Source: an uncultured Oscillospiraceae bacterium (GTDB lineage Bacteria > Bacillota > Clostridia > Saccharofermentanales > Fastidiosipilaceae). From it: DNA of 64,000 bases. Positions 1-64,000 of this stretch are shown here, one piece after another (the first letter of the stretch is position 1; each line of letters starts with the position of its first letter). Location: positions 8,597-72,596 of the forward strand of contig CAZAPS010000003.1 of the NCBI GenBank assembly GCA_964487355.1, read 5' to 3'. The translations under genes were made by a program, and so were the position numbers. Under the pieces are notes generated by a model, which did not search any database, was not told the origin of the DNA, and saw only the letters and a program-made list of their open reading frames with translations.

Positions 1-270
1 ATGCTGTATGAAAGCGCGCGCCTGCGCCCTTCTGACGAATTCACCGAAGACCGGTTGCGTGCGATCGCAGAAGACGTCATGAGGTCGGACGCCGGGGAGA
101 TTTTGCGAATCAAAGGGTTTGTCCCCTCCAAAAGCGGTGGCGTGTTCGCGGTCAACTGCACACCCGGAAACGTGTCGATCCAACAGCTGGAAGGGCGCTT
201 CAAGCCTGTGTTGAATATCATCGGACGCAATCTGCCGCGCGGAAAAATCAAGGAAATATTTCAAGCTTAA
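1..270 (+). CDS. 3' end of a CobW/G3E-family GTPase-like gene (C-terminal domain only; start lies left of the window)
   Basis: The ORF runs off the left edge. The tail (ILRIKGFV...NIIGRNLPRGKI) resembles CobW C-terminal domains. A hairpin terminator follows. Confidence 0.4.
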   Translation: MLYESARLRPSDEFTEDRLRAIAEDVMRSDAGEILRIKGFVPSKSGGVFAVNCTPGNVSIQQLEGRFKPVLNIIGRNLPRGKIKEIFQA

Positions 271-297
271 TCCGCCCGATGTCCTGAGCGTTGACCT

Positions 298-348
298 AAA
301 AAAGAGCTGTCTCCTCACACATTTCAGTGTTTTGAGACAGTTCTTTAA
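298..348. terminator. Bidirectional hairpin between convergent genes
   Basis: AGAGCTGTCTC (303-313) pairs with GAGACAGTTCT (334-344). It is flanked by an A-run on the left and a T-run on the right. Confidence 0.5.
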
Positions 349-367
349 ATATGATCTTTAAATCTGA

Positions 368-1564
368 TTATTCACTCAGCAGCGCGGCCGCGATATCTTT
401 CGCCGCGACCAAATCACTTTGCTCCGGCATCCATTGGACGCGCAGGTTCGCGTCGACCACCTTAAAGCCGGCATCCTGTAGCAGGTTCTCGATCGATTTG
501 ACGCTTTCTCCACTCCAACCGTACGATCCGAAAGCCGCCGCCTTTTTGCCTTTAAATTTCAATGTCTTCAGGAAATGCATCCATCCATCAACGCTGGACA
601 ACATGTCGTTGCCCACAGTCGGCGAGCCGACAGCGATCGCTTTGGACGCGAACACATCCGTCATGATCTCGTTTTTATCCTCTTTCGAGATGTTATGCAA
701 CAAGACCACCGTGTCCGGGCTCAGCTCCCTGATTTGCGCGGCGATCTCCTCGGCGATTGTTTTGGTCGCGCCCCACATCGTATCATAGCAGATAGTGATC
801 TGGTCGCGCTGATATTGATCCGCCCATTCCATGTACCGCTCGACGATTTGCAAAGGATTGTCTCGCCAAATCACACCGTGACTCGGAGCGATGATGTCGA
901 TCGGCAATTGCAGAGCGACGATCTCCTCGATTTTTCTCTTAACCAGGCTCGAGAATGGGTTTAAAATATTCGCGTAATATTTCACCGCTTCTTTGTATAG
1001 CAAAGCCTGATCAGCCTTGTCATTATATAATTCATGGCAGGCGAAGTGCTGACCGAACGCGTCATTCGAAAACAGAATGTTGTCTCCGGTCAGATATACC
1101 GCCATGCTGTCCGGCCAATGCAGCATTTTCATCTCAACAAAAATTAATTCCTTGCCGTTACCGATAGCGATTTTGTCACCCGTCTTGACCACCTGAAAAT
1201 TCCAGTCCTGATGGAATTGGCCGCGCAGACTGCTGACCGCGTTCGCCGTGCAGTAGATCGGCACATCGGGAATTTCTTTCATCAACAGCGGCAACGCGCC
1301 TGAATGATCCACTTCTCCATGATTCATCACAATCAGATCGATTGTCTGCAGATCGATTTCCCGCTTGAGATTCTCGACAAAATATTCTTTGTGTTCCGAC
1401 CAGATGGTGTCAACCAGCACAGTCTTCTCTTCTTCGATTAGGTATGAGTTTTGACTGGAGCCATTCATGACACTATAGTCCGAGCCATGAAACTCCTCGA
1501 GTTCCCAGTCGATGTAACCAATCCAAGACACATTGTTTTTCACTTGTTTCTTCATGTTACGCAC
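368..1564 (-). CDS. Flavodiiron protein (FprA-type O2/NO reductase)
   Basis: 398 aa. It has a metallo-beta-lactamase-like diiron motif (NHGEVDHSG) and a C-terminal flavodoxin-like half (AIAVGSPTVGN, AAFGSYGWSGE). SD GAAGGAG lies 8 nt upstream. Confidence 0.85.
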   Translation of the reverse strand: MRNMKKQVKNNVSWIGYIDWELEEFHGSDYSVMNGSSQNSYLIEEEKTVLVDTIWSEHKEYFVENLKREIDLQTIDLIVMNHGEVDHSGALPLLMKEIPDVPIYCTANAVSSLRGQFHQDWNFQVVKTGDKIAIGNGKELIFVEMKMLHWPDSMAVYLTGDNILFSNDAFGQHFACHELYNDKADQALLYKEAVKYYANILNPFSSLVKRKIEEIVALQLPIDIIAPSHGVIWRDNPLQIVERYMEWADQYQRDQITICYDTMWGATKTIAEEIAAQIRELSPDTVVLLHNISKEDKNEIMTDVFASKAIAVGSPTVGNDMLSSVDGWMHFLKTLKFKGKKAAAFGSYGWSGESVKSIENLLQDAGFKVVDANLRVQWMPEQSDLVAAKDIAAALLSE

Positions 1565-1654
1565 TCCTTCTTAAGTTGGCTAACTGTTTATAAAAACGGG
1601 TTGTTTGGATCAACATTCACAATGTCCGCGAAATCAAAATCAGTGTTTCCGGCT

Positions 1655-2401
1655 TCATCCGGTGTTAAATAGGATCTGTGACAGCGCCGCGGGATTCACA
1701 ATTTCAATTTGACCTCTACCGGTCCGGCTCAAGACTTTTTCCGATTGCAATTCACTCAATTTTCGGCTGACGGTCTCTTTGCGAAGATTGGTGCTGGCGG
1801 CCAGATCGTCCAGCGTCAGTGAAATGACCATCTCGTCTGATCGCTCAACGCGACTCAACAAAAAAGCAGCCACACGTTTTTTCGCGTCATTTTCCATTAA
1901 AAGGCTGATGTGCTCATTCGCCCGATAGATTTTATGACTCAGCGAGTCCAACAAAGCGCGCGCGAACACCCAGCGCTCGCTCGCCAGACGGTAGACCTCT
2001 GCTTTTGGGATTAGACAGGTGGAGACGGGGGACAGCGCCACGATGTTGTAATCCAGCTTGTCGCGCCAAAAAAAGTCTTCACCAATGATTTCACCCTCCG
2101 GAAGGATGTCGATGATCCGCTCTCTGCCGGTCGCGTCATGGCGACTGAGCTTCACCTTACCCGCGCGAATAACCAAAACGCCGGCGAGTGGATCACCTTC
2201 TTTGGCAATGATATCCTGAGAAGAGTATTGCTGCTTGATGACCTGTTTCACAATGTCCTGCTGCAGATCCAACGGCATCTTATTAAACAATTCAATTCTT
2301 AGTGTGCAAAGTTGATCACAACAAGACATGACGGCAAACTTTCTAAACACTTCATGATTTGATCGTGTTGATTTGATTATATTCATTATACTGGATTTCA
2401 T
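1655..2401 (-). CDS. Crp/Fnr-family transcription regulator with FNR-like cysteine pattern
   Basis: cNMP-binding beta-roll (GDPLAGVLVIRAGKVKL) plus a C-terminal HTH (RKETVSRKLSELQ). Cys27/28/32 (CCDQLC) and Cys129 (STCLIP) recall E. coli FNR C20/C23/C29/C122 (VCEIP). The true start may be Met25. Confidence 0.8.
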   Translation of the reverse strand: MKSSIMNIIKSTRSNHEVFRKFAVMSCCDQLCTLRIELFNKMPLDLQQDIVKQVIKQQYSSQDIIAKEGDPLAGVLVIRAGKVKLSRHDATGRERIIDILPEGEIIGEDFFWRDKLDYNIVALSPVSTCLIPKAEVYRLASERWVFARALLDSLSHKIYRANEHISLLMENDAKKRVAAFLLSRVERSDEMVISLTLDDLAASTNLRKETVSRKLSELQSEKVLSRTGRGQIEIVNPAALSQILFNTG

Positions 2402-2520
2402 ACCGGATTCCAGAGTTGAATGCTTGTGTCGAAATCAATGCCTCACCCGAATTGTTGAAAGATCGTTAAAAGTAAATAGAACATTGTCCACAAAACAGAC
2501 TCGACTCCACTAATCCTTAC

Positions 2521-2556
2521 AAAAAAAGAGGTGTCTCAAAGAACGAGACGCCTCTT
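2521..2556 (-). terminator. Rho-independent terminator after tRNA-Pro
   Basis: An 11-bp stem (AGAGGTGTCTC / GAGACGCCTCT) is followed on the minus strand by TTTTTTT. Confidence 0.7.
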
Positions 2557-2565
2557 TCATGAACA

Positions 2566-2642
2566 TGGTCGAGGTGACAGGATTTGAACCCGCGGCATCC
2601 TGCTCCCAAAGCAGGCGCGCTAGCCAGCTGCGCTACACCTCG
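2566..2642 (-). tRNA. tRNA-Pro (anticodon UGG)
   Basis: The minus strand reads CGAGGTG TA GCGC..GCGC G CCTGC TTTGGGA GCAGG .. GCGGG TTCAAAT CCTGT CACCTCG A CCA. This is a full cloverleaf of 77 nt with an encoded CCA. Confidence 0.95.
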
Positions 2643-2655
2643 AAATACCAGACAG

Positions 2656-2684
2656 ATTATACCATTGAAAAAACTCCTATGCAA
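2656..2684 (-). promoter_or_regulatory. Sigma-A-type promoter for tRNA-Pro
   Basis: Minus strand reads TTGCAT - 17 nt - TATAAT. The -10 ends about 13 nt before the tRNA 5' end. Confidence 0.6.
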
Positions 2685-2749
2685 ACGCAAAGCTCATTGT
2701 ATTGTGCTAAAGTTTGATAGAATGATTCAGATAGAAAAGGATTGATATT

Positions 2750-3499
2750 ATGCAAAATCTCATAGACGCACATGTGCACACGGTCCTCAGCGGACACGCG
2801 TACAGCACCCTCTTCGAAATGGCGCAGGCCGCCAAAGCCAAAGGCCTGACGCATCTTGCGATCACCGAGCACGGACCGACCATGCCCGGTTCATGCAACG
2901 CGCTATACTTCAGCAATTATAAAACAGTGGAACGCGATTACTTTGGCATCAATCTACTGCTTGGATGCGAAGTGAACATCAATGACAGCCAGGGCACATT
3001 GGACCTACCGGAACGATTGCTTAGTAAACAGGACATCTGTCTGGCCGCTCTCCACGGCCCCACCTTTTTTGATGAATCCGGAATTCAAGCCTGTACCTCG
3101 GCTGTGGTAAAGGCATTGCGTTCGCCCTATATCAATGTGCTGGCCCATCCGGACGACAGTCAATTCCCCTTGGATTACGACACGGTCGTCGCGGCCTGCA
3201 AAGAATACAACGTCATGATCGAACTCAACAACGCCAGCTTCTCTGACTGGAGCTTTCGCGTGAACGCGCGTGAGAACGCCGCCATCTTCCTGGATCTGTG
3301 CAAAAAATATCAGGTACCGGTGATTCTCAACAGCGACGCTCATTTTGAGTCCAAAGTCGGTCGTATCGATTTTGTGTTGGAGTTCGCGCGGCAGATGGAT
3401 TTACCGGACAATCTAATTGTAAATGATAAACCTCAAATGTTTTTGGATATAATCAACGCCAGACGTGAAAGCTGGGGCGAACCACTATCTTTCAAGTGA
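2750..3499 (+). CDS. PHP-domain phosphatase (YcdX-like)
   Basis: 249 aa. The N-terminus AHVHTVLSGHAYSTL...ITEHGP is collinear with E. coli YcdX (HMHTVASTHAYSTL...ITDHGP). Confidence 0.8.
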   Translation: MQNLIDAHVHTVLSGHAYSTLFEMAQAAKAKGLTHLAITEHGPTMPGSCNALYFSNYKTVERDYFGINLLLGCEVNINDSQGTLDLPERLLSKQDICLAALHGPTFFDESGIQACTSAVVKALRSPYINVLAHPDDSQFPLDYDTVVAACKEYNVMIELNNASFSDWSFRVNARENAAIFLDLCKKYQVPVILNSDAHFESKVGRIDFVLEFARQMDLPDNLIVNDKPQMFLDIINARRESWGEPLSFK

Positions 3500-3555
3500 T
3501 CGCTCGACTCAATGGCGCCGATCCGCGTCCGCGCGGATTATAAAGAAAGGTACTC

Positions 3556-4947
3556 ATGAGCAAGAAAACAAAGACAACCGAAACAAAACACGAGCGAGGC
3601 TTCGCGATGGAGCGCTATCGAAAAAGCATCATTCAGTTATTGAGCAAGCTGATTCGTATACCCAGTGTAAAGGGCACACCGGCCAAAAACGCTCCGTTCG
3701 GACGCATTTTACTGGGCACCCTTAAAGTTTTTTTGTCCAACGCCGCAGAACAAGGATTTCGCACCGCCGAACTGGACGGTAAAGTTGGTTACCTCGAATT
3801 TGGTCCGGAAGACGCGCCGTTGATCGCGGCGGTCTGCCACTTGGATGTGGTCCCCCCCGGACATTGGCCGGAGGCGTTCCTGCCCAAGGTCACCGACACA
3901 AAAATCATCGGGCGAGGCTCGGCTGACAACAAAGGGCCGGCGGTGGCTGTTTTCTACGCCCTCAAAGCATTAAAGGACGCCGGCTACCAGCCTAAGTGTA
4001 GGCTCCGCCTAATCTTGGGCCTGGATGAGGAGTCCGGCTCTCAATGCATGGCGCACTATCGCGAACACGCCGAAATTCCGGTCGCAGCTTTCACTCCGGA
4101 CGCCGATTTTCCTGTTATCTCAGCTGAAAAGGGGATCATTGGGTTTAAGATCCATTATGAAGAGCCTGAGATGCCCATGACCGCCGACGGGCTATTTTTA
4201 ACCGCCATGACAGGTGGCACAAAGGAAAATGTGGTGCCGGAACTTTGTCGCTATGATCTGCGTGATCAGTCCGGAAAGCGCTCAGCCCATTCCGTCAGTG
4301 GAAAAGCCGCCCATGCAAGCACACCCGAGGAAGGACAAAACGCGATTTCCACAGCGCTGTGGGAATTGAAGGAACAGCAAATATCAAGTGAATTCATCAA
4401 GTGGTATACGGAAAATATCGGCTTTGAGATAAACGGCAAGTCGCTGGGCATCCAGGTGTCCGATGAGGTCTCAGGCGAACTCACCTTGAATGTCGGCTTG
4501 GTGGAGTTTGACGGCAAGACCTGGACGTTGTCCTGCGACCTGCGCTATCCCGTCACAACCGACGGAACCAAATTTTTGTCCATCATCCAGCAAAGCGCCG
4601 CCACGATCGGCGCCTCCATCAATTTAGGTGAGGTCAGTCACGCCCTGCCCTTAAATTTGCCACATGAACACCCCCTCGTACGCACACTGACCGAGGTCTA
4701 CAATGAGCAGACCGGGTCATCACTTAGTCCAATCGGCATTGGAGGCGGGACATATGCGCGCGCGTTGCCAAACACGGTCGCCTTTGGAGCTGTATTTCCG
4801 GGCGAAACAGTGAATATGCATCAAAATGGTGAGCAGGTGTCGATTGAATCCTTGTTGAAAGCATCGAACATCTACCGTAGCGCATTTCTCAAGCTGGATT
4901 CCGTCTACGGAGCGGCCAAAGAATCAGAGTCCGGCAATCCGGGCTGA
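3556..4947 (+). CDS. M20-family dipeptidase (PepV/Sapep-like)
   Basis: 463 aa. It carries the metal and catalytic motifs CHLDVVPPG and GRGSADNKGP. Confidence 0.8.
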   Translation: MSKKTKTTETKHERGFAMERYRKSIIQLLSKLIRIPSVKGTPAKNAPFGRILLGTLKVFLSNAAEQGFRTAELDGKVGYLEFGPEDAPLIAAVCHLDVVPPGHWPEAFLPKVTDTKIIGRGSADNKGPAVAVFYALKALKDAGYQPKCRLRLILGLDEESGSQCMAHYREHAEIPVAAFTPDADFPVISAEKGIIGFKIHYEEPEMPMTADGLFLTAMTGGTKENVVPELCRYDLRDQSGKRSAHSVSGKAAHASTPEEGQNAISTALWELKEQQISSEFIKWYTENIGFEINGKSLGIQVSDEVSGELTLNVGLVEFDGKTWTLSCDLRYPVTTDGTKFLSIIQQSAATIGASINLGEVSHALPLNLPHEHPLVRTLTEVYNEQTGSSLSPIGIGGGTYARALPNTVAFGAVFPGETVNMHQNGEQVSIESLLKASNIYRSAFLKLDSVYGAAKESESGNPG

Positions 4948-5043
4948 GCGTGCTTATCATTAGTAATTATCTTTGTGAAGAATAATTGCCATTGATTAAT
5001 ATGTGCGGTAGACAAGTTATCAAAACAACAGGTAAAGACGCGC

Positions 5044-5082
5044 ACAATGGGCCTTGAAACAACAAAGATCAAGGCCCATTGT
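5044..5082. terminator. Bidirectional terminator between convergent genes
   Basis: A perfect 14-bp stem (ACAATGGGCCTTGA / TCAAGGCCCATTGT) with an 11-nt loop and T-rich flanks. Confidence 0.7.
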
Positions 5083-5158
5083 TTGTTAATTTCCATATAC
5101 CGTTTTTGTTCAAGTGGGACAAATTCTCATGACATCCTTATGCCTGTCTCCTCATCCG

Positions 5159-6493
5159 TCACGTAAGGGGCCAAGGCCAAATCTCATTGTCTGACAAACT
5201 CCACGGATTGAACCATTCATCGCCTAACGAGATCACGTCATCATCAGCAGCAATCAGCTCATACTCGAAATTTTCGATGGCAATGTATGATTCAAAATTT
5301 CCATTATTCTCATAGGTCCTTTTACTGGTCAGGTTACCGTTTTCATCATAATCGTATATAACGACTACCGACGCTCCTCCCAGAAGGCCAACATTATCAT
5401 CTCGCCCATTACTATGGCGTGTCACCGCGCTGACCCTACCCAGATCATCGTATTCATAATCACGCCAAAAATTAAATTCAACACCGTAGAGAGCCACACT
5501 AATTTTCTCTTGAATCAATAATCCCTCTTCATAAATATATTCACGGATTTCATACTCTTCTTCTAAAGAAGTTGTTTTTCGGACAAGATCGCCCTCCACG
5601 TCATATTCGTATATTCTCTCAATGGTCAGCCAATCAGCATCTACATCAGCTCTCGCATCAGCTCTTCTTGGATAACGCATTATCTCCCTTACAACTCTTT
5701 CTGAATCATCGTATTCATATGTTGTAGTCGTTGCCTGCGAAGTGAGAATGTCATTAGCCAGATCACTAAAGAAAAAATAATGGTAGGATGAGCCTATTAG
5801 TTTACCCGTATCATCGTATTCATATTCATATCGATTGTCTCTTTCTCTTTGATGAGGATCATTTATATAGTTAGAGCAATTGGTCCGAATTCTCCGTCCG
5901 CTCTCATTATAGATATACTCAAAAAACTCCGAAATATCATTATCGGTGTCATATGAAAAACTGACAGCCTGTCCAACAAGAACAAACCGTTCATGAGTCC
6001 CAATCTCATCCGAAGCAGATGTCATACTTGTCGAAGGACTGCTCCTTGTGGGTAAATTATTTATATTTCCTGTCTCGTCCTGCTCGGCGATTAACCGGTC
6101 GAACATCGCAATGATCGTAGGGTTATCCGGCAATCTTTCCAAACCAATTTGCAATACTTCAACGGCTTTATTGATATCACCCAGTTCGAATTCCGCTTCC
6201 GCAAGACCCGTATACCCACGTGGATTCATCGGCTCGACATCAATCACTTCGTTAAAAACAACAGTTGCCTGTTTGTATTTCATATCAAGCAAGTACTTTT
6301 CGCCGTGGTCGAGCAACTCGGTGGTGGACATCCTTTCTATATCTCCAGACGAATTTAAACTGATGCCGATGATGATCCCCAGCGCCACTAAAATAATTCC
6401 CGCGATAGTGGCGGCGACTATAACCAGGCGTTTTTTCGTCTGATTGGGTTGCGGTCCGTTAACAAGTGGAGTTGGCATTATGTTTCCATTCAT
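5159..6493 (-). CDS. Membrane-anchored TPR + YD-repeat protein (function unknown)
   Basis: 444 aa. It has an N-terminal TM helix (LVIVAATIAGIILVALGIIIGI) and a TPR-like segment (KYKQATVVFNEVIDVEPMNPRGYTGLAEAEFELGDINKAVEVL). At least five YD-type repeats follow (YEYDDTGKLIG, YEYDDSERVV, YEYDVEGDLV, YEYDDLGRVS, YDYDENGNLT). Confidence 0.7.
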   Translation of the reverse strand: MNGNIMPTPLVNGPQPNQTKKRLVIVAATIAGIILVALGIIIGISLNSSGDIERMSTTELLDHGEKYLLDMKYKQATVVFNEVIDVEPMNPRGYTGLAEAEFELGDINKAVEVLQIGLERLPDNPTIIAMFDRLIAEQDETGNINNLPTRSSPSTSMTSASDEIGTHERFVLVGQAVSFSYDTDNDISEFFEYIYNESGRRIRTNCSNYINDPHQRERDNRYEYEYDDTGKLIGSSYHYFFFSDLANDILTSQATTTTYEYDDSERVVREIMRYPRRADARADVDADWLTIERIYEYDVEGDLVRKTTSLEEEYEIREYIYEEGLLIQEKISVALYGVEFNFWRDYEYDDLGRVSAVTRHSNGRDDNVGLLGGASVVVIYDYDENGNLTSKRTYENNGNFESYIAIENFEYELIAADDDVISLGDEWFNPWSLSDNEIWPWPLT

Positions 6494-6877
6494 TTAGCGA
6501 TCCGTCCTTTCTTAATCTAAAGAAAAAGCGCAAGCGGTTCGAGGTCTTGTACGTTTTTAAATTCTGTCATTTAATTTGTCTTTTCAGGATTACCTCAAAT
6601 CAGCACCATACAGAGATTCAAAGAATCCACCATAAAGTTACAGTTCTATTTTTTTATCATATCACCCTCCGCAATTAAGCAAAGCTTCTGTTAACTAGTT
6701 TAAAAAGAGACCTGAAATACCTTTGGAACAATCATTTCACCACAAAGCAAGTATCTCCCTAAGGAGGGCAAAGGCTCACAGACGATTTTGCTCAATTTTG
6801 CCCAGGAACCCGGCTCCTATATACTAGAGATATTCTGAAACAAACTCTTAATTGATGAATGTACTTGCGAGGAAATT

Positions 6878-7810
6878 ATGCTTAAGCTAAAGAAACCAAC
6901 AGCCTGTTTATTTTACCCAATCGCCCGGAAGATGGGAGTGAGTGTTCACCGGCTGATTAGCGATAGCGAGGTCCACGCCCGGGCCCTGCTGGAAATCGAA
7001 AGGACCTATCCGGGTGATGCCCTTATCCGTATGACTGAGCTCTGGTCCGAGGCTGCCGGTTGGGGCATGGAGGTCACATTTACCGACAAGGATTTCCCCA
7101 GGCTGGGGGGGCCGCTTTTTGAGGATATTGAAGATTTTGCGGCTGCAGATCTGCCTCCGGTTGTAAATGAAACTACGAGTCCCCTGATTGAGGCGGTGGA
7201 AAAAGCTGTCGGGCAGCTGAACAAACCATTAATAGTCGGTGTTACAGGTCCCTTCACCCTGGCTGGTGTCCTCCTGGGCTCAGAGGAATTGATGTTCAAT
7301 TCGATGACGGAAGCAGACCTGGTTCACGACATTCTCCGCAAGCTAAGCAGTTTTTTGCATGACTATATTCAAACCTATAAACAGGCAGGGGCTGGCGGAG
7401 TCATTCTCTGCGAGCCGTCGGTCGCCATGATTTCACCGACCATGACAGGAGAATTTTCCAATCAGTATATTGAGCCCATCATCCAGCAGCTGCAAGATGA
7501 TAATTTTGCCATTATTTACCATAACTGCGGGGCGATTAATGCTCATTTGGAGGTTATTGCTGAGCTGTCCGCAGAGATCTTTCACTTTGGAAGTGATGTG
7601 GATTTGCTGCGAGCCGGCAAAATTATTGCTACAGATAGGACCATCATGGGCAATATTGACCCCCGTTTATTTCTGCCGGCCAATGACCCTGGTCAGAAAA
7701 TCGCTGAATTTAAGGCCGGTTCGGCAGGGATTGAGAATATTGTTATGTCAACCGGCTGTGACCTGGCCCCCAATTCCCTGTTAGAAAATATTGACTTGTT
7801 TTTTGGGTGA
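6878..7810 (+). CDS. Uroporphyrinogen-decarboxylase (URO-D) family protein, MtaA/MtbA-like methyltransferase type
   Basis: 310 aa with URO-D-like collinearity (VGVTGPFTLAG, ILCEPSVAMISP, IYHNCG, STGCDLAP). SD GAGGAA lies 4-5 nt upstream. An in-frame stop at 6836 prevents extension. Confidence 0.65.
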   Translation: MLKLKKPTACLFYPIARKMGVSVHRLISDSEVHARALLEIERTYPGDALIRMTELWSEAAGWGMEVTFTDKDFPRLGGPLFEDIEDFAAADLPPVVNETTSPLIEAVEKAVGQLNKPLIVGVTGPFTLAGVLLGSEELMFNSMTEADLVHDILRKLSSFLHDYIQTYKQAGAGGVILCEPSVAMISPTMTGEFSNQYIEPIIQQLQDDNFAIIYHNCGAINAHLEVIAELSAEIFHFGSDVDLLRAGKIIATDRTIMGNIDPRLFLPANDPGQKIAEFKAGSAGIENIVMSTGCDLAPNSLLENIDLFFG

Positions 7811-7893
7811 ACAGAACTGAGTCAGAGCATATAGAATAATAATAAAAGATGATAAGTTCACGAGATCAATAGTTGAGTAGATCAATGTAAAGG

Positions 7894-7917
7894 GAGCCAC
7901 TCTTTTTGGGGTGGCTC
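7894..7917 (+). terminator. Weak hairpin terminator after the URO-D-family gene
   Basis: GAGCCAC / GTGGCTC stem with a 10-nt loop and a poor T-tract. Confidence 0.35.
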
Positions 7918-8004
7918 TGATCTTAGCGCCGGGTGGCCCTCAAACAGGGCATCCCCGGACCTTGCGGACTTTCCGCGCAAATTGACGGCATGTCCGTATA
8001 CTAC

Positions 8005-8040
8005 AAAAAACCTGCCGAGTGTGACACCCGGCAGGTTTTA
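8005..8040 (-). terminator. Terminator of the cmk-plsC-ispH/rpsA operon
   Basis: AACCTGCCG / CGGCAGGTT stem, followed on the minus strand by TTTTTT. Confidence 0.7.
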
Positions 8041-8107
8041 AATTGTACGAATTATAAAGATTCAGGCTGCACGGATCGTCAATCGTTCCGCAAGGGACTG
8101 CTCAATA

Positions 8108-10414
8108 TTAAGCTTCCTCTTCAGCTTGCTCTTCAGATTCAACTTCAACAACTTCGCTGATCGCTTCATCTTCGGTGGCATCCGCCATCTCAGCGCTCTC
8201 GTCAACTTCGATGTTCTCCTCAACTGCGATGCCCTCTTCAGCCTCGGCGACTTCGTCGGCCTCAACAGTCTCTTCCGTCTCAGAATCAGCTTCCACTTCG
8301 TCCTCAACAGAATCCGCGTCCTCTTGGACCTCGACTTCCTCCACAACGTCTGAAGTCTCATCTGTCGCGTCCACGTCCTCAGTATCGACATAAGACATCG
8401 GTAGATCGTCATCGTCCGTCTGCTCCTCGCTCTCCATCTCAGGATTGATCAAGGTGTCGATCGGAGCGACGTCTTTTATGCTGACGCTGATACGGCGAGT
8501 CTCGTTGGAAACTTCCAACACACGCACATCGACTTCCATTCCCTCAACCAAAACCTCATCCGGTTTGTTCAACCGACGATTGGATATCTGAGAGATGTGG
8601 CACAGTGCGTCAACGCCCTGGTCAATTTCAATAAACGCGCCGAACGGGAACATGCGAACCACGTTGCCGTGCACGATCGAACCCACCGGGAACCGCTCTT
8701 CAATGTTGTTGTACGGATCGTCCTCGATGCGTTTGAAGCCAAGAGAGATCCGCTTTCTGTCCTCGTCAAAGTCTTTGACATATACCTGAATGGTATCGCC
8801 GACTTTCACCACCTCGGACGGGTGCTTGATGCGCTTCCAGGACAACTCGGAAATATGAACCAGTCCGTCCACGCCGCCAATATCGACAAACGCGCCGAAA
8901 TCGGTAAGGTTGCGCACGATGCCATCGTAGATGTCGCCGACCGCGATATTCGCCCAGACGCCCTCAGCTTTCGCTTTGCGCTCATGGTTCAACAGCGCCC
9001 GTCTGGAGCCGGATACACGCAGACGGCGCTTGTCCGGATCAAACTGGGTGACCAGAATATCGAAGCTCTCGCCACGATATGGCTCAAGGTCGTCCACTGT
9101 GCCCATTTCCAACTGGGTCCGATGCACATAAATATCAACACCGCCGTAGGACGCGATCACGCCATCCTTAACTACATTGATAACCTTGACGTTGATGGGC
9201 TCTTTGTCATTGAAAGCTTCCTCAACCAGGTTTCTGTACTTCGCGAAGTCGACTTTCGCCTTGGAAAGAAGGATTTCCTTGCCGTTCTCGGTGCTGCGAA
9301 TGCTGCGCACATAGACGTCAATCTGCGTCTTCTCCTCAATGGCCAAGTCCAAATCAAAATCGGGATTGTTATCAAATTCATGACGAGGAATGCGACCTTC
9401 TGTCTTGTCTCTGACATCGACATAGACATTCTCATCATCGTAGCGGACAATAACACCTTTTACCGTCGCGCCTCTGTGAAGCTGCGGAATGTTGTCAATA
9501 AAATCAGTAAAACTGATATCCCCCATGTCCTGCTGCAAGTCCTGCTCATTCATCGTCTCGTTTTCATCCATTATGTGAAAAACCTCCATGATAATACTTT
9601 CCGGTGAAGACGCACCTGCTGTTATGCCGATCTGCTTACCGGAAAAGTCACGCTCCGCCAGTAACTGATGCAAATCGTCAATACCCTCAATCAGATGGGT
9701 ATCACCGCATTCGCCACGGCAGATATCAAGAAGTTTCACTGTGTTGGAACTATGGTTGCTGCCTATAACCAACATCACATCGGAATGTGATGCGAGTGCT
9801 TCCGCTTCCCTTTGTCTGTTTTCCGTAGCATTACATATTGTATCAAAAAAATGTAATTTTGCAATTGATTTTCGCAATGTCGACAATATCGTCGCAAAGT
9901 TGCTCACCGAGAACGTCGTCTGCGCGACCAGCGTCCAGTCACCTTCACCAGAATCAAACTGTTCCGCCTGCTCCAATGTTTGAATGATTACCGCGGAATT
10001 GTCGCACTCGCCATTGATACCGACAACCTCAGGGTGGCTCGGATCACCTACTATAATGATACGATCTCCTTTTTCGTGAGCTTCTTTGACTATCTTGTGA
10101 ATGTGCTTGACATAGCCACAAGTGCAGTCGATCACCACACAGCCCTTTTCTTTCAGCCGGCGCACTTCTTGCGGCGTGACACCATGCGCGCGGATAATCA
10201 CTTTGGCGCCGTCGGGAATCTGCTCAATGGAGGTCGCCAACCGCGCTCCACGCTCCGCCAGGTCATCCATCACCAGGCGATTGTGAATCAACTCACCATA
10301 CATGTAAATCGGACCACTATCGCCATCTTGTTCTTCCAGCAATTGGTACGCGGTCTGAACCGCATAGTCCACGCCTCTACAAAATCCGGCGGAACGTGCC
10401 ATTTTAACACTCAT
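8108..10414 (-). CDS. ispH: Bifunctional 4-hydroxy-3-methylbut-2-enyl diphosphate reductase (IspH) / ribosomal protein S1-like fusion with acidic tail
   Basis: 768 aa. The N-terminus has the IspH signature (ARSAGFCRGVDYAV). Four S1/OB repeats follow (GATVKGVIV.., INVKVINVVKDGV.., GDIYDGIVRNLTDFGAFVDIGG.., GSIVHGNVVRMFPFGAFIEI..). The last ~130 aa are D/E-rich. The ATGA overlap with plsC suggests translational coupling. Confidence 0.9.
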   Translation of the reverse strand: MSVKMARSAGFCRGVDYAVQTAYQLLEEQDGDSGPIYMYGELIHNRLVMDDLAERGARLATSIEQIPDGAKVIIRAHGVTPQEVRRLKEKGCVVIDCTCGYVKHIHKIVKEAHEKGDRIIIVGDPSHPEVVGINGECDNSAVIIQTLEQAEQFDSGEGDWTLVAQTTFSVSNFATILSTLRKSIAKLHFFDTICNATENRQREAEALASHSDVMLVIGSNHSSNTVKLLDICRGECGDTHLIEGIDDLHQLLAERDFSGKQIGITAGASSPESIIMEVFHIMDENETMNEQDLQQDMGDISFTDFIDNIPQLHRGATVKGVIVRYDDENVYVDVRDKTEGRIPRHEFDNNPDFDLDLAIEEKTQIDVYVRSIRSTENGKEILLSKAKVDFAKYRNLVEEAFNDKEPINVKVINVVKDGVIASYGGVDIYVHRTQLEMGTVDDLEPYRGESFDILVTQFDPDKRRLRVSGSRRALLNHERKAKAEGVWANIAVGDIYDGIVRNLTDFGAFVDIGGVDGLVHISELSWKRIKHPSEVVKVGDTIQVYVKDFDEDRKRISLGFKRIEDDPYNNIEERFPVGSIVHGNVVRMFPFGAFIEIDQGVDALCHISQISNRRLNKPDEVLVEGMEVDVRVLEVSNETRRISVSIKDVAPIDTLINPEMESEEQTDDDDLPMSYVDTEDVDATDETSDVVEEVEVQEDADSVEDEVEADSETEETVEADEVAEAEEGIAVEENIEVDESAEMADATEDEAISEVVEVESEEQAEEEA

Positions 10415-11166
10415 GAGTCAGTCACCTTCGCTCGCTTCTTGTCGGTTTGGGTTTTGAGTTCGGCAAGTTCTTCCATCGAATAGGCGATGCTGGCCGGTGG
10501 TGTGGCGGTCTCGGGATGGTCACCCAGATCATAAATAAATCTCATCAGATCAGCGTTCATCCGCTCTCTCAACTCTTTGGAATTCGTTCCTTTTGGCATC
10601 GGTCTCAGATGCATAGGTTTACCAAAGATCACATCCACCCGGCCAAATAATTTGAACTTGCCTTTGATGCAGACCGGCACCACAGGAGCTTTTAGCTTTG
10701 TCGCAAACAGCATCGTGCCCGAATGGGCGGGGTACTCCTCCCGCCTGGACTCATCTTTGACCCGGGTGCCTTGCGGGAAAATCATAATGTGTTTGTTTCT
10801 ACGCAGCAGGCCAATGATTTCACGCACAGATGACGGGCTGACACCGTTGCGGTCAATCTGCACCGCGCCCCACCAGGGTAAAAAACGTGAGCCGATCCAG
10901 CCATTATATAATTCTTTTTTCGCGACAAAATAAAACCAAGGTTCAACATTCACGCACAAGGCGGGAATGTCCAGCAAACTCTTATGATTGGCGATGACCA
11001 GCGCCGGGCCTTCGATAGGTAAATTTTCTTTATTGATATAGCGAATCCGAAAAAACAAATGTAAAAAAAGATTGATTGATCGCTTGACAAACAGTCGCAT
11101 GCCACGATTCATATTGTCCGGCAGTTCTTTTTTATTCGATCTCGTCGCTTTTTTATCCTTACTCAT
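10411..11166 (-). CDS. plsC: 1-acyl-sn-glycerol-3-phosphate acyltransferase
   Basis: 251 aa with the HX4D acyltransferase motif (NHKSLLD) and an FPQGTR block. Confidence 0.85.
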   Translation of the reverse strand: MSKDKKATRSNKKELPDNMNRGMRLFVKRSINLFLHLFFRIRYINKENLPIEGPALVIANHKSLLDIPALCVNVEPWFYFVAKKELYNGWIGSRFLPWWGAVQIDRNGVSPSSVREIIGLLRRNKHIMIFPQGTRVKDESRREEYPAHSGTMLFATKLKAPVVPVCIKGKFKLFGRVDVIFGKPMHLRPMPKGTNSKELRERMNADLMRFIYDLGDHPETATPPASIAYSMEELAELKTQTDKKRAKVTDS

Positions 11167-11851
11167 GGCGCCCCGTTCCCTCGGTCAATTTTGATACCAA
11201 ATCCAATACCGCGTTCACTGTTTCCTCCACGTCCATTTCGGTCGTGTCCAAACGAACCGCGTCCTCCGCGCAGATCAGAGGGGCGAAAGAACGGTTGGTG
11301 TCTTGATGATCTCGATAGTTCAGATCCGCCAACACGCTTTCGTAGTTGGCGTCCTCACCTCTTTCCCTCAGTTCGGCATGGCGTCTGGCGGCTCGTTCAT
11401 CGACGCTGGCGGTGAGGAAGATTTTCACATTCGCGTCCGGCAACACATAAGATCCGATGTCTCTTCCGTCCATCACGACACTGCGATTGGACGCGATGTC
11501 GCGCTGTGTTTTCACCAGCATCAGTCGACAGGCGGAAACCGCGGAGATATCGGATGCCCAAACCGAGATTTCCGGTGTGCGAATCAACTCTGTCACATCC
11601 TCATCATCCAAAAAAACATGTTGTTCATCATCGACAAAACGCACATCGACTTTGGTTTGCCTCAACATCTCCTCGATACCGGGCACATCGTTTTTCTTCA
11701 GCCCCAACCGACTCGCCTTGAGTCCGCAGGCACGGTACATCGCGCCGGTATCCAAGTAGAGTATGTTCAATTTGTCAGCGACCCGCCTGGCCACAGTGCT
11801 TTTTCCCGCCCCTCCGGGGCCATCGATCGCGATGGCAATAATGTGTTTCAT
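11159..11851 (-). CDS. cmk: Cytidylate kinase
   Basis: 230 aa with P-loop IAIDGPGGAGKST and typical Cmk collinearity. Confidence 0.9.
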   Translation of the reverse strand: MKHIIAIAIDGPGGAGKSTVARRVADKLNILYLDTGAMYRACGLKASRLGLKKNDVPGIEEMLRQTKVDVRFVDDEQHVFLDDEDVTELIRTPEISVWASDISAVSACRLMLVKTQRDIASNRSVVMDGRDIGSYVLPDANVKIFLTASVDERAARRHAELRERGEDANYESVLADLNYRDHQDTNRSFAPLICAEDAVRLDTTEMDVEETVNAVLDLVSKLTEGTGRHE

Positions 11852-11940
11852 AGAGTCTTCTCCGTCCGTTGTTCTGTGTGATCATTCAGCCGATGGTCCT
11901 ATTATTTGGTTTTATTCCTTGATAATCGTCATTTAAACAC

Positions 11941-12387
11941 TTAAATCACGCGATGCCCCAAGCCGATGGCGACTTCGTCCAAATGCAGCAGTCCAACCGC
12001 GAAAAACGCGCAGACACAGACATGGTCCTCATATCTGGCAATACCGATTTTTCCACCGATGCTCAGGCCCGCCGCCTTGCTCATCAACTGTGTGGCCGCC
12101 TCATGAGCCGCTCCGGCAATCGCTCCTTCTTCCGCGTGAGTCAATGAAATCACTCCCTCACGGCGAGCAGCGACGACCGCCCGCTCAATGATCGTCGCGA
12201 CAGATTCCAGGTATTCTCCACCAAAATCAGCCGCCGCTCCTCTCGTTCCACCTTGTTTGAACGCTTCGATCAACGACCGCTCCTCCTCGCGGTCGGCGCT
12301 GATCGCCAACCGCACCGCGGCCGCCGCCACCTGCTTACTGGTATTTGATTTCTCAGAAGGATATGTGTTGTTTCGCATCGTCGACAT
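11941..12387 (-). CDS. HutP-family protein (putative RNA-binding anti-terminator-like)
   Basis: 148 aa, the same length as B. subtilis HutP. The C-terminal ...VAIGLGHRVI matches HutP ...TFGVGINHI and the central segment is collinear. It overlaps the rpiR 3' end by 35 nt. Confidence 0.55.
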   Translation of the reverse strand: MSTMRNNTYPSEKSNTSKQVAAAAVRLAISADREEERSLIEAFKQGGTRGAAADFGGEYLESVATIIERAVVAARREGVISLTHAEEGAIAGAAHEAATQLMSKAAGLSIGGKIGIARYEDHVCVCAFFAVGLLHLDEVAIGLGHRVI

Positions 12388-13309
12388 CCGTCACCTCTTC
12401 TTCCTTCATGTTATTTTCCATTGATGGAGCATTCTGCGTGGAATCCTCCTCAAATCGTTTTTCATAAACAGCGTACTCATCCCAAATCATCTCCAATTTC
12501 TCCAAATGTTTGGTCAGGTTGTCTTCGCGCCGCATGGCGACCGCCGCGATCAGCGCGGTAATCGTGCTGAACGGAACGACCAATGAATCGACAAACGCGA
12601 TCATGTCGCTTGGCGCGACCAGCAGACAGTCGGCATGTTGGGTAAAAGGCGTGTCCTTCTTGTCAGTCAGCACAATCGTCTGTCCACCCGCAGCCCGCGC
12701 GTAAGCCAGGGCGTTCACAATGCGGGACGAATAGCGTGGAAAGCTCATCACCACCAACACATCGCCTTCTTCTATGGAGATCATCTGTTCCAGTATCTCG
12801 CTGCTGTTGCTCGATTCAATTAAATGTACCGAAGAAAAAATTTGATTTAAATAAAAATACATAAATGAGGCAAGAGAGGCCGAAGAGCGCACACCTAAAA
12901 TATATATGGTGTTGGCCGATAACATCATATCCACAGCCTGGTTGAATGATCGAACATCTCTTGTCTCCGCGACCTTGCGCAATCGTTCGGCGTCCATCAA
13001 CAGTGCCGAGCTGTACAGACACTCCGCCGATTCGCGAAGATGGGACGACGCCTTCATCCGTTGAGCGGCAGTCAAATCTTCTTTGAGATCCTCCCGCAAC
13101 ATTTTTTGAAATTCAGGGAAGCCCGAATAACCCAATTCCATCGCGAACCGAACCACGGTCGACTCACTGACCTGACTTGCCCGCCCCAACCTCGCAGCGG
13201 TCATGTAGGCGGCCTCTTCATAATGACCCAAAATAAAGTCCGCGATTGACTTTTGCCCCTTGCTCATGTGGCCGTAACAATCGCGAATTTTTTGTAAAAC
13301 ACCATTCAT
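12353..13309 (-). CDS. MurR/RpiR-family transcription regulator (HTH + SIS domain)
   Basis: 318 aa. It has an N-terminal HTH_6-like segment (KSIADFIL...AARLGRASQVSESTVVRF) and a SIS-like segment (IYILGVRSSASLA). Confidence 0.8.
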   Translation of the reverse strand: MNGVLQKIRDCYGHMSKGQKSIADFILGHYEEAAYMTAARLGRASQVSESTVVRFAMELGYSGFPEFQKMLREDLKEDLTAAQRMKASSHLRESAECLYSSALLMDAERLRKVAETRDVRSFNQAVDMMLSANTIYILGVRSSASLASFMYFYLNQIFSSVHLIESSNSSEILEQMISIEEGDVLVVMSFPRYSSRIVNALAYARAAGGQTIVLTDKKDTPFTQHADCLLVAPSDMIAFVDSLVVPFSTITALIAAVAMRREDNLTKHLEKLEMIWDEYAVYEKRFEEDSTQNAPSMENNMKEEEVTDVDDAKQHISF

Positions 13310-13918
13310 CTATTCATCGTTCTCCCGCAGCGCCTGTTCAAAATCTTGCAAAGTTCCGTACATCATCATCTCCATCGGAGGCAGCTCACCAACCGATGTC
13401 AGGCCCATTTCCAGCAAAAATCGATCGGTCGTGCCGAATAAAGATGGGCGCCCCGGCGCATCTAAATTCCCCACAAGTTCGATCAGGCCACGTTCCACCA
13501 ACCGGCCGATCACATTGTCGGAATTGACTCCGCGCACAGCCTCGATCTGCGCGCGGGTGACCGGCTGATTGTAGGCGATCACAGCGAGGGCCTCATAGGC
13601 GGCCTTTGAAAGTTTGGGGGCATGACGGGGTTCAAAAAGAGGCAACAAGGCTTCTTTCAGCTCCGCTTTGGTCGTTAGGCAGTAGCGGTCATTCAACCGC
13701 CGCAGATTCAGTCCGGATGCCGGATCGGTCTGCAATTTAAGCTCCAACTGTTCCAGAGCGGCAAGTTGTTCGCCTTCGCCAAACTTCGTGATGTCTCTTA
13801 GACGTGTCAGCGAAATCGGATCCCCCGCCGCGAACAACACCGCCTCGGTCACCGCGACCGAGAATTCCATATTCTTTTTTTCGGATTCCACCAAATCAGT
13901 CAAATTGTTCGTCTCCAT
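13310..13918 (-). CDS. scpB: Segregation and condensation protein B
   Basis: 202 aa. EAVLFAAGDPISL and AYNQPVTRAQIEAVRGV are typical of ScpB. Confidence 0.9.
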   Translation of the reverse strand: METNNLTDLVESEKKNMEFSVAVTEAVLFAAGDPISLTRLRDITKFGEGEQLAALEQLELKLQTDPASGLNLRRLNDRYCLTTKAELKEALLPLFEPRHAPKLSKAAYEALAVIAYNQPVTRAQIEAVRGVNSDNVIGRLVERGLIELVGNLDAPGRPSLFGTTDRFLLEMGLTSVGELPPMEMMMYGTLQDFEQALRENDE

Positions 13919-13921
13919 TGA

Positions 13922-14842
13922 TCAATTATAGTCTCCCGCGCTTTTATTCAGCAAATCAGGTGGCAGCGCGGCGTCATCGAAGCGATCGGTGTGTTCATCC
14001 AACTCCATTTCAATCGGATCAAACGGCTGTGCCTGAGTCGCTCTCACCTTACCTCGACGAACCAGTTCCAACAAAGCCAGAAAGCCGGTCACGCGTTCCG
14101 CCCTGCTGCTCTCACCGCCAAACAGTTCATCAAACCAGACCTTCGTCCGTTTGCGCACCGCCCGCCATATATAACGGATTTTTTCCGGCAGGCTTACTTT
14201 TTCGCGTCGCAACAGGTGTGAAACTTTCTCGGACAAGTCTTCGTACCGTTCTGAATTTCGCAATTCGACAGTGGACAGCGCCCGCCAAAACAGATCCGGC
14301 TCAAAGGAATCCGCGAACGGCTGTTGTCGTACCCGCAGACCGAGTGTGCGCGGAGTCTCGGGCAGTTTCAGCAACGAATAAGAATGGTGGTCCTGTCGGT
14401 CAGACAGTTCGGCGGCGATCAACTTGCAACGGCGGTATTCGATCAGTTGCAACACCAGCTCCTCGCGCGGATCCGGCTCATCGTCCCGGCCGAATACCGG
14501 GCTGTCCGGCAGCAGGGTTTTTGATTTGATATGTAACAAAGTGGCTGCCATCACCAGAAAGTCACTGGCGAGGTCCATGTCCAACTCACTCATATCTCTC
14601 AAATGGTCCAGGTATTGCCCTGTGATCTCCGCGATGGGAATGTCGAGGATGCTGAAACGATTGCGATCGATCAAATCGCTGAGCAGGTCCATCGGACTGT
14701 CATAATCCGCTACGCGCAAACGGACACCGCCGGGCAGCTCGCCGGCAATGTCCGTTTGTTCATCCTGTTGATCAGGATTCACCATCGACAGTTGGGTGGC
14801 GGCTATTTCATTTTTATCGAAATCATTTCGCCTCATCGTCAT
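13922..14842 (-). CDS. scpA: Segregation and condensation protein A
   Basis: 306 aa. It has a ScpA N-terminal block (YDSPMDLLSDLIDRNRFSILDIPIAEITGQYL) and sits directly upstream of scpB. Confidence 0.85.
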   Translation of the reverse strand: MTMRRNDFDKNEIAATQLSMVNPDQQDEQTDIAGELPGGVRLRVADYDSPMDLLSDLIDRNRFSILDIPIAEITGQYLDHLRDMSELDMDLASDFLVMAATLLHIKSKTLLPDSPVFGRDDEPDPREELVLQLIEYRRCKLIAAELSDRQDHHSYSLLKLPETPRTLGLRVRQQPFADSFEPDLFWRALSTVELRNSERYEDLSEKVSHLLRREKVSLPEKIRYIWRAVRKRTKVWFDELFGGESSRAERVTGFLALLELVRRGKVRATQAQPFDPIEMELDEHTDRFDDAALPPDLLNKSAGDYN

Positions 14843-14854
14843 TTGTCCGCTTCA

Positions 14855-15853
14855 TCAGGAAAATTTGATTTTCATCGCTTGCCTAACTTCTTCCATGGTC
14901 GCGTCCGCGATGAGCGCGGCCTTGCGAGCGCCTTCAACCAGATAATCCTTCAGTTGAGTCCGATTATTTTTTAATAGTTCAGTTCGTTTTTCATGAATCG
15001 GTGTGTGGAACGCCTCTATTTTGACCTGCAGTTCTTTTTTACAGGCGACACATCCGATCTCTCCCGCCCGGCAGGCGCGGCCAATCTCAGCATGTCTATC
15101 CTTGTCATTGAACAACTCATGATAGGCGTACACCGTGCAGATTTCAGGATGGCCCGGATCGTCCTTGCGGATACGAGCGGGGTCGGTCTTCATGCTCATC
15201 ACTTTTTTCTTAACCACATCCGGTTCATCGGCGAACGCGATGGTGTTGCCATAACTTTTAGACATCTTTCTGCCGTCTGTTCCCGGTAATACTTTCGCCT
15301 TTGTCAACAGCGCCTGAGGTTCGACAAAAATATCAGTTTGATATAAATGGTGAAAACGGCGCACGATCTCTCTTGCAAGTTCCAAATGAGGCAGTTGATC
15401 CTCACCGACCGGCACAAAATCACATTTGTATAAAGCAATATCCGATGTCATTAAACAAGGGTAACCTAAAAAACCATAGGTCGTGATGTCGCGATCGCTC
15501 AGCTGCTCAAGTTGAGCTTTATAGGTGGGACAGCGTTCCAGCCATGAAAGCGGAGTGATCATGCTGAGGATCAGGTGCAATTCTGAATGGGCGGGCACAA
15601 GTGATTGTAAAAACACATTGCACTTTTCAAGATCCAGACCGACAGCCAACAAATCCGCCATCAAATGATAGATGTTCTCATTCAAGTCGGCGGTGTCCGC
15701 GTATCCTGTCGTCAGCGCGTGCCAGTCCGCGACAAAATAATTGCAGTCATATTCATCTTGTAATTTGACCCAGTTCGCCAGCGCGCCAAAATAATTACCG
15801 ATATGGATGTCTCCGGTCGGGCGAATACCCGACACGACTTTTTTTCTCTCCAT
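14855..15853 (-). CDS. trpS: Tryptophan--tRNA ligase
   Basis: Class I motifs are present (GDIHIGNYFGA, KMSKS). I chose the ATG at 15853 (MERKKVVSGIRPTG) because AGGAGAA lies 6 nt upstream. The track ORF extends to 15886. Confidence 0.9.
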   Translation of the reverse strand: MERKKVVSGIRPTGDIHIGNYFGALANWVKLQDEYDCNYFVADWHALTTGYADTADLNENIYHLMADLLAVGLDLEKCNVFLQSLVPAHSELHLILSMITPLSWLERCPTYKAQLEQLSDRDITTYGFLGYPCLMTSDIALYKCDFVPVGEDQLPHLELAREIVRRFHHLYQTDIFVEPQALLTKAKVLPGTDGRKMSKSYGNTIAFADEPDVVKKKVMSMKTDPARIRKDDPGHPEICTVYAYHELFNDKDRHAEIGRACRAGEIGCVACKKELQVKIEAFHTPIHEKRTELLKNNRTQLKDYLVEGARKAALIADATMEEVRQAMKIKFS

Positions 15854-15947
15854 AGTGTTCTCCTGTTTTCTATTAAACGTCATCAACGTCTGTTATGATC
15901 ATTGAACAGCCGACTATTCTCGGCAGCCTATTTTAATTCTCAGGTCG

Positions 15948-16688
15948 TCAAAAAAGAGAGACAGCCCACGCCGCAAGAGCGTCCAACGGCTTCGTGATCA
16001 CCCAGCGGATGGGAAAACTGATCAGGTTCAGCGCCGCGGACAACCACTGCGGACGTAAAATAATCAGCAATATGAACGCGATACCAATGGTTCTTTCGTA
16101 CCTCATCACCGTGTAATAGGCTTTGTCCGGCAAAATCATGCCCAGCACTCTCGAGCCATCGAGCGGCGGCACCGGCAATAAGTTAAAAATCGCCAGAAAA
16201 ACATTCGTGATATACAGCGTGGCGAATAATTGCAGTAAAATCATCACGATCTGCATGCCGACACCATTGACCGCCAGCCGATTGACATACACGACCACCG
16301 ACATGACACTGTATAAAAAATACGAGATTATCGCCAGCACGATATTCGAAGAGGGACCGGCGATCGCGGTCAACATCATCCCCTTTTTCACCGTCACGCC
16401 TCTATCAAATCTGGCGGGGTTGACCGGCACCGGTTTTGCCCAGGCGACCGGCGCGCCGGCCAGAATCAGCAATCCGCCAATCGGATCAAAATGAACCAGG
16501 GGGTTGAGCGTCAGCCGTCCTTGTGATTTGGCGGTGTCGTCACCCAGGCGGTAGGCCATTCTCGCATGCGAGTATTCGTGAATTGAAATTGACAATAGCA
16601 ACACAAACACACGGATCAGCCAGGCGGTCCAGTCGAACGACCCACCTCCCAACAAATTCATTATGCTGGCGCCAACAGCGATTTTCAT
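15948..16688 (-). CDS. Site-2 protease family (M50) membrane metalloprotease
   Basis: 246 aa and polytopic, with an HEYSHA (HExxH) motif. SD GGAGGAG lies upstream. Confidence 0.8.
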   Translation of the reverse strand: MKIAVGASIMNLLGGGSFDWTAWLIRVFVLLLSISIHEYSHARMAYRLGDDTAKSQGRLTLNPLVHFDPIGGLLILAGAPVAWAKPVPVNPARFDRGVTVKKGMMLTAIAGPSSNIVLAIISYFLYSVMSVVVYVNRLAVNGVGMQIVMILLQLFATLYITNVFLAIFNLLPVPPLDGSRVLGMILPDKAYYTVMRYERTIGIAFILLIILRPQWLSAALNLISFPIRWVITKPLDALAAWAVSLF

Positions 16689-16733
16689 ACCAAAACTCCT
16701 CCATCGATGAGTTTATTCTGTGCTTTACGTATA

Positions 16734-19700
16734 TTACCTGACAACCTCGACGCAGAGCGTGCAAGGCTCCCCGTTCAGCTGCCATTGTTTACCTTTTCCT
16801 GTCGGAAGATCCTCACAAAGGACCTCGGTCGCCAAAATTTCTCTGGCGATTTCATCTTTATTGCGACGGATCACTTCTTCAATGGTAGCAGATCCTTTGA
16901 ATTTTAGGATGATCCGATCCGAGACCTCAAAGCCCGAATCCTTGCGCATGTTTTGCACCTTACTGATCACCTCCCGGACAAAACCCTCCTCGATCAACTC
17001 CGGAGTCAGACGAAGATCCAAAGCGACTGTGAATTTCGCGTTCGATTGTGTGGCCAATCCTTCCGCCTGAGCGGACTCGATGATCAGCTGCTCCTCTGTC
17101 AGGCGATATGTCTCACCATTCGCCCGCACCTCGATGAAACCGTCGGTGTCCAGTTTCTTTTTTGTCACACGTCCGTCCAGCTCACCCAAAGCGGCGCCGA
17201 CCGCAGGTAGATTCTTACCCAAAAGTTTGCCCAGCAGGCGTAGTTGAGGTTTAAAGCGATAATCTTGCAGTTCGGCGTCATCGTCAAGGTTGACCAAATC
17301 GCGGACATTGAGTTCATCCTTGATGACGTCATTGAGTTCAGCAGCCAATGTTTTGTCCGCCTTGACATAGATTTGTGCCAACGGTTGACGGTTTTTAACA
17401 GCGGAAACATTGCGGGCGGCCCGTCCCAACACAACAATGCTGAGCACGTCGTCCATATCCGCTTCCAATTGTTTATCTTTCCACTCTGGGCGTGTCTCGG
17501 GCCAGGAGCAAAGATGGACACTCTCACAAGCTTGTGGATCAACCGATCGCACCAGATTTTGGTACATCTCCTCGGTGATAAACGGCACGAACGGAGCGGC
17601 AACCTTGATTACCGTCGTCAACGCAGTATACAAAGTCATATAGGCATTGATTTTGTCCTGTTCCATACCGGATTGCCAGTAACGGCTTCTGCCGCGGCGC
17701 ACATACCAGTTTGACAGCTCATCCACGAATGAATCAATTTTTTTGCCGGACGAATAAATATCATAGGAAGTCAGGCCCTTGTCCACCTCTTCGACCAACG
17801 TGTCCAAACGCGCCAGCAGCCAGCGATCCATCACACTCAAGGTCTCATAGTCCAGTTCATATTTTGTCGGATCAAATCCATCCAGCTGAGCGTACATGAT
17901 GTAGAAGGCATAGGTGTTCCACAGCGTGCCCATGAATTTACGCTGTCCCTCGTCAACCGCCTCGTCAGAAAATCGGGAAGGAAGCCAGGGCTGACTGTTG
18001 GTGTAAAAATACCAGCGCACAGCGTCAGCTCCCTGTTTATTCAAGGCCTGCCAGGGATCCACGACATTCCCTTTGTGCTTGGACATCTTTTGTCCTTCTT
18101 TATCTTGGACCAAACCCATGACAATGCAGTTTTTGTATGAAGGTTGTTCAAACAGGCAGGTGGAAATCGCGATCAGCGAATAGAACCAGCCACGCGTTTG
18201 ATCCAACGCCTCCGAGATAAAGTCGGCGGGGAAGTTTTGTTCAAACAACTCTTTATTTTCAAACGGATAGTGATATTGGGCGAACGGCATCGAGCCCGAA
18301 TCGAACCAACAGTCGATGACTTCCGGCACGCGGGTCATGACGCCACCACATTTTTCGCAACGGATATGCACCGCGTCGATGTATGGCTTATGCAGCTCAA
18401 TATCATCCGGGCAATCGTCCGACATGGACTTCAGCTCCTCGATCGAGCCGACCAGATGACGATGATCACAGTCATCACACTCCCAGACCGGGAGCGGAGT
18501 GCCCCAATAGCGCTCTCTGGACAAACCCCAGTCAATGACGTTCTCCAAAAAATTGCCCATGCGACCCTCGCGGATGTGTTCGGGATACCAGTTGACCGAG
18601 CGATTGTTCGCGATCAGGTTTTCTTTGACGGCGGTCATGCGGATAAACCAACTGTGCCGAGCGTAGTAGATCAGAGAGGTGTCACACCGCCAGCAAAACG
18701 GATAGCTATGCTCAAACTCCATCGTGCGGATCAGCAGGCCGTCGTCACTCAGTTTTTGTAAAATTCCTTTGTCCGCGTCCTTCACGAACTGTCCGGCAAA
18801 GTCACTCACCTCCGCCGGCATGGTGCCATCGTCTTCCACCAGTTGTACAAAAGCCAGGTCATAGGCGCGTCCAATGCGTGCGTCGTCCTCACCGAAAGCG
18901 GGCGCGATATGAACAATACCGGTCCCTTCGCTCATGGTGACATAGTCGTCCTTGGTCACGACAAATGCTTTTTTACCCGACGCGTTGACAAGTTCCGTGG
19001 CGTAGGGCAACAACGGTTCGTAGCCCATTCCCTCCAGATCTGCGCCGGACATGGTGCGCAGAACCCGGATATTCTCACCGAACAAGCCCTTCGCGAGCTC
19101 TTCAGCGATGTAATAACGAACCACCCGGGTCTCAACAACACCTTCCGTGGCGCTCGTGTCGTGATCATGGGCACAATGTCCTGAGCAGACATGGACGGGC
19201 TCGTCCACTTCGATCAGAGCGTATCTGCTGTTCGGGTTGACGCAAAGCGCGATGTTTGATGGCAAGGTCCAAGGGGTGGTGGTCCAGGCGGCAAAATATG
19301 TGTCTGCTTCATCTTTCACGCGAAACCGCACATACGCCGACGTGTCGGTCACATCCTTGTATCCTTGCGCCACCTCATGACTGGAAAGAGAGGTACCACA
19401 GCGCGGGCAGTACGGAACAACCTTATAGCCCTTATAAAGCAGGTCCTTGTCCCACATCTGCTTGAGTGCCCACCACTCGGACTCGATATAATCGTTTTCA
19501 TAAGTGACGTAGGGATGCTCCATATCAGCGGTAAAGCCGACTCGATCTGAAATTTGTTCCCATTCGTCTTTGTACGTCCAGACACTTTTTTTACATTGCT
19601 CAATAAACGGCTCGACGCCATACGCCTCCAGCTCCTCCTTGCCGTTGATACCCAGCGCCTTTTCAACCTCCAGCTCCACCGGCAGGCCATGGGTGTCCCA

Positions 19701-19952
19701 ACCCGCGATGAACTCAACATTTTTCCCCTTCATACGTTGAAAGCGCGGGAAGATATCTTTGACCGCACGCGTCAAAATGTGCCCGATATGAGGTTTGCCG
19801 TTCGCGGTGGGCGGTCCATCATAGACAGTGAAGACTTCGCCATCCGGATTCAGCGTGTGAACTTTTTTGTTTATGTCCCGCTCTTGCCAAAACCGTAAAA
19901 CTTCCTCTTCTCTTTTGACAAAATTTAAGTCACCTGACACTTTTTTATACAT
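16734..19952 (-). CDS. ileS: Isoleucine--tRNA ligase (long, type-2-like)
   Basis: 1072 aa with HIGH-type (PHIGHILT) and KMSKS-type (KMSKHKGN) motifs and an editing-domain insert. A T-box leader precedes it. Confidence 0.95.
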   Translation of the reverse strand: MYKKVSGDLNFVKREEEVLRFWQERDINKKVHTLNPDGEVFTVYDGPPTANGKPHIGHILTRAVKDIFPRFQRMKGKNVEFIAGWDTHGLPVELEVEKALGINGKEELEAYGVEPFIEQCKKSVWTYKDEWEQISDRVGFTADMEHPYVTYENDYIESEWWALKQMWDKDLLYKGYKVVPYCPRCGTSLSSHEVAQGYKDVTDTSAYVRFRVKDEADTYFAAWTTTPWTLPSNIALCVNPNSRYALIEVDEPVHVCSGHCAHDHDTSATEGVVETRVVRYYIAEELAKGLFGENIRVLRTMSGADLEGMGYEPLLPYATELVNASGKKAFVVTKDDYVTMSEGTGIVHIAPAFGEDDARIGRAYDLAFVQLVEDDGTMPAEVSDFAGQFVKDADKGILQKLSDDGLLIRTMEFEHSYPFCWRCDTSLIYYARHSWFIRMTAVKENLIANNRSVNWYPEHIREGRMGNFLENVIDWGLSRERYWGTPLPVWECDDCDHRHLVGSIEELKSMSDDCPDDIELHKPYIDAVHIRCEKCGGVMTRVPEVIDCWFDSGSMPFAQYHYPFENKELFEQNFPADFISEALDQTRGWFYSLIAISTCLFEQPSYKNCIVMGLVQDKEGQKMSKHKGNVVDPWQALNKQGADAVRWYFYTNSQPWLPSRFSDEAVDEGQRKFMGTLWNTYAFYIMYAQLDGFDPTKYELDYETLSVMDRWLLARLDTLVEEVDKGLTSYDIYSSGKKIDSFVDELSNWYVRRGRSRYWQSGMEQDKINAYMTLYTALTTVIKVAAPFVPFITEEMYQNLVRSVDPQACESVHLCSWPETRPEWKDKQLEADMDDVLSIVVLGRAARNVSAVKNRQPLAQIYVKADKTLAAELNDVIKDELNVRDLVNLDDDAELQDYRFKPQLRLLGKLLGKNLPAVGAALGELDGRVTKKKLDTDGFIEVRANGETYRLTEEQLIIESAQAEGLATQSNAKFTVALDLRLTPELIEEGFVREVISKVQNMRKDSGFEVSDRIILKFKGSATIEEVIRRNKDEIAREILATEVLCEDLPTGKGKQWQLNGEPCTLCVEVVR

Positions 19953-20003
19953 CTGTTTTCCTCCTGGATCCTCGACTTCGACTTACGGCGACGTTTTAAT
20001 TCA

Positions 20004-20295
20004 TAAAAAAAGCGTCCCCTGTACGGGACGCGAAACACGTGATACCACCCGCGATAACGACAGCCACAGATTATAATCGTGGAGTCGTCTCTCGTCAGTG
20101 ATAACGGTGCGGCCAGCATGGTTTTACCGGTAAAAACTACACAGTTCATGATCGTCGCGCCCGACTCGTCGACAGGCGAAAGGATCAAACCTTCATCTTT
20201 ACTGCTCACAGGTGATTTTCAACATGCGCCGGATCTGTGCTTTCACCACCGCACAGTCTCTGTGAGTCCGGTCCGCCGTTTACTGTCCTGATCTT
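20004..20295 (-). promoter_or_regulatory. T-box leader (Ile specifier AUC) with intrinsic terminator
   Basis: On the minus strand, a CAGG/CCTG helix encloses a specifier loop. AGTA sits on its 5' side and GAAA-ATC-A on its 3' side (ATC = 20216..20214). The T-box motif ATCGCGGGTGGTATCACG lies at 20055..20038. A terminator (GCGTCCC..GGGACGC + TTTTTTT) lies at 20031..20004. Confidence 0.8.
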
Positions 20296-20309
20296 CGCAA
20301 TTGGTTGGT

Positions 20310-20338
20310 ATTTTACGCTTATTTAAACAAAATTACAA
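20310..20338 (-). promoter_or_regulatory. Candidate ileS promoter embedded in the ispE 3' end
   Basis: Minus strand reads TTGTAA - 17 nt - TAAAAT, just upstream of T-box stem I. Confidence 0.5.
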
Positions 20339-21297
20339 GGATAGAGATCACATCGCCTGCCTGCCGCGCTTTGCTCCCAGCGCGCCCGGTCGATCGCTCG
20401 GTCCCGCGTGGCTTCATCCTCGTAAATCGCGTAAATCGCGCTGCCACTGCCGGTCATGCGACAGTAGGACGCGCCTGTGTCATAGCCGGCCTGAAGCAAT
20501 TGACGAAGTTCGGGATATTCCGGAGCGACAACCGTTTCAAACACATTGCCACCGATGTGGCGAAGCTTGCGCAAATCATTTTCCGCTAACGCCTCCAAAC
20601 ACGCCACTGTGTCCGGCCGTTGAATCAGCCGTTCCGGATTGGCGATCAACTCGTCCCAGCGTTTGAAAGCCATCACGGTGGACACCTCCACGTCGGGCTT
20701 GATCAGCAACAGCGGCCACTTGGGAAGAGGCGGCAAGGGTTCGATGATCTCACCGATACCGGTGCAGTGAGCGACACCGCCATGCAGACAAAATGGGACA
20801 TCCGCTCCCAGACGCGCCGCGATCTCAAACAGTTCTCCACGCTCGAGTTCGCCGGGGAACAGCGAATCCAGACCGTTTAGAACCGCCGCCGCGTCGGCGC
20901 TCCCCCCGCCAATGCCCGCCATGGAAGGCAGGTGTTTGACCAGATCAAGAGTCAGCACAAGTGGTTGTCTGGAAGAAAGCGCGCAGGCCTCGGCATAAAG
21001 CGCGGCAGCTCTGACCATCAGATTGTCCCGCGGGCGCAGCCCAAGCGCCTTCGAAGCCACGGAAAATCCTTCCGTCAAGCAGATCGACCAATTGTTGACA
21101 ACAACCGTCGGCTTCTCAACCAATGCGCACGGCTCACTCCGGCCCAGTCGAACTTCATCATACAGAGAGATTTCCTGCATAACCGTGGAGAGCAGATGGT
21201 AACCATCTGCTCTCCTCCCGGTAATGTCTAAAAATAGATTGATTTTCGCTCTGGCTTCCAGCGCGATGGCGGCATTCTCGCCAACATTTGATCTCAT
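20323..21297 (-). CDS. ispE: 4-diphosphocytidyl-2-C-methyl-D-erythritol kinase
   Basis: 324 aa with a GHMP kinase pattern (KINLFLDITGRRADGYHLL, PSMAGIGGGSADAAA). SD GAGGAG lies upstream. Confidence 0.9.
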   Translation of the reverse strand: MRSNVGENAAIALEARAKINLFLDITGRRADGYHLLSTVMQEISLYDEVRLGRSEPCALVEKPTVVVNNWSICLTEGFSVASKALGLRPRDNLMVRAAALYAEACALSSRQPLVLTLDLVKHLPSMAGIGGGSADAAAVLNGLDSLFPGELERGELFEIAARLGADVPFCLHGGVAHCTGIGEIIEPLPPLPKWPLLLIKPDVEVSTVMAFKRWDELIANPERLIQRPDTVACLEALAENDLRKLRHIGGNVFETVVAPEYPELRQLLQAGYDTGASYCRMTGSGSAIYAIYEDEATRDRAIDRARWEQSAAGRRCDLYPCNFV

Positions 21298-21308
21298 TTC
21301 GGCTCTCC

Positions 21309-21692
21309 TCAGGCGGGGGCTCCATCGACGGAGTCCGCTTGCGCGGAGCTTTCCGACAGGTTGTCAATCTGATCCGCCGCGCCGGATTCGTCACTCTTAG
21401 GATCCTCTTCCGGCTCGACTCCCTGGTCAGCCAGCACGGCCAGCGACTCATCCGCTTCGACCGCCACCTCAACCGACTGGGTTAGAATATCGACGTAACT
21501 ATATGAAACCAACTCTGAATTATCGTTGTCACGAGCACAACGAACGGTAAATACATTTGGGTAGCAATTCTCAAGAATGCCTTCACGAACAATCGTGCGT
21601 TTGCGACCACCACTGGAACGAAGCCTGACTTTGCGCCCAAGACAAGCTTGCATGTCTTTGCGGCACTTCTCCAAATCGGCTTTAACTATCAT
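21309..21692 (-). CDS. veg: Veg-family protein with acidic C-terminal extension
   Basis: The core GRKVRLRSSGGRKRTIVREGILENCYPNVFTV...VSYSYVDILT matches B. subtilis Veg. About 45 extra D/E-rich residues follow. Confidence 0.8.
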   Translation of the reverse strand: MIVKADLEKCRKDMQACLGRKVRLRSSGGRKRTIVREGILENCYPNVFTVRCARDNDNSELVSYSYVDILTQSVEVAVEADESLAVLADQGVEPEEDPKSDESGAADQIDNLSESSAQADSVDGAPA

Positions 21693-21728
21693 TCGTCACT
21701 CCTCCAAAAAATAAAGATATACTATGAT

Positions 21729-21757
21729 ATACTATCATATTCTGAGTATTTTTTCAA
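21729..21757 (-). promoter_or_regulatory. Candidate veg promoter
   Basis: Minus strand reads TTGAAA - 17 nt - TAGTAT. The -10 lies within a tandem 10-bp duplication (GATATACTAT x2). Confidence 0.5.
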
Positions 21758-21770
21758 GGTCAGTGGGCGC

Positions 21771-22598
21771 TCACTCTGACTGACTCGTTTCCTTCTCCAT
21801 CTCGGAAAATCGTTTTGCGGTTTTCTCCATCGCGGTCACGATCAAACCGTTGAAACCGTCCCGCTCCAATGAGGCGACTCCCGCGATGGTCGTGCCTCCC
21901 GCCGAACAGACCTCATCCCTCAACACAGCCGGATGCCGACCGGTTTCTTTGACCATTAAAGCCGCTCCTTCAACAGATTGCGCGGCGAATTTCAACGCGT
22001 CCTCCATGCCGATACCCAAGCGAACCGCCCCCTGGGCAAGTGCCTCGATCATCATATAAATAAATGCCGGAGATGATCCACTGACCGAGCCCACCGCGGG
22101 CATCAGCGATTCGGGCACGACGACCGATTCACCAAAACTGTTCAAAAATGAAATCGTCCGCTCCTTATGCTCCTCCGGTGTGTCCTCGGAAAAAGAGACT
22201 CCGGTCATACCGCGTCCGACCATCGCCGGCGTGTTGGGCATGGAACGAACAACTGTGACATCCTCACGCCCGATCAGCGCGCGCAATCCCGCGATGGAAA
22301 AGGTCGGCGCGAGCGACAACACCACGGCGCCGGGGGAAATGTGCGTGGAAATTTTTTTCAGGATCGCCCCATACTGAATTGGTTTGACAGCAAGCACGAT
22401 CAGCAAGGCGCCTTGAGCGACCGACACATTGTCCTTCACAGTTACAATTCCCGGATATCGTCCACTCAATTCAGCCATTCGTTCATCTCTGCGGGTATGC
22501 AAAACGACCGATCGCGCATCCGTCCAACGCGCCTTCAGCGCGCCTGACAACATCGCTTCACCCATATTCCCACAACCGATCAAACCGATTTTATACAT
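21771..22598 (-). CDS. proC: Pyrroline-5-carboxylate reductase
   Basis: Rossmann motif IGLIGCGNMG. I chose the start at 22598 (MYKIG) because GAAGGTGGA lies upstream. The track ORF extends to 22622. Confidence 0.9.
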   Translation of the reverse strand: MYKIGLIGCGNMGEAMLSGALKARWTDARSVVLHTRRDERMAELSGRYPGIVTVKDNVSVAQGALLIVLAVKPIQYGAILKKISTHISPGAVVLSLAPTFSIAGLRALIGREDVTVVRSMPNTPAMVGRGMTGVSFSEDTPEEHKERTISFLNSFGESVVVPESLMPAVGSVSGSSPAFIYMMIEALAQGAVRLGIGMEDALKFAAQSVEGAALMVKETGRHPAVLRDEVCSAGGTTIAGVASLERDGFNGLIVTAMEKTAKRFSEMEKETSQSE

Positions 22599-22688
22599 TT
22601 TTCCACCTTCATCATCCATCATTAACGCACGTCACGCATTGTTTTTTTGTTCCCACTCATTATACACGGTACATAACATTCCGGCGGT

Positions 22689-22717
22689 TTGACAATCTGC
22701 CCAATAACGAGGAAAAT
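22689..22717 (+). promoter_or_regulatory. Candidate fhs promoter
   Basis: TTGACA - 17 nt - GAAAAT, about 75 nt upstream of the fhs ATG. Confidence 0.4.
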
Positions 22718-22790
22718 CGTTCCGTAGGCAGGTGCGCCGCGCACCAAACGAATGAACGAGTCCATCTCAAACGCAGACAAGGAGAATCCC

Positions 22791-24464
22791 ATGCTCTCTG
22801 ACATTGAAATCGCCCGTCGCACACCGCTTAAACCCGTCTCGCAACTGGCCTCCGAGTTGGGCATCATGCAAAAAGAAATCTTCAATTACGGAACCTACAA
22901 GGCCAAACTCGACACCGAGGCGATTCAGCGCAGGATGCGGAACAAGCCGAATGGCAAGCTGGTGCTGGTCACCGCCGTCAACCCGACTCCGGCCGGCGAA
23001 GGCAAGACCACGATGACTGTGGGGCTGGGCCAGGCTTTGAACCGGCTTGGGCACAAAACAATGATCGCTCTGAGAGAACCTTCCCTCGGTCCGGTCTTCG
23101 GCATCAAGGGAGGAGCGGCGGGTGGCGGCTATTCACAAGTCGTGCCGATGGAAGATATCAATCTTCATTTCACCGGCGATCTGCACGCTGTCACCTCGGC
23201 CAACAATCTTTGCTCCGCCATACTCGACAATCACATCCAGCAAGGCAACAAGTTGAACATCGATCCACGTAGGATCGTTTGGAAGCGCTGTCTCGACATG
23301 AACGACCGCGTGCTGCGCAACGTCGTGGTCGGCCTTGGTGGGCCATTCAACGGGACGCCCCGCGAGGATCATTTTCAAATAACGGTCGCCTCGGAAGTCA
23401 TGGCGGTTTTCTGCCTCGCCTCCAATTTGCGAGACCTGCGCAAACGGCTCGCCAAGATCGTTGTCGCGTTCACCTACGACGGCCAGCCGGTCACCACAGC
23501 GGACCTCCAGGTGGATGGCGCCATGACTGTGTTGCTCAAAGACGCGTTCAATCCCAATTTGGTGCAAACGCTGGAGAACACACCGGCTCTTATGCACGGC
23601 GGACCGTTCGCCAACATCGCCCACGGCTGCAACAGCTTGGCCGCCACCAAGCTAGGTTTAAAGCTGGCGGATATTTTAGTGACGGAGGCCGGCTTCGGAG
23701 CGGATCTGGGCGCCGAGAAGTTCTTTGATATCAAATGTCGCTATGGTGATCTAAAACCCGACGTGGCGGTAATCGTCACCACTGCTCGCTCGCTCAAATA
23801 TAATGGTGGCATGCCCAAAGATCAGTTGCTAACCGAAAATCTCGACGCGCTACAAAAGGGAATCGCGAATCTCGATAAACATTTGGAAAATCTACAAAAA
23901 TTCGGTGTCCCCTGTGTTGTGTCGATCAATCGCTTCGCTTCCGACACCGAGGCCGAACTGGATTTCATCGTCAAGCACTGCGAAAGCAAAGGAGTGCGCA
24001 GCGCGATCGCTGAGGTTTTCACAAATGGCGGAGCCGGTGGCGAAGCGGTCGGCGTGGAAGTTTTGGCCGCGTTGGAAACAGAGCATCAGGCTTACAGGCC
24101 ACTTTATCCTTTGGTGTTTTCTTTAGAAGACAAGATCCTGACCATCGCGAAAGAGATATACGGCGCGGGCACTGTCCAGATTCAACCTCCCGCGCGAAAG
24201 GCGCTGAACGACTTTACCCGAATGGGTTATGGGAACCTGCCGGTCTGCATGGCGAAAACTCAATATTCACTTTCAGACAATCCGGCGCTGTTGGGCAGGC
24301 CGGAGAATTTTGAGCTGACCGTGCGTGACGCCACGTTGTCCGCGGGCGCCGGTTTCATTGTATGCCTGACCGGCGATGTCATGACCATGCCGGGGCTTGC
24401 GAAAAAACCATCCGCACAGGACATTTTCTTGGATAATGACGGTCAAATACAAGGATTGTTTTAA
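22791..24464 (+). CDS. fhs: Formate--tetrahydrofolate ligase
   Basis: MLSDIEIA start with AAGGAGAA 5 nt upstream, and nucleotide-binding [10 protein letters not shown]. The track ORF starts earlier at 22752. Confidence 0.95.
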
Positions 24465-25399
24465 TGCGCAGAGGGCGGCGCGCTGATTTTCCTGCGGTAT
24501 TCCATCGGAGTCATGCCCATGATCTTGCGAAACGCCACATTGAATCTTTGAGGGCTCGCGAAACCGATTTGCTCGGCGATGCTGCTGATCTTCAGATCCT
24601 GATCGCGCAGCAGATCACAGGATTTTTGAATGCGGATCTCAATTAAGTACGCCATCGGGCTTTGACCCATCTCTTCACGAAAAGCCCGCGCGAAATAACC
24701 TTGACTGAGAAAGACGTACCCCGCCACATCCGAAACCGAAATATTTTCGTTGAAATTATCGATCATATATTGTTTCGCGATATGCACAAGCTCCGCCGCC
24801 TTGCCTGTGCGCACCAGCAAAGACTCCTCCCAGCCCTCTTTCAGGGCGCGCGAAATCGTCACCAGAAGTTCGGTGGCCAGCAGTCTCATCATTAGCTCTT
24901 TATTATAAAGATCGGACGAGTTCTCATAATGAATGCGTTCAATCAGCTCCGAGATGATCACGCGATTGGTTCCGCGAATCATCATGCACGGCTGCAAATC
25001 TATGCCATAGTCGTCCTCCGCGGACACATACTTCATAAACTCATCCATGGAGACCGAAGAAATGCGACAAAACGCCCTGTCACCTTTGGTGATATTGGTA
25101 AAACCGAAATACACGGTCGTGATATCGGTGAATGTCTCTTTCACACGACAAACATGAGGTGAATCCGGGCGGATTAAAATTGTGGCGCCCGCCCGAACCT
25201 CATGTGTTCTATTATTGTCAAACTCATATTCCATCACGCCGCTTTTGACATGGCTGAGCTCATAGAAATGACGGGCTCCCGGTATTTTCTTTTCGTCACC
25301 TTTTCGGTAGCTGCGCGCCAGACCTTTAAAAACAACCGGGATCGAGCCAATGGAATCTTGTATGCTTTGCTCGATGCTTGGCAATATATCTTTTAACAT
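24461..25399 (-). CDS. AraC-family transcription regulator (cupin-like sensor + HTH)
   Basis: 312 aa with a C-terminal double HTH ([29 protein letters not shown]...[15 protein letters not shown]). Confidence 0.85.
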
Positions 25400-25534
25400 T
25401 CACTCCTCAGACTTCATACATTCATAAAATAAAGTAGTGACTCAATCAGAATCACCATAATTAATCTAATATATTTTTAAGCATTTTACCACAACATATT
25501 TTTAAGATTTTTTGAACCGGCGGTTGAGCTCAAC

Positions 25535-25789
25535 TTAAATTCCCAACGCGTCGGTGTCTACGCCCTGCAACAACGCGATAAGATTCTTAGTTTCTTCTCC
25601 GTTCAGCCCGATTCCTCTGCTCATCTTGTTGTGTTCCGGGTTCCACTCTCGGATATCCAAGCGTGGCCTTGCCTGATTCCACGAAACAACATTCACTTCT
25701 TTTGTCCAGCCCGTCGCGCTGACGCTAAGGCACCCGATTGATTCATGAATCTCGTATGTCACTTCTCTGTCTTGCTGTCTTGTCGTCAT
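25535..25789 (-). CDS. YdbC-like PC4-fold ssDNA-binding protein
   Basis: 84 aa. TGWTKEVNVVSWNQARPRLDIREWNPEHNKMSRGIGLNGEE closely parallels L. lactis YdbC (KGWTKELNRVSWNDAEPKYDIRTWSPDHEKMGKGITLSEEE). Confidence 0.75.
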   Translation of the reverse strand: MTTRQQDREVTYEIHESIGCLSVSATGWTKEVNVVSWNQARPRLDIREWNPEHNKMSRGIGLNGEETKNLIALLQGVDTDALGI

Positions 25790-25992
25790 AAAACCTCCTG
25801 ATCGTTGCGAAACCGATACATGCGACGAGACTGGCGATATTGTCGAATATCGTGTTCGACCGCCATCTCGACGCCCCTTTCATATCATGATAGAGGTACA
25901 CGTTTCATCCACCTGTTTTATTTTCTCGACAAATTCAACATTTCCCGATAGTCTTGCCAATAATGAGAAGAGACAAGAAGATCAATCAAACT

Positions 25993-26032
25993 CAAAACAA
26001 AACAAACCGGAGCGAACTCATATTCGATCCGG
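25993..26032 (-). terminator. clpX terminator
   Basis: CCGGAGCGAA / TTCGATCCGG stem, followed on the minus strand by a T-rich tract (TTTGTTTTGTTTTG). Confidence 0.55.
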
Positions 26033-26080
26033 CTTGTCAGTTTGTCAATTCAACTTCAAACAGTTTGAATCAGTCCCGGG

Positions 26081-27403
26081 TCAGGCGATCTTGTCAGGTC
26101 TGCAGATGATGGTCGGCTGATCATGGCCGGTCACACAGGACTCGGTGACGACGCAGCGTTCGACGTCTTCCAGTGAAGGCACATCATACATCACATCCAT
26201 CATGATGCCCTCAATCACCGCGCGCAGTCCGCGTGCGCCGGTCTTGCGCTCCAAAGCCAGGCGTGCGATCGCCCGCACCGCCGCCTCCTCAAACTCCAGC
26301 TCAACACCGTCCAGCTGAAGCATATAGCGATACTGCTTGATCAAGGCATTTTTGGGTTCGCTCAAAATACGGACCAAGGCGTCCTCGTCCAGGCTCTCCA
26401 AGGTCACGGCGACCGGAACACGTCCGATGAACTCCGGAATCAAGCCATATTTCAACAGATCCTGAGGTTCCAGCAGTGCCAGCGCGCGGGTATCCTTGTG
26501 TTCGGATTCCGGCTCGATGATCGCTCCAAAACCGATGGATTTTTTCCCGACACGATCCTGAATGATCTTCTCAAGGCCGTCAAACGCTCCACCGCAGATA
26601 AACAGGATATTGGTCGTGTCGATCTGCAAAAAATCCTGATGTGGATGCTTGCGTCCACCTTGAGGCGGCACATTCGCTACGGTGCTCTCCAGGATTTTCA
26701 ACAACGCCTGCTGCACACCTTCCCCGCTGACATCCCGCGTGATCGAAGGATTGTCCGAGCGTCGGGTGATCTTGTCGATCTCATCAATATAGATGATGCC
26801 TCTTTCCGCCCGCTCGATGTTGAAATCCGCGCTTTGAATCAGTTTCAATAAAATATTCTCGACATCTTCGCCCACATAACCGGCTTCGGTCAACGCGGTC
26901 GCGTCCGCCATCGCGAATGGGACATCCAACAGTCTCGCCAGGGTCTGCGCCAGTAAAGTCTTTCCTGAGCCGGTCGGTCCGATCAGCATGATATTGCTTT
27001 TGGTTAACTCGACAGGTTCAAGCTTCTCGGCGTTGGTCACGCCTTCGGCGTACACCCGTTTATAGTGATTATACACCGCGACGGAGAGCGCTTTTTTCGC
27101 GTCTTCCTGGCCGATAACATATTCATCCAACGCCTTTTTTATCTCGTGCGGAGTCGGCACATCACCGTCCGGCAAGGGTGGTTCGGACTTTTGGGTCAGC
27201 AGATCCTCGCCATCCAACATTGAACTGCAAAGATCAATGCACTCATTACAAATGAAAACGTCCGGTCCGGCGATCATGCGCTCGACCTGCGATTCATCTT
27301 TACCACAAAATGAACACACGAGCGGTCCGAAAAAATTAAACTCATCCTTTGGAGGATGTCCGTCACCACCTTTCGGCAGATTGGTGTTGTCCTTATCTGA
27401 CAT
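26081..27403 (-). CDS. clpX: ATP-dependent Clp protease ATP-binding subunit ClpX
   Basis: N-terminal zinc ribbon (CSFCGK...CNEC), Walker A GPTGSGKT and Walker [10 protein letters not shown]. Confidence 0.95.
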
Positions 27404-27405
27404 AA

Positions 27406-27990
27406 TTAGGCCCTCTTGGTCATGATTTCGTCAATAATACCGTACTCTTTCGCCTCTTCGGCCGACAGCCAATTGTCGCGGTCGGTATCTTTTTGGATCG
27501 TCTCATAGCTTTGGCCGGTGCGCTCCGCCAAAATTGTGTTCAGACGATGTTTGGTCTTACGTATGTGTTCCGCCGCGATTGAGATGTCCGACGCCTGTCC
27601 GTGCGCTCCACCGGACGGTTGATGGATCATCACCTCCGCGTTCGGCAGACAAAAGCGCTTGCCGGGCGTGCCCGCGGCCAGCAAAAAGGCGCCCATGCTG
27701 GCGGCCATGCCCATGCAGATGGTCTGCACATCCGGTTTGATGTATTGCATGGTGTCGTAAATCATCAAGCCACTGCTTACCTCACCGCCGGGGCTGTTGA
27801 TATAAAACTGGATATCTTTCTCCGGATCTTCAGCTTCCAAAAACAACAATTGAGCGGTCACCAAACTGGCGGTCACCGAGTTGACTTCCTCACTCAAAAT
27901 AATAATTCTTTCTTTTAACAGACGTGAAAAGATATCATACGCACGTTCGCCACGGTTGGTGGTTTCAATAACGGTTGGCACTAAACTCAT
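27406..27990 (-). CDS. clpP: ATP-dependent Clp protease proteolytic subunit
   Basis: Catalytic Ser context [12 protein letters not shown] prefer the second ATG (27990) because the SD GGAGAG abuts the first ATG at 27996. Confidence 0.95.
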
Positions 27991-28142
27991 TGTCATCTCT
28001 CCTTTTCAATCAGTGTTAGTCATCACAAAGCGATCATCCTATCTGAATCGCTGATTAAAGTATCTTACCATAAGTTAAGGATAGTCAAAGTGAATTTTCT
28101 GTTAATTGCCAAGTAATTCGTGATTGTTTTCAAAGATTCACG

Positions 28143-28186
28143 AAAAAACCCGACTATGAATGACAAAATGCCATTCCAGCCGGGTA
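28143..28186 (-). terminator. tig terminator
   Basis: ACCCGACT / AGCCGGGT outer stem with a GAATG/CATTC inner stem, followed on the minus strand by TTTTTT. Confidence 0.5.
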
Positions 28187-28220
28187 TTCAATCTAATGAA
28201 GTCAGTCGTTAAGTGTAATC

Positions 28221-29567
28221 TTAGGCATCTTCATCGGTGTCCAATTCCTCAGACGATTCGTCAACCTCTTCCACTTCAGGCGCGGCGACCGGCAGCGCTT
28301 CATTTTTGACAAGTTCAAGGGCTTTGCGGAAGCGAATATCATTGTTTAGCATGGAAAAGTCATTGTTAAAGACGTTTCGCACCTGAGCTTCTTCCATATT
28401 GTAGCGTTCCGACATTGTCTTGATCTCAGCGTCGATGTCTTCTTCGGTGACCTCAAAGTCCTCGGTCTGCGCGATCGCCTCAAGAACCAGTGAGGTGCGG
28501 ACCCGCTGTTCTGCGTCGGCCGCCAGCGTCTGACGGTAGTCAACCACGGTCTGTCCCAGGTAGCCAAGATACTGGTCGAGCGTCAAGCCCATCCCCTGCA
28601 TCTCACGTTCCTGTTGAGAGATCATATTGTCCAGTTCGTTCTCAATCATGATCTGCGGCAGATCGATCGTGGCGTTCGCCGTGACCACCTCGACGGCGTT
28701 GTTTTCAAATTCCGTGTCCGCCTGTCTTTGCGCGGCCTCCACGAGACCCTTGCGCAGGTCGGCTGTATACTCCTCCAGAGTGTCAAACTCACTGACATCC
28801 TTGGCGAACTCGTCATCGAGTTCCGGGAGTTCTTTGACTTTGATTGAGTTCACGCGCACTTTGAACACCACCGGCTTGCCGGCCAGGTCCTCAGCGTGAT
28901 AGTCCTCCGGAAAAGATAGATTGACATCAAACTCATCACCCGGGTTGTGGCCGATAATCTGTTCTTCAAATCCGGGAATAAAAGAATTCGAGCCGATAAC
29001 CAGGTCGTGATCCTCGGCGGTGCCACCTTCAAACGGGACACCGTCATCAAAACCTTCATAGTTGATATTCACCGTGTCACCATCTTCGGCCGGACGGTCA
29101 TCGATCGGAACCATGCGGGAGTTGCGCTGTTGTATGCGCAGCAGTTCCTCTTCCACTTGACTGTCGGTCACTTCGGAATCAGTGCGCACCGCTTCGACAC
29201 CCTTATATTGACCCAGTTCGACTTCCGGTTTGTTTGTCACGGTGATAACCGCTTTCAACCCTTTATCCGAACCAATTTCCTGAACATCTATCTCGGGTCG
29301 GGACACCGGGTCGAGCTCATGCTCCTGAATCGCCTCCGTATAGGCCGGGTTGATCACATCGTCTATGGCGTCATCATATAAAACTCCCTCGCCATAGTAA
29401 CGTTTGACCATGCCGATCGGAGCCTTGCCTTTGCGAAATCCCGGGATCGAAAATCGGTTCGCGTTCTTCTTAAATGAACGGTCGAGTGCCGCTTTGAACT
29501 CTTCCGCCGGAACTTCAATTGTCAATTCAATGACATTGTGTTCTTTTCTATCAATTATTGACGCCAT
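28221..29567 (-). CDS. tig: Trigger factor
   Basis: 448 aa. It has a ribosome-binding motif (GFRKGKAP), a PPIase-like middle and an acidic C-terminus. The tig-clpP-clpX synteny is conserved. Confidence 0.95.
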   Translation of the reverse strand: MASIIDRKEHNVIELTIEVPAEEFKAALDRSFKKNANRFSIPGFRKGKAPIGMVKRYYGEGVLYDDAIDDVINPAYTEAIQEHELDPVSRPEIDVQEIGSDKGLKAVITVTNKPEVELGQYKGVEAVRTDSEVTDSQVEEELLRIQQRNSRMVPIDDRPAEDGDTVNINYEGFDDGVPFEGGTAEDHDLVIGSNSFIPGFEEQIIGHNPGDEFDVNLSFPEDYHAEDLAGKPVVFKVRVNSIKVKELPELDDEFAKDVSEFDTLEEYTADLRKGLVEAAQRQADTEFENNAVEVVTANATIDLPQIMIENELDNMISQQEREMQGMGLTLDQYLGYLGQTVVDYRQTLAADAEQRVRTSLVLEAIAQTEDFEVTEEDIDAEIKTMSERYNMEEAQVRNVFNNDFSMLNNDIRFRKALELVKNEALPVAAPEVEEVDESSEELDTDEDA

Positions 29568-29990
29568 ACTATCCTCCTACAGATCACATTGACGTGATCC
29601 GAACCAGTTTGAATTGCCTGGAGATTCTAACACACACGAAGGACCGGTGTAAAGTAAAATAGTGCTTGTATGTTCAAAAAAAGTAATCTATTATTGACTG
29701 CGTATGCGGTTTATGTTCGTTATTTGACACGTTACCCGATAAAACGTCAGTATTTTAATGCGAACCGCCAATTATTTAAAATTATTATGGAACACGTGCG
29801 CGTCTCACGGCGAACGAGTTCTTAATGAATAAGAAGAACAACCGGGCAAGCTGCTTTCTTTTGCTTGCGACAAAATCATCGGATTCGCTTTCCTGCTTTA
29901 TCCGCTTGTTAATTTTGCTCAAAAACAACATGTTTCGCAGTCAGTTGCCTACGTCAGGCAGAACCTACGGTTCTGTCACTTAGGAGAATT

Positions 29991-32132
29991 ATGACAAATC
30001 AACCCAAACAACCCAAACAATCAAATCAGCCAAGACAATCCGGCCAATCGCCTTCGGGGCGCAATCGGTCCGGCAAAGCCTCCGGTCAGGCAGGCGGAAT
30101 TCAAAATCAGTACACCGGCGGCCGAGCCAAGTCTTCAAGAAAGTCCTCAGGGCGGCCGTCCACACGTGGCTCTGACACGGAGACGGGCACTGATCGGCGC
30201 AGACAGGATCGGCGAAAAAGTGCCGGGTCCCCTCAACGGACAAGCGGTGCCGACCGCGCCGGTCGGGGCGACACTCGAGTATGTCAGGCACGCTCCTCCA
30301 CCGCTAAAAAGGGCTCAGCAACGAGTCGCCGACCCAAGCGTCGTTACAATCAGGAAGTGCCATTGAACCTCACCAATTTACCCAATTTCTCGCCCCAGCT
30401 GTCGCGCGCAAGCCTGCGCTCCGTACAAGGCCAGCCTGTCATTAAGACGAAGAAGAAACGTGGCAAAGCACTCAAAGTCATTCCGTTGGGCGGGCTTTGC
30501 GAAATAGGCAAAAACATGACCCTATATGAGTACGGCAACGATATGATTATTGTCGACATCGGTGTGGCATTTCCTGAAGAGACACAGCCGGGCATCGATT
30601 CGGTCATTCCCGATATGACTTATGTGCTCGAAAACCGCAACAAACTGCGTGGCATTTTCCTAACACATGGACATGAAGACCACATCGGTTCGCTGGCTTA
30701 TCTGCTCAAGAGTGTGGACGTGCCGGTCTATGGCGGACGCCTGACAATGGAGTTGGTCGACTTCAAAATTGAAGAAAAAGGAATTCGGGGCCGCGCCAAT
30801 AGTCTGCGCGTCATCCAGGCGGGAGAGAAAATTCGCGCCGGCTGTTTTGAAGTCGAAGCGATTCATGTCAACCACAGCATAGCCGACGCTTTTGCCTTCG
30901 CGATCGACACTCCGGCCGGCATGTGCATCCATTCGGGAGACTTTAAGATTGACTACACGCCAATCCATGGCAAGCCCATCGATTTACGTCGTTTCGCCGC
31001 CCTTGGCGAAAAAGGCGTCTTACTATTCATGTGCGAAAGCACCAACATTGAACGCGAGGGTTTTTCAAGTTCTGAAAAGACTGTCGGCGAGGCCTTTTCG
31101 AAACACTTTGAGAAAGCCAAAGGTCGCATACTGGTGGCCACATTCTCTTCCAACGTGCATCGCGTACAGCAGGTGATCACTGCGGCCGAGCAAAATGATC
31201 GCAAGGTCGCTCTGGTGGGGCGCAGCATGTTGAACGTCTGCCGGGCCGCGAACAACATTGGATACCTCGATATGAAGCCGGGCACCTTGATCGACGTGGC
31301 GGACATCAATCAATATCCGCCCGAGAAATTGGTGATCATCACGACCGGCAGTCAGGGCGAGCCCCTGGCGGCTCTGACACGCATGGCGTTCTCCGAGCAC
31401 CGCTTTGTGGAGATCAATTCCTCAGACACGGTCATCATCTCGGCCGCTCCAATTCCGGGCAACGAAAAGCCGATTTACCGAGTGATCAATGAACTGTATA
31501 AACGCGGAGCCAAGGTTGTGTACTCCGACCTTGCGGACATTCACGTCTCCGGACACGCTTATCGCGAAGAAATCAAGATATTGCATCAACTCATTCATCC
31601 AAAATATTTTCTACCGGGACATGGCGAATATCGTCATCTTTACATGCACGCTCAACTGTCGAACGAGATGGGTCAACCTTGGAATTCCATTTATCTGTTG
31701 AATAATGGTGATATTTTCCAAATCTCACAAGATGACACCGACGAGGCGGGAATCGTGGGTTACGCTCAGGCGGAGGCGATCATGATCGATGGCGCGCCGG
31801 ACAGCACCGTCGACACCGAAGTGTTAAATCAAAGAAAAACGTTGTCGGATGATGGCGTGATCACAGTCGCTCTCGCGGTGGACGTCGCGAGGAAAAGATT
31901 GTTGGGCGAACCCGTGGTCCATACGCGTGGCTTTATTTACGAAAAGGACATCGGTTCAATCAATCAGACCATCATCAAGCGGGTCAACCAGTTCGTCAAC
32001 AAGGCGAAACAGTCCGATCAACCTTTCGTGCCGGCGCTCAGGTCGAACGCTTTGCGAAATCAATTGCAAAGTATTCTATATAGTCACACCCATCGCAGAC
32101 CGGTGCTGTTGCTTTCAATCATCGAGGTTTGA
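29991..32132 (+). CDS. rnj: Ribonuclease J with ~160-aa basic N-terminal extension
   Basis: 713 aa. The core starts at LKVIPLGGLCEIGKN and has the beta-lactamase motif HGHEDHIG plus beta-CASP. SD TAGGAG lies 6 nt before the ATG at 29991. Confidence 0.9.
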   Translation: MTNQPKQPKQSNQPRQSGQSPSGRNRSGKASGQAGGIQNQYTGGRAKSSRKSSGRPSTRGSDTETGTDRRRQDRRKSAGSPQRTSGADRAGRGDTRVCQARSSTAKKGSATSRRPKRRYNQEVPLNLTNLPNFSPQLSRASLRSVQGQPVIKTKKKRGKALKVIPLGGLCEIGKNMTLYEYGNDMIIVDIGVAFPEETQPGIDSVIPDMTYVLENRNKLRGIFLTHGHEDHIGSLAYLLKSVDVPVYGGRLTMELVDFKIEEKGIRGRANSLRVIQAGEKIRAGCFEVEAIHVNHSIADAFAFAIDTPAGMCIHSGDFKIDYTPIHGKPIDLRRFAALGEKGVLLFMCESTNIEREGFSSSEKTVGEAFSKHFEKAKGRILVATFSSNVHRVQQVITAAEQNDRKVALVGRSMLNVCRAANNIGYLDMKPGTLIDVADINQYPPEKLVIITTGSQGEPLAALTRMAFSEHRFVEINSSDTVIISAAPIPGNEKPIYRVINELYKRGAKVVYSDLADIHVSGHAYREEIKILHQLIHPKYFLPGHGEYRHLYMHAQLSNEMGQPWNSIYLLNNGDIFQISQDDTDEAGIVGYAQAEAIMIDGAPDSTVDTEVLNQRKTLSDDGVITVALAVDVARKRLLGEPVVHTRGFIYEKDIGSINQTIIKRVNQFVNKAKQSDQPFVPALRSNALRNQLQSILYSHTHRRPVLLLSIIEV

Positions 32133-32168
32133 TTTTTGAAGCACAACAAAGTCAATGAGGGACGCTTC

Positions 32169-33704
32169 ATGAAACAACTTGGAACCAGGACACACGCCAT
32201 ATCCACCTACGCGGAGGATCTGCGCGCGGATCAACTGCTCACCCACCTCTTTGTGGCTGACGGGTCAGATCTCGCGCGGATCGAGGTCCGCGCGCTCTCA
32301 TTTGATTCGCGCGACGTCATGCCGGGGACATTGTTCATCTGCAAGGGTCGGGCGTTCAAAAAGAGCTATCTTGAGCGCGCGATTGAGGCGGGCGCCGTCG
32401 CGTATGTTTCCGAGACGACCTACAACGACTTGGCGATTCCCGGCCTGATTGTCAGCAATGCGCGACTGGCGATGGCCACTTTGTCGCGTCGCATGTATAA
32501 CAATCCACAAAATGAATTGACGCTGATCGGAATCACCGGCACAAAAGGAAAGTCCACGACCACTCGCATGATGCAGCAAATCATGAACTGTTGGCAAGAA
32601 AAATTGGGTCTGCCGCCGGTCGGCATGATCTCTTCGATCACCTATTTTGACGGAGTCAAAGAGACCGAGGCGGTGCTGACCACCCCGGAGATCCCTGATC
32701 TATATCGCATGTTGCGCACAGGGGTCGAGGAGGGACTGCGTTACTTCATCATTGAGGTCTCCTCGCAAGCACTCAAGTACGATCGTCTGGACGGCGTGCG
32801 GTTCGCGACGGCCGCTTTCCTCAACATCTCCGAAGATCATATCAGTCCGGTCGAGCACCCCGATTTCGCGGATTATCTGGAGTCAAAGCTACGCATCTTC
32901 GAGCATAGCGACCGTATGGTTTTCTCGCTGGATACCGGTGAGTCGGCCAAGTTAAAAGAAGCCGCCCGCGGTATGGAATACCTGACATTTTCTGTCCGGA
33001 ACAGCGACGCCGACCTCCACTGCGCCGAGATCCAAACCGATGAGGATGGATTGAATCTACTTGTTCGCCAAACCAACGCCGACAGCCTCTCTTTGCGAGT
33101 CAACATGGCCGGGCGATTCAACGCCGAAAACGCGCTCGCCGCCGTGGCGCTGTCTGATCAGTTGGGGGTGCCTACGGAATGTGTCCGGCAGGGCCTGGCG
33201 GACGCGCGTGCCGATGGGCGAATGGAGATCATCCGTTCCGCGGACGAGCCGATCGCCGTGATCGTTGACTTCGCCCACAATACCCTTAGTTGGGATTACC
33301 TGGCGTCGACTGCCGAAGAGCTGTTTCCGGGTCGTGATCTAATCTATGTCGGCGGAGTCGCCGGAGGGAAAGCGCTCAACCGCCGCAAGGATCTGGGTCA
33401 TTTTTTAGGTTCCGGGAAAATCAAGAAGGCCTATTTAACCGCGAGCAATCCGGGACTCGAGCGGACCGAAGACATCTGCGCAGAGATCATCAGCCATATC
33501 AAACCGACCTCCATCCCCACGGAAATCATCGTCAATCGGGGCGAAGCGATCGCCAAGGCGATTGCGGATATTGAAAATCCCACCGTGCTGTTGCTCGCCG
33601 GGCAGGGCGCCCACACAAACATGTGGGTTGGAAGAGATTTGGTCAAGCGAAAGAGCGACAGAGAGGTCGCCACCGCCGCGCTGAAAAGGCGACGAAAGAA
33701 GTAA
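32169..33704 (+). CDS. murE: UDP-N-acetylmuramoyl-tripeptide synthetase (MurE)
   Basis: P-loop GITGTKGKSTT with Mur ligase collinearity. I prefer the ATG at 32169 (SD GAGGGA) over the TTG at 32136 used by the track. Confidence 0.9.
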   Translation: MKQLGTRTHAISTYAEDLRADQLLTHLFVADGSDLARIEVRALSFDSRDVMPGTLFICKGRAFKKSYLERAIEAGAVAYVSETTYNDLAIPGLIVSNARLAMATLSRRMYNNPQNELTLIGITGTKGKSTTTRMMQQIMNCWQEKLGLPPVGMISSITYFDGVKETEAVLTTPEIPDLYRMLRTGVEEGLRYFIIEVSSQALKYDRLDGVRFATAAFLNISEDHISPVEHPDFADYLESKLRIFEHSDRMVFSLDTGESAKLKEAARGMEYLTFSVRNSDADLHCAEIQTDEDGLNLLVRQTNADSLSLRVNMAGRFNAENALAAVALSDQLGVPTECVRQGLADARADGRMEIIRSADEPIAVIVDFAHNTLSWDYLASTAEELFPGRDLIYVGGVAGGKALNRRKDLGHFLGSGKIKKAYLTASNPGLERTEDICAEIISHIKPTSIPTEIIVNRGEAIAKAIADIENPTVLLLAGQGAHTNMWVGRDLVKRKSDREVATAALKRRRKK

Positions 33705-33813
33705 AAACGCGCCGCCAAACGTCGAACTCATGTCTGCTGTTCTTTGAGCGCGTATCAGCGCGGCATCCTGCGCCGAGCCGGTGGATAGATGATCACAGTC
33801 ACGGCACAAAGCA

Positions 33814-33845
33814 AAAACCTCAGAAGCGACCGCTTCTGAGGTTTT
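33814..33845. terminator. Bidirectional terminator between murE and nrdJ
   Basis: A near-perfect 15-nt inverted repeat (AAAACCTCAGAAGCG / CGCTTCTGAGGTTTT). Confidence 0.75.
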
Positions 33846-33862
33846 ATCATGTCAGCGTCCTG

Positions 33863-36800
33863 TCAAGAGCATCCCGTCGTGCTTCCACAGTCCAGACAAA
33901 CTTTGCAGGTTCCATTTTGCACCATTCGCATACTTGAACAGTTGGGGCAGGTCGAACCATCGTACACGCGCTCTCCGTGAGCCGCCGCGGCACGTGCGGA
34001 TTCATGTATGAACGCGCTGCCGAACTCTGTGTTGTCCGGATTGTATTGTTCCGCGCCCAGGCCCAAATCAATTTTCTCGCTCATCAGCTCATTGACCGAG
34101 ATTTGTTCCGCCAGCAACGGGGGCAGCGCTCTGGCGTTGTCTTCCGGCTTAACCTGACAACGACTGAAATCTCCCAGTTCAATATCAATGATCTTGCTGA
34201 TCAGGTCAGAAATTGACGTCGCGTACTTGATATAGGGGTGGCGCTGCACAAAGCCATAGGGTTCATATTGTTGACCACGCAGCATCTTTGAAATGTTATG
34301 CGCCGGGATCCGGTACTGCAACATGACCGAAATTGTTTTTGACAAAGAGTTCAGCAGACCCATGATGGTCGTGCCCTCCCGATCGGTCGTCATGTAAATC
34401 TCTGAGATGTCCCCATACTCATTGCGGTTGACTGTCGTGTAGATTTTGATGCTGTCGATCTGCGCCGGATGGGTATGACCGGAACGAATGCCCTTTAGCT
34501 TGCCGCGACGTGATGTCGGACGAGGTTTTGAGATCTCTTCTCTCAAGGTCTTCGCGTAGGTCAGCAAAGCGGGGTAGGTCAATGAGTTCAAATCAAATTC
34601 ATCATCGGTGTCGTCCAATGTGATATTCAACGGTTGTGCCTGTTTGGATCCATCTCTATAAAGGGTGATCCCCTTGACTCCGGTTTTCCATGACTGCAGC
34701 AGAACCTCTTTAAAATCATCGACCGTCGCCGAATTGGGAAGATTGACCGTCTTTGAAATCGCTCCGGAAATCAAAGGAGTCAGCGCGGCGACCATCAATA
34801 CATGACCGGATGGACCAATGTAGCGTTCACCTGACCCACAGCGGTTCGCGGTGTCAAAAATCGGGTAATGCTCCGGCTGTAGATGTGGCGCCCCCTCGAT
34901 TTTTCCGTCGCTGACTCTGCCGTCTTCCTCACGTCCAATATAGGCGATGATGTCCTCAACTTCTTCCTCCGAATAATCAAGGTTTTTCAACGCCAAGGCG
35001 ATAACCGGATTGGTCAGCGTCATGAAACCGCCACCCGAAAGCTTCTTATAGACAATGTGAGAAAAGAATGGCTCGACACTGGTCGCGCCGCAGTCCATCG
35101 CGAAGGAAATGGTTCCTGTTGGAGCCATCACACTGACCTGCGCGTTTCGATAACCATGTCGCTCACCCAGCTCGACTGCGTCTTTCCAACATTCTATCAG
35201 GGTCTCGGCGGCCGTTTCCATGCCCAAGGCCTCCAGCAGGATGTGGTTGACCTTGATCGGACGGTAGGTCAGATCCTCATAGTCCGAATCCAACGCGCCC
35301 GCCACTCTCGCGTGGTTGCGTATGACACGATTCATGTGTGGCTTGTTCAACTCATAAAATGGAAAAGGCTCAGTCTGTTTGGCCATCAGGGCGGACGTGC
35401 GGTAGCTCACGCCGGTCAGCAGGCCGACAAGCGCCGACGCCATGGTGCGACCCTGTTCGGAATCATAGGGCAGCCCCTGAACCATCAACAGCGAAGCAAG
35501 GTTCGCCAGACCCAATCCGGTCGTGCGGAAATTATAAGTGCGGCGGGCGATATCTTCGGTCGGAAAATGTCCCCAGATGATGGAAGCTTCCAGCGCCAAT
35601 TGAATCAGGCCGATAAAATGCACATAGCCGGCCAGATCAAAAGCGCCGCTGTTCTCGTCATAAAACCCAAAGATATTAATCGAGGCGAGATTGCAGCTGG
35701 TATCGTCAAGAAAGGCGTATTCTCCACATGGGTTTGTGGAATTGAGTTTGTTGTGTGGCGCCCACAATTCACCATCCTCACCGGCCGGACAGGTATGCCA
35801 TTGGTTGAAGGTGTCGGAGAACTGTGGCGCGGGATCGGCGCAGCGCCAGGCTGATTCATTCATCAGATCCCAAAGCGAGGAGACCTTGACTTCGCGGTTG
35901 ACCCGGTCGTCGATGCGCCCTCTCAGCTCGATTGTCGCGTCCGGTTCTTCATCCAAATGATCCACTTTATTCATAAAGTCATCGGAAATACGCAACGAGT
36001 TATTGCTGTTTTGTCCCGATACCGTGTTATACGCCTCGCCGTCGATGTCTCCGTCATAGCCCATTTTTGTCAGAGCCACGACTTTGTCCTCTTCTTTGGC
36101 TTTCCAAGTAATGAAGTTCTCAATTTCCGGATGATCGATGTCCAGACAGACCATCTTCGCGGCTCTGCGGGTGGTGCCGCCTGATTTGATCGCGCCCGCG
36201 TTGCGGTCCAACCCTTTCAGAAAACTCATCAGGCCACTGGACACGCCACCGCCGGACAGTTTTTCACCTTCCGCGCGAATCGTTGAGAAGTTGGTTCCTG
36301 TGCCGGATCCACCTTTAAATAACTTTGTTTCGGTCACATACTCCTCAGAAATGGAGTGGGGCCCAAGCAGTTTGTCTTCAATAGAAAGAATAAAGCAGGC
36401 CGACGCTTGAGTCCGGGTATAGTCATCGTCCGACTGCACGACCTTCTTTTTTTCTTTGTCAAAATAATAATTTCCACTGTTGCCGCCAACTATTCCATAG
36501 GCGCGTTTCAAGCCGGTGTTGAACCATTGTGGTGAATTAGGAGCGAAAAGCTGCGCCAGCAGACCATAGACCAGCTCATCGTAAAGGATCTGGCTTTTTT
36601 CCCCTTCTTCAATCATTCCCTCGTCGATCAACGCGGCGACCCAAAAATCCACCATGCGATGCGCGACCTGACGCATGCTGTACTCACAATCGCGCTCATC
36701 ACCCGTCCCTCTTTTACGGAAATATTTGCTGGCGATGATGTCACAGGCGGTCTGTGAGTACTGCGCGGGAAACTCAAGGTCCGGCATGTCGACCAGCACA

Positions 36801-36934
36801 CGTCCGGTCTTGTGGTCTTCCAAATGAACCGAGACAACCTTCCAATCAAATAAATCGAACACGGTTTTATCCGGATAACGGTCAAGTTCCACTGTGTAGT
36901 AACGCTTGATCAGATCATTTACCGTCTTGCTCAT
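33863..36934 (-). CDS. nrdJ: Adenosylcobalamin-dependent (class II) ribonucleotide reductase
   Basis: About 1023 aa. Ten-stranded barrel motifs are present (NPCGE, SCNLASIN) with a C-terminal Cys ribbon (CPNCSS...CKVCLDCGSTTGCS). I chose the start at 36934 (MSKTVNDL) because AAGGAGGAG lies upstream. The track ORF extends to 36985. Confidence 0.9.
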   Translation of the reverse strand: MSKTVNDLIKRYYTVELDRYPDKTVFDLFDWKVVSVHLEDHKTGRVLVDMPDLEFPAQYSQTACDIIASKYFRKRGTGDERDCEYSMRQVAHRMVDFWVAALIDEGMIEEGEKSQILYDELVYGLLAQLFAPNSPQWFNTGLKRAYGIVGGNSGNYYFDKEKKKVVQSDDDYTRTQASACFILSIEDKLLGPHSISEEYVTETKLFKGGSGTGTNFSTIRAEGEKLSGGGVSSGLMSFLKGLDRNAGAIKSGGTTRRAAKMVCLDIDHPEIENFITWKAKEEDKVVALTKMGYDGDIDGEAYNTVSGQNSNNSLRISDDFMNKVDHLDEEPDATIELRGRIDDRVNREVKVSSLWDLMNESAWRCADPAPQFSDTFNQWHTCPAGEDGELWAPHNKLNSTNPCGEYAFLDDTSCNLASINIFGFYDENSGAFDLAGYVHFIGLIQLALEASIIWGHFPTEDIARRTYNFRTTGLGLANLASLLMVQGLPYDSEQGRTMASALVGLLTGVSYRTSALMAKQTEPFPFYELNKPHMNRVIRNHARVAGALDSDYEDLTYRPIKVNHILLEALGMETAAETLIECWKDAVELGERHGYRNAQVSVMAPTGTISFAMDCGATSVEPFFSHIVYKKLSGGGFMTLTNPVIALALKNLDYSEEEVEDIIAYIGREEDGRVSDGKIEGAPHLQPEHYPIFDTANRCGSGERYIGPSGHVLMVAALTPLISGAISKTVNLPNSATVDDFKEVLLQSWKTGVKGITLYRDGSKQAQPLNITLDDTDDEFDLNSLTYPALLTYAKTLREEISKPRPTSRRGKLKGIRSGHTHPAQIDSIKIYTTVNRNEYGDISEIYMTTDREGTTIMGLLNSLSKTISVMLQYRIPAHNISKMLRGQQYEPYGFVQRHPYIKYATSISDLISKIIDIELGDFSRCQVKPEDNARALPPLLAEQISVNELMSEKIDLGLGAEQYNPDNTEFGSAFIHESARAAAAHGERVYDGSTCPNCSSMRMVQNGTCKVCLDCGSTTGCS

Positions 36935-36990
36935 ATCTCCTCCTTGACATTCACATGGATTCTCGCTTCCAGAACAACAATCCACTACTG

Positions 36991-37029
36991 AGTGTATATA
37001 AATGTGAATCGAATTACTATATATCGTAT
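36991..37029 (-). promoter_or_regulatory. Candidate NrdR operator(s) in the nrdJ leader
   Basis: 37014-37029 reads on the minus strand ATACGATATATAGTAA. That is about 12 of 16 matches to the NrdR box acaCwAtATaTwGtgt as I remember it. A weaker AT-rich partner lies at 36991-37006. Confidence 0.35.
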
Positions 37030-37051
37030 GGCGCTCAAAGACGCAAACTAA

Positions 37052-37079
37052 ATTATATCACTCAAAATTGTTTCTTCAA
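37052..37079 (-). promoter_or_regulatory. Candidate nrdJ promoter
   Basis: Minus strand reads TTGAAG - 16 nt - TATAAT. Confidence 0.5.
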
Positions 37080-37148
37080 GGGTAAAAGGTGTTGACAAAA
37101 TAGATAAAATATAAACAAGGTGCTCAATATGACATCATTTCAAACAGC

Positions 37149-37179
37149 GAAAAACCCGCGTGAGGGCAGCCCTCGCGCG
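37149..37179 (-). terminator. relA terminator
   Basis: CGCGTGAGGG / CCCTCGCGCG stem, followed on the minus strand by GGTTTTTCG. A second 9-bp hairpin (AAAGCGCCG..CGGCGCTTT) lies at 37190-37226. Confidence 0.6.
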
Positions 37180-37269
37180 GCGCATAATCAAAGCGCCGAT
37201 AACGCGTGATCGCTACCGGCGCTTTGTTTGATGGCCAAGATCTCCTTGCGGAACGCCACGACATTTGAT

Positions 37270-39582
37270 TTAATTTCCTCTTCTGACCTCGCTGACGTCT
37301 TTAATCGCCTTGAGACGCCCAACCACACGCTCGTACTGATTCTGGTCCTGTACCTCGATCCGCATCGTCAGTTGCGCGCGCAGATCTTTAAACGCCGACA
37401 TCTGCCCGGACAGAATCGAAACGGATTCCGAGGCGATCGCGTTGGAAATTTCACTGAGCAGGTGCGTGCGGTCACGCGCGATGATTGTAAGCTCCACTTC
37501 ATAAGAGGTGCTGAGGTCTTCCTTGTTCCAGGCGACTTCGATCAAACGCGAAGCTCTGCTTGCGTCTTCCTCACTGAGGGATGAGCTTTCGAGCAGGTTA
37601 CGAACATTGGGGCAATCTTTGCGGTGCACCGAGACACCATCACTGCGAGTGGTAAAACCGATAATCGGATCGCCCGGCACCGGATTACAGCAACGTGAAA
37701 GTCGCACCAGGCAGTTGTCTACCCCTTTGACCACAATTCCATAGTCATCTTTCACCCGTTCATGTGTCTTTTTGCGTGTTTGAGAGCGGGTGGAGCGGTC
37801 ACCGGTCTGTTCCTCGCGCTCGATCATTTGGGCGCCGGCACCCGGACTGTATATGATCTGCCCCGACGGCGACAACCGATAGCCCAGATGCGCCCGTTCC
37901 GATTCGGGCAGCGATTTGATGTATTCATCACGTAAGCGCGGCACAATCTTGCCGACACTCATGCTTCCATGGCCTACATTCGCGTACATGTCCTCCAGCG
38001 AGTTGAAATTGTACCGTTTGAAAACAACTGTCAAAAACTTATCTTTTAATAGTTGCAGGGAGGTGAAGCCGGTCCTTTTAATCTCGCGGTCAACCAATTC
38101 CTTGCCACGGGCAATGTCTTCATCGCGTGTTTCCCGCTTGAACCAGTGTTTGATTTTATTTTTCGCCGCTCCACTTTTGACGATGGCAAGCCAGTCCCGC
38201 GACGGTCCATGCACTTTATCCGATACAAGAATTTCAACGATCTCGCCGTTTTGCAGCTCATAAGTCAGCGGCACGATGCGTCCGTTCACCTTCGCTCCAT
38301 ACATGGAATTGCCCACACCCGAGTGGATGGCGTACGCGAAGTCAATTGGGACAGAGCCTTGAGGTAAAGAGACAATGTCGTCACGGGGTGTGAACACATA
38401 GACATCATCCTCGACCAGTCCGGAGCGCAGCGTCTCCATATACTCGCCGGCGTCTTTCATATCTTTTTGCCAGTCCAGAAGCTGTCTCAACCAGGCCAGC
38501 TTTTTGTCCAGGTTCTCTTCTTCCTCTTTTTTAGGCAACGATCCTTGTTGTTTGTATTGATAATGCGCCGCGACACCGAACTCCGCCGTCCGATGCATCG
38601 CGAATGTTCGAATTTGAACCTCGAAAGCCATGCCTTTGGGTCCAATCACAGTGGTATGCAGCGACTGATACATATTCGCCTTGGGGACAGCGATATAGTC
38701 CTTGAACCGTCCGGGCATCGGATGATACATCTCATGCACCAGGCCCAGCACCGCGTAACAGTCCGCCACGGTGTTCACGATGATGCGGCAGGCGAACATA
38801 TCATAGATTTGCTCAAGCGATCTATGCTTGATCGTCATTTTTTTGTAAATACTGTAAAAATGCTTCGGGCGCCCCTCGATTTCGGACTCGATCCCCATAT
38901 TTTCAATCGCTCGGCTCAGGTCGCTGACGACTTGGTCCAAATAGGCTTCCCGCTCCGATCGCCTTTGGGAGATCGCGCCAACCAGCTCATAGTACGCCGT
39001 GCTGTTCAAGTAACGAAAGCAAATATCCTCAAGTTCCCATTTCCATTTGTAAATACCGAGTCGATGGGCGAGGGGGGCGTAGATATCCAGTGTTTCTCTG
39101 GATTTGGCTTCCTGCTTGGCGGGTGGGAGGTGTTTCATTGTGCGCATGTTGTGCAGGCGATCGGCCAACTTAATAATGACGACCCGCACGTCCTTCGCCA
39201 TCGCCAAAAACATCTTGCGAAAGTTCTCCGCCTGCAGCTCTTCTTTGGAGTGAAAGGACATCTTGTCCAGCTTCGTGACACCGTCGACCAACGCGGCGAT
39301 ATCAGCGCCAAACGCTTGCTCCAGCTCTTCCATCGTGCTGTCGGTATCCTCTACCGTGTCATGCAGCAAAGCGGCGCACAAAGTCTGTTCATCCATTTCC
39401 AGTTCGGTCAGCAGTTCGGTCACAGCCAATGGATGAATGATATATGGTTCGCCGTTGGCGCGTTTTTGCTCTTTGTGCGCCTCCAACGCAAACGCGATCG
39501 CTTTATCCAGCAAAGCAGTGTCACGGCCGGACGAATACCCCTGGTACGATCGCCGTAGCCGGTCAATGCTCATATTGATCAT
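37270..39582 (-). CDS. relA: Bifunctional (p)ppGpp synthetase/hydrolase (RelA/SpoT homolog)
   Basis: HD hydrolase domain (HPLAVTELL...LLHDTVEDT), synthetase, TGS and ACT-like regions. The start is uncertain (39582 or 39573). The track start at 39657 would overlap recJ. Confidence 0.9.
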   Translation of the reverse strand: MINMSIDRLRRSYQGYSSGRDTALLDKAIAFALEAHKEQKRANGEPYIIHPLAVTELLTELEMDEQTLCAALLHDTVEDTDSTMEELEQAFGADIAALVDGVTKLDKMSFHSKEELQAENFRKMFLAMAKDVRVVIIKLADRLHNMRTMKHLPPAKQEAKSRETLDIYAPLAHRLGIYKWKWELEDICFRYLNSTAYYELVGAISQRRSEREAYLDQVVSDLSRAIENMGIESEIEGRPKHFYSIYKKMTIKHRSLEQIYDMFACRIIVNTVADCYAVLGLVHEMYHPMPGRFKDYIAVPKANMYQSLHTTVIGPKGMAFEVQIRTFAMHRTAEFGVAAHYQYKQQGSLPKKEEEENLDKKLAWLRQLLDWQKDMKDAGEYMETLRSGLVEDDVYVFTPRDDIVSLPQGSVPIDFAYAIHSGVGNSMYGAKVNGRIVPLTYELQNGEIVEILVSDKVHGPSRDWLAIVKSGAAKNKIKHWFKRETRDEDIARGKELVDREIKRTGFTSLQLLKDKFLTVVFKRYNFNSLEDMYANVGHGSMSVGKIVPRLRDEYIKSLPESERAHLGYRLSPSGQIIYSPGAGAQMIEREEQTGDRSTRSQTRKKTHERVKDDYGIVVKGVDNCLVRLSRCCNPVPGDPIIGFTTRSDGVSVHRKDCPNVRNLLESSSLSEEDASRASRLIEVAWNKEDLSTSYEVELTIIARDRTHLLSEISNAIASESVSILSGQMSAFKDLRAQLTMRIEVQDQNQYERVVGRLKAIKDVSEVRRGN

Positions 39583-39592
39583 GTTTTGTTCT

Positions 39593-41764
39593 TTAGTCGT
39601 CAACGCAAGCACCCTCTCCATATAATTTTCGATACGTCGGAGTTTGATACAGATCAACTTTCTGACTTACCGGACGCAACACTACACATATTATAACGTT
39701 AGACAGTTTTGATATATAGATCAAACCCGCCTCTTCATAGATTGATAGGACGCGACGCAGCTGAAAATGGCTGAGCGGACGGCGCATCGAAGCGTTTATC
39801 CGCGCCAGCAACACCTGAGTCTGCAGCATGCCGTAGCCATCATCCAGCGCGGATTTTAAGAACAGGTAAACTCCGCCCAGCGCTTCTTTGGTGATATCCA
39901 ATTCAGACTCGGGCAAGTCGAGCTGTTTGACCAGCTCCTTCCGCCCCGCCGACTCCCCTGTCAAAGCCAGCCGCGCTTCCAAATCCATTTGATACATCAG
40001 GTCATCTTCCGATTCTTCGGGCAGCAGCAGATCATCGGCTATGATTTGCAGCGTCTCTCGTCCGTTCCAGCTATTCACGTTCGATCCGCCATAAACTTCG
40101 ACCACGGTGTCGGCCGATATGAGGCCGACCATCTCCCCTTGACCGAACGCGACAACCTCAATCGCCTCAACACCCCCGCGCAGCTGAAATTTCAGATGAG
40201 AATTGTCTTTGCCGATGGTCCGAACAGAATGGGCCGAGTTCAATCCATAGTGGAAAACCGGCAGTTCGTTCGCCCTGCCAAACGGTTCAAGATCGGCAAG
40301 TTCCCTCACCTCCTCGATCCGCAAGTTTTCCGGCTCGATGGAAAGGTCATATTTTCGTTTGGGCACGGTCGGAAAGGACTCTTCAGGCAGATGCTCATAC
40401 ACATAACGGTCGAGCGCGTCACGCAGCTCCGGCAGATTCTGTCGTGTGACCATCAACCCCGCCGCCTGTCGATGTCCGCCGAAACTGATAAGTAGATCTT
40501 GCGCGTGCCGCAACGCCTCATAGATATTGAAGTCGCCAAACGTCCGAGCCGAACCCGTGAAAACATCTTGATTCTGATCGATTTGCCCACCGGACGACTC
40601 AGCCACGGCTCGGTCCGGTGTGACCGATTTCGCGCCGGAAAGCAAAATGACCGGCCTCAATAACCTGGCGGACAGCCTGGCGGCGAGAATCCCCAAGACC
40701 CCCGGATGCCAATCTTGCCCTTCCAGAATCAGAATCTGATGTTCCAAGCGGTCCGGTTCTTCCGCGATCAGCTCATTGATCCGGTGAAAAATATTCTGCT
40801 CCACCGTACGCCTCTGCTGATTGATCTCAACCAGCAGAGAGGCTTTCTCGCTCGCTCGTTCCTCCTCGCGGGCGGTCAGACATTCCATACCGCTCAAGCT
40901 GTCTCCCATACGCCCGGCGGCGTTGATTGCGGGGCTGACGCGATGTGAGATCGTGTGCGCCGTCGGTGGCTGATCATTGAGATGCACCAGCTTTAACAAA
41001 GCGGCCAGTCCGGGTCTTTCAGAATCTCGCATGCGCTCCAATCCGGCTCTCACTATTGAGCGGTTTTCATCCTTTAGCGGCATGACATCACCGACTGTGC
41101 CGATCGCGGCGAGATCCAGTCCGGCTCGCCACAGGTCGGGCTGTTCCAAGCAGTCCGAAAGCGCCTGTGTGAGCTTTAACGCGACCGCCGCGCCGCAAAG
41201 ATCGGTGAATGGATAGGCGCTGTCGGAGCGCTGGGGATTGACGATGGCGGTGGCGTCGGGCAATTGTTCACCACATTGGTGGTGGTCGGTGATGACCAAC
41301 CCGATCCCCGCCTCTTTCAATTGTTCAGCTTCATCAATTGAGGAAACACCACAGTCGACGGTGACCACAAGCCCCGCGCCCGCGGCGATGGCGTAGCGCG
41401 TGCCGATTTCCGACAGCCCATACCCCTCGTCAAATCGATCAGGAATATACCAGCCGACCAGGCCACCCGCCGCTCGTAAAAACTCGGTCAACAGCGCGGT
41501 CGCCGTCACTCCATCGGTATCATAGTCTCCATGGACCATGATCAGCTGATGATGGTTCAGGGCGTGCATGATCGCGTCACAGGCGGCGTCCATGTCTGGC
41601 AACAAAAACGGATCATGAAAACTCATCGCATCGCTGTCTAAAAACAAGCGCCGCTCTTCCTCATCCATACCACGGGCGGCCAGGACCCGCTCGCGCAGCG
41701 GCAATTCCTGTTCGGCTACGAATGACGGCGTTTTAGCGGACCAAATTTGATGATAAAGGCGCAT
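39593..41764 (-). CDS. recJ: Single-stranded-DNA-specific exonuclease RecJ
   Basis: 723 aa with DHH motifs (VHGDYDTDGVTA, ITDHH) and DHHA1 (GGHRQAAG). Confidence 0.9.
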   Translation of the reverse strand: MRLYHQIWSAKTPSFVAEQELPLRERVLAARGMDEEERRLFLDSDAMSFHDPFLLPDMDAACDAIMHALNHHQLIMVHGDYDTDGVTATALLTEFLRAAGGLVGWYIPDRFDEGYGLSEIGTRYAIAAGAGLVVTVDCGVSSIDEAEQLKEAGIGLVITDHHQCGEQLPDATAIVNPQRSDSAYPFTDLCGAAVALKLTQALSDCLEQPDLWRAGLDLAAIGTVGDVMPLKDENRSIVRAGLERMRDSERPGLAALLKLVHLNDQPPTAHTISHRVSPAINAAGRMGDSLSGMECLTAREEERASEKASLLVEINQQRRTVEQNIFHRINELIAEEPDRLEHQILILEGQDWHPGVLGILAARLSARLLRPVILLSGAKSVTPDRAVAESSGGQIDQNQDVFTGSARTFGDFNIYEALRHAQDLLISFGGHRQAAGLMVTRQNLPELRDALDRYVYEHLPEESFPTVPKRKYDLSIEPENLRIEEVRELADLEPFGRANELPVFHYGLNSAHSVRTIGKDNSHLKFQLRGGVEAIEVVAFGQGEMVGLISADTVVEVYGGSNVNSWNGRETLQIIADDLLLPEESEDDLMYQMDLEARLALTGESAGRKELVKQLDLPESELDITKEALGGVYLFLKSALDDGYGMLQTQVLLARINASMRRPLSHFQLRRVLSIYEEAGLIYISKLSNVIICVVLRPVSQKVDLYQTPTYRKLYGEGACVDD

Positions 41765-41811
41765 GTCGACCCTTCCTTCTGCGTTGTGACGCGATGCGAT
41801 TTCATTTTGAA

Positions 41812-41852
41812 TAAAAAAACTCCGGATTTATGGCTGTCCACCGATCCGGAGT
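41812..41852 (-). terminator. rpsU terminator
   Basis: ACTCCGGAT / ATCCGGAGT stem, followed on the minus strand by TTTTTTT. Confidence 0.7.
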
Positions 41853-41893
41853 AATAGTGATCCCTCAGCTGAATATTATGAGAAAGAAAGCGA

Positions 41894-42067
41894 TCATCGC
41901 TTTCTCTTTCTGGCCGCTTCAGATTTTTTCTTACGTTTGACGCTGGGTTTCTCGTAATGTTCTCTCTTACGAACCTCAGCGAGAACACCGGAGCGCGCAC
42001 ATGAACGTTTGAAGCGTCTGAGAGCACTGTCTAGGGATTCGTTCTCTTTTACTCTGATTTCTGACAT
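41894..42067 (-). CDS. rpsU: 30S ribosomal protein S21
   Basis: 57-aa product ([21 protein letters not shown]...). SD GGGAGGGG lies upstream of the ATG at 42067. The track ORF is over-extended to 42136. Confidence 0.9.
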
Positions 42068-42182
42068 ATTCTTCCCCCCTCCCGGTGCTAAAATTGGCAT
42101 TGATGAATGATATACAATCATGTCGAACTCAAACAAGTGAATTCACATGTCATCCGATCAATACCGCTGCAGAATGCCATTC

Positions 42183-42212
42183 ATTATAATGCAAACGGGC
42201 GGCAAAAGTCAA
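42183..42212 (-). promoter_or_regulatory. Candidate rpsU promoter
   Basis: Minus strand reads TTGACT - 18 nt - TATAAT. Confidence 0.45.
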
Positions 42213-42321
42213 GCGGCGCATCCTTTAGGCGGTGCTCATTTTTGCGATTCCCCGGTCAACGAATGGCGCGCTGCCGCGCTGAATGAGCGAACGGCGCTGG
42301 CGTCAATAGCGGATCCGACCT

Positions 42322-42675
42322 CTACAACAACTTTTCTCCCATGCTTACACCGCCAAGTAAATGTGTATGAAAATGGAAAACTGTCTGACCCGCGTCCGGT
42401 CCGCAGTTGCTGATCAAACGGTAGCCCGACTGCCTGACACCCAGCCTCTCGGCGATCAGCGGAATGACACGCGTCATATGCGCCGCCAGCTCACCACTTT
42501 GATCCTCATTCGCGAAATCATTCATATCCTCGATATGCCGCTTGGGAACCACCAACACATGGACCGGCGCGACCGGATTCAGGTCATGAAACACAATAAG
42601 CTGATCGTCTTCATAGACAACGGTTGAAGGGATCTCTTTTTTAACAATTTTACAAAATACACAATCGGACATCAC
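42322..42675 (-). CDS. HIT-family (histidine triad) nucleotide hydrolase
   Basis: 117 aa with CVFCKI near the N-terminus and the histidine triad HFHTHLLGG. Confidence 0.9.
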   Translation of the reverse strand: MMSDCVFCKIVKKEIPSTVVYEDDQLIVFHDLNPVAPVHVLVVPKRHIEDMNDFANEDQSGELAAHMTRVIPLIAERLGVRQSGYRLISNCGPDAGQTVFHFHTHLLGGVSMGEKLL

Positions 42676-42771
42676 GCACTCCTCTCAGCCTTGCCCGCCC
42701 ATTTCGACAACTTCACGTCCATCGTCCAATCGTCCAATCAGACAACAGCTGACTTACAATCTTCAAGTCAT

Positions 42772-45432
42772 TCAATTCAGCATGTCCGCGGCGAGGGCGG
42801 CGGAGGCGCCCAACGCCTCCTGCAGCTTGGCCGGATTCTTTCCACCCGCCTGCGCCATGTCCGGCCGGCCGCCACCACCGCCTGAGCAAATTTTCGCGGC
42901 CTCTTTGACAATATTGCCCGCGTGAGCACCTGCTTTCACAGCGTCCGGCGAGGCCATCGCGCTGAGCAACACCTTGCCATCCGCGACCGCACCGAGCACC
43001 ACCAGCGACGGCTTCAGCTGTTCACGCAGTTGGTCGGTCATCTCCCGCAAAACTTTCGCGTCAGGAGCCTCGATTTGCGCCACCAGAACATTGATTCCAT
43101 TCACATCCTTGACTTGATCTTTGAGGTCACCGGCCGACTGCGCGGCGATCTCCCTTTCCAAATCAGAGTATTTTCGTTCCGCGCTCTTCAAATCGTCCAG
43201 GACGGATTCCACACGGCGCGAAACTTCCGGCACAGTGGTTTTGAGCATGGCGGCGGTTTCTTCAAGTTCTCTCTGATAGCTGTCCATCAGCGCGAAAGCG
43301 CCCCGTCCGGTCAGTGCTTCAATCCTTCGCACCCCGGAAGCGATCGAGCTTTCCGACAGGATCTTAAAGTAACAGGCCTGTGAGGTATGTCGCAGATGCG
43401 TGCCTCCACACAGTTCACTGCTAAAGTCTCCGGCACAGACAACCCGCACATTATCACCGTATTTTTCATCAAACAGAGCCATCGCGCCACCCGCTTTGGC
43501 CTCGTCCATGGTCATCACTTTGGTCTCAATCGGCAGATCTCGCAAGATTGTCTGATTGACGATCTCCTCCACCGATTTGATCTGCGCCGCGCTCATCGGT
43601 TTGCCGTAATGGAAATCAAAACGCAAACGATCCGCGTTGACGCTGGAACCCGCCTGCGTCACATGCTCACCTAAAACTATGCGCAGCGTCTTGTGCAGCA
43701 GGTGCGTGGCGGTGTGGTTACGCGCGGTGTCCAGCCTTTGCTCCCGATTGACGATCAGCGTCGCCGCGACACCTTGTTTGATCAGACCCGACTCGACCTG
43801 CCCATGGTGCAGATAGACTCCTTCCGCGGTCATCGTCGTGTCAAGCACCTCCATCACACCGGAGCCCATCTCAATTTTTCCAATGTCACCGACCTGTCCG
43901 CCACTGTTCGCGTAAAAAGGTGTTTGATCGGAAACAAGAATGATCCGAGCTCCCTCACCCGCCTCGTCGACCAGCTCAACGGTGTCATCGTCCTCCCCCC
44001 GCAGCGCGAGGTATAAAACACTCGCCTCGCCGCGCAACTGATCATAGCCGATGAAGGTGGTTGACCTCTCCTGCCGGATTTCTTCCGGCAACGCGCTTTC
44101 GTTCCAGGCGCTCCCGCCTTTTTCAAGTGTCGCCTTGCGTGACAGCTCTCTTTGCGCTTTCATCAGCTCGTCAAAGCCCGACTCATCGATCTCGACGTCG
44201 GTCTCGGAGGCGATTTCACGGGTCAGATCCACCGGGAATCCGTATGTGTCATGCAGCTTAAACACTTTATCTCCGGGCAAAATACTGGAGCCGGACTCTT
44301 TCAGTTCGGCCAAATATTCATCCAGCATCTGTGAGCCTTGATGAATGGTTTTCTCAAAGCTGACCTCTTCCTGATTCAAGACTGACAGAATATATTCTTG
44401 TCGTTCGGCAAGTTCGGGGTATGCCGTCTTTGACATTTCGATCACGACCGGTGACAGTTTCGTCAGGAAACGGTCCTTGATGCCGAGCATTTTTCCATAG
44501 CGGGCCGCCCGGCGCAACAAACGGCGCAGCACATAGCCTCTGCCTTCGTTCGACGGCCGGATACCGTCAGAGATCATCATGGTGCCGCTGCGGATATGGT
44601 CGGTTATGACTCGGATGCCGACATCGTCGCGCCCGTTTTTGCCATATTCCAGATCAGCCAGTTCACAAACTTTGTCCAGTACCGAGCGCACCGTATCGGT
44701 CTCAAACAAATTGTCCACGTCCTGCATGATACAGGCAATGCGCTCGAGGCCGGCCCCGGTATCGATGTTTTTATGATCCAAGGGCAAATAGCTGCCATCC
44801 TCCTGGCGATCAAACTGAGTGAACACCAGATTCCAAAACTCGACAAAACGATCGCAGTCACAGCCAACGGAACAGTTGGGATCGTCACAACCATGCCCGA
44901 GACCGCGATCAAAAAACAGTTCAGAACAAGGCCCGCACGGTCCTGTTCCGTGCTCCCAAAAGTTATCTTCTTTCCCCATTCGGAAGATCCTGTCCTCCGG
45001 TAGCCCCACAACATCTTTCCAAATATCATAGGCCTCGTCGTCTTCAAGATAGACAGTGGCGGAAATCTGTTCGGGCGGCATGTTCAGCACTTCAGTGGAA
45101 AACTCCCAGGCCCAGGAAATGGCTTCTTTTTTAAAGTAGTCACCAAAGGAAAAATTACCCAGCATCTCAAAATAAGTTCCGTGCCGGGCGGTCAGCCCCA
45201 CGCGGTCGATATCCGGAGTGCGGATACATTTTTGACAAGTCGTCACGCGTTTGGCAGGTGGTGTCTGCGCACCGGTAAAATATGGTTTGAGCGGCGTCAT
45301 ACCCGCGTTGATCAGCAAAACAGAGGGGTCATTTTTGGGCACCAGTGAGAAGCTCGGCAACCGTAAATGATCTTTCGATTCAAAAAACGAAAGAAATCGT
45401 TCGCGAATTTCATTTAGTCCAAGTTTTTGCAT
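42772..45432 (-). CDS. alaS: Alanine--tRNA ligase
   Basis: MQKLGLNEIRERFLSFF start (SD AAAGGTG), an editing-domain HxxxH (HTATHLLH) and a C-terminal DHHA1-like GGGGGRPDMAQAGG. The track ORF extends to 45471. Confidence 0.95.
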   Translation of the reverse strand: MQKLGLNEIRERFLSFFESKDHLRLPSFSLVPKNDPSVLLINAGMTPLKPYFTGAQTPPAKRVTTCQKCIRTPDIDRVGLTARHGTYFEMLGNFSFGDYFKKEAISWAWEFSTEVLNMPPEQISATVYLEDDEAYDIWKDVVGLPEDRIFRMGKEDNFWEHGTGPCGPCSELFFDRGLGHGCDDPNCSVGCDCDRFVEFWNLVFTQFDRQEDGSYLPLDHKNIDTGAGLERIACIMQDVDNLFETDTVRSVLDKVCELADLEYGKNGRDDVGIRVITDHIRSGTMMISDGIRPSNEGRGYVLRRLLRRAARYGKMLGIKDRFLTKLSPVVIEMSKTAYPELAERQEYILSVLNQEEVSFEKTIHQGSQMLDEYLAELKESGSSILPGDKVFKLHDTYGFPVDLTREIASETDVEIDESGFDELMKAQRELSRKATLEKGGSAWNESALPEEIRQERSTTFIGYDQLRGEASVLYLALRGEDDDTVELVDEAGEGARIILVSDQTPFYANSGGQVGDIGKIEMGSGVMEVLDTTMTAEGVYLHHGQVESGLIKQGVAATLIVNREQRLDTARNHTATHLLHKTLRIVLGEHVTQAGSSVNADRLRFDFHYGKPMSAAQIKSVEEIVNQTILRDLPIETKVMTMDEAKAGGAMALFDEKYGDNVRVVCAGDFSSELCGGTHLRHTSQACYFKILSESSIASGVRRIEALTGRGAFALMDSYQRELEETAAMLKTTVPEVSRRVESVLDDLKSAERKYSDLEREIAAQSAGDLKDQVKDVNGINVLVAQIEAPDAKVLREMTDQLREQLKPSLVVLGAVADGKVLLSAMASPDAVKAGAHAGNIVKEAAKICSGGGGGRPDMAQAGGKNPAKLQEALGASAALAADMLN

Positions 45433-45614
45433 ATCTTCAGCACCTTTCTTGCGTTCATTCGCAATTACCAATTTTAACCCAACATGTGGTTTCTAACAAT
45501 CCTGGCCGATTCGGCACTTGGGTCTATGATAGAATAAACCGCATAAAATACAAATCTGTCGCCAACACCCGAACAACAAAACGCGTTGGCGCAAAACAAA
45601 GGAATGTGAATGAT

Positions 45615-46991
45615 ATGACTGATCAGATGGTTGATAAATTAAAGATGGCTGACGCGAACCGGGCGCTCGCGGCTCAGTTTGGTCTACATTTTCCGCGTTT
45701 TTTACTCCCGAACCCGGAATTGGATCCCTCATTGTGGAGCGTGGTCGCCTGTGACCAATTCACCTCCCAACCGGAGTATTGGGAAGAGGTGCGCTCCATT
45801 GTGGGCGACGCGCCATCGACACTGAACCTGGTGCTGCCCGAAGTCTATCTTGAAAGCCCCGGCGATCGTCCAATTGAGAGCCGTGTCGAAGACATCCATC
45901 AGAACATGAATGAGTATCTCGACAATGACGTCTTTCAGGAACTGTCACCCGGACTGATTGTCATCCGGCGCCTCACCGCTCAAAACCGCATACGAACCGG
46001 CTTGGTCGCCGCCATCGATCTGGACACCTACGAATTCGAACCGGGCAACCGAGCGTTGACCCGTGCCTCAGAGGCGACTGTTCCGGACCGCATTCCACCT
46101 CGTCTGGCGGTCAGAAAAGATGCCAAAATCGAATGCGCCCATATCCTTTTGCTGTTGGACGACCCACAACAGGCGTGCATCAAACCGTTCGCCGAACAGG
46201 TCAGCTCAGCAGACAGTGGCTACCGAAAGTTGTACGACTTTGAGCTGATGGCCGGCGCCGGTCATTTGACCGGCTGGTTCGTCCCCTCGGACTGCCCACT
46301 ACTAAATGAGCTGCTTGAGCAGATGGCGCGACTGTCCCTTTACACCGATCATCAAATGATGTTCGCCGTCGGAGACGGAAACCATTCTCTGGCGACCGCG
46401 AAAGCATCGTGGGATCAGCTGAAAAAAGAGAATCCTTCCATAGCCACCGACCATCCCGCGCGCTACGCGATGGTTGAAATCGAGGCGCTCAACGATCCCG
46501 GCCTGTTGTTTGAGCCCATCCATCAAGTTTTGTTTGACACCTCCCTCGAAACGGTCGAACAATCCGCCAAGGCGTTCTACGGGAACAGGCTTTCGATAGT
46601 GACCATGGATCCATCCATTCTACTCGAGGATGGCAGTCTCAAAAAAGAGCGTCCAACGGTTCCTGAAGGTCAGGTCGGCATTCCTGTGCGTTCGGGCGAC
46701 CATTTTCATTTATGGCAAATCAAGTCGGACGATAAATTGGCGATCGAGGTTTTGCGCGATTTTCTCGATCCATTTATGAACGAGAAAGAATTGTTCACCG
46801 ATTACATCCACGGAGACGAGGTGGTCACACAACTCACCGATGATCCGGACAACGTTGGATTTTATCTGCCTCAGATGGATCCCGACGATTTCTTCAACCA
46901 AATCATTCACCGAGGCATCCTGCCGCGCAAGGCTTTTTCTTTGGGCGACGCGGTTGACAAACGATTTTACATGGAATGCAAAGCCATCTGA
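45615..46991 (+). CDS. DUF1015-family protein (function unknown)
   Basis: About 458 aa. The upstream part of track ORF 45345.. overlaps alaS and is discarded. Start candidates are 45615, 45624 and 45645. The family call rests on overall resemblance (…VVACDQFTSQPEYW…FAVGDGNHSLATAK…). Confidence 0.6.
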   Translation: MTDQMVDKLKMADANRALAAQFGLHFPRFLLPNPELDPSLWSVVACDQFTSQPEYWEEVRSIVGDAPSTLNLVLPEVYLESPGDRPIESRVEDIHQNMNEYLDNDVFQELSPGLIVIRRLTAQNRIRTGLVAAIDLDTYEFEPGNRALTRASEATVPDRIPPRLAVRKDAKIECAHILLLLDDPQQACIKPFAEQVSSADSGYRKLYDFELMAGAGHLTGWFVPSDCPLLNELLEQMARLSLYTDHQMMFAVGDGNHSLATAKASWDQLKKENPSIATDHPARYAMVEIEALNDPGLLFEPIHQVLFDTSLETVEQSAKAFYGNRLSIVTMDPSILLEDGSLKKERPTVPEGQVGIPVRSGDHFHLWQIKSDDKLAIEVLRDFLDPFMNEKELFTDYIHGDEVVTQLTDDPDNVGFYLPQMDPDDFFNQIIHRGILPRKAFSLGDAVDKRFYMECKAI

Positions 46992-47060
46992 TCGCGCCTG
47001 ATCAAAATTTCGTTAGTTATTTCGTTAGCCTTTATAATCAAACTCCCGCAAATGAAAGTA

Positions 47061-47103
47061 AAAACTCCTTGGCCACATTATCTTAGAGTGCCAAGGAGTT
47101 TTT
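47061..47103. terminator. Bidirectional terminator between the DUF1015 gene and serA
   Basis: A perfect 13-bp stem (AAAACTCCTTGGC / GCCAAGGAGTTTT). Confidence 0.75.
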
Positions 47104-47150
47104 GTGACTGCGCGACTCACGCCGGATGCGCGGCTGTCAGGCGTTGAGGT

Positions 47151-48755
47151 CTAAAAATAAAGACGGCTGACTCTCAGCACACCTTCTTGTTTCATCAATT
47201 CATCAATCACCTCGTCTTCGACAGGTGTGTCCACACAGACAAAGGCCTGCGCGTGATGGTTGACATTTTTCACCGCCCAAATCAAATTGGAGATATTAAT
47301 GTTAAAGTTTCCAAGAACCGTGCCAACCCGGCCGATCACACCCGGAATGTCATCATTTTGCAGCGCAAGCATGTATGGCGTAAGCGGGATGTTGACGTTG
47401 TATCCAAAGAAGTCCACCAGCACCTGAATCTCAGACCCAACAATTGAACCACTGACACTCAGCACTTTGCCGGTATCCTGCGTGAATTCGACTGTGATCA
47501 GATTCTCATAGCGTGTACAGGCGCTGGCTTTGTCTTCCAGCACTTTAATACCCATTTCCTCAACGTTTTGACGCACATTGACAAAACTAATGCGATTTTC
47601 GGAAATCGGTGTCAAAAAACCTTTCAATATGGACAGCGTCAGCAGGCCGGTCTCCTCGGTCATCAATGTGCCACAATAAGTGATCTTGATCCTTGTGACC
47701 GTTTTATTTTCCGCTTGAAAATAAATACTGCCGAGGCGTTCGCAAAGACGGATAAACGGTTTCATCTGGTCGGCGCTGCCGCTGACCGGAGGCATGTTGA
47801 CCGCCGGCACCATTTCACCTTTAAGCGCGCGGGCGATGATGTCAGTCACACCAAATCCAACTCGTGCGGCGGCCTCTGTCGTCGACGCGCCCAAATGCGG
47901 GGTGTACGTGAAGTTGTCCAGGTCCAGCAAAGGACTGTGAAAGTCCTGCTCTTCCGGTGTTTTAGTGAATTTGGGTTCGCTGGAGAGGACATCCATCGCG
48001 GCGGAAGCCACCTGTCCCGACACCAGCGCGTCATGTAAATCCTGTTCATTGACCAGCCCGCCACGGGCGGCGTTGACCAGCCGAACACCTTTTTTACAAA
48101 GAGCGAATTGCGGCGCGCTCAGCATGTTGGTTGTCTCTTTGGTTTTTGGCGTGTGGACGGAGATCAGGTCGACCAGCGGCAATAATTCCTCCAACGTCTC
48201 ACAATATGTCACATTGAAATATTCCATGCGCTGTCTCGTCACAAAAGGATCGTACGCGAGCACTTTCATACCAAGGCCCTGCAATTTAGTAGCGACTCCC
48301 TGAGCGATTCGACCAAATCCGATCACACCGGCGATCTTGCCCTCCAGTTCATTTCCAACCATGCCACCGCGACGAAAATCCGCGCGGCGCGCTTTCATGT
48401 TGGCTTCGCCAATGTTGCGAAACGCCGAGAACGCCAGTCCTACCGCCAGCTCGGCGGCGGCGTTGGTGTTCGCGTCAGGTGTGTTGCAGACCAAAATACC
48501 TTTGGCGGTGCAGGCGGGGATGTCGATGTTGTCCACACCGGTTCCGGCGCGTCCGACGATCTTCAAGTCAACCGCGCGCGCCAACAAAGCAGCGTCGACA
48601 GTGGTCGCGCTACGCACGATCAAAGCGTCAAATCCGGGAATCATCTCACACAATTCTTCTGCCGTCTTGCCCTCGACCTCAACGACCTCGACGTCTTGAG
48701 AACGGAGCAGATCCAAAGCGTCCGGAGCGATTTTTTCGGGAACTAAAACTTTCAT
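47151..48755 (-). CDS. serA: D-3-phosphoglycerate dehydrogenase (long form with C-terminal regulatory domains)
   Basis: 534 aa. It has a 2-hydroxyacid dehydrogenase Rossmann motif (GVIGFGRIAQGVA) and a C-terminal ACT-like region. Its start overlaps the upstream stop (ATGA). Confidence 0.9.
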   Translation of the reverse strand: MKVLVPEKIAPDALDLLRSQDVEVVEVEGKTAEELCEMIPGFDALIVRSATTVDAALLARAVDLKIVGRAGTGVDNIDIPACTAKGILVCNTPDANTNAAAELAVGLAFSAFRNIGEANMKARRADFRRGGMVGNELEGKIAGVIGFGRIAQGVATKLQGLGMKVLAYDPFVTRQRMEYFNVTYCETLEELLPLVDLISVHTPKTKETTNMLSAPQFALCKKGVRLVNAARGGLVNEQDLHDALVSGQVASAAMDVLSSEPKFTKTPEEQDFHSPLLDLDNFTYTPHLGASTTEAAARVGFGVTDIIARALKGEMVPAVNMPPVSGSADQMKPFIRLCERLGSIYFQAENKTVTRIKITYCGTLMTEETGLLTLSILKGFLTPISENRISFVNVRQNVEEMGIKVLEDKASACTRYENLITVEFTQDTGKVLSVSGSIVGSEIQVLVDFFGYNVNIPLTPYMLALQNDDIPGVIGRVGTVLGNFNINISNLIWAVKNVNHHAQAFVCVDTPVEDEVIDELMKQEGVLRVSRLYF

Positions 48756-49831
48756 GCCTGCATCTCCTTAACAACGGTATCAATGGTGTTCAGCAATGCC
48801 TCCAGCTCGTCCATGGTCGTGTCCGCCATGTGCGCGATGCGGAAGGTTTTGTCTTTCAGCGCGCCATATCCGTTGGAAATCGAATATCCTCGCTCACCCA
48901 GCAGCCGATTTAAATCAGAAACCGAGAGGTTATTTGTATTTGTGATGCAGGTAACAGTCTGTGAAAGATGCGCGGGGTCAGAATAGAGCGCATAGTTCTC
49001 AGTCGCCCATTCACGTACCCGGTCCGCCATTTTGCGATGACGGTCGAAACGATTGTCCAAGCCTTCTTCTAAAATATAGTCCAACTGAGCGTCCAGGGCG
49101 AACATATGAGACAAAGAAGGAGTGCTGGGGTATTGGTATGGTTTTTCTTCCACAAATCGGGCGAGCTCCACAAAGTCAAAATACAGACCTCTGTGTTCGA
49201 CGGTCTTGGCGTGTTCCAACGCTTTTTGTGAAAACGAACAAAATGACATGCCGGGCGGCAACCCGATGCATTTTTGCGTGGAGGTGATACAAATATCGAT
49301 ACCCAGTCGATCCACCTCGATCTTGTCTCCACCCAGAGAACTGACGGCGTCGACCAGCCAGATCACATCCGGATATTTACGGATGACGGCGGACAACTCG
49401 TCCATGGGGTTCGCGACGCCGGTCGCGGTCTCATTGTGCGTAATGGTGATCACATCATATTTTCCGGTCGCCAAAACCTCATCCACCTGCGCGGGATCTG
49501 TCGCCTGACCGAGCTGCGCGCTAAATTTGTCCGCGGGGACATTGTTGGCGGTGCACATTTTATACCAGCGATCGCCAAACGCGCCGATCGAAAACACAGC
49601 CGCTCTTTTTGCGGTACATGATCGCACTGCTCCTTCCATCAATCCCGATCCGGACGATGTGGAAATGAGGATCATGTTCTCCGTATACATCAACTTACGG
49701 ATCTTGTCCGATATTGATTGTTGCAACTTCGTGGCGTCTTTGGTGCGATGACCGATCATCGGTTTAGACATTTTCTCCAGTACCTCTTGGCGCACGTCAA
49801 CCGGTCCGGGTATGAAAAGTCTTTTGTGCAT
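48752..49831 (-). CDS. Class V PLP aminotransferase (serine-pyruvate/phosphoserine aminotransferase type)
   Basis: 359 aa with the PLP-Lys context TSTQKCIGLPPG. It is translationally coupled to serA, so a phosphoserine aminotransferase role is likely. Confidence 0.75.
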   Translation of the reverse strand: MHKRLFIPGPVDVRQEVLEKMSKPMIGHRTKDATKLQQSISDKIRKLMYTENMILISTSSGSGLMEGAVRSCTAKRAAVFSIGAFGDRWYKMCTANNVPADKFSAQLGQATDPAQVDEVLATGKYDVITITHNETATGVANPMDELSAVIRKYPDVIWLVDAVSSLGGDKIEVDRLGIDICITSTQKCIGLPPGMSFCSFSQKALEHAKTVEHRGLYFDFVELARFVEEKPYQYPSTPSLSHMFALDAQLDYILEEGLDNRFDRHRKMADRVREWATENYALYSDPAHLSQTVTCITNTNNLSVSDLNRLLGERGYSISNGYGALKDKTFRIAHMADTTMDELEALLNTIDTVVKEMQA

Positions 49832-50010
49832 AGTATCTCTCCTTCATTTTCTACCGGCTCGGACATCGCTCGTGTCACCACGGTTCCGAACCTCGCAAAC
49901 CTGCAATCCTACTTAAAAATTCTTAATTCTTGCCCAAAATCCAGTGCTTGGGCATGGTCGCGATCCACCAAACTTTACCGAATTATTATACACCAAATTT
50001 AACATCGAAC

Positions 50011-50049
50011 AAAAAAATGGCCGCTTCTTTGCTGCAAGAAGCGGTCCAT
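50011..50049 (-). terminator. Terminator of the LysM-protein gene
   Basis: GGACCGCTTCTT..AAGAAGCGGCC hairpin on the minus strand, followed by ATTTTTTT. Confidence 0.65.
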
Positions 50050-50142
50050 TTCATAGTTGTATCAACACTTGATCAAAATTTCATTTATTTTCAGCAGTTC
50101 AATGACTGAGCGAACCAATTTTGATCATTTTTTGATTGTTCA

Positions 50143-52458
50143 TTACGGAACAACGATCACATCACCGGGCGACAGCACCCAGTTGATCGTATCTTCCGCC
50201 TTCGAATAGGAATGACCGTTGGCGGCCGCGATCTCCAACATCTTCGCCTCGACATCGGAGTCCGGATAGAACTTGCGAGCGATCGCGTATACAGAGTCAC
50301 CCGAAACGATCGTGTACGTCCGCTGCTCAGCGGCCGTGGTCGGAGCTTCAGTGGTGGTCGTGGTTGGAGCCTCGGTCGTGGTCGTAGTTGGAGCCTCGGT
50401 CGTGGTTGTGGTCGTCTCTTCCTCGGTCGTGGTCGTCGTCTCTTCCTCAGTCGTGGTGATCTCACTGACGATGGAGCCGGGTTCGGCCGTGGTCGTCGAG
50501 CCGGTGATCAGCGTTGACTGATTGGTCAACGGCGAGATGGTGGTCGGCGTCGTGATCGAGTCGGTCGCTCCACCTGTGGCCAGAGAGTAGATAATAAAGC
50601 CCAGCAACACACCGGCGATGACAATCAGGACAATGACCGCGATCAGTTTGCCGCGGGACTTGTCCTTCGGCTCCACGCCGTCCGGTGTCTCCTCATAATC
50701 ATCTTCAAGATCAAAGTCGGCATAGGTCATCGGCAGTTCGTCTTGAACCACGTCTTCTTCCTTGTCGTCAAAGTCATACGCCAGATCGTCATCTGTCCAC
50801 CCATCCGTCTCGTCATCCGACCAGCCGTCAGAATCATCCGGATCAGCGTAGATCTCATCATCATCATCGGTGTCGATCAGATCGGGCCGCTCGTCATCCG
50901 CGACCTCTTGAGCAAGACTTTCACCGTCAGACTCAACAGGTTGAACCTGAAAAGCGTATTTCATCGTCTCATCTGTGGACGGGATCGCTTCATCCTGCGC
51001 GTCGGCCGATTGCTTCTTTTGATTCAGTAGATCAAAGGCCGCGCCAAAACCCAAGGGTCGCTGCAACTCCGTCTCGACGGCGTCGGTCACACCCTCCTCG
51101 ATGGCAGGCGTCACCTGATCTGAAGTCATGTCCTCAGCGACAACAGTTGGCGCTTCTTCTAACGTCTCAGTTGGAATTGGCTCAGAATGCTCGGTGTCGG
51201 GAAGTTCAGAGTCACCGACCCGGTCTTCCGTGAAGTATTTTGCCGCCGCCGCGGACACGGAAACTTCGGCCGCTCCAGCCACCTCCTCCGGTTCGATCTC
51301 GGCGGGCTCTGAATCCGGCAGATCCAGTTCATCCAGCTCACTTTCATCAATCTTCTCATCCGCTTCGAAAGGATCCACCTTCCACGCCGATTCATCCACG
51401 GTGGGGACGGTGTCTGCCCGCATCGGTTCATCAGCAGCGGAGATCGCATCCTCCCGTGTCGGCTCATCCGCGGTCGTTTCGTGCGGCTTCGCCACTTCAG
51501 AGGCCCATCCGGCGGCCGCTCCCATTCCAGCGGCTGCCGCGGCGATTTGGCTGCGCTCCGCGGCGCTGAGCGCTCCGGTCGTCCTTTGAGCTTTATTGAT
51601 CTTCACCGGACCGGTTTGCGCCGCGAAACCCTTGCCAAGTGTGTCCCTGACATTGATGCCCTTGGACAGTGTGTTACGCCCAACTCGATCCAGTGGTTCG
51701 ATTTCTTCGACAAAGCTGATCACGATCTGCATCGAAACATTCGGTATCAGGCGCACCGCCTCGCTCATGATCATCCCGGCCGCGTCACTTTGATCCTCGG
51801 CCTCGTCAAGCAGGCGCAACATGCCCTTTTGACCGACCGCCTCCATCACTTCACGATTACAGACGATCAGACAGTCATCCGGTTTTAATTGAGCGATATT
51901 TGAATAGCGAATCGATCCCGCGATACCTGCCGCGAAGTCGTTCATATTATTGATTTGACGACCCGCGGTGTCGATCGGCTCCAGCGGATAGTCATCTTCA
52001 GTCAGCGCGAAAATGGCTTCGTCACGGTATAGGTAGGCACATCCTCTTCCTAAAGTGACCGCCGCCATCTCTCCGTCTTTGACGATAATCCCTGAAAAAT
52101 ACGGCGGACTGACTCCCTTATCTGAAAGTGTGAGTCGCCCGGCCACGTTGACCGCGCTTTCGGCGAGCTCGTTGATTTCATAATCTATGTTGTGTCTGTG
52201 ATTTTTCTTTAGATCATTGGCGATGGCGTCCAAGATCGCCCGATTGCCGTCATTTCCATCGGCCGGAGTTTTAGACCCATGCGTCGAGGCGTATACCGCG
52301 ATAAACGCGCCGCGATCCGTTCTATCAAGTGTTAGATCAGCAAAAAGCTCTTCGCGTTTGCCACTGATACGGCCGTCCAGATAAAAAGCATCAATGGCTC
52401 CAACCGTAGGTGTGTATCGTGCCGCGATTGTTGTCGCTAAACGCGTATTACTCGCCAT
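50143..52458 (-). CDS. Multidomain membrane protein: degenerate PP2C-like domain, acidic linker, TM helix, Thr-rich repeats, C-terminal LysM
   Basis: 771 aa. The LysM is clear (YTIVSGDSVYAIARKF...VLSPGDVIVVP), as is the TM helix (LIAVIVLIVIAGVLLGFIIYSLA). The N-terminal ~270 aa are collinear with PPM phosphatase blocks but lack the metal-binding Asp residues (see findings). Confidence 0.7.
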   Translation of the reverse strand: MASNTRLATTIAARYTPTVGAIDAFYLDGRISGKREELFADLTLDRTDRGAFIAVYASTHGSKTPADGNDGNRAILDAIANDLKKNHRHNIDYEINELAESAVNVAGRLTLSDKGVSPPYFSGIIVKDGEMAAVTLGRGCAYLYRDEAIFALTEDDYPLEPIDTAGRQINNMNDFAAGIAGSIRYSNIAQLKPDDCLIVCNREVMEAVGQKGMLRLLDEAEDQSDAAGMIMSEAVRLIPNVSMQIVISFVEEIEPLDRVGRNTLSKGINVRDTLGKGFAAQTGPVKINKAQRTTGALSAAERSQIAAAAAGMGAAAGWASEVAKPHETTADEPTREDAISAADEPMRADTVPTVDESAWKVDPFEADEKIDESELDELDLPDSEPAEIEPEEVAGAAEVSVSAAAAKYFTEDRVGDSELPDTEHSEPIPTETLEEAPTVVAEDMTSDQVTPAIEEGVTDAVETELQRPLGFGAAFDLLNQKKQSADAQDEAIPSTDETMKYAFQVQPVESDGESLAQEVADDERPDLIDTDDDDEIYADPDDSDGWSDDETDGWTDDDLAYDFDDKEEDVVQDELPMTYADFDLEDDYEETPDGVEPKDKSRGKLIAVIVLIVIAGVLLGFIIYSLATGGATDSITTPTTISPLTNQSTLITGSTTTAEPGSIVSEITTTEEETTTTTEEETTTTTTEAPTTTTTEAPTTTTTEAPTTAAEQRTYTIVSGDSVYAIARKFYPDSDVEAKMLEIAAANGHSYSKAEDTINWVLSPGDVIVVP
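50342..50460 (-). repeat. In-frame tandem ~24-nt coding repeats (EAPTTTTT x3, EETTTTT x2)
   Basis: Plus-strand units GGAGC(T/C)TC(A/G)GT(G/C)GTGGTCGT(G/A)GTT repeat three times, followed by two CTCTTCCTC(G/A)GTCGTGGT.. units. Confidence 0.85.
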
Positions 52459-52589
52459 TATTGTCCTCCCAAATTATACAAGACAAAAGTCTTTACAAAC
52501 TCAACTCACATTTTTAGAGCTAAGCTTCGCTATTATTTATTGAGATATTATATCATAAGAAGAACAATGGAAATGGAGAAATCAAGATT

Positions 52590-53870
52590 TTGAGTCAAGG
52601 TAACAAGAATGTGTACAACACGACAATCGTCGTCATAGGAGGCGGAGCCGCCGGATTGGCCGCCGCTGTGAATGCCGCGAAAAGCGAGTTTTCGGTCACC
52701 ATGCTTGATCAAAATGAGCAATTTGGCGCGAAGCTGTTGCTGACGGGTGGAGGTCACTGCAATTTCTCTCACGCCGGAACAGTCGAAGACCTGGTTGCGG
52801 GGTTTCATGGTCAAGGTCGCTTTTTATACTCAGCCCTGTCAAAATACGGCAGAGACGAATATATCCGTTTCTTAAATGGTTGTGGGATCCAAGCGAAAAG
52901 CGACTCATCGGGACGTTGGTTGCCGAGCGATGGGCGGGCGACGGACGTGCGCGACGCTTTTGTGAAGCGCGCGCGACAACTGGGGGTTCAGCAACTGATG
53001 TCCATGCGCGCACGAACGATCGAACGGGTGGGCGACACATGGGTCTTGGGTCTGCAAGCAAATGACTCTCATCCAAGGCTGACCGCGCGCGCGGTGATCG
53101 TCGCGACCGGGACCGCGGCCTACCCTTCCGTCGGTGGGAACCGTGACGGACTGGAGCTGGCCAGGCAAACCGGCCACTCCATCATCAATCTGTCAGCGGC
53201 GTTGGCCCCAATCAAAACCAATGAAAGCTGGGTACCGGAACTTGCCGGGGTTACTTTGTCCGACTGTGGGCTCGGCATACGAAGACGTGGCGAAAAAATA
53301 CTGGAGCAGGCACGAGGCGAACTGCTGTTCGCTCATTTCGGACTGACCGGTCCATTGCCGCTCAGTCTCTCTCGTTGGATCGACAAACCGGCAATCTGGG
53401 AAGTCGTGTTGGATTTTGTTCCGGAACAAAATGAAGAACTGATTTATCAGCAATTGACGCACATGGCCACGGACCAACCGAGAGCGCTATTGCGCAATCA
53501 GCTCCGACTCTTCATACCACGCTCGGTGGCGGAAATCTTATTGACACAGGCGGGTATGCCAAAGTACGCGTCGGCCAATGAAATCAGCAAGAAAAACTAC
53601 CGCCGACTTGCCGAAACTCTTAAACGCTGTGTGTTGACTTCCAACGGACCGGTCGCTGCGGAAACCGGAATGACATGCAGAGGCGGCGTGTCTTTGGCCG
53701 ATGTGTCGTCAAGAACAATGATGTCAAAACAACAGCCCGGTTTATTTTTCGCCGGAGATCTACTGGACATCGACGGACACAGCGGAGGTTATAACCTACA
53801 AGCCGCGTTTTCAACCGGGATGCTGGCGGCGGAAGGGGCGGTGACCTGGCTGCGAGAATCCAATCAATGA
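52590..53870 (+). CDS. HI0933/BaiN-like FAD-dependent oxidoreductase
   Basis: 426 aa with dinucleotide fold VVIGGGAAGLAAA and a family-typical C-terminus (GLFFAGDLLDIDGHSGGYNLQAAFSTG). It uses a TTG start (GTG at 52611 is an alternative). Confidence 0.8.
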   Translation: MSQGNKNVYNTTIVVIGGGAAGLAAAVNAAKSEFSVTMLDQNEQFGAKLLLTGGGHCNFSHAGTVEDLVAGFHGQGRFLYSALSKYGRDEYIRFLNGCGIQAKSDSSGRWLPSDGRATDVRDAFVKRARQLGVQQLMSMRARTIERVGDTWVLGLQANDSHPRLTARAVIVATGTAAYPSVGGNRDGLELARQTGHSIINLSAALAPIKTNESWVPELAGVTLSDCGLGIRRRGEKILEQARGELLFAHFGLTGPLPLSLSRWIDKPAIWEVVLDFVPEQNEELIYQQLTHMATDQPRALLRNQLRLFIPRSVAEILLTQAGMPKYASANEISKKNYRRLAETLKRCVLTSNGPVAAETGMTCRGGVSLADVSSRTMMSKQQPGLFFAGDLLDIDGHSGGYNLQAAFSTGMLAAEGAVTWLRESNQ

Positions 53871-53892
53871 CAGCAGATCTTGTGTAAATAAA

Positions 53893-53933
53893 CGGGAGGT
53901 CGGTGACCGACAAGTCACTCGACCTCCTGTTTC
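53893..53933. terminator. Bidirectional terminator
   Basis: GGAGGTCG / CGACCTCC stem with a 17-nt loop. Confidence 0.55.
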
Positions 53934-53983
53934 TAGAAGTATTGTTATGAACGGCCATCCCATCCAACCGGCTTCGCGCAATT

Positions 53984-54331
53984 TTATTTTTGCATTATAT
54001 GAATCGCGAAGCCTCCAAACTCACCGTTCAAATAAACATTTTTGATCGTGCCGTCGTCATTGTAGGCGGCGGTATCCATGTTAAACGCCAGGCCCTTCTC
54101 CTTGAGCTCCTCGACAGCGGCCGCGAGGTCTCGCGTACGCATGGCGATATGTCCATTTTTTCCAAGGAACGGAGTCTTCATGCATTCAAAATATTGACCT
54201 GCGAATTCCGACTTTTGACCATGTCTGGGTTCCAAATTGAATACCATGCTTAGCAACTCAGCCAGTTTGATCGCCTCGTCCGCATTCGCGGTGTTGATCC
54301 CAACGTGTTCGAGTTCAAATATGTTTTTCAT
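53984..54331 (-). CDS. Small VOC (glyoxalase/bleomycin-resistance fold) protein
   Basis: 115 aa. LEHVGINTANADEA...GHIAMRTRDL is a single beta-alpha-beta-beta-beta pair module. This is the last gene of the acid-sugar locus. Confidence 0.6.
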   Translation of the reverse strand: MKNIFELEHVGINTANADEAIKLAELLSMVFNLEPRHGQKSEFAGQYFECMKTPFLGKNGHIAMRTRDLAAAVEELKEKGLAFNMDTAAYNDDGTIKNVYLNGEFGGFAIHIMQK

Positions 54332-54366
54332 AAATGTGCCTTTCTTATACCCGGTGATTTTCCGGA

Positions 54367-55650
54367 TTATCTCATCGGGAACAACAACAGAGCGCCGGCT
54401 GACAGTGCCAACAAACGAATGAAATACATTGGAACCGTGAATTTCCAGAACTGTCTAATATTGTATTTTCCGGCTCCCATAATCATTGCCGGCATCCCGT
54501 CAATTGGCAGGAAGTGTCCACACCAGCCGGAGACCACTATGGCCGCCGCCGCCGCGATCGGGTTGAGGCCAAGGCTGATACAGGTTGAAATCGCCAACGG
54601 CGCGAAGATATAAACAGTACCGATCGTTGAGCCGGTCAAAGTTGCCAGCACACTTGTTAAAATACAAAACGCAAACACAAGAATGAATGGATTGATATTG
54701 TTTCCCAGTAGTTTGGCCACACTCTCTCCAACCAAAGCGGTCAATCCGGTCTCACCCAGCGCGTCCGCCACGCCAATCACACCGGCCGACATCAAAATGA
54801 TGGGCGCGCTGATGGCGTCACGAATCTCCGTGAAATCCAGCACCTTAAAGACCAGCAGCCCGGCCACACACAAGCCGGTGATTGAATAGCCGATATCACC
54901 CAGGCTACTTTGCAGGATCATGCCGACAACCGCGATCACAAAGAGCACATACGTCGCGTATTCCTGTTTTTTCGTTAAAGTCGTGTCCTCTTTTTGCTCG
55001 GTCGCGATACTCTCTTCAGAAGTGTCATCAAGCGGATGATCCGGCAGTAATTTATAAGAAATCAGGGACCAGGCGAGAAAAGATGCCGAAAGGATAAAAT
55101 TAACTACTGAAAACTTAACCAAAGAGACGTTGGCCATGACACCGCTGGTCTCCAGCACCGCCACCACGATTCCATATTGCAAGGCGACATTGAATGGAAT
55201 CAGCGGATGGTTCGCGGCGAAGCCGGCCGGCATCAGCACACGTGACGGCGGCAGACTTTTGCTGTAAGGCAGCGTTGAAAGCAGGCCAATTGTCAAGACG
55301 TAGTATGCTGTGGAGCCGGTTCCAAACAGACTGCAACCCAGCATGACAACCAAAATCATCAAAACATATGCTTTGAAACCACCCTTGCTTGACATGTTGA
55401 ACATGCCACGTTTAAACCGCCCAATAAAACTGGTCTTCTGCAAGGCGGCGATGATCGCCATAAATGAGGCGAGCATGATGATAGTGGGATTTGAGAAACC
55501 CCCGAACGCGGTTTTAAGATCGGTCACACCGAAAACAACCATTAACAGACATGCGATGAGCGGCGGTGCCCCGAATGGAATTTTGTCTCTCATGATTAGA
55601 ATAATCATGAAGACAGTGACGGCAAGCGCAATAATCATCGGAGTGGTCAT
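54367..55650 (-). CDS. CitMHS/SLC13 (ArsB/NhaD superfamily) anion permease
   Basis: 427 aa and polytopic. The N-terminus (IIALAVTVFMIILIMRDKIPFGAPPLIACLLMVVFGV...) is typical of citrate/dicarboxylate-type carriers. Confidence 0.65.
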   Translation of the reverse strand: MTTPMIIALAVTVFMIILIMRDKIPFGAPPLIACLLMVVFGVTDLKTAFGGFSNPTIIMLASFMAIIAALQKTSFIGRFKRGMFNMSSKGGFKAYVLMILVVMLGCSLFGTGSTAYYVLTIGLLSTLPYSKSLPPSRVLMPAGFAANHPLIPFNVALQYGIVVAVLETSGVMANVSLVKFSVVNFILSASFLAWSLISYKLLPDHPLDDTSEESIATEQKEDTTLTKKQEYATYVLFVIAVVGMILQSSLGDIGYSITGLCVAGLLVFKVLDFTEIRDAISAPIILMSAGVIGVADALGETGLTALVGESVAKLLGNNINPFILVFAFCILTSVLATLTGSTIGTVYIFAPLAISTCISLGLNPIAAAAAIVVSGWCGHFLPIDGMPAMIMGAGKYNIRQFWKFTVPMYFIRLLALSAGALLLFPMR

Positions 55651-55810
55651 GTTAACTACCTCCCTTTTCTTGACAAGTCATGTCTCGTACGCCGGCCCTT
55701 CTCAGTCGGGCACGGACATGCATGTCGGCCATTTGTTATGTATTGTTTATTTTGTGGGATGACAAATTCTGTCTGTCATGTAACGCAGATCCGGCGGTAC
55801 CAACTCACGG

Positions 55811-56881
55811 TCACGCGCCGCGGTTGAGCGCCAGGCGGATGGCGTAATCGATCGCGTTGACCAGGCTGCTCTCACTGCTCGTCCCTTTTCCAACCTGATC
55901 GAACCCCGTTCCGTGATCGACACTGGTCCGGATAATCGGCAATCCTAAAGTGATGTTGACCCCCTCCACCGCCTTCCAGCTTTGTTCTTCGCGGTCGTAG
56001 ACGAAGCCTATTGTTTTTAAAGGGATATGTCCCTGATCGTGGTACATACAGACAACGATGTCATACCAGCCACCTAAGGCTTGGGGGAACACAGTGTCGG
56101 GGGGGACGGGCCCAATGGCGTCGATGCCCTCCGCCCGCGCGGTCTCAATCGCCGGTATGATCTCTTCAATCTCTTCATAGCCGAAGAGTCCGTTCTCACC
56201 CGCATGTGGGTTCAGCCCATTGACGGCTACACGCGGATTGTCGATTCCCAGCTCTTGACAGGCATGATGGGCGATCCTGATCACATCGAGCACACGCTCT
56301 TTTTTCACCCGATCACAAGCCTCACGCAGCGAGACATGGGTGGAAATGTGAACGACTCGCAGGTCGTGGTGCGCCAGCATCATGCTGTACTTTTGAGTTC
56401 CTGTATAGGTCGCGTAGATCTCCGTATGTCCATCAAAATGTGTATATCCGTCTGAATGCGCGCCTTGGTCCGACTCAAGCGCCAGATTCATCGCTTTCTT
56501 GTTCAGCGCGTTCGTGCAGGTCGCGTCCACTTCGCCGGCCAGAGCCAGTTCGATGACCTTTCTCACGCACTGAAAAGCCGCATATCCACCCGCGACACTG
56601 ACCTCTCCAAGTGGCAGATCGCTCGGATCCGAAATCAATTCCAAATGCAGCACATCAATCGTGCCCGGCGAAAACACGGCGTCGGAGACCTGCTCGCAGC
56701 GGTGAATCCGCAGATCACGGCGTCCAACGAAACCGGTCGCCTGTTCAATCATTTTGGCGTCGCCAATCACGATGGGGCGGCAGCGCCGATACAGATCCTC
56801 GTGTGCCAGAGCCTTCACTGTGATTTCCGGTCCGTTGCCGGCCGGGTCACCCATTGTGATTCCTATGATCGGTCTCTTCAT
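55811..56881 (-). CDS. PdxA-family NAD-dependent dehydrogenase (PdxA2-type, 4-phospho-tetronate dehydrogenase candidate)
   Basis: 356 aa with IGITMGDPAGNGPEI, HISTHVSL and VDHGTGFD blocks. SD AAGGAGG lies upstream. Confidence 0.85.
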   Translation of the reverse strand: MKRPIIGITMGDPAGNGPEITVKALAHEDLYRRCRPIVIGDAKMIEQATGFVGRRDLRIHRCEQVSDAVFSPGTIDVLHLELISDPSDLPLGEVSVAGGYAAFQCVRKVIELALAGEVDATCTNALNKKAMNLALESDQGAHSDGYTHFDGHTEIYATYTGTQKYSMMLAHHDLRVVHISTHVSLREACDRVKKERVLDVIRIAHHACQELGIDNPRVAVNGLNPHAGENGLFGYEEIEEIIPAIETARAEGIDAIGPVPPDTVFPQALGGWYDIVVCMYHDQGHIPLKTIGFVYDREEQSWKAVEGVNITLGLPIIRTSVDHGTGFDQVGKGTSSESSLVNAIDYAIRLALNRGA

Positions 56882-56907
56882 CCCGGTCCTCCTTAGTCAA
56901 TGGCCGC

Positions 56908-57816
56908 TTAATTCATACCTTTGGCCGCATTCTCCGCCAGCACCTGTTTCAACGCCTCGACGCCTTCTTCAGGCACCTGGTTGAATGGCGCGCGGCACTT
57001 GCCCACACCATGGCCCAGCAAAGCGACCGCCGTCTTGACAATCGTGTTTGGGTTGCCGTACTTAAAGCAGTTACGAAATGATTGAATGGAGTCATTCGCG
57101 GCCATCGCCTCCTCAATCTTTCCAGCTTTGAAAAGATCATAAATAGATGCCATGACATGAGGGTAGACATTGGCGCAGCCGGCGATACCACCGGTTCCGC
57201 CCGCCAACAAAGTCCAGATAATCAACTGATCGTTCCCGGACAAGGTGGAAAACTTACCACTGGTTTGATCCTTCGTCGCGGTGATATAACCCAGGATGTT
57301 CGCAAAATTACCCGACGAATCTTTGGCGCCGACGACATTCTCAATTTGCGCCAATTTGCCAACGGTCGCCGGTGTCAGAGCGTTGCCTGTGCGCGCGGGG
57401 ATGTTATACAGCACGATCGGCATATCGACCGCGTCAGCTACGGTTTTATAATGCTCATACAGTTCATCCTGACTAGCGGCGGCGAAGCTGGGTGTGATAA
57501 TCGAAAGCACATCAGCTCCCAGTGAGTGGGCCATCTGACTTTGTTCGATGGTCTCTCGGGTGGAGACACATCCTGTACCGGCATAGACCGGCACACGCCC
57601 GTTACACTCGTCGATCACGGTGCGCAAAACCAGTTCCTTCTCCTGTCCATTCAGGATATAGCCTTCACCGTTTGTTCCAAAGCAGAACAGCGCGTGCACA
57701 CCGCCTTCGATCTGTCGATTGACCTGCGTGCGCAACTCGGCGACATTGATTGATTCATCCGCGTTCATCGGCGTGATGATCGGAGTGATGATGCCTTTGA
57801 TTTCGACTGTTTTCAT
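56908..57816 (-). CDS. DHDPS/N-acetylneuraminate-lyase family class I aldolase
   Basis: 302 aa from the ATG at 57816 (SD GAGGAG), with GTNGEG, YNIPARTG and a VGAKDSSGN Schiff-base Lys context. The track ORF extends to 57852. Confidence 0.8.
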   Translation of the reverse strand: MKTVEIKGIITPIITPMNADESINVAELRTQVNRQIEGGVHALFCFGTNGEGYILNGQEKELVLRTVIDECNGRVPVYAGTGCVSTRETIEQSQMAHSLGADVLSIITPSFAAASQDELYEHYKTVADAVDMPIVLYNIPARTGNALTPATVGKLAQIENVVGAKDSSGNFANILGYITATKDQTSGKFSTLSGNDQLIIWTLLAGGTGGIAGCANVYPHVMASIYDLFKAGKIEEAMAANDSIQSFRNCFKYGNPNTIVKTAVALLGHGVGKCRAPFNQVPEEGVEALKQVLAENAAKGMN

Positions 57817-57912
57817 TGTTTTTCTCCTCATATGCTTAATCTGTGCCCACAACTACATGATTCGTAACCTTGTTTAGCGAGGTCGAACGGATGACCTGCT
57901 TTTATACCGTAC

Positions 57913-59079
57913 TTATAGAATTTCCATATATAACTTACGGGCATCATCCGCCCCAACCTGACGCATGTTGTTCACCAACAGGCGCTGCACTTCCATACCC
58001 GCTTCCACCAGACCTTCGAGATCTTCCTTCGGCACATTGAACTCTTGTAGACTGATCGGAATATCCAGATGTCTGACCATGTCCTCAATCCGTTGAATGA
58101 CCCAATCTGTCTTCTCCTCTACGCTCCGGCTATCATCGCCGTCATGACAGCAACGGTCATAGACAATCGCCAGTCTCTCTCGCACAGCCGGCTCTTCGCT
58201 GTTGAAACGCATGACAGGCGCCAGTAAAATCGCGTTGGACACACCATGCGCGATGTGGTATTTGCCACCCAGGGGATAGCTCAAAGCGTGCACCGCGGTC
58301 GTGCCACTCGAAGTGATCGCCAGGCCACCATAGAATGCCGCTATCTGCATCGCGCTTTTGTCATCCATGGCTTCGGGGTCATCGCAGGCTCGCTCAAGAT
58401 GCTTGAAAATCAGATCCATGCCTTCCAGCGCGTACAGATCGCTGAAAATGTTGGCTTTGTTACTGGTGAAGCACTCAATACAATGGCAAAGCGCGTCGAG
58501 GCCGGTCGAGGCCGCGATGGCGCGGGGCAGCTTCTGAATCATGCGGGCATCCAGGATGACGTAATCCGCGATCATATGCGGGTTGACGATCCCCACCTTC
58601 AATTCTTTTTCGGGCACAGCCACAATCGCGTTTGGTGTGACTTCGGCGCCGGTACCGGCCGTTGTGGGAATCACGACGATTTGAACGCATTTTTTCGCCC
58701 GCCCCGGTTCGTCAAGAAGCTCTTTGACTCCATACTCATCAGTCACAAGTACGCCGGCCAGTTTCGCCGCGTCGATGACCGACCCACCTCCGCAGGCCAC
58801 AATGAAATCAGCCCCATCGCTTTTAAACTGATCGATCACAGCCTGAACCTGCATATAATTGGGTTCGGCAGGCAGATCGTCATATACTGTGCACTCGGCT
58901 CCCGCCGCCGCGATAGCCGCCAAAGGAAGGTCAACCAAGCCCGTCGCCTGTATACCTTTGTCGGTAAACAAAGCAACCTTCTTTGCTTCCACAGACTGCA
59001 AAATATCCGTGAGCCGGTCGATAGAGTTCTCTCCGCCGTAAACAGCGTTCGGCAAGGTCAGGTTATACTGTTTTAACAT
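57913..59079 (-). CDS. Iron-containing (group III) alcohol dehydrogenase
   Basis: 388 aa with GGGSVIDAAK and His-rich metal-site blocks (ALCHCIE, HALSYPLG..HIAHG). SD AAGGAG lies upstream. Confidence 0.85.
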   Translation of the reverse strand: MLKQYNLTLPNAVYGGENSIDRLTDILQSVEAKKVALFTDKGIQATGLVDLPLAAIAAAGAECTVYDDLPAEPNYMQVQAVIDQFKSDGADFIVACGGGSVIDAAKLAGVLVTDEYGVKELLDEPGRAKKCVQIVVIPTTAGTGAEVTPNAIVAVPEKELKVGIVNPHMIADYVILDARMIQKLPRAIAASTGLDALCHCIECFTSNKANIFSDLYALEGMDLIFKHLERACDDPEAMDDKSAMQIAAFYGGLAITSSGTTAVHALSYPLGGKYHIAHGVSNAILLAPVMRFNSEEPAVRERLAIVYDRCCHDGDDSRSVEEKTDWVIQRIEDMVRHLDIPISLQEFNVPKEDLEGLVEAGMEVQRLLVNNMRQVGADDARKLYMEIL

Positions 59080-59211
59080 GTTCTAAACTCCTTAAAACTT
59101 AGGTCCATCGATTCAAATATCACAGCGAGCTGTCGGATCATGCGAAAGACACATATGACGCGTCCATAGTCCAAAACTCGGCAAACAAGCTTTGGTGACT
59201 CCATATGATCC

Positions 59212-60378
59212 TTAGACACCCTTGGCGGCGGTTGGATTGTAAAGGCCAACCTTTTCACGTTTTTCGCCCATCACATCCGCTTCGGTGAAACGCATCCATT
59301 TGATTGTCTGACGTGTCCAGGCAACAAACGCGAGCATTAGATCATCATTTTGACACTGCATCAGATAAGGATATTCATACTGCAAATTATTCGTGCGATT
59401 CTCCTCGCCCATGAAACCTTCGCCACGTTCCATCCAGCGGATCAGAGGGAAGCTCAAACCGCCATCTTCAGACAGGGCCACCGCCACAGGGCAGCGCAAT
59501 CCGGGCCAGGCCGCTTGTCCTGAAACAGGCTCAGGCGTCTGAGTCGGGTTATACGCGATGGCCACACGCCCACTTTTCAGACGCGTCGCGCTGATCGATG
59601 AATTATTGTTGGGCAACGGTGTTGGTTGTGGAACTGTCCAGGTATCACCCCAATCGAAGGATTCACTGCGGTAGATATAATTGGCCTCACGGCTTCGCAT
59701 GAACGCCAAAAGGTGACCATCGTCCATCTCGACCACATTCGGATGGACACGGCCGTGACTGCCCGGCATCATGACTTGACGCCAGGTCTCTCCGTTATCA
59801 TCCGAGATCTGGAAAGCCGACGGATCCCCGGCCAGTCCTTCTTTCGAGTCGGTACAAATCCAATTGCCGAAGATCCAGCGACCGTTCTTCAGCATCTGAA
59901 TCGGCTGCCTCGCGAACGTGCCCTCTTTAGGAAAGACCGTCTCGTAAGCCGCCCAGGTTTTACCCCCGTCCGCGCTCCGCTGGCGCCTTACAACAGACGT
60001 GAACTGCATGTTGTCTTTTCCTTCAACACGATCCAGCTGAGCCGTGTACATCGCCCAGACCTGCTGATCCGGTCCATAGAAAAGCGATGGATTTTGTTCG
60101 CTGCGATCCGGATCAGACGATACGTCAACCGGTGCTTCCCAAGCGTCCGCTCCCTGCGGTAAACGGGCACAGACAATATGCGTGTCCGCGGATCCTTCAT
60201 AAGTTCCGGCAAACCAGGCACAAAGCACATCGCCATTGGGCAGCTCCAGCAGCGCCGGCGCGTGACAGGAAGGAAACCCACCATCAGGCAACTTCGCCTC
60301 AAGCGTCCCCATATCTTTGTTGAAATAGATTTTTCCGTCCGTGGTCAATCCGGGCAAGACCGGATAATTCTTCTTCAT
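59212..60378 (-). CDS. Signal-peptide-less BNR/Asp-box (sialidase-fold) beta-propeller protein
   Basis: 388 aa with four Asp-box-like motifs (SADGGKTW, SDDNGETW, SFDWGDTW, SEDGGLSF) and no hydrophobic N-terminus. Confidence 0.75.
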   Translation of the reverse strand: MKKNYPVLPGLTTDGKIYFNKDMGTLEAKLPDGGFPSCHAPALLELPNGDVLCAWFAGTYEGSADTHIVCARLPQGADAWEAPVDVSSDPDRSEQNPSLFYGPDQQVWAMYTAQLDRVEGKDNMQFTSVVRRQRSADGGKTWAAYETVFPKEGTFARQPIQMLKNGRWIFGNWICTDSKEGLAGDPSAFQISDDNGETWRQVMMPGSHGRVHPNVVEMDDGHLLAFMRSREANYIYRSESFDWGDTWTVPQPTPLPNNNSSISATRLKSGRVAIAYNPTQTPEPVSGQAAWPGLRCPVAVALSEDGGLSFPLIRWMERGEGFMGEENRTNNLQYEYPYLMQCQNDDLMLAFVAWTRQTIKWMRFTEADVMGEKREKVGLYNPTAAKGV

Positions 60379-60422
60379 AAAACTAACTACCTTTCTCTGG
60401 TTATAGCTGACTCATGCTGATT

Positions 60423-61682
60423 TCAATTGCCATCATTCCGTTGCGCGACTATATTCGTTAGCAGATCCACCTCCCCGAATCCACCCGATTTTGTAATCAC
60501 CTCGTGCCACCGTCCGTCATAGTTGAAGCGCGACAAGACAACGCCGGCCGCAAGTTCACCCAGCGGTTCCAATTCATTGATCCCAATAAAACGCATACAG
60601 GCAAAGAGTGTGTCTCCACCCGTAATCAACAGGGTTCCCGTTTCCGGATTATTCAGCAGTGAATGAACAATGTGCCCTAGAGAATCCGCGACCCGCGTTC
60701 TTTGCTTCGGATCATCCATTCCAAGTGTCACCACATCGCCCTCACGCGCCGCTGCCACACCATCGCTTACATCGACAATGCTGTGATTGTGTTGACCGAC
60801 CATCTCGTTGATGGCATCCACCGTCCGTCGACCGGCCTCGGTTCGCCAATAGCCTTCTGTCAGTCGTTGTTCCGGGGTCAAACTGTACCGGGCAAAGCCA
60901 TGCCGCTGGGCATGATCCAGTTGGTTCAGCGTGATCTGATTCACACTTCCACTCACCACTGTAAGTCGAGCATCACGAAAGCCTGTTTGCGAAACAGGTT
61001 TTATCTCAAAGCCGAACAGTTCAGGCAAGACATTCGCCAAGCCGCCACAGCCCGCCAACAAGGTAATCTGTTTTTGAGCCATGATCTGCCCAACCGTTTT
61101 CTCGAGATCCTCTCGTGTTGAGGCGTCAAAGACGAGAATTCCCTCTTCGTCAGGCAACTTTGTCTCTTCATTCAAAGCGGGAAACGTATGCACAGGCACA
61201 TCGCTCTGACTCCCGATCAGTTCGGTGATTTTTGAATGGAGCACGGGTTCGAAAGGGTCCTGTCCAAAAACACTCTGCGCGACAGGTAAATTTTCTATAT
61301 ATTGTTCGGCGTTTATCGTAAAACGATTCATTTGAGGGTATGCCGGTAAAAAAGCCAATCGTTCACGGCCACTCTCTCGCAAAACAGCGGCCAATTCAGC
61401 TCCGACATTGCCCCGCAAGGCTGAATCTGTCTTTTTGAAAATGTAGGGTATGTCCATGCGAACAGCCTGACGCACGATGTCGGCCACGGTTTCATACGCG
61501 TCAGCAGGCGTCAGGTGGCGTGTTTCCGCGTCTATAATCAGCACATCAAGACAACCACTATGTTTTGACCACTCCTGTAGCGGTGGAGTGATCACCTTGA
61601 TTGTGGCCGTGCTCACCGCGAAGGCCACCGCTGTATCCAACGCCCCCGTGAAATCATCTGCAATAATCAACAGCTTAGGCAT
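60423..61682 (-). CDS. Four-carbon acid-sugar kinase family protein (DUF1537; DtnK/DenK/OtnK family)
   Basis: It carries the family N-terminal signature LLIIADDFTGALDTA. I prefer the ATG at 61682 (GGAGAA 8 nt upstream) over the TTG at 61697 used by the track. Confidence 0.85.
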   Translation of the reverse strand: MPKLLIIADDFTGALDTAVAFAVSTATIKVITPPLQEWSKHSGCLDVLIIDAETRHLTPADAYETVADIVRQAVRMDIPYIFKKTDSALRGNVGAELAAVLRESGRERLAFLPAYPQMNRFTINAEQYIENLPVAQSVFGQDPFEPVLHSKITELIGSQSDVPVHTFPALNEETKLPDEEGILVFDASTREDLEKTVGQIMAQKQITLLAGCGGLANVLPELFGFEIKPVSQTGFRDARLTVVSGSVNQITLNQLDHAQRHGFARYSLTPEQRLTEGYWRTEAGRRTVDAINEMVGQHNHSIVDVSDGVAAAREGDVVTLGMDDPKQRTRVADSLGHIVHSLLNNPETGTLLITGGDTLFACMRFIGINELEPLGELAAGVVLSRFNYDGRWHEVITKSGGFGEVDLLTNIVAQRNDGN

Positions 61683-61932
61683 CTCTTTTTTCTCCAAACC
61701 AGCGACAAGTTCATTGTGTTTATAGATGTATTTTGTCAGGGAGAATCAGCATGAACAAGATCACATTCTGTGAAATATGTATCTATTTGAAACGTTTTTA
61801 ATGTTTCCGCACGTACCATCTATTAAGCATTGTCATATTGAAACACTTATAACAGCATCCGCATTTCAATTTGTTCAATTATGATACAATCGAGCCAAAT
61901 GGGAGCCAAAATAATGGCGAGGTTGTCAGATT

Positions 61933-63738
61933 ATGAATAGAAATAAAGATCACATCCACATTTTGGTCATCGCGCCCTATGAGGCCATGAAGCGCTCCAT
62001 AGAACAAGCGGTGGAGGCCTACCCGCAGATCATATTGGACGTGTTTGTCGGTGACCTTGACGAGGGGGCCAATCTGGTCTCTCAACATGAGGACAGAGGT
62101 TATGATTGCGTCATTTCACGAGGCGGCACTGCTGAGCGGATCCGCGAGATCACCGAGTTGCCTGTAATTGATATAGAAATTTCTTTGTATGATGTCTTGC
62201 GAAGTTTTCAATTGGCGGAAAATTACGACAAGCGGTATGCGGTTGTCGGCTTTCCCAGTATCACGAAGTCCGCGCATACGCTCTGCGATCTGCTGCACTA
62301 TGAAATCGAAATCATTACAATCCATAGCCGCGCTGAAGTGCGGCAAGCTCTGCAACTCCTGCAAGAATCCGGCTGTAAGGCGGTTGTCAGCGACATGGTG
62401 GTTCACACAGTCGCGCGCGGCATGGAGATGGACGCGTTTTTGATCACATCGGGAGCCGAGAGTCTGCACATCGCTTTTGAGCAGGCTATCACACTGGGTT
62501 CAACGATGCGCGGCTTGCGCCTTGAGAATCTATTCTTGTCGGCAGTGCTGCAGAATGAGGAACATGATCTCATTGTTTTTGACGGGCAGGCCGAAGTATG
62601 CCATTCCACATTTCTCACTGTGAAAAGTGAGCTCTTGAAGCTGCTTCGAGACAAATTAAGACAGGTAACGGAGAAGAGCTCCGTACGGTTCTACTACAAT
62701 GAAGCGGATGACCTGTTTCTGATCACCGGGCGCGCCCTGCGCTTCAGCCGCGATCGATATGTGCTGTTTCAGATTAAAGAGGCGCAGATCAGCCTCAAAG
62801 CAAGTCGCAACGGTCTTCGATTCTACGAGCGCTCAGTCTGTGAGCGACTCTTCACAAGCAGCTTCTACAACATCAGCGGCGCCATGGGTGAACTCGAGAG
62901 CCAGCTTTCCGCACTGGCCGCGGCGCGCCAACCCATTCTGATCGTTGGTGAGCGGGGTACCGGAAAAGAGCAGATCGCAAGGACGCTCTACTTACGGGCT
63001 CAGCAATCTGAGCGACCACTCGTCACTGTGAATTGTGAACAGATTGATGAGCGTACTTGGTCCTGGTTGTTGAGCAACAGCAATTCACCGTTAGCGGGAC
63101 AGGGCGCCACAATTTATTTTCAGTATTTAGAAGAGCTAAGTGTTGAACGTGTGCATGAGCTCTCCACTTTGATCCGCGAAACCGCGCTGGAACGTAGAGT
63201 CAGGCTGCTCTTCTCAGGTGTTTGCGAAGATGAGGGCTGCATCTCAGAAGGTGGTCGTATTTTAAGCCAAACAATTAATTGCCTCACAGTTCATCTACCG
63301 ACTTTACGGCAGCGCAGCGACGAAATACCCTCTCTCGCCAGTCTGCACCTTGGTGTCCTGAACCTTGAGCTGGGCAAGCAAATCGCCGGGTTTGAGCCCG
63401 GCGCGGGAACACTCCTGCAAAATTTCCACTGGCCATACAACTATACCCAGTTTCGCCAGGTGCTGTATGAGCTGGCCGGCCTTACGAATTCAGCTTATAT
63501 CAGAGTGAACACGGTAGCCGGCGTGCTGGCCAAACAGCGGGCACTCTACCGTGACACCGTTTCCACGGCGTCGGAATCAGCTGCGCCTGATCCGCAAACT
63601 TTGGAGGAGATCATTCAGCAGGCGATGAGGCAGGCACTGGTCCAGCATGGCGGTAATCAGAGCGCGGCGGCCAGACAGCTCGGCATCGGCCGCTCGACTT
63701 TGTGGCGCAATCTGAACAAGGCGGAAGATGCTACATAA
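61933..63738 (+). CDS. PrpR_N-domain regulator with degenerate sigma-54-type AAA+ domain and Fis-type HTH
   Basis: 601 aa. The PrpR_N-like N-terminus reads ISRGGTAERIRE..PVIDIEISLYDVL. Walker A is GERGTGKE. No GAFTGA loop is present. The C-terminal HTH_8 reads QSAAARQLGIGRSTLWRNL. Confidence 0.8.
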   Translation: MNRNKDHIHILVIAPYEAMKRSIEQAVEAYPQIILDVFVGDLDEGANLVSQHEDRGYDCVISRGGTAERIREITELPVIDIEISLYDVLRSFQLAENYDKRYAVVGFPSITKSAHTLCDLLHYEIEIITIHSRAEVRQALQLLQESGCKAVVSDMVVHTVARGMEMDAFLITSGAESLHIAFEQAITLGSTMRGLRLENLFLSAVLQNEEHDLIVFDGQAEVCHSTFLTVKSELLKLLRDKLRQVTEKSSVRFYYNEADDLFLITGRALRFSRDRYVLFQIKEAQISLKASRNGLRFYERSVCERLFTSSFYNISGAMGELESQLSALAAARQPILIVGERGTGKEQIARTLYLRAQQSERPLVTVNCEQIDERTWSWLLSNSNSPLAGQGATIYFQYLEELSVERVHELSTLIRETALERRVRLLFSGVCEDEGCISEGGRILSQTINCLTVHLPTLRQRSDEIPSLASLHLGVLNLELGKQIAGFEPGAGTLLQNFHWPYNYTQFRQVLYELAGLTNSAYIRVNTVAGVLAKQRALYRDTVSTASESAAPDPQTLEEIIQQAMRQALVQHGGNQSAAARQLGIGRSTLWRNLNKAEDAT

Positions 63739-63745
63739 GTAAAAC

Positions 63746-63776
63746 AAGCCACAAGTACACAAGGTACCTGTGGCTT
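63746..63776. terminator. Hairpin terminator between the regulator gene and tRNA-Arg
   Basis: AAGCCACA / TGTGGCTT stem with an inner GTAC palindrome. Confidence 0.5.
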
Positions 63777-63843
63777 GGCTTCGTGGGTATAATATATAAG
63801 GAAGTAGGTAGTGGCGGAGAGAATGATCCGACGTGATTGAGAA

Positions 63844-63919
63844 TGGTGGGCTCGAGACGATTCGAACGTCCGACCTACCGCTTAGGAGGCGGTTGCTCTA
63901 TCCCCTGAGCTACGAGCCC
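63844..63919 (-). tRNA. tRNA-Arg (anticodon CCU)
   Basis: The minus strand reads GGGCTCG TA GCTC AGGGGATA GAGC A ACCGC CTCCTAA GCGGT AGGTC GGACG TTCGAAT CGTCT CGAGCCC A CCA. It is 76 nt with an encoded CCA. Confidence 0.95.
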
Positions 63920-63968
63920 AAATAACATCCATCACACCATCTTCACCGTAACGACACGGACCCTCGTT

Positions 63969-63998
63969 ATTTTAAACGCACGATTTGACGTTTGTCAA
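63969..63998 (-). promoter_or_regulatory. Candidate promoter for tRNA-Arg
   Basis: Minus strand reads TTGACA - 18 nt - TAAAAT, about 50 nt upstream of the mature 5' end. Confidence 0.45.
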
Positions 63999-64000
63999 TT

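Follow-up and report, generated by a model that had tools for sequence, protein, structure and literature searches.

Within the window analysed here, a 64,000-nucleotide stretch of DNA, seven co-directional genes and a divergent regulator gene form a locus whose neighbours are housekeeping genes (Table 1). An earlier note had described these eight open reading frames; all are intact, on the strands and at the coordinates it gave, and the motifs it quoted (LLIIADDFTGALDTA; GTNGEG, YNIPARTG, VGAKDSSGN) are present in the translations.

Table 1. Genes and operator-like repeats of the locus, in window coordinates.
Feature	Position	Strand	Remarks
PrpR_N regulator	61933-63738	+	divergent, upstream of operon
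Operator-like repeat TGTTTCA	61845-61839	-	divergent intergenic region
Inverted pair GAAACA / GTTTCA	61807-61802 / 61793-61788	-	divergent intergenic region (repeats span 61788..61845)
DUF1537 kinase	60423-61682	-	ATG start; 419-aa product
BNR/sialidase-fold protein	59212-60378	-	
Fe-ADH	57913-59079	-	
DHDPS-family lyase	56908-57816	-	302-aa product
PdxA-family dehydrogenase	55811-56881	-	
CitMHS/DASS permease	54367-55650	-	
VOC-fold protein	53984-54331	-	115 aa

A conserved four-enzyme core

The gene cluster recurs in more than 80 species of three phyla (Bacillota, Actinomycetota and Gammaproteobacteria), among gut, rumen and plant-associated bacteria, with different flanks and a shuffled gene order. 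Hungatella hathewayi DSM 13479, Coprococcus catus, Olsenella uli and Succinivibrio dextrinosolvens are among its carriers. This recurrence is far beyond chance, with association statistics that are uncorrected for phylogeny or locus sampling. The lyase, Fe-ADH, kinase and PdxA2-like genes are found together in 29 of the 30 long loci retrieved through the lyase, again in 58 of the 63 sufficiently long loci fetched by the BNR protein (80 other species), as well as in L001-L005. The gene combination is strongly conserved, but the seven genes, earlier taken as one pathway, are not indivisible: the four enzymes are the obligate unit, and the BNR gene is present in only 9 of the 30 lyase-fetched loci. 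We found no publication on this cluster, which is real, widely conserved and apparently undescribed.

The kinase matches Pfam SBD_N (142 bits) and NBD_C (75 bits), and among NCBIfam models it is nearest D-threonate kinase (202 bits, cut-off 450) rather than 3-oxo-tetronate kinase, OtnK (85 bits). It is predicted to be a tetronate 4-kinase of the D-threonate-kinase-like type. Of the outcomes that the earlier note held to be damaging, those open to computation were not found: the cluster is conserved, and the kinase does not side with OtnK. The dehydrogenase (Pfam PdxA, 333 bits), in whose translation the metal-site motifs GHTE, NPHAGE and YHDQGH are visible, passes TIGR00557 pdxA and falls below the PdxA2 equivalog cut-off (331 versus 583). 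On the PdxA-or-PdxA2 placement that had been called for, the PDB matches put it much nearer PdxA2 (2hi1, 277 bits; 6e85, a D-threonate 4-phosphate dehydrogenase, 276) than E. coli PdxA (171). We predict an NAD-dependent 4-phospho-tetronate dehydrogenase yielding DHAP and CO2.

Zhang et al., in PNAS in 2016, reportedly found that DtnK and PdxA2 turn D-threonate into DHAP and CO2. The same two families lie side by side here, with the same predicted products. The locus proteins, however, fall below both equivalog cut-offs, and the pair is always joined to the lyase and Fe-ADH; the tetronate, imported in the DtnK system, would here be an intracellular product of a larger acid. The Fe-ADH (Pfam Fe-ADH and ADH_Fe_C) is nearest the lactaldehyde reductase and 4-hydroxybutyrate dehydrogenase models of NCBIfam, all below cut-off, and FucO and methanol dehydrogenase in the PDB (~170 bits). 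It is a predicted reductase, converting a C4 aldehyde-acid to a tetronate.

The lyase (Pfam DHDPS, 247 bits), which the earlier note had called NAL/DapA-type, can now be described as DapA-derived. In the PDB it matches true DapA enzymes best (166 bits, ~40% identity); it scores narrowly above the dapA equivalog cut-off (212.3 versus 206.15) and well below that of the NCBIfam NanA model (157 bits versus 281). No second DHDPS homolog or dapA was found within the window. In a residue-level alignment the lyase keeps K161, Y133, T44 and R138 of DapA, invariant across 63 orthologs, but two DapA catalytic residues are gone, T45 being replaced by N45 and Y107 by F107 in all 63. R138 is the residue with which DapA holds its C4 aldehyde-acid, aspartate semialdehyde, by the carboxylate. 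Structurally, the locus lyase has no closer relative than DapA, and both would handle a C7 di-acid built of pyruvate and a C4 aldehyde-acid; the locus enzyme differs in N45 and F107, in its catabolic operon context and in the predicted direction, cleavage. It is predicted to be a 3-deoxy-heptulosarate lyase of the class-I pyruvate type.

Interchangeable front ends

The BNR protein, the VOC protein and the CitMHS/DASS permease are one among several alternative front ends. The permease (CitMHS, 98 bits; DASS subfamily, 66 bits, below cut-off; ion-transporter superfamily) is replaced elsewhere by a second CitMHS type, TAXI-TRAP, DctPQM-TRAP, TctABC, 2HCT, SDF, MFS, SSF or CUT1 ABC transporters, with one transporter only per cluster. 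Most of these (CitMHS twice, TAXI-TRAP, DctPQM, TctABC, 2HCT, SDF) are di/tricarboxylate carriers, and their repeated recruitment bears out the dicarboxylate-type permease of the earlier note; the permease is the predicted importer of a di-acid substrate. Among the enzymes, D-2-hydroxyacid dehydrogenase, aminotransferase (paired with an SDF symporter), Asp-oxidase-like flavoprotein, IlvD/Edd dehydratase and glycosidases take their turn, each of them able to form or release a 2-oxo acid. Amidohydrolase, esterase and GH63-like or GH13-like genes are also seen.

The BNR protein (Pfam BNR_2, 190 bits; four Asp-boxes) is 52-80% identical across phyla, and on reading the sequence no N-terminal hydrophobic signal sequence was found. 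Its AF2 model (pLDDT 79) is a six-bladed propeller whose best PDB matches are GH33 sialidases (TM 0.70). The cytoplasmic sialidase-fold propeller of the earlier note therefore stands as to fold, but where the sialidase triad has its first Arg this protein has His: in the alignment H39 falls on the RIP-motif Arg of NanI, and the invariant D65 on the region of the acid/base Asp. Because Arg1 is lost, a role as ketosidase is uncertain. It is a predicted front-end enzyme that would free or convert a cyclic ulosaric acid.

The 115-aa protein is weak by sequence (Glyoxalase_4, 21.5 bits, cut-off 27), but the VOC fold ascribed to it is confirmed on its AlphaFold model (pLDDT 83), for which the top Foldseek matches are VOC-superfamily proteins led by methylmalonyl-CoA epimerases. 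H9, E49, H61, E104 and H111 are invariant. It would be a metalloprotein-like, single-module helper, either a ring-opening anomerase (‘openase’) or an epimerase. In other genomes DUF386, a sialic-acid-type ‘openase’ family, takes its place. The two never share a locus (28 VOC only, 16 DUF386 only, 0 both), and one or the other is present in 28 of 39 loci with BNR versus 4 of 24 without (p = 2.5e-5, uncorrected for phylogeny). YhcH, a characterised DUF386 member, is a Zn anomerase that supplies a DHDPS-family lyase with the ulosonic acid in its open form (PMC8141875).

A candidate pathway and its rivals

What might the operon degrade? Most likely, the locus serves the breakdown of a hydroxylated di-acid sugar taken up from outside, a 3-deoxy-2-heptulosaric acid, for which the best candidate is Dha (3-deoxy-D-lyxo-heptulosaric acid), a sugar of pectin RG-II. 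The permease would bring in the acid, either free or as a small conjugate; the cytoplasmic sialidase-fold enzyme would liberate or convert the cyclic 2-ulosaric acid; and the VOC-fold protein, or DUF386 elsewhere, would speed ring opening much as YhcH does for sialic acid. The DapA-derived class-I lyase would then cleave the open-chain form, a C7 2-keto-3-deoxy-dicarboxylate, to pyruvate and the C4 aldehyde-acid 2,3-dihydroxy-4-oxobutanoate. The Fe-ADH would reduce the latter to a tetronate (D-threonate in the case of Dha), the DUF1537 kinase would phosphorylate this at the 4 position, and the PdxA2-type enzyme would oxidatively decarboxylate the phosphate to DHAP and CO2. The last four steps would be those of the obligate core, and the first three would belong to the exchangeable front end. 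This C7 di-acid route fits with R138 of the lyase, the DtnK-like kinase, the PdxA2-like dehydrogenase and the di/tricarboxylate carriers, and we hold its core chemistry, from C7 di-acid to pyruvate and C4 and from C4 to DHAP, with moderate confidence.

That Dha is the physiological substrate is a more tentative proposal. An independent Fischer-projection derivation (cleavage between C3 and C4, reduction at C4) agrees with the earlier one that D-threonate is the reduced C4 fragment of Dha. The link to pectin and RG-II found no footing: the flanks are housekeeping genes, no pectin or RG-II genes were found in the window or recognised among the annotated flanking and embedded accessory genes, and Dha is a substrate that we infer. 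Dha contributes very little to dietary sugar, which is odd for so widespread an operon, and import of a glycoside by a carboxylate permease would be awkward. According to Ndeh et al. in 2017, the B. thetaiotaomicron RG-II degradome is said to include BT1020, a GH143 Dha-hydrolase that cleaves the Dha ketoside. RG-II degradation in Bacteroides thetaiotaomicron is a 22-enzyme system (PMC12282258). It would be an upstream gut source of free Dha or Dha conjugates; it concerns glycan depolymerisation at the periplasm and surface, and no metabolic route for Dha itself is part of that description. No relation between the BNR protein and BT1020 emerged from searches of PDB sequences at E up to 1.

Two familiar systems share part of the proposed logic. 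The galactarate/glucarate pathway employs GarL aldolase, GarR tartronate-semialdehyde reductase and GarK glycerate kinase, thus aldolase, reductase and kinase acting on a 2-keto-3-deoxy-aldarate, but all the enzyme families differ. The substrate proposed here is one carbon longer, so that a PdxA2-type oxidative decarboxylation is needed to reach triose phosphate. The nan clusters comprise a sialidase, NanA lyase (DHDPS family), the YhcH/NanQ openase (DUF386) and a TRAP or other carboxylate transporter; there as here, a sialidase-fold protein, a DHDPS-family enzyme, DUF386 or VOC and an organic-acid transporter would free, open and cleave a 2-ulosonic acid. The locus lyase, however, is DapA-like rather than NanA-like, its BNR protein is cytoplasmic and without Arg1, and ADH, DUF1537 kinase and PdxA2 stand in place of NanK, NanE, NagA and NagB.

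Could there instead be two independent modules, a D-threonate/D-erythronate pair (kinase and PdxA2) beside an unrelated BNR, lyase and Fe-ADH set, the latter cleaving a sugar acid of the sialic-acid-like or 2-keto-3-deoxy kind, with the resulting aldehyde simply reduced and excreted? Kinase and PdxA2 by themselves make up the complete known D-threonate route, as in Salmonella, and BNR, DHDPS-lyase, DUF386 and TRAP together resemble nan clusters. We think this unlikely, as in 29 of 30 loci, including ones that lack BNR, lyase and Fe-ADH are accompanied by the kinase and PdxA-like genes, genes of both supposed modules are interleaved in many arrangements, each cluster has a single transporter, and a sialic-type substrate would not call for the distal-carboxylate-binding Arg.

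About equally improbable is that the same logic serves another substrate or chain length, with Dha and RG-II irrelevant: a C8 acid, for example, which would lead through a pentonate to a tetrulose phosphate, or a non-Dha stereoisomer or 2-hydroxy- or 2-amino-derived acid. The varied front ends (D-2-hydroxyacid dehydrogenase, aminotransferase with SDF, flavoprotein oxidase and others) point to several precursors, and the missing pectin context is in keeping with this. Yet the C4 fragment alone reaches a central metabolite, DHAP, without further enzymes, no conserved extra isomerase or aldolase was found in the clusters, and the kinase and PdxA-like proteins are nearest C4-specific families. Against the main reading, we know of no natural C7 substrates for those front ends whose enzymes point to a 2-hydroxy or 2-amino precursor, and for this reason the cluster family may serve other acids.

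A mono-acid route would begin with a 3-deoxy-heptulosonate such as DAH, cleaved to pyruvate and erythrose; the ‘ADH’ would oxidise erythrose to erythronate, and kinase and PdxA2 would give DHAP and CO2. It is chemically balanced and draws on known D-erythronate kinase and PdxA2 chemistry, but the nearest models of the Fe-ADH are aldehyde reductases, we know of no oxidation of aldose to aldonate in that family, and it would not explain why a DapA-type Arg is conserved or why di/tricarboxylate carriers are recruited, all of which makes the route very doubtful. Least credible of all is biosynthesis or salvage, with the lyase as the organism's DapA and the kinase and PdxA serving vitamin B6 or 4-hydroxythreonine detoxification: the dapA and pdxA model scores, the lack of another dapA in the window and the ability of DUF1537/PdxA2 to feed PLP synthesis (PMC9997740) speak for it, but DapA's catalytic Y107 and T45 are replaced in 63 of 63 orthologs, no cluster holds dapB, pdxJ or other biosynthetic partners, and the genes, with a substrate importer and dedicated regulator alongside, move between phyla as a unit.

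The regulator and its putative sites

The regulator, whose gene points away from the operon in most of the homologous loci, has Pfam PrpR_N (161 bits) and HTH_8 (Fis-type, 42 bits) domains. Its AAA+ region is partial: the Sigma54_activat match covers only positions 5-64 of 168, with Walker A (GERGTGKE) present. The regulator itself lacks GAFTGA, the sigma-54 contact loop; a GAFTGA-like motif was seen in 0 of 29 regulator orthologs, and no −24/−12 promoter was found. Of the 76 unique regulator-operon intergenic regions, 68-69 carry the hexamer GAAACA/TGTTTC, where shuffles give about 11 (z ~17). From this conservation we infer binding: the PrpR_N regulator probably senses the acid and acts at the GAAACA/TGTTTC sites.

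Gene content and conservation of the locus

The seven co-directional genes and the divergent regulator upstream, as reported in the earlier note, are found exactly so in the ORF list, and all seven minus-strand genes are intact and tightly spaced. Pfam and NCBIfam searches identify a kinase with SBD_N and NBD_C domains, a BNR_2 protein, an Fe-ADH, a DHDPS-family lyase, a PdxA-family dehydrogenase, a CitMHS/DASS permease, and a regulator with PrpR_N, AAA+ and HTH_8 domains; the seventh operon gene encodes a 115-aa protein, discussed below. The annotated starts of the kinase and lyase genes agree with products on record in public collections. The remainder of the window is housekeeping (RNR, RelA, RecJ, AlaRS, SerA/SerC, IleRS, an IspH-S1 fusion, FTHFS, ClpX and trigger factor), no carbohydrate-active neighbours of the operon are present in the window, and from these flanks the operon is therefore seen to be an island in a Clostridia-type core region.

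Coordinates of features in the window
Feature	Position	Strand	Remark
Seven-gene operon	61682-53984	-	
Kinase gene, annotated start	61682	-	
Lyase gene, annotated start	57816	-	
115-aa protein	53984-54331	-	VOC fold
Regulator gene	61933-63738	+	divergent
GAAACA/TGTTTC copies	61845-61839, 61807-61802, 61793-61788		putative operator
TGGCTC-N5-TGGCT	61893-61908		two mismatches
IspH (LytB) fused to S1 RNA-binding domains	8108-10414	-	
771-aa protein	50143-52458	-	no Pfam match
444-aa ORF	5159-6493	-	weak RHS-repeat match

The IspH-S1 domain fusion is typical of Clostridia and supports the taxonomic placement of the window. The 771-aa protein has nothing to do with the operon: its middle part is long, acidic and of low complexity, and it also carries a transmembrane segment, TTTTEAP repeats rich in Thr and a LysM-like C-terminal end; the 444-aa ORF is surrounded by housekeeping genes.

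How widely is the gene set shared? Relatives of the BNR protein at 72-80% identity occur on hundreds of gut metagenome contigs, and all eight genes recur in unchanged order, between wholly different flanks, in an abundant gut species (loci L001-L004) and in Lacrimispora (L005). A species-level scan, with one genome per species, yielded 80 loci, whose carriers include Lachnospiraceae, Faecalibacterium, Oscillospiraceae, Lacrimispora, Hungatella hathewayi, Coprococcus catus, Proteiniclasticum, Selenomonadaceae, Acidaminococcus, Enterococcus, Streptococcus massiliensis, Olsenella, Collinsella, Succinivibrio and the tree pathogen Brenneria. The earlier note had let its proposal hang on conservation of the gene combination in related genomes, and it is conserved: in tblastn searches, of the 63 loci with at least four of the genes for kinase, BNR, Fe-ADH, lyase and PdxA-like enzyme, 58 have all five, shuffled orders included.

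A reverse survey, in which metagenome loci were fetched with a lyase profile and the 30 loci that extend 7 kb or more to both sides were counted, gives a different weight to the individual genes. Kinase, Fe-ADH and PdxA-like genes accompany the lyase in 29/30, but the BNR gene is present in only 9/30, even when permissive thresholds are included; the core is therefore paired with alternative transporters and accessory enzymes. The obligate unit is thus four enzymes, the lyase, Fe-ADH, kinase and PdxA2-like dehydrogenase, with modular front ends, and of the seven-gene pathway proposed earlier it is this core that stands, whereas the BNR protein is facultative and the transporters and accessory enzymes are interchangeable.

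The BNR protein is nevertheless the most conserved protein of the cluster. Between Clostridia and Succinivibrio it is 69% identical, against no more than 25-27% for the kinase encoded next to it (L032 versus L048/L050), and it seems that the BNR gene has either spread horizontally apart from the core or been held under unusually strong constraint. In 11 loci of different genera (L023, L031, L034, L039, L043, L052, L060, L074, L075, L080 and L131) a protein of about 900 aa, by its sequence a putative P-type cation ATPase, adjoins or sits inside the cluster, with no obvious link to the pathway.

The four core enzymes

The lyase had been assigned to the NAL/DapA type, and this is borne out, with the enzyme on the DapA-derived side. 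Structurally it is closest to true DapA enzymes (166 bits), and alignment to the DapA structures 3pud and 3a5f shows that it keeps the Schiff-base Lys161, Tyr133, Thr44 and Arg138, all invariant in 63 orthologs; GAKDSSG contributes the Lys and YNIPARTG the Arg, in exact register with DapA K161 and R138. The motifs are DapA-like rather than the GSTGE and PALSG of NanA, and the NanA equivalogs are failed by far (157 bits against a cut-off of 281 for NF003164, and 142 against 382 for TIGR00683). Is it then simply DapA? The score with the DapA model TIGR00674, 212.3, is just over the cut-off of 206.15, and no second DHDPS homolog is found within the window. But in all 63 orthologs Asn replaces Thr45 (GTNGE) and Phe replaces Tyr107 (P[S/Y]F), where DapA has GTTGE and PYY, and the gene lies in a transporter-regulator-catabolic operon, not in a lysine-biosynthetic context as for DapA. 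In DapA, R138 holds the four-carbon aldehyde-acid aspartate semialdehyde by its carboxylate; the NanA, YagE/YjhH and HOGA-type lyases are not known to have an equivalent. A kept Arg138 together with a partly lost DapA proton relay would be expected of an enzyme cleaving a C7 2-keto-3-deoxy-dicarboxylate to pyruvate and a C4 aldehyde-acid, the reaction we would predict for this lyase.

The kinase matches SBD_N (PF07005, 142 bits) and NBD_C (PF17042, 75 bits), both over cut-off, and carries the N-terminal ADDxTG motif (LLIIADDFTGALD in translation). With the D-threonate kinase (DtnK) model NF047819 it scores 201.7 bits, under the cut-off of 450, yet this is the best kinase model; the models for the 3-oxo-tetronate kinase OtnK (NF043035, 85 bits against 350) and the 3-oxo-isoapionate kinase OiaK (45, also under cut-off) score lower. 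The kinase thus does not fall with OtnK; a place in the OtnK clade would have counted against the earlier proposal. The absence of the usual partners of the tetronate routes extends to the other loci, as an OtnC class-II-aldolase-like decarboxylase or an OtnI-type isomerase is conserved in none of the clusters and a GarR-like beta-hydroxyacid dehydrogenase is present in only 2 loci.

The dehydrogenase (PF04166, 333 bits) has the metal-site motifs GHTE, NPHAGE and YHDQGH. As proposed, it is nearer to PdxA2 (2hi1, Salmonella, 277 bits) and D-threonate 4-phosphate dehydrogenase (6e85, 276) than to E. coli PdxA (171), and it scores 330.7 bits with the PdxA2 equivalog NF002891, under the cut-off of 583; the clade names for both this enzyme and the kinase rest on NCBIfam models and general knowledge. 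PdxA2 is a recognised catabolic paralog that is difficult to annotate (PMC9997740). The Fe-ADH is nearest to aldehyde reductases such as FucO and 4-hydroxybutyrate dehydrogenase.

Taken together, the four enzymes would make a closed, redox-balanced route. The lyase would split the C7 di-acid into pyruvate and 2,3-dihydroxy-4-oxobutanoate, the Fe-ADH would reduce this C4 aldehyde-acid to a tetronate, the kinase would convert the tetronate to 4-phosphotetronate, and the PdxA2-like enzyme would oxidatively decarboxylate the latter to DHAP and CO2. As a prediction from gene content and family membership, we regard this core chemistry as evenly balanced between right and wrong. Under this scheme a D-threonate module of the DtnK/PdxA2 type would be extended upstream by nan-like and Gar-like logic. 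As in nan clusters, a DHDPS-family lyase occurs with a DUF386 openase or, in the window, with the VOC protein in its place, but the lyase of the operon is DapA-like and its BNR protein has the first triad Arg replaced.

Front ends and the candidate substrate

The BNR protein (BNR_2, 190 bits) has four Asp-boxes and no signal peptide. It is modelled as a six-bladed propeller, and its best Foldseek matches are GH33 sialidases (TM 0.70, about 20% identity). Alignment to C. perfringens NanI, obtained from a sub-profile since a single-sequence N-terminal PDB search gave only noise, places a near-invariant His39 (S-C-H-A-P) where the YRIP motif has Arg and puts the invariant Asp65 in the region of the acid/base Asp; the ungapped register to 1eur agrees on His39. 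The complete GH33 arginine triad is therefore not present, although two conserved Arg and, close to the C-terminal end, a Tyr-Pro motif resemble the remaining catalytic residues; these Arg, the Glu and the Tyr nucleophile are putatively placed by motif inspection. The BNR protein is an atypical, facultative member of the pathway. It may hydrolyse a ketoside, hydrate a 2,3-ene form, or catalyse some other reaction. A relationship to the hydrolase (GH143, BT1020) that acts on Dha, the rare sugar 3-deoxy-D-lyxo-heptulosaric acid of pectin RG-II, finds no support, as no such PDB chain appears in the sequence and profile searches or among the best 50 Foldseek matches listed.

By sequence the 115-aa protein is only marginally VOC-like, with a Pfam score under cut-off. 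Its AlphaFold model (pLDDT 83) shows two beta-alpha-beta-beta-beta units, its best 50 Foldseek matches are all VOC, led by methylmalonyl-CoA epimerases, and H9, E49, H61, E104 and H111 are invariant. VOC and DUF386 genes never occur together (VOC only in 28 loci, DUF386 only in 16, both in 0), and one or the other is present in 28/39 loci with BNR versus only 4/24 without (Fisher p = 2.5e-5, a statistic that ignores phylogeny and sampling). YhcH, a DUF386 protein, is a zinc anomerase that provides NanA, a lyase of the DHDPS family, with open-chain sialic acid, a job that free transition metals also perform (PMC8141875). Given this precedent, the mutual exclusivity and the association with BNR, we read BNR plus VOC/DUF386 as a unit that may deliver and open a cyclic 2-ulosonic-type acid, with the VOC protein as a predicted non-orthologous substitute for YhcH. 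In public records the VOC protein (P0294, P0301, P0309, P0331, P0336) is named '2-dehydro-3-deoxyphosphogluconate aldolase / 4-hydroxy-2-oxoglutarate aldolase', a name that is impossible for a protein of this size and fold and so is likely a propagated misannotation.

Across the loci the transporters comprise two CitMHS/DASS types, TAXI-TRAP, DctPQM-TRAP, TctABC, a 2-hydroxycarboxylate transporter (Hungatella), an SDF Na+:dicarboxylate symporter, MFS, SSF and a CUT1 ABC sugar system, for the most part di- or tricarboxylate carriers. The accessory enzymes, besides BNR, are a D-2-hydroxyacid dehydrogenase (16 loci), an aminotransferase, an aspartate-oxidase/fumarate-reductase-like flavoprotein, an amidohydrolase, an IlvD/Edd dehydratase, a GH63/MGH1-like glycosidase, a GH13-like protein, pairs of large PHB-depolymerase-type esterases and a BD-FAE esterase; several of these act at the acid C2 or generate 2-keto-3-deoxy acids. 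Such carriers and C2-acting enzymes would fit a 2-oxo-acid as the point of convergence.

Two of the variants deserve description. The paired esterases, 520-630 aa and apparently cytoplasmic, have a C-terminal PHB-depolymerase/feruloyl-esterase-like domain and an N-terminal half of unknown type; the pairs (L040, L044, L046, L047, L073, L077, L085, L094, L095) accompany a divergent permease subtype (44-54% identity), at times also the BD-FAE esterase, which points to a substrate in esterified or lactonised form. The CUT1 ABC variants (L116, L119, L121, L122, L124, L132, L165; L099, L103) have either a BNR protein of about 50% identity with a P-loop protein and a GH13-like (sucrose-phosphorylase-like) protein, or a GH63/MGH1-like glycosidase after the transporter, a hint that glycosides of the acid are also used.

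What compound enters the core? The mechanistic idea of the earlier note is the most parsimonious one, and the lyase active site, the clade placement, the transporter types and the DUF386 swap lend it independent support. Its stereochemistry also holds: for Dha, D-lyxo at C4-C6, our own hand derivation gives a C4-C7 fragment that, when reversed, has OH-left at C2 and OH-right at C3, which is again D-threonate. Dha itself is the best candidate but still less likely than not to be the substrate, because no pectin-degradation link of the loci was found, Dha is a scarce sugar, and we know of no natural C7 candidates for the precursors that the 2-hydroxy, 2-amino and ester front ends imply. Equally tentative is a joint reading, in which this would be the first 2-ulosaric acid catabolic pathway, for Dha from pectin RG-II or algal/bacterial glycans, with D-threonate as an internal intermediate and not a nutrient. 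It would comprise three new functions, a DapA-derived Dha lyase, a cytoplasmic His-Arg-Arg sialidase-fold Dha-ketosidase or hydratase, and a VOC-fold 'openase' replacing YhcH non-orthologously, in many gut and rumen Firmicutes, Actinobacteria, Succinivibrio and plant-pathogenic Brenneria. The searchable literature, whose coverage is incomplete, yielded no description of the cluster, of a Dha catabolic route or of the C4 intermediate in catabolism. Ascorbate-derived substrates (oxalyl-threonate, diketogulonate, 2-carboxy-pentonates) and catabolism of tartrate, caffeoyl-tartrate, quinate, chlorogenate, hydroxycitrate or DAP were rejected on inferred chemical grounds, as at least one core enzyme would be left without a role or needed enzymes are absent.

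If the Dha pathway is real, several consequences follow. It would explain the final metabolism of one of the rarest plant cell-wall sugars, and suggest cross-feeding from RG-II-degrading Bacteroides to abundant Firmicutes (Faecalibacterium, Lachnospiraceae, Oscillospiraceae). Many genes now misannotated as 'dapA', 'pdxA', 'exo-alpha-sialidase' or even, for the 115-aa protein, 'KDPG aldolase' would receive functions; automated metabolic reconstructions would now count operon genes as lysine and vitamin B6 biosynthesis. It would further be a clear case of a biosynthetic enzyme, DapA, turned to the cleavage of a structurally analogous C7 di-acid, and of modular operon evolution, in which transporters and front-end enzymes of many kinds are exchanged around one four-enzyme core. 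Experimental tractability is good, since cultured carriers are available, among them Hungatella hathewayi DSM 13479, Coprococcus catus, Olsenella uli, Proteiniclasticum ruminis DSM 24773, Succinivibrio dextrinosolvens and Brenneria populi.

Regulation

The regulator was described as PrpR_N-type, and its PrpR_N domain and divergent position agree with this, but it is not a classical sigma-54 activator. It has a Walker A motif and HTH_8, and its AAA+ match is partial; a GAFTGA-like loop is found in 0/29 regulator orthologs, and in 82 homologous intergenic regions the -24/-12 promoter is not enriched (mean best score 7.10 versus 6.89 in shuffles). Sigma-54 regulation was rejected on these two grounds, and so was TGGCTC-N5-TGGCT as a sigma-54 element, since the window has fewer such matches than chance would give. 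The EBP-like regulator thus probably works without sigma-54. The hexamer GAAACA/TGTTTC is present in 68-69 of the 76 unique regulator-operon intergenic regions among loci L001-L166, against about 11 expected, often as an inverted pair; it is probably the operator at which this PrpR_N-type regulator acts independently of sigma-54. The Proteobacteria have a DeoR regulator instead of the PrpR_N one.
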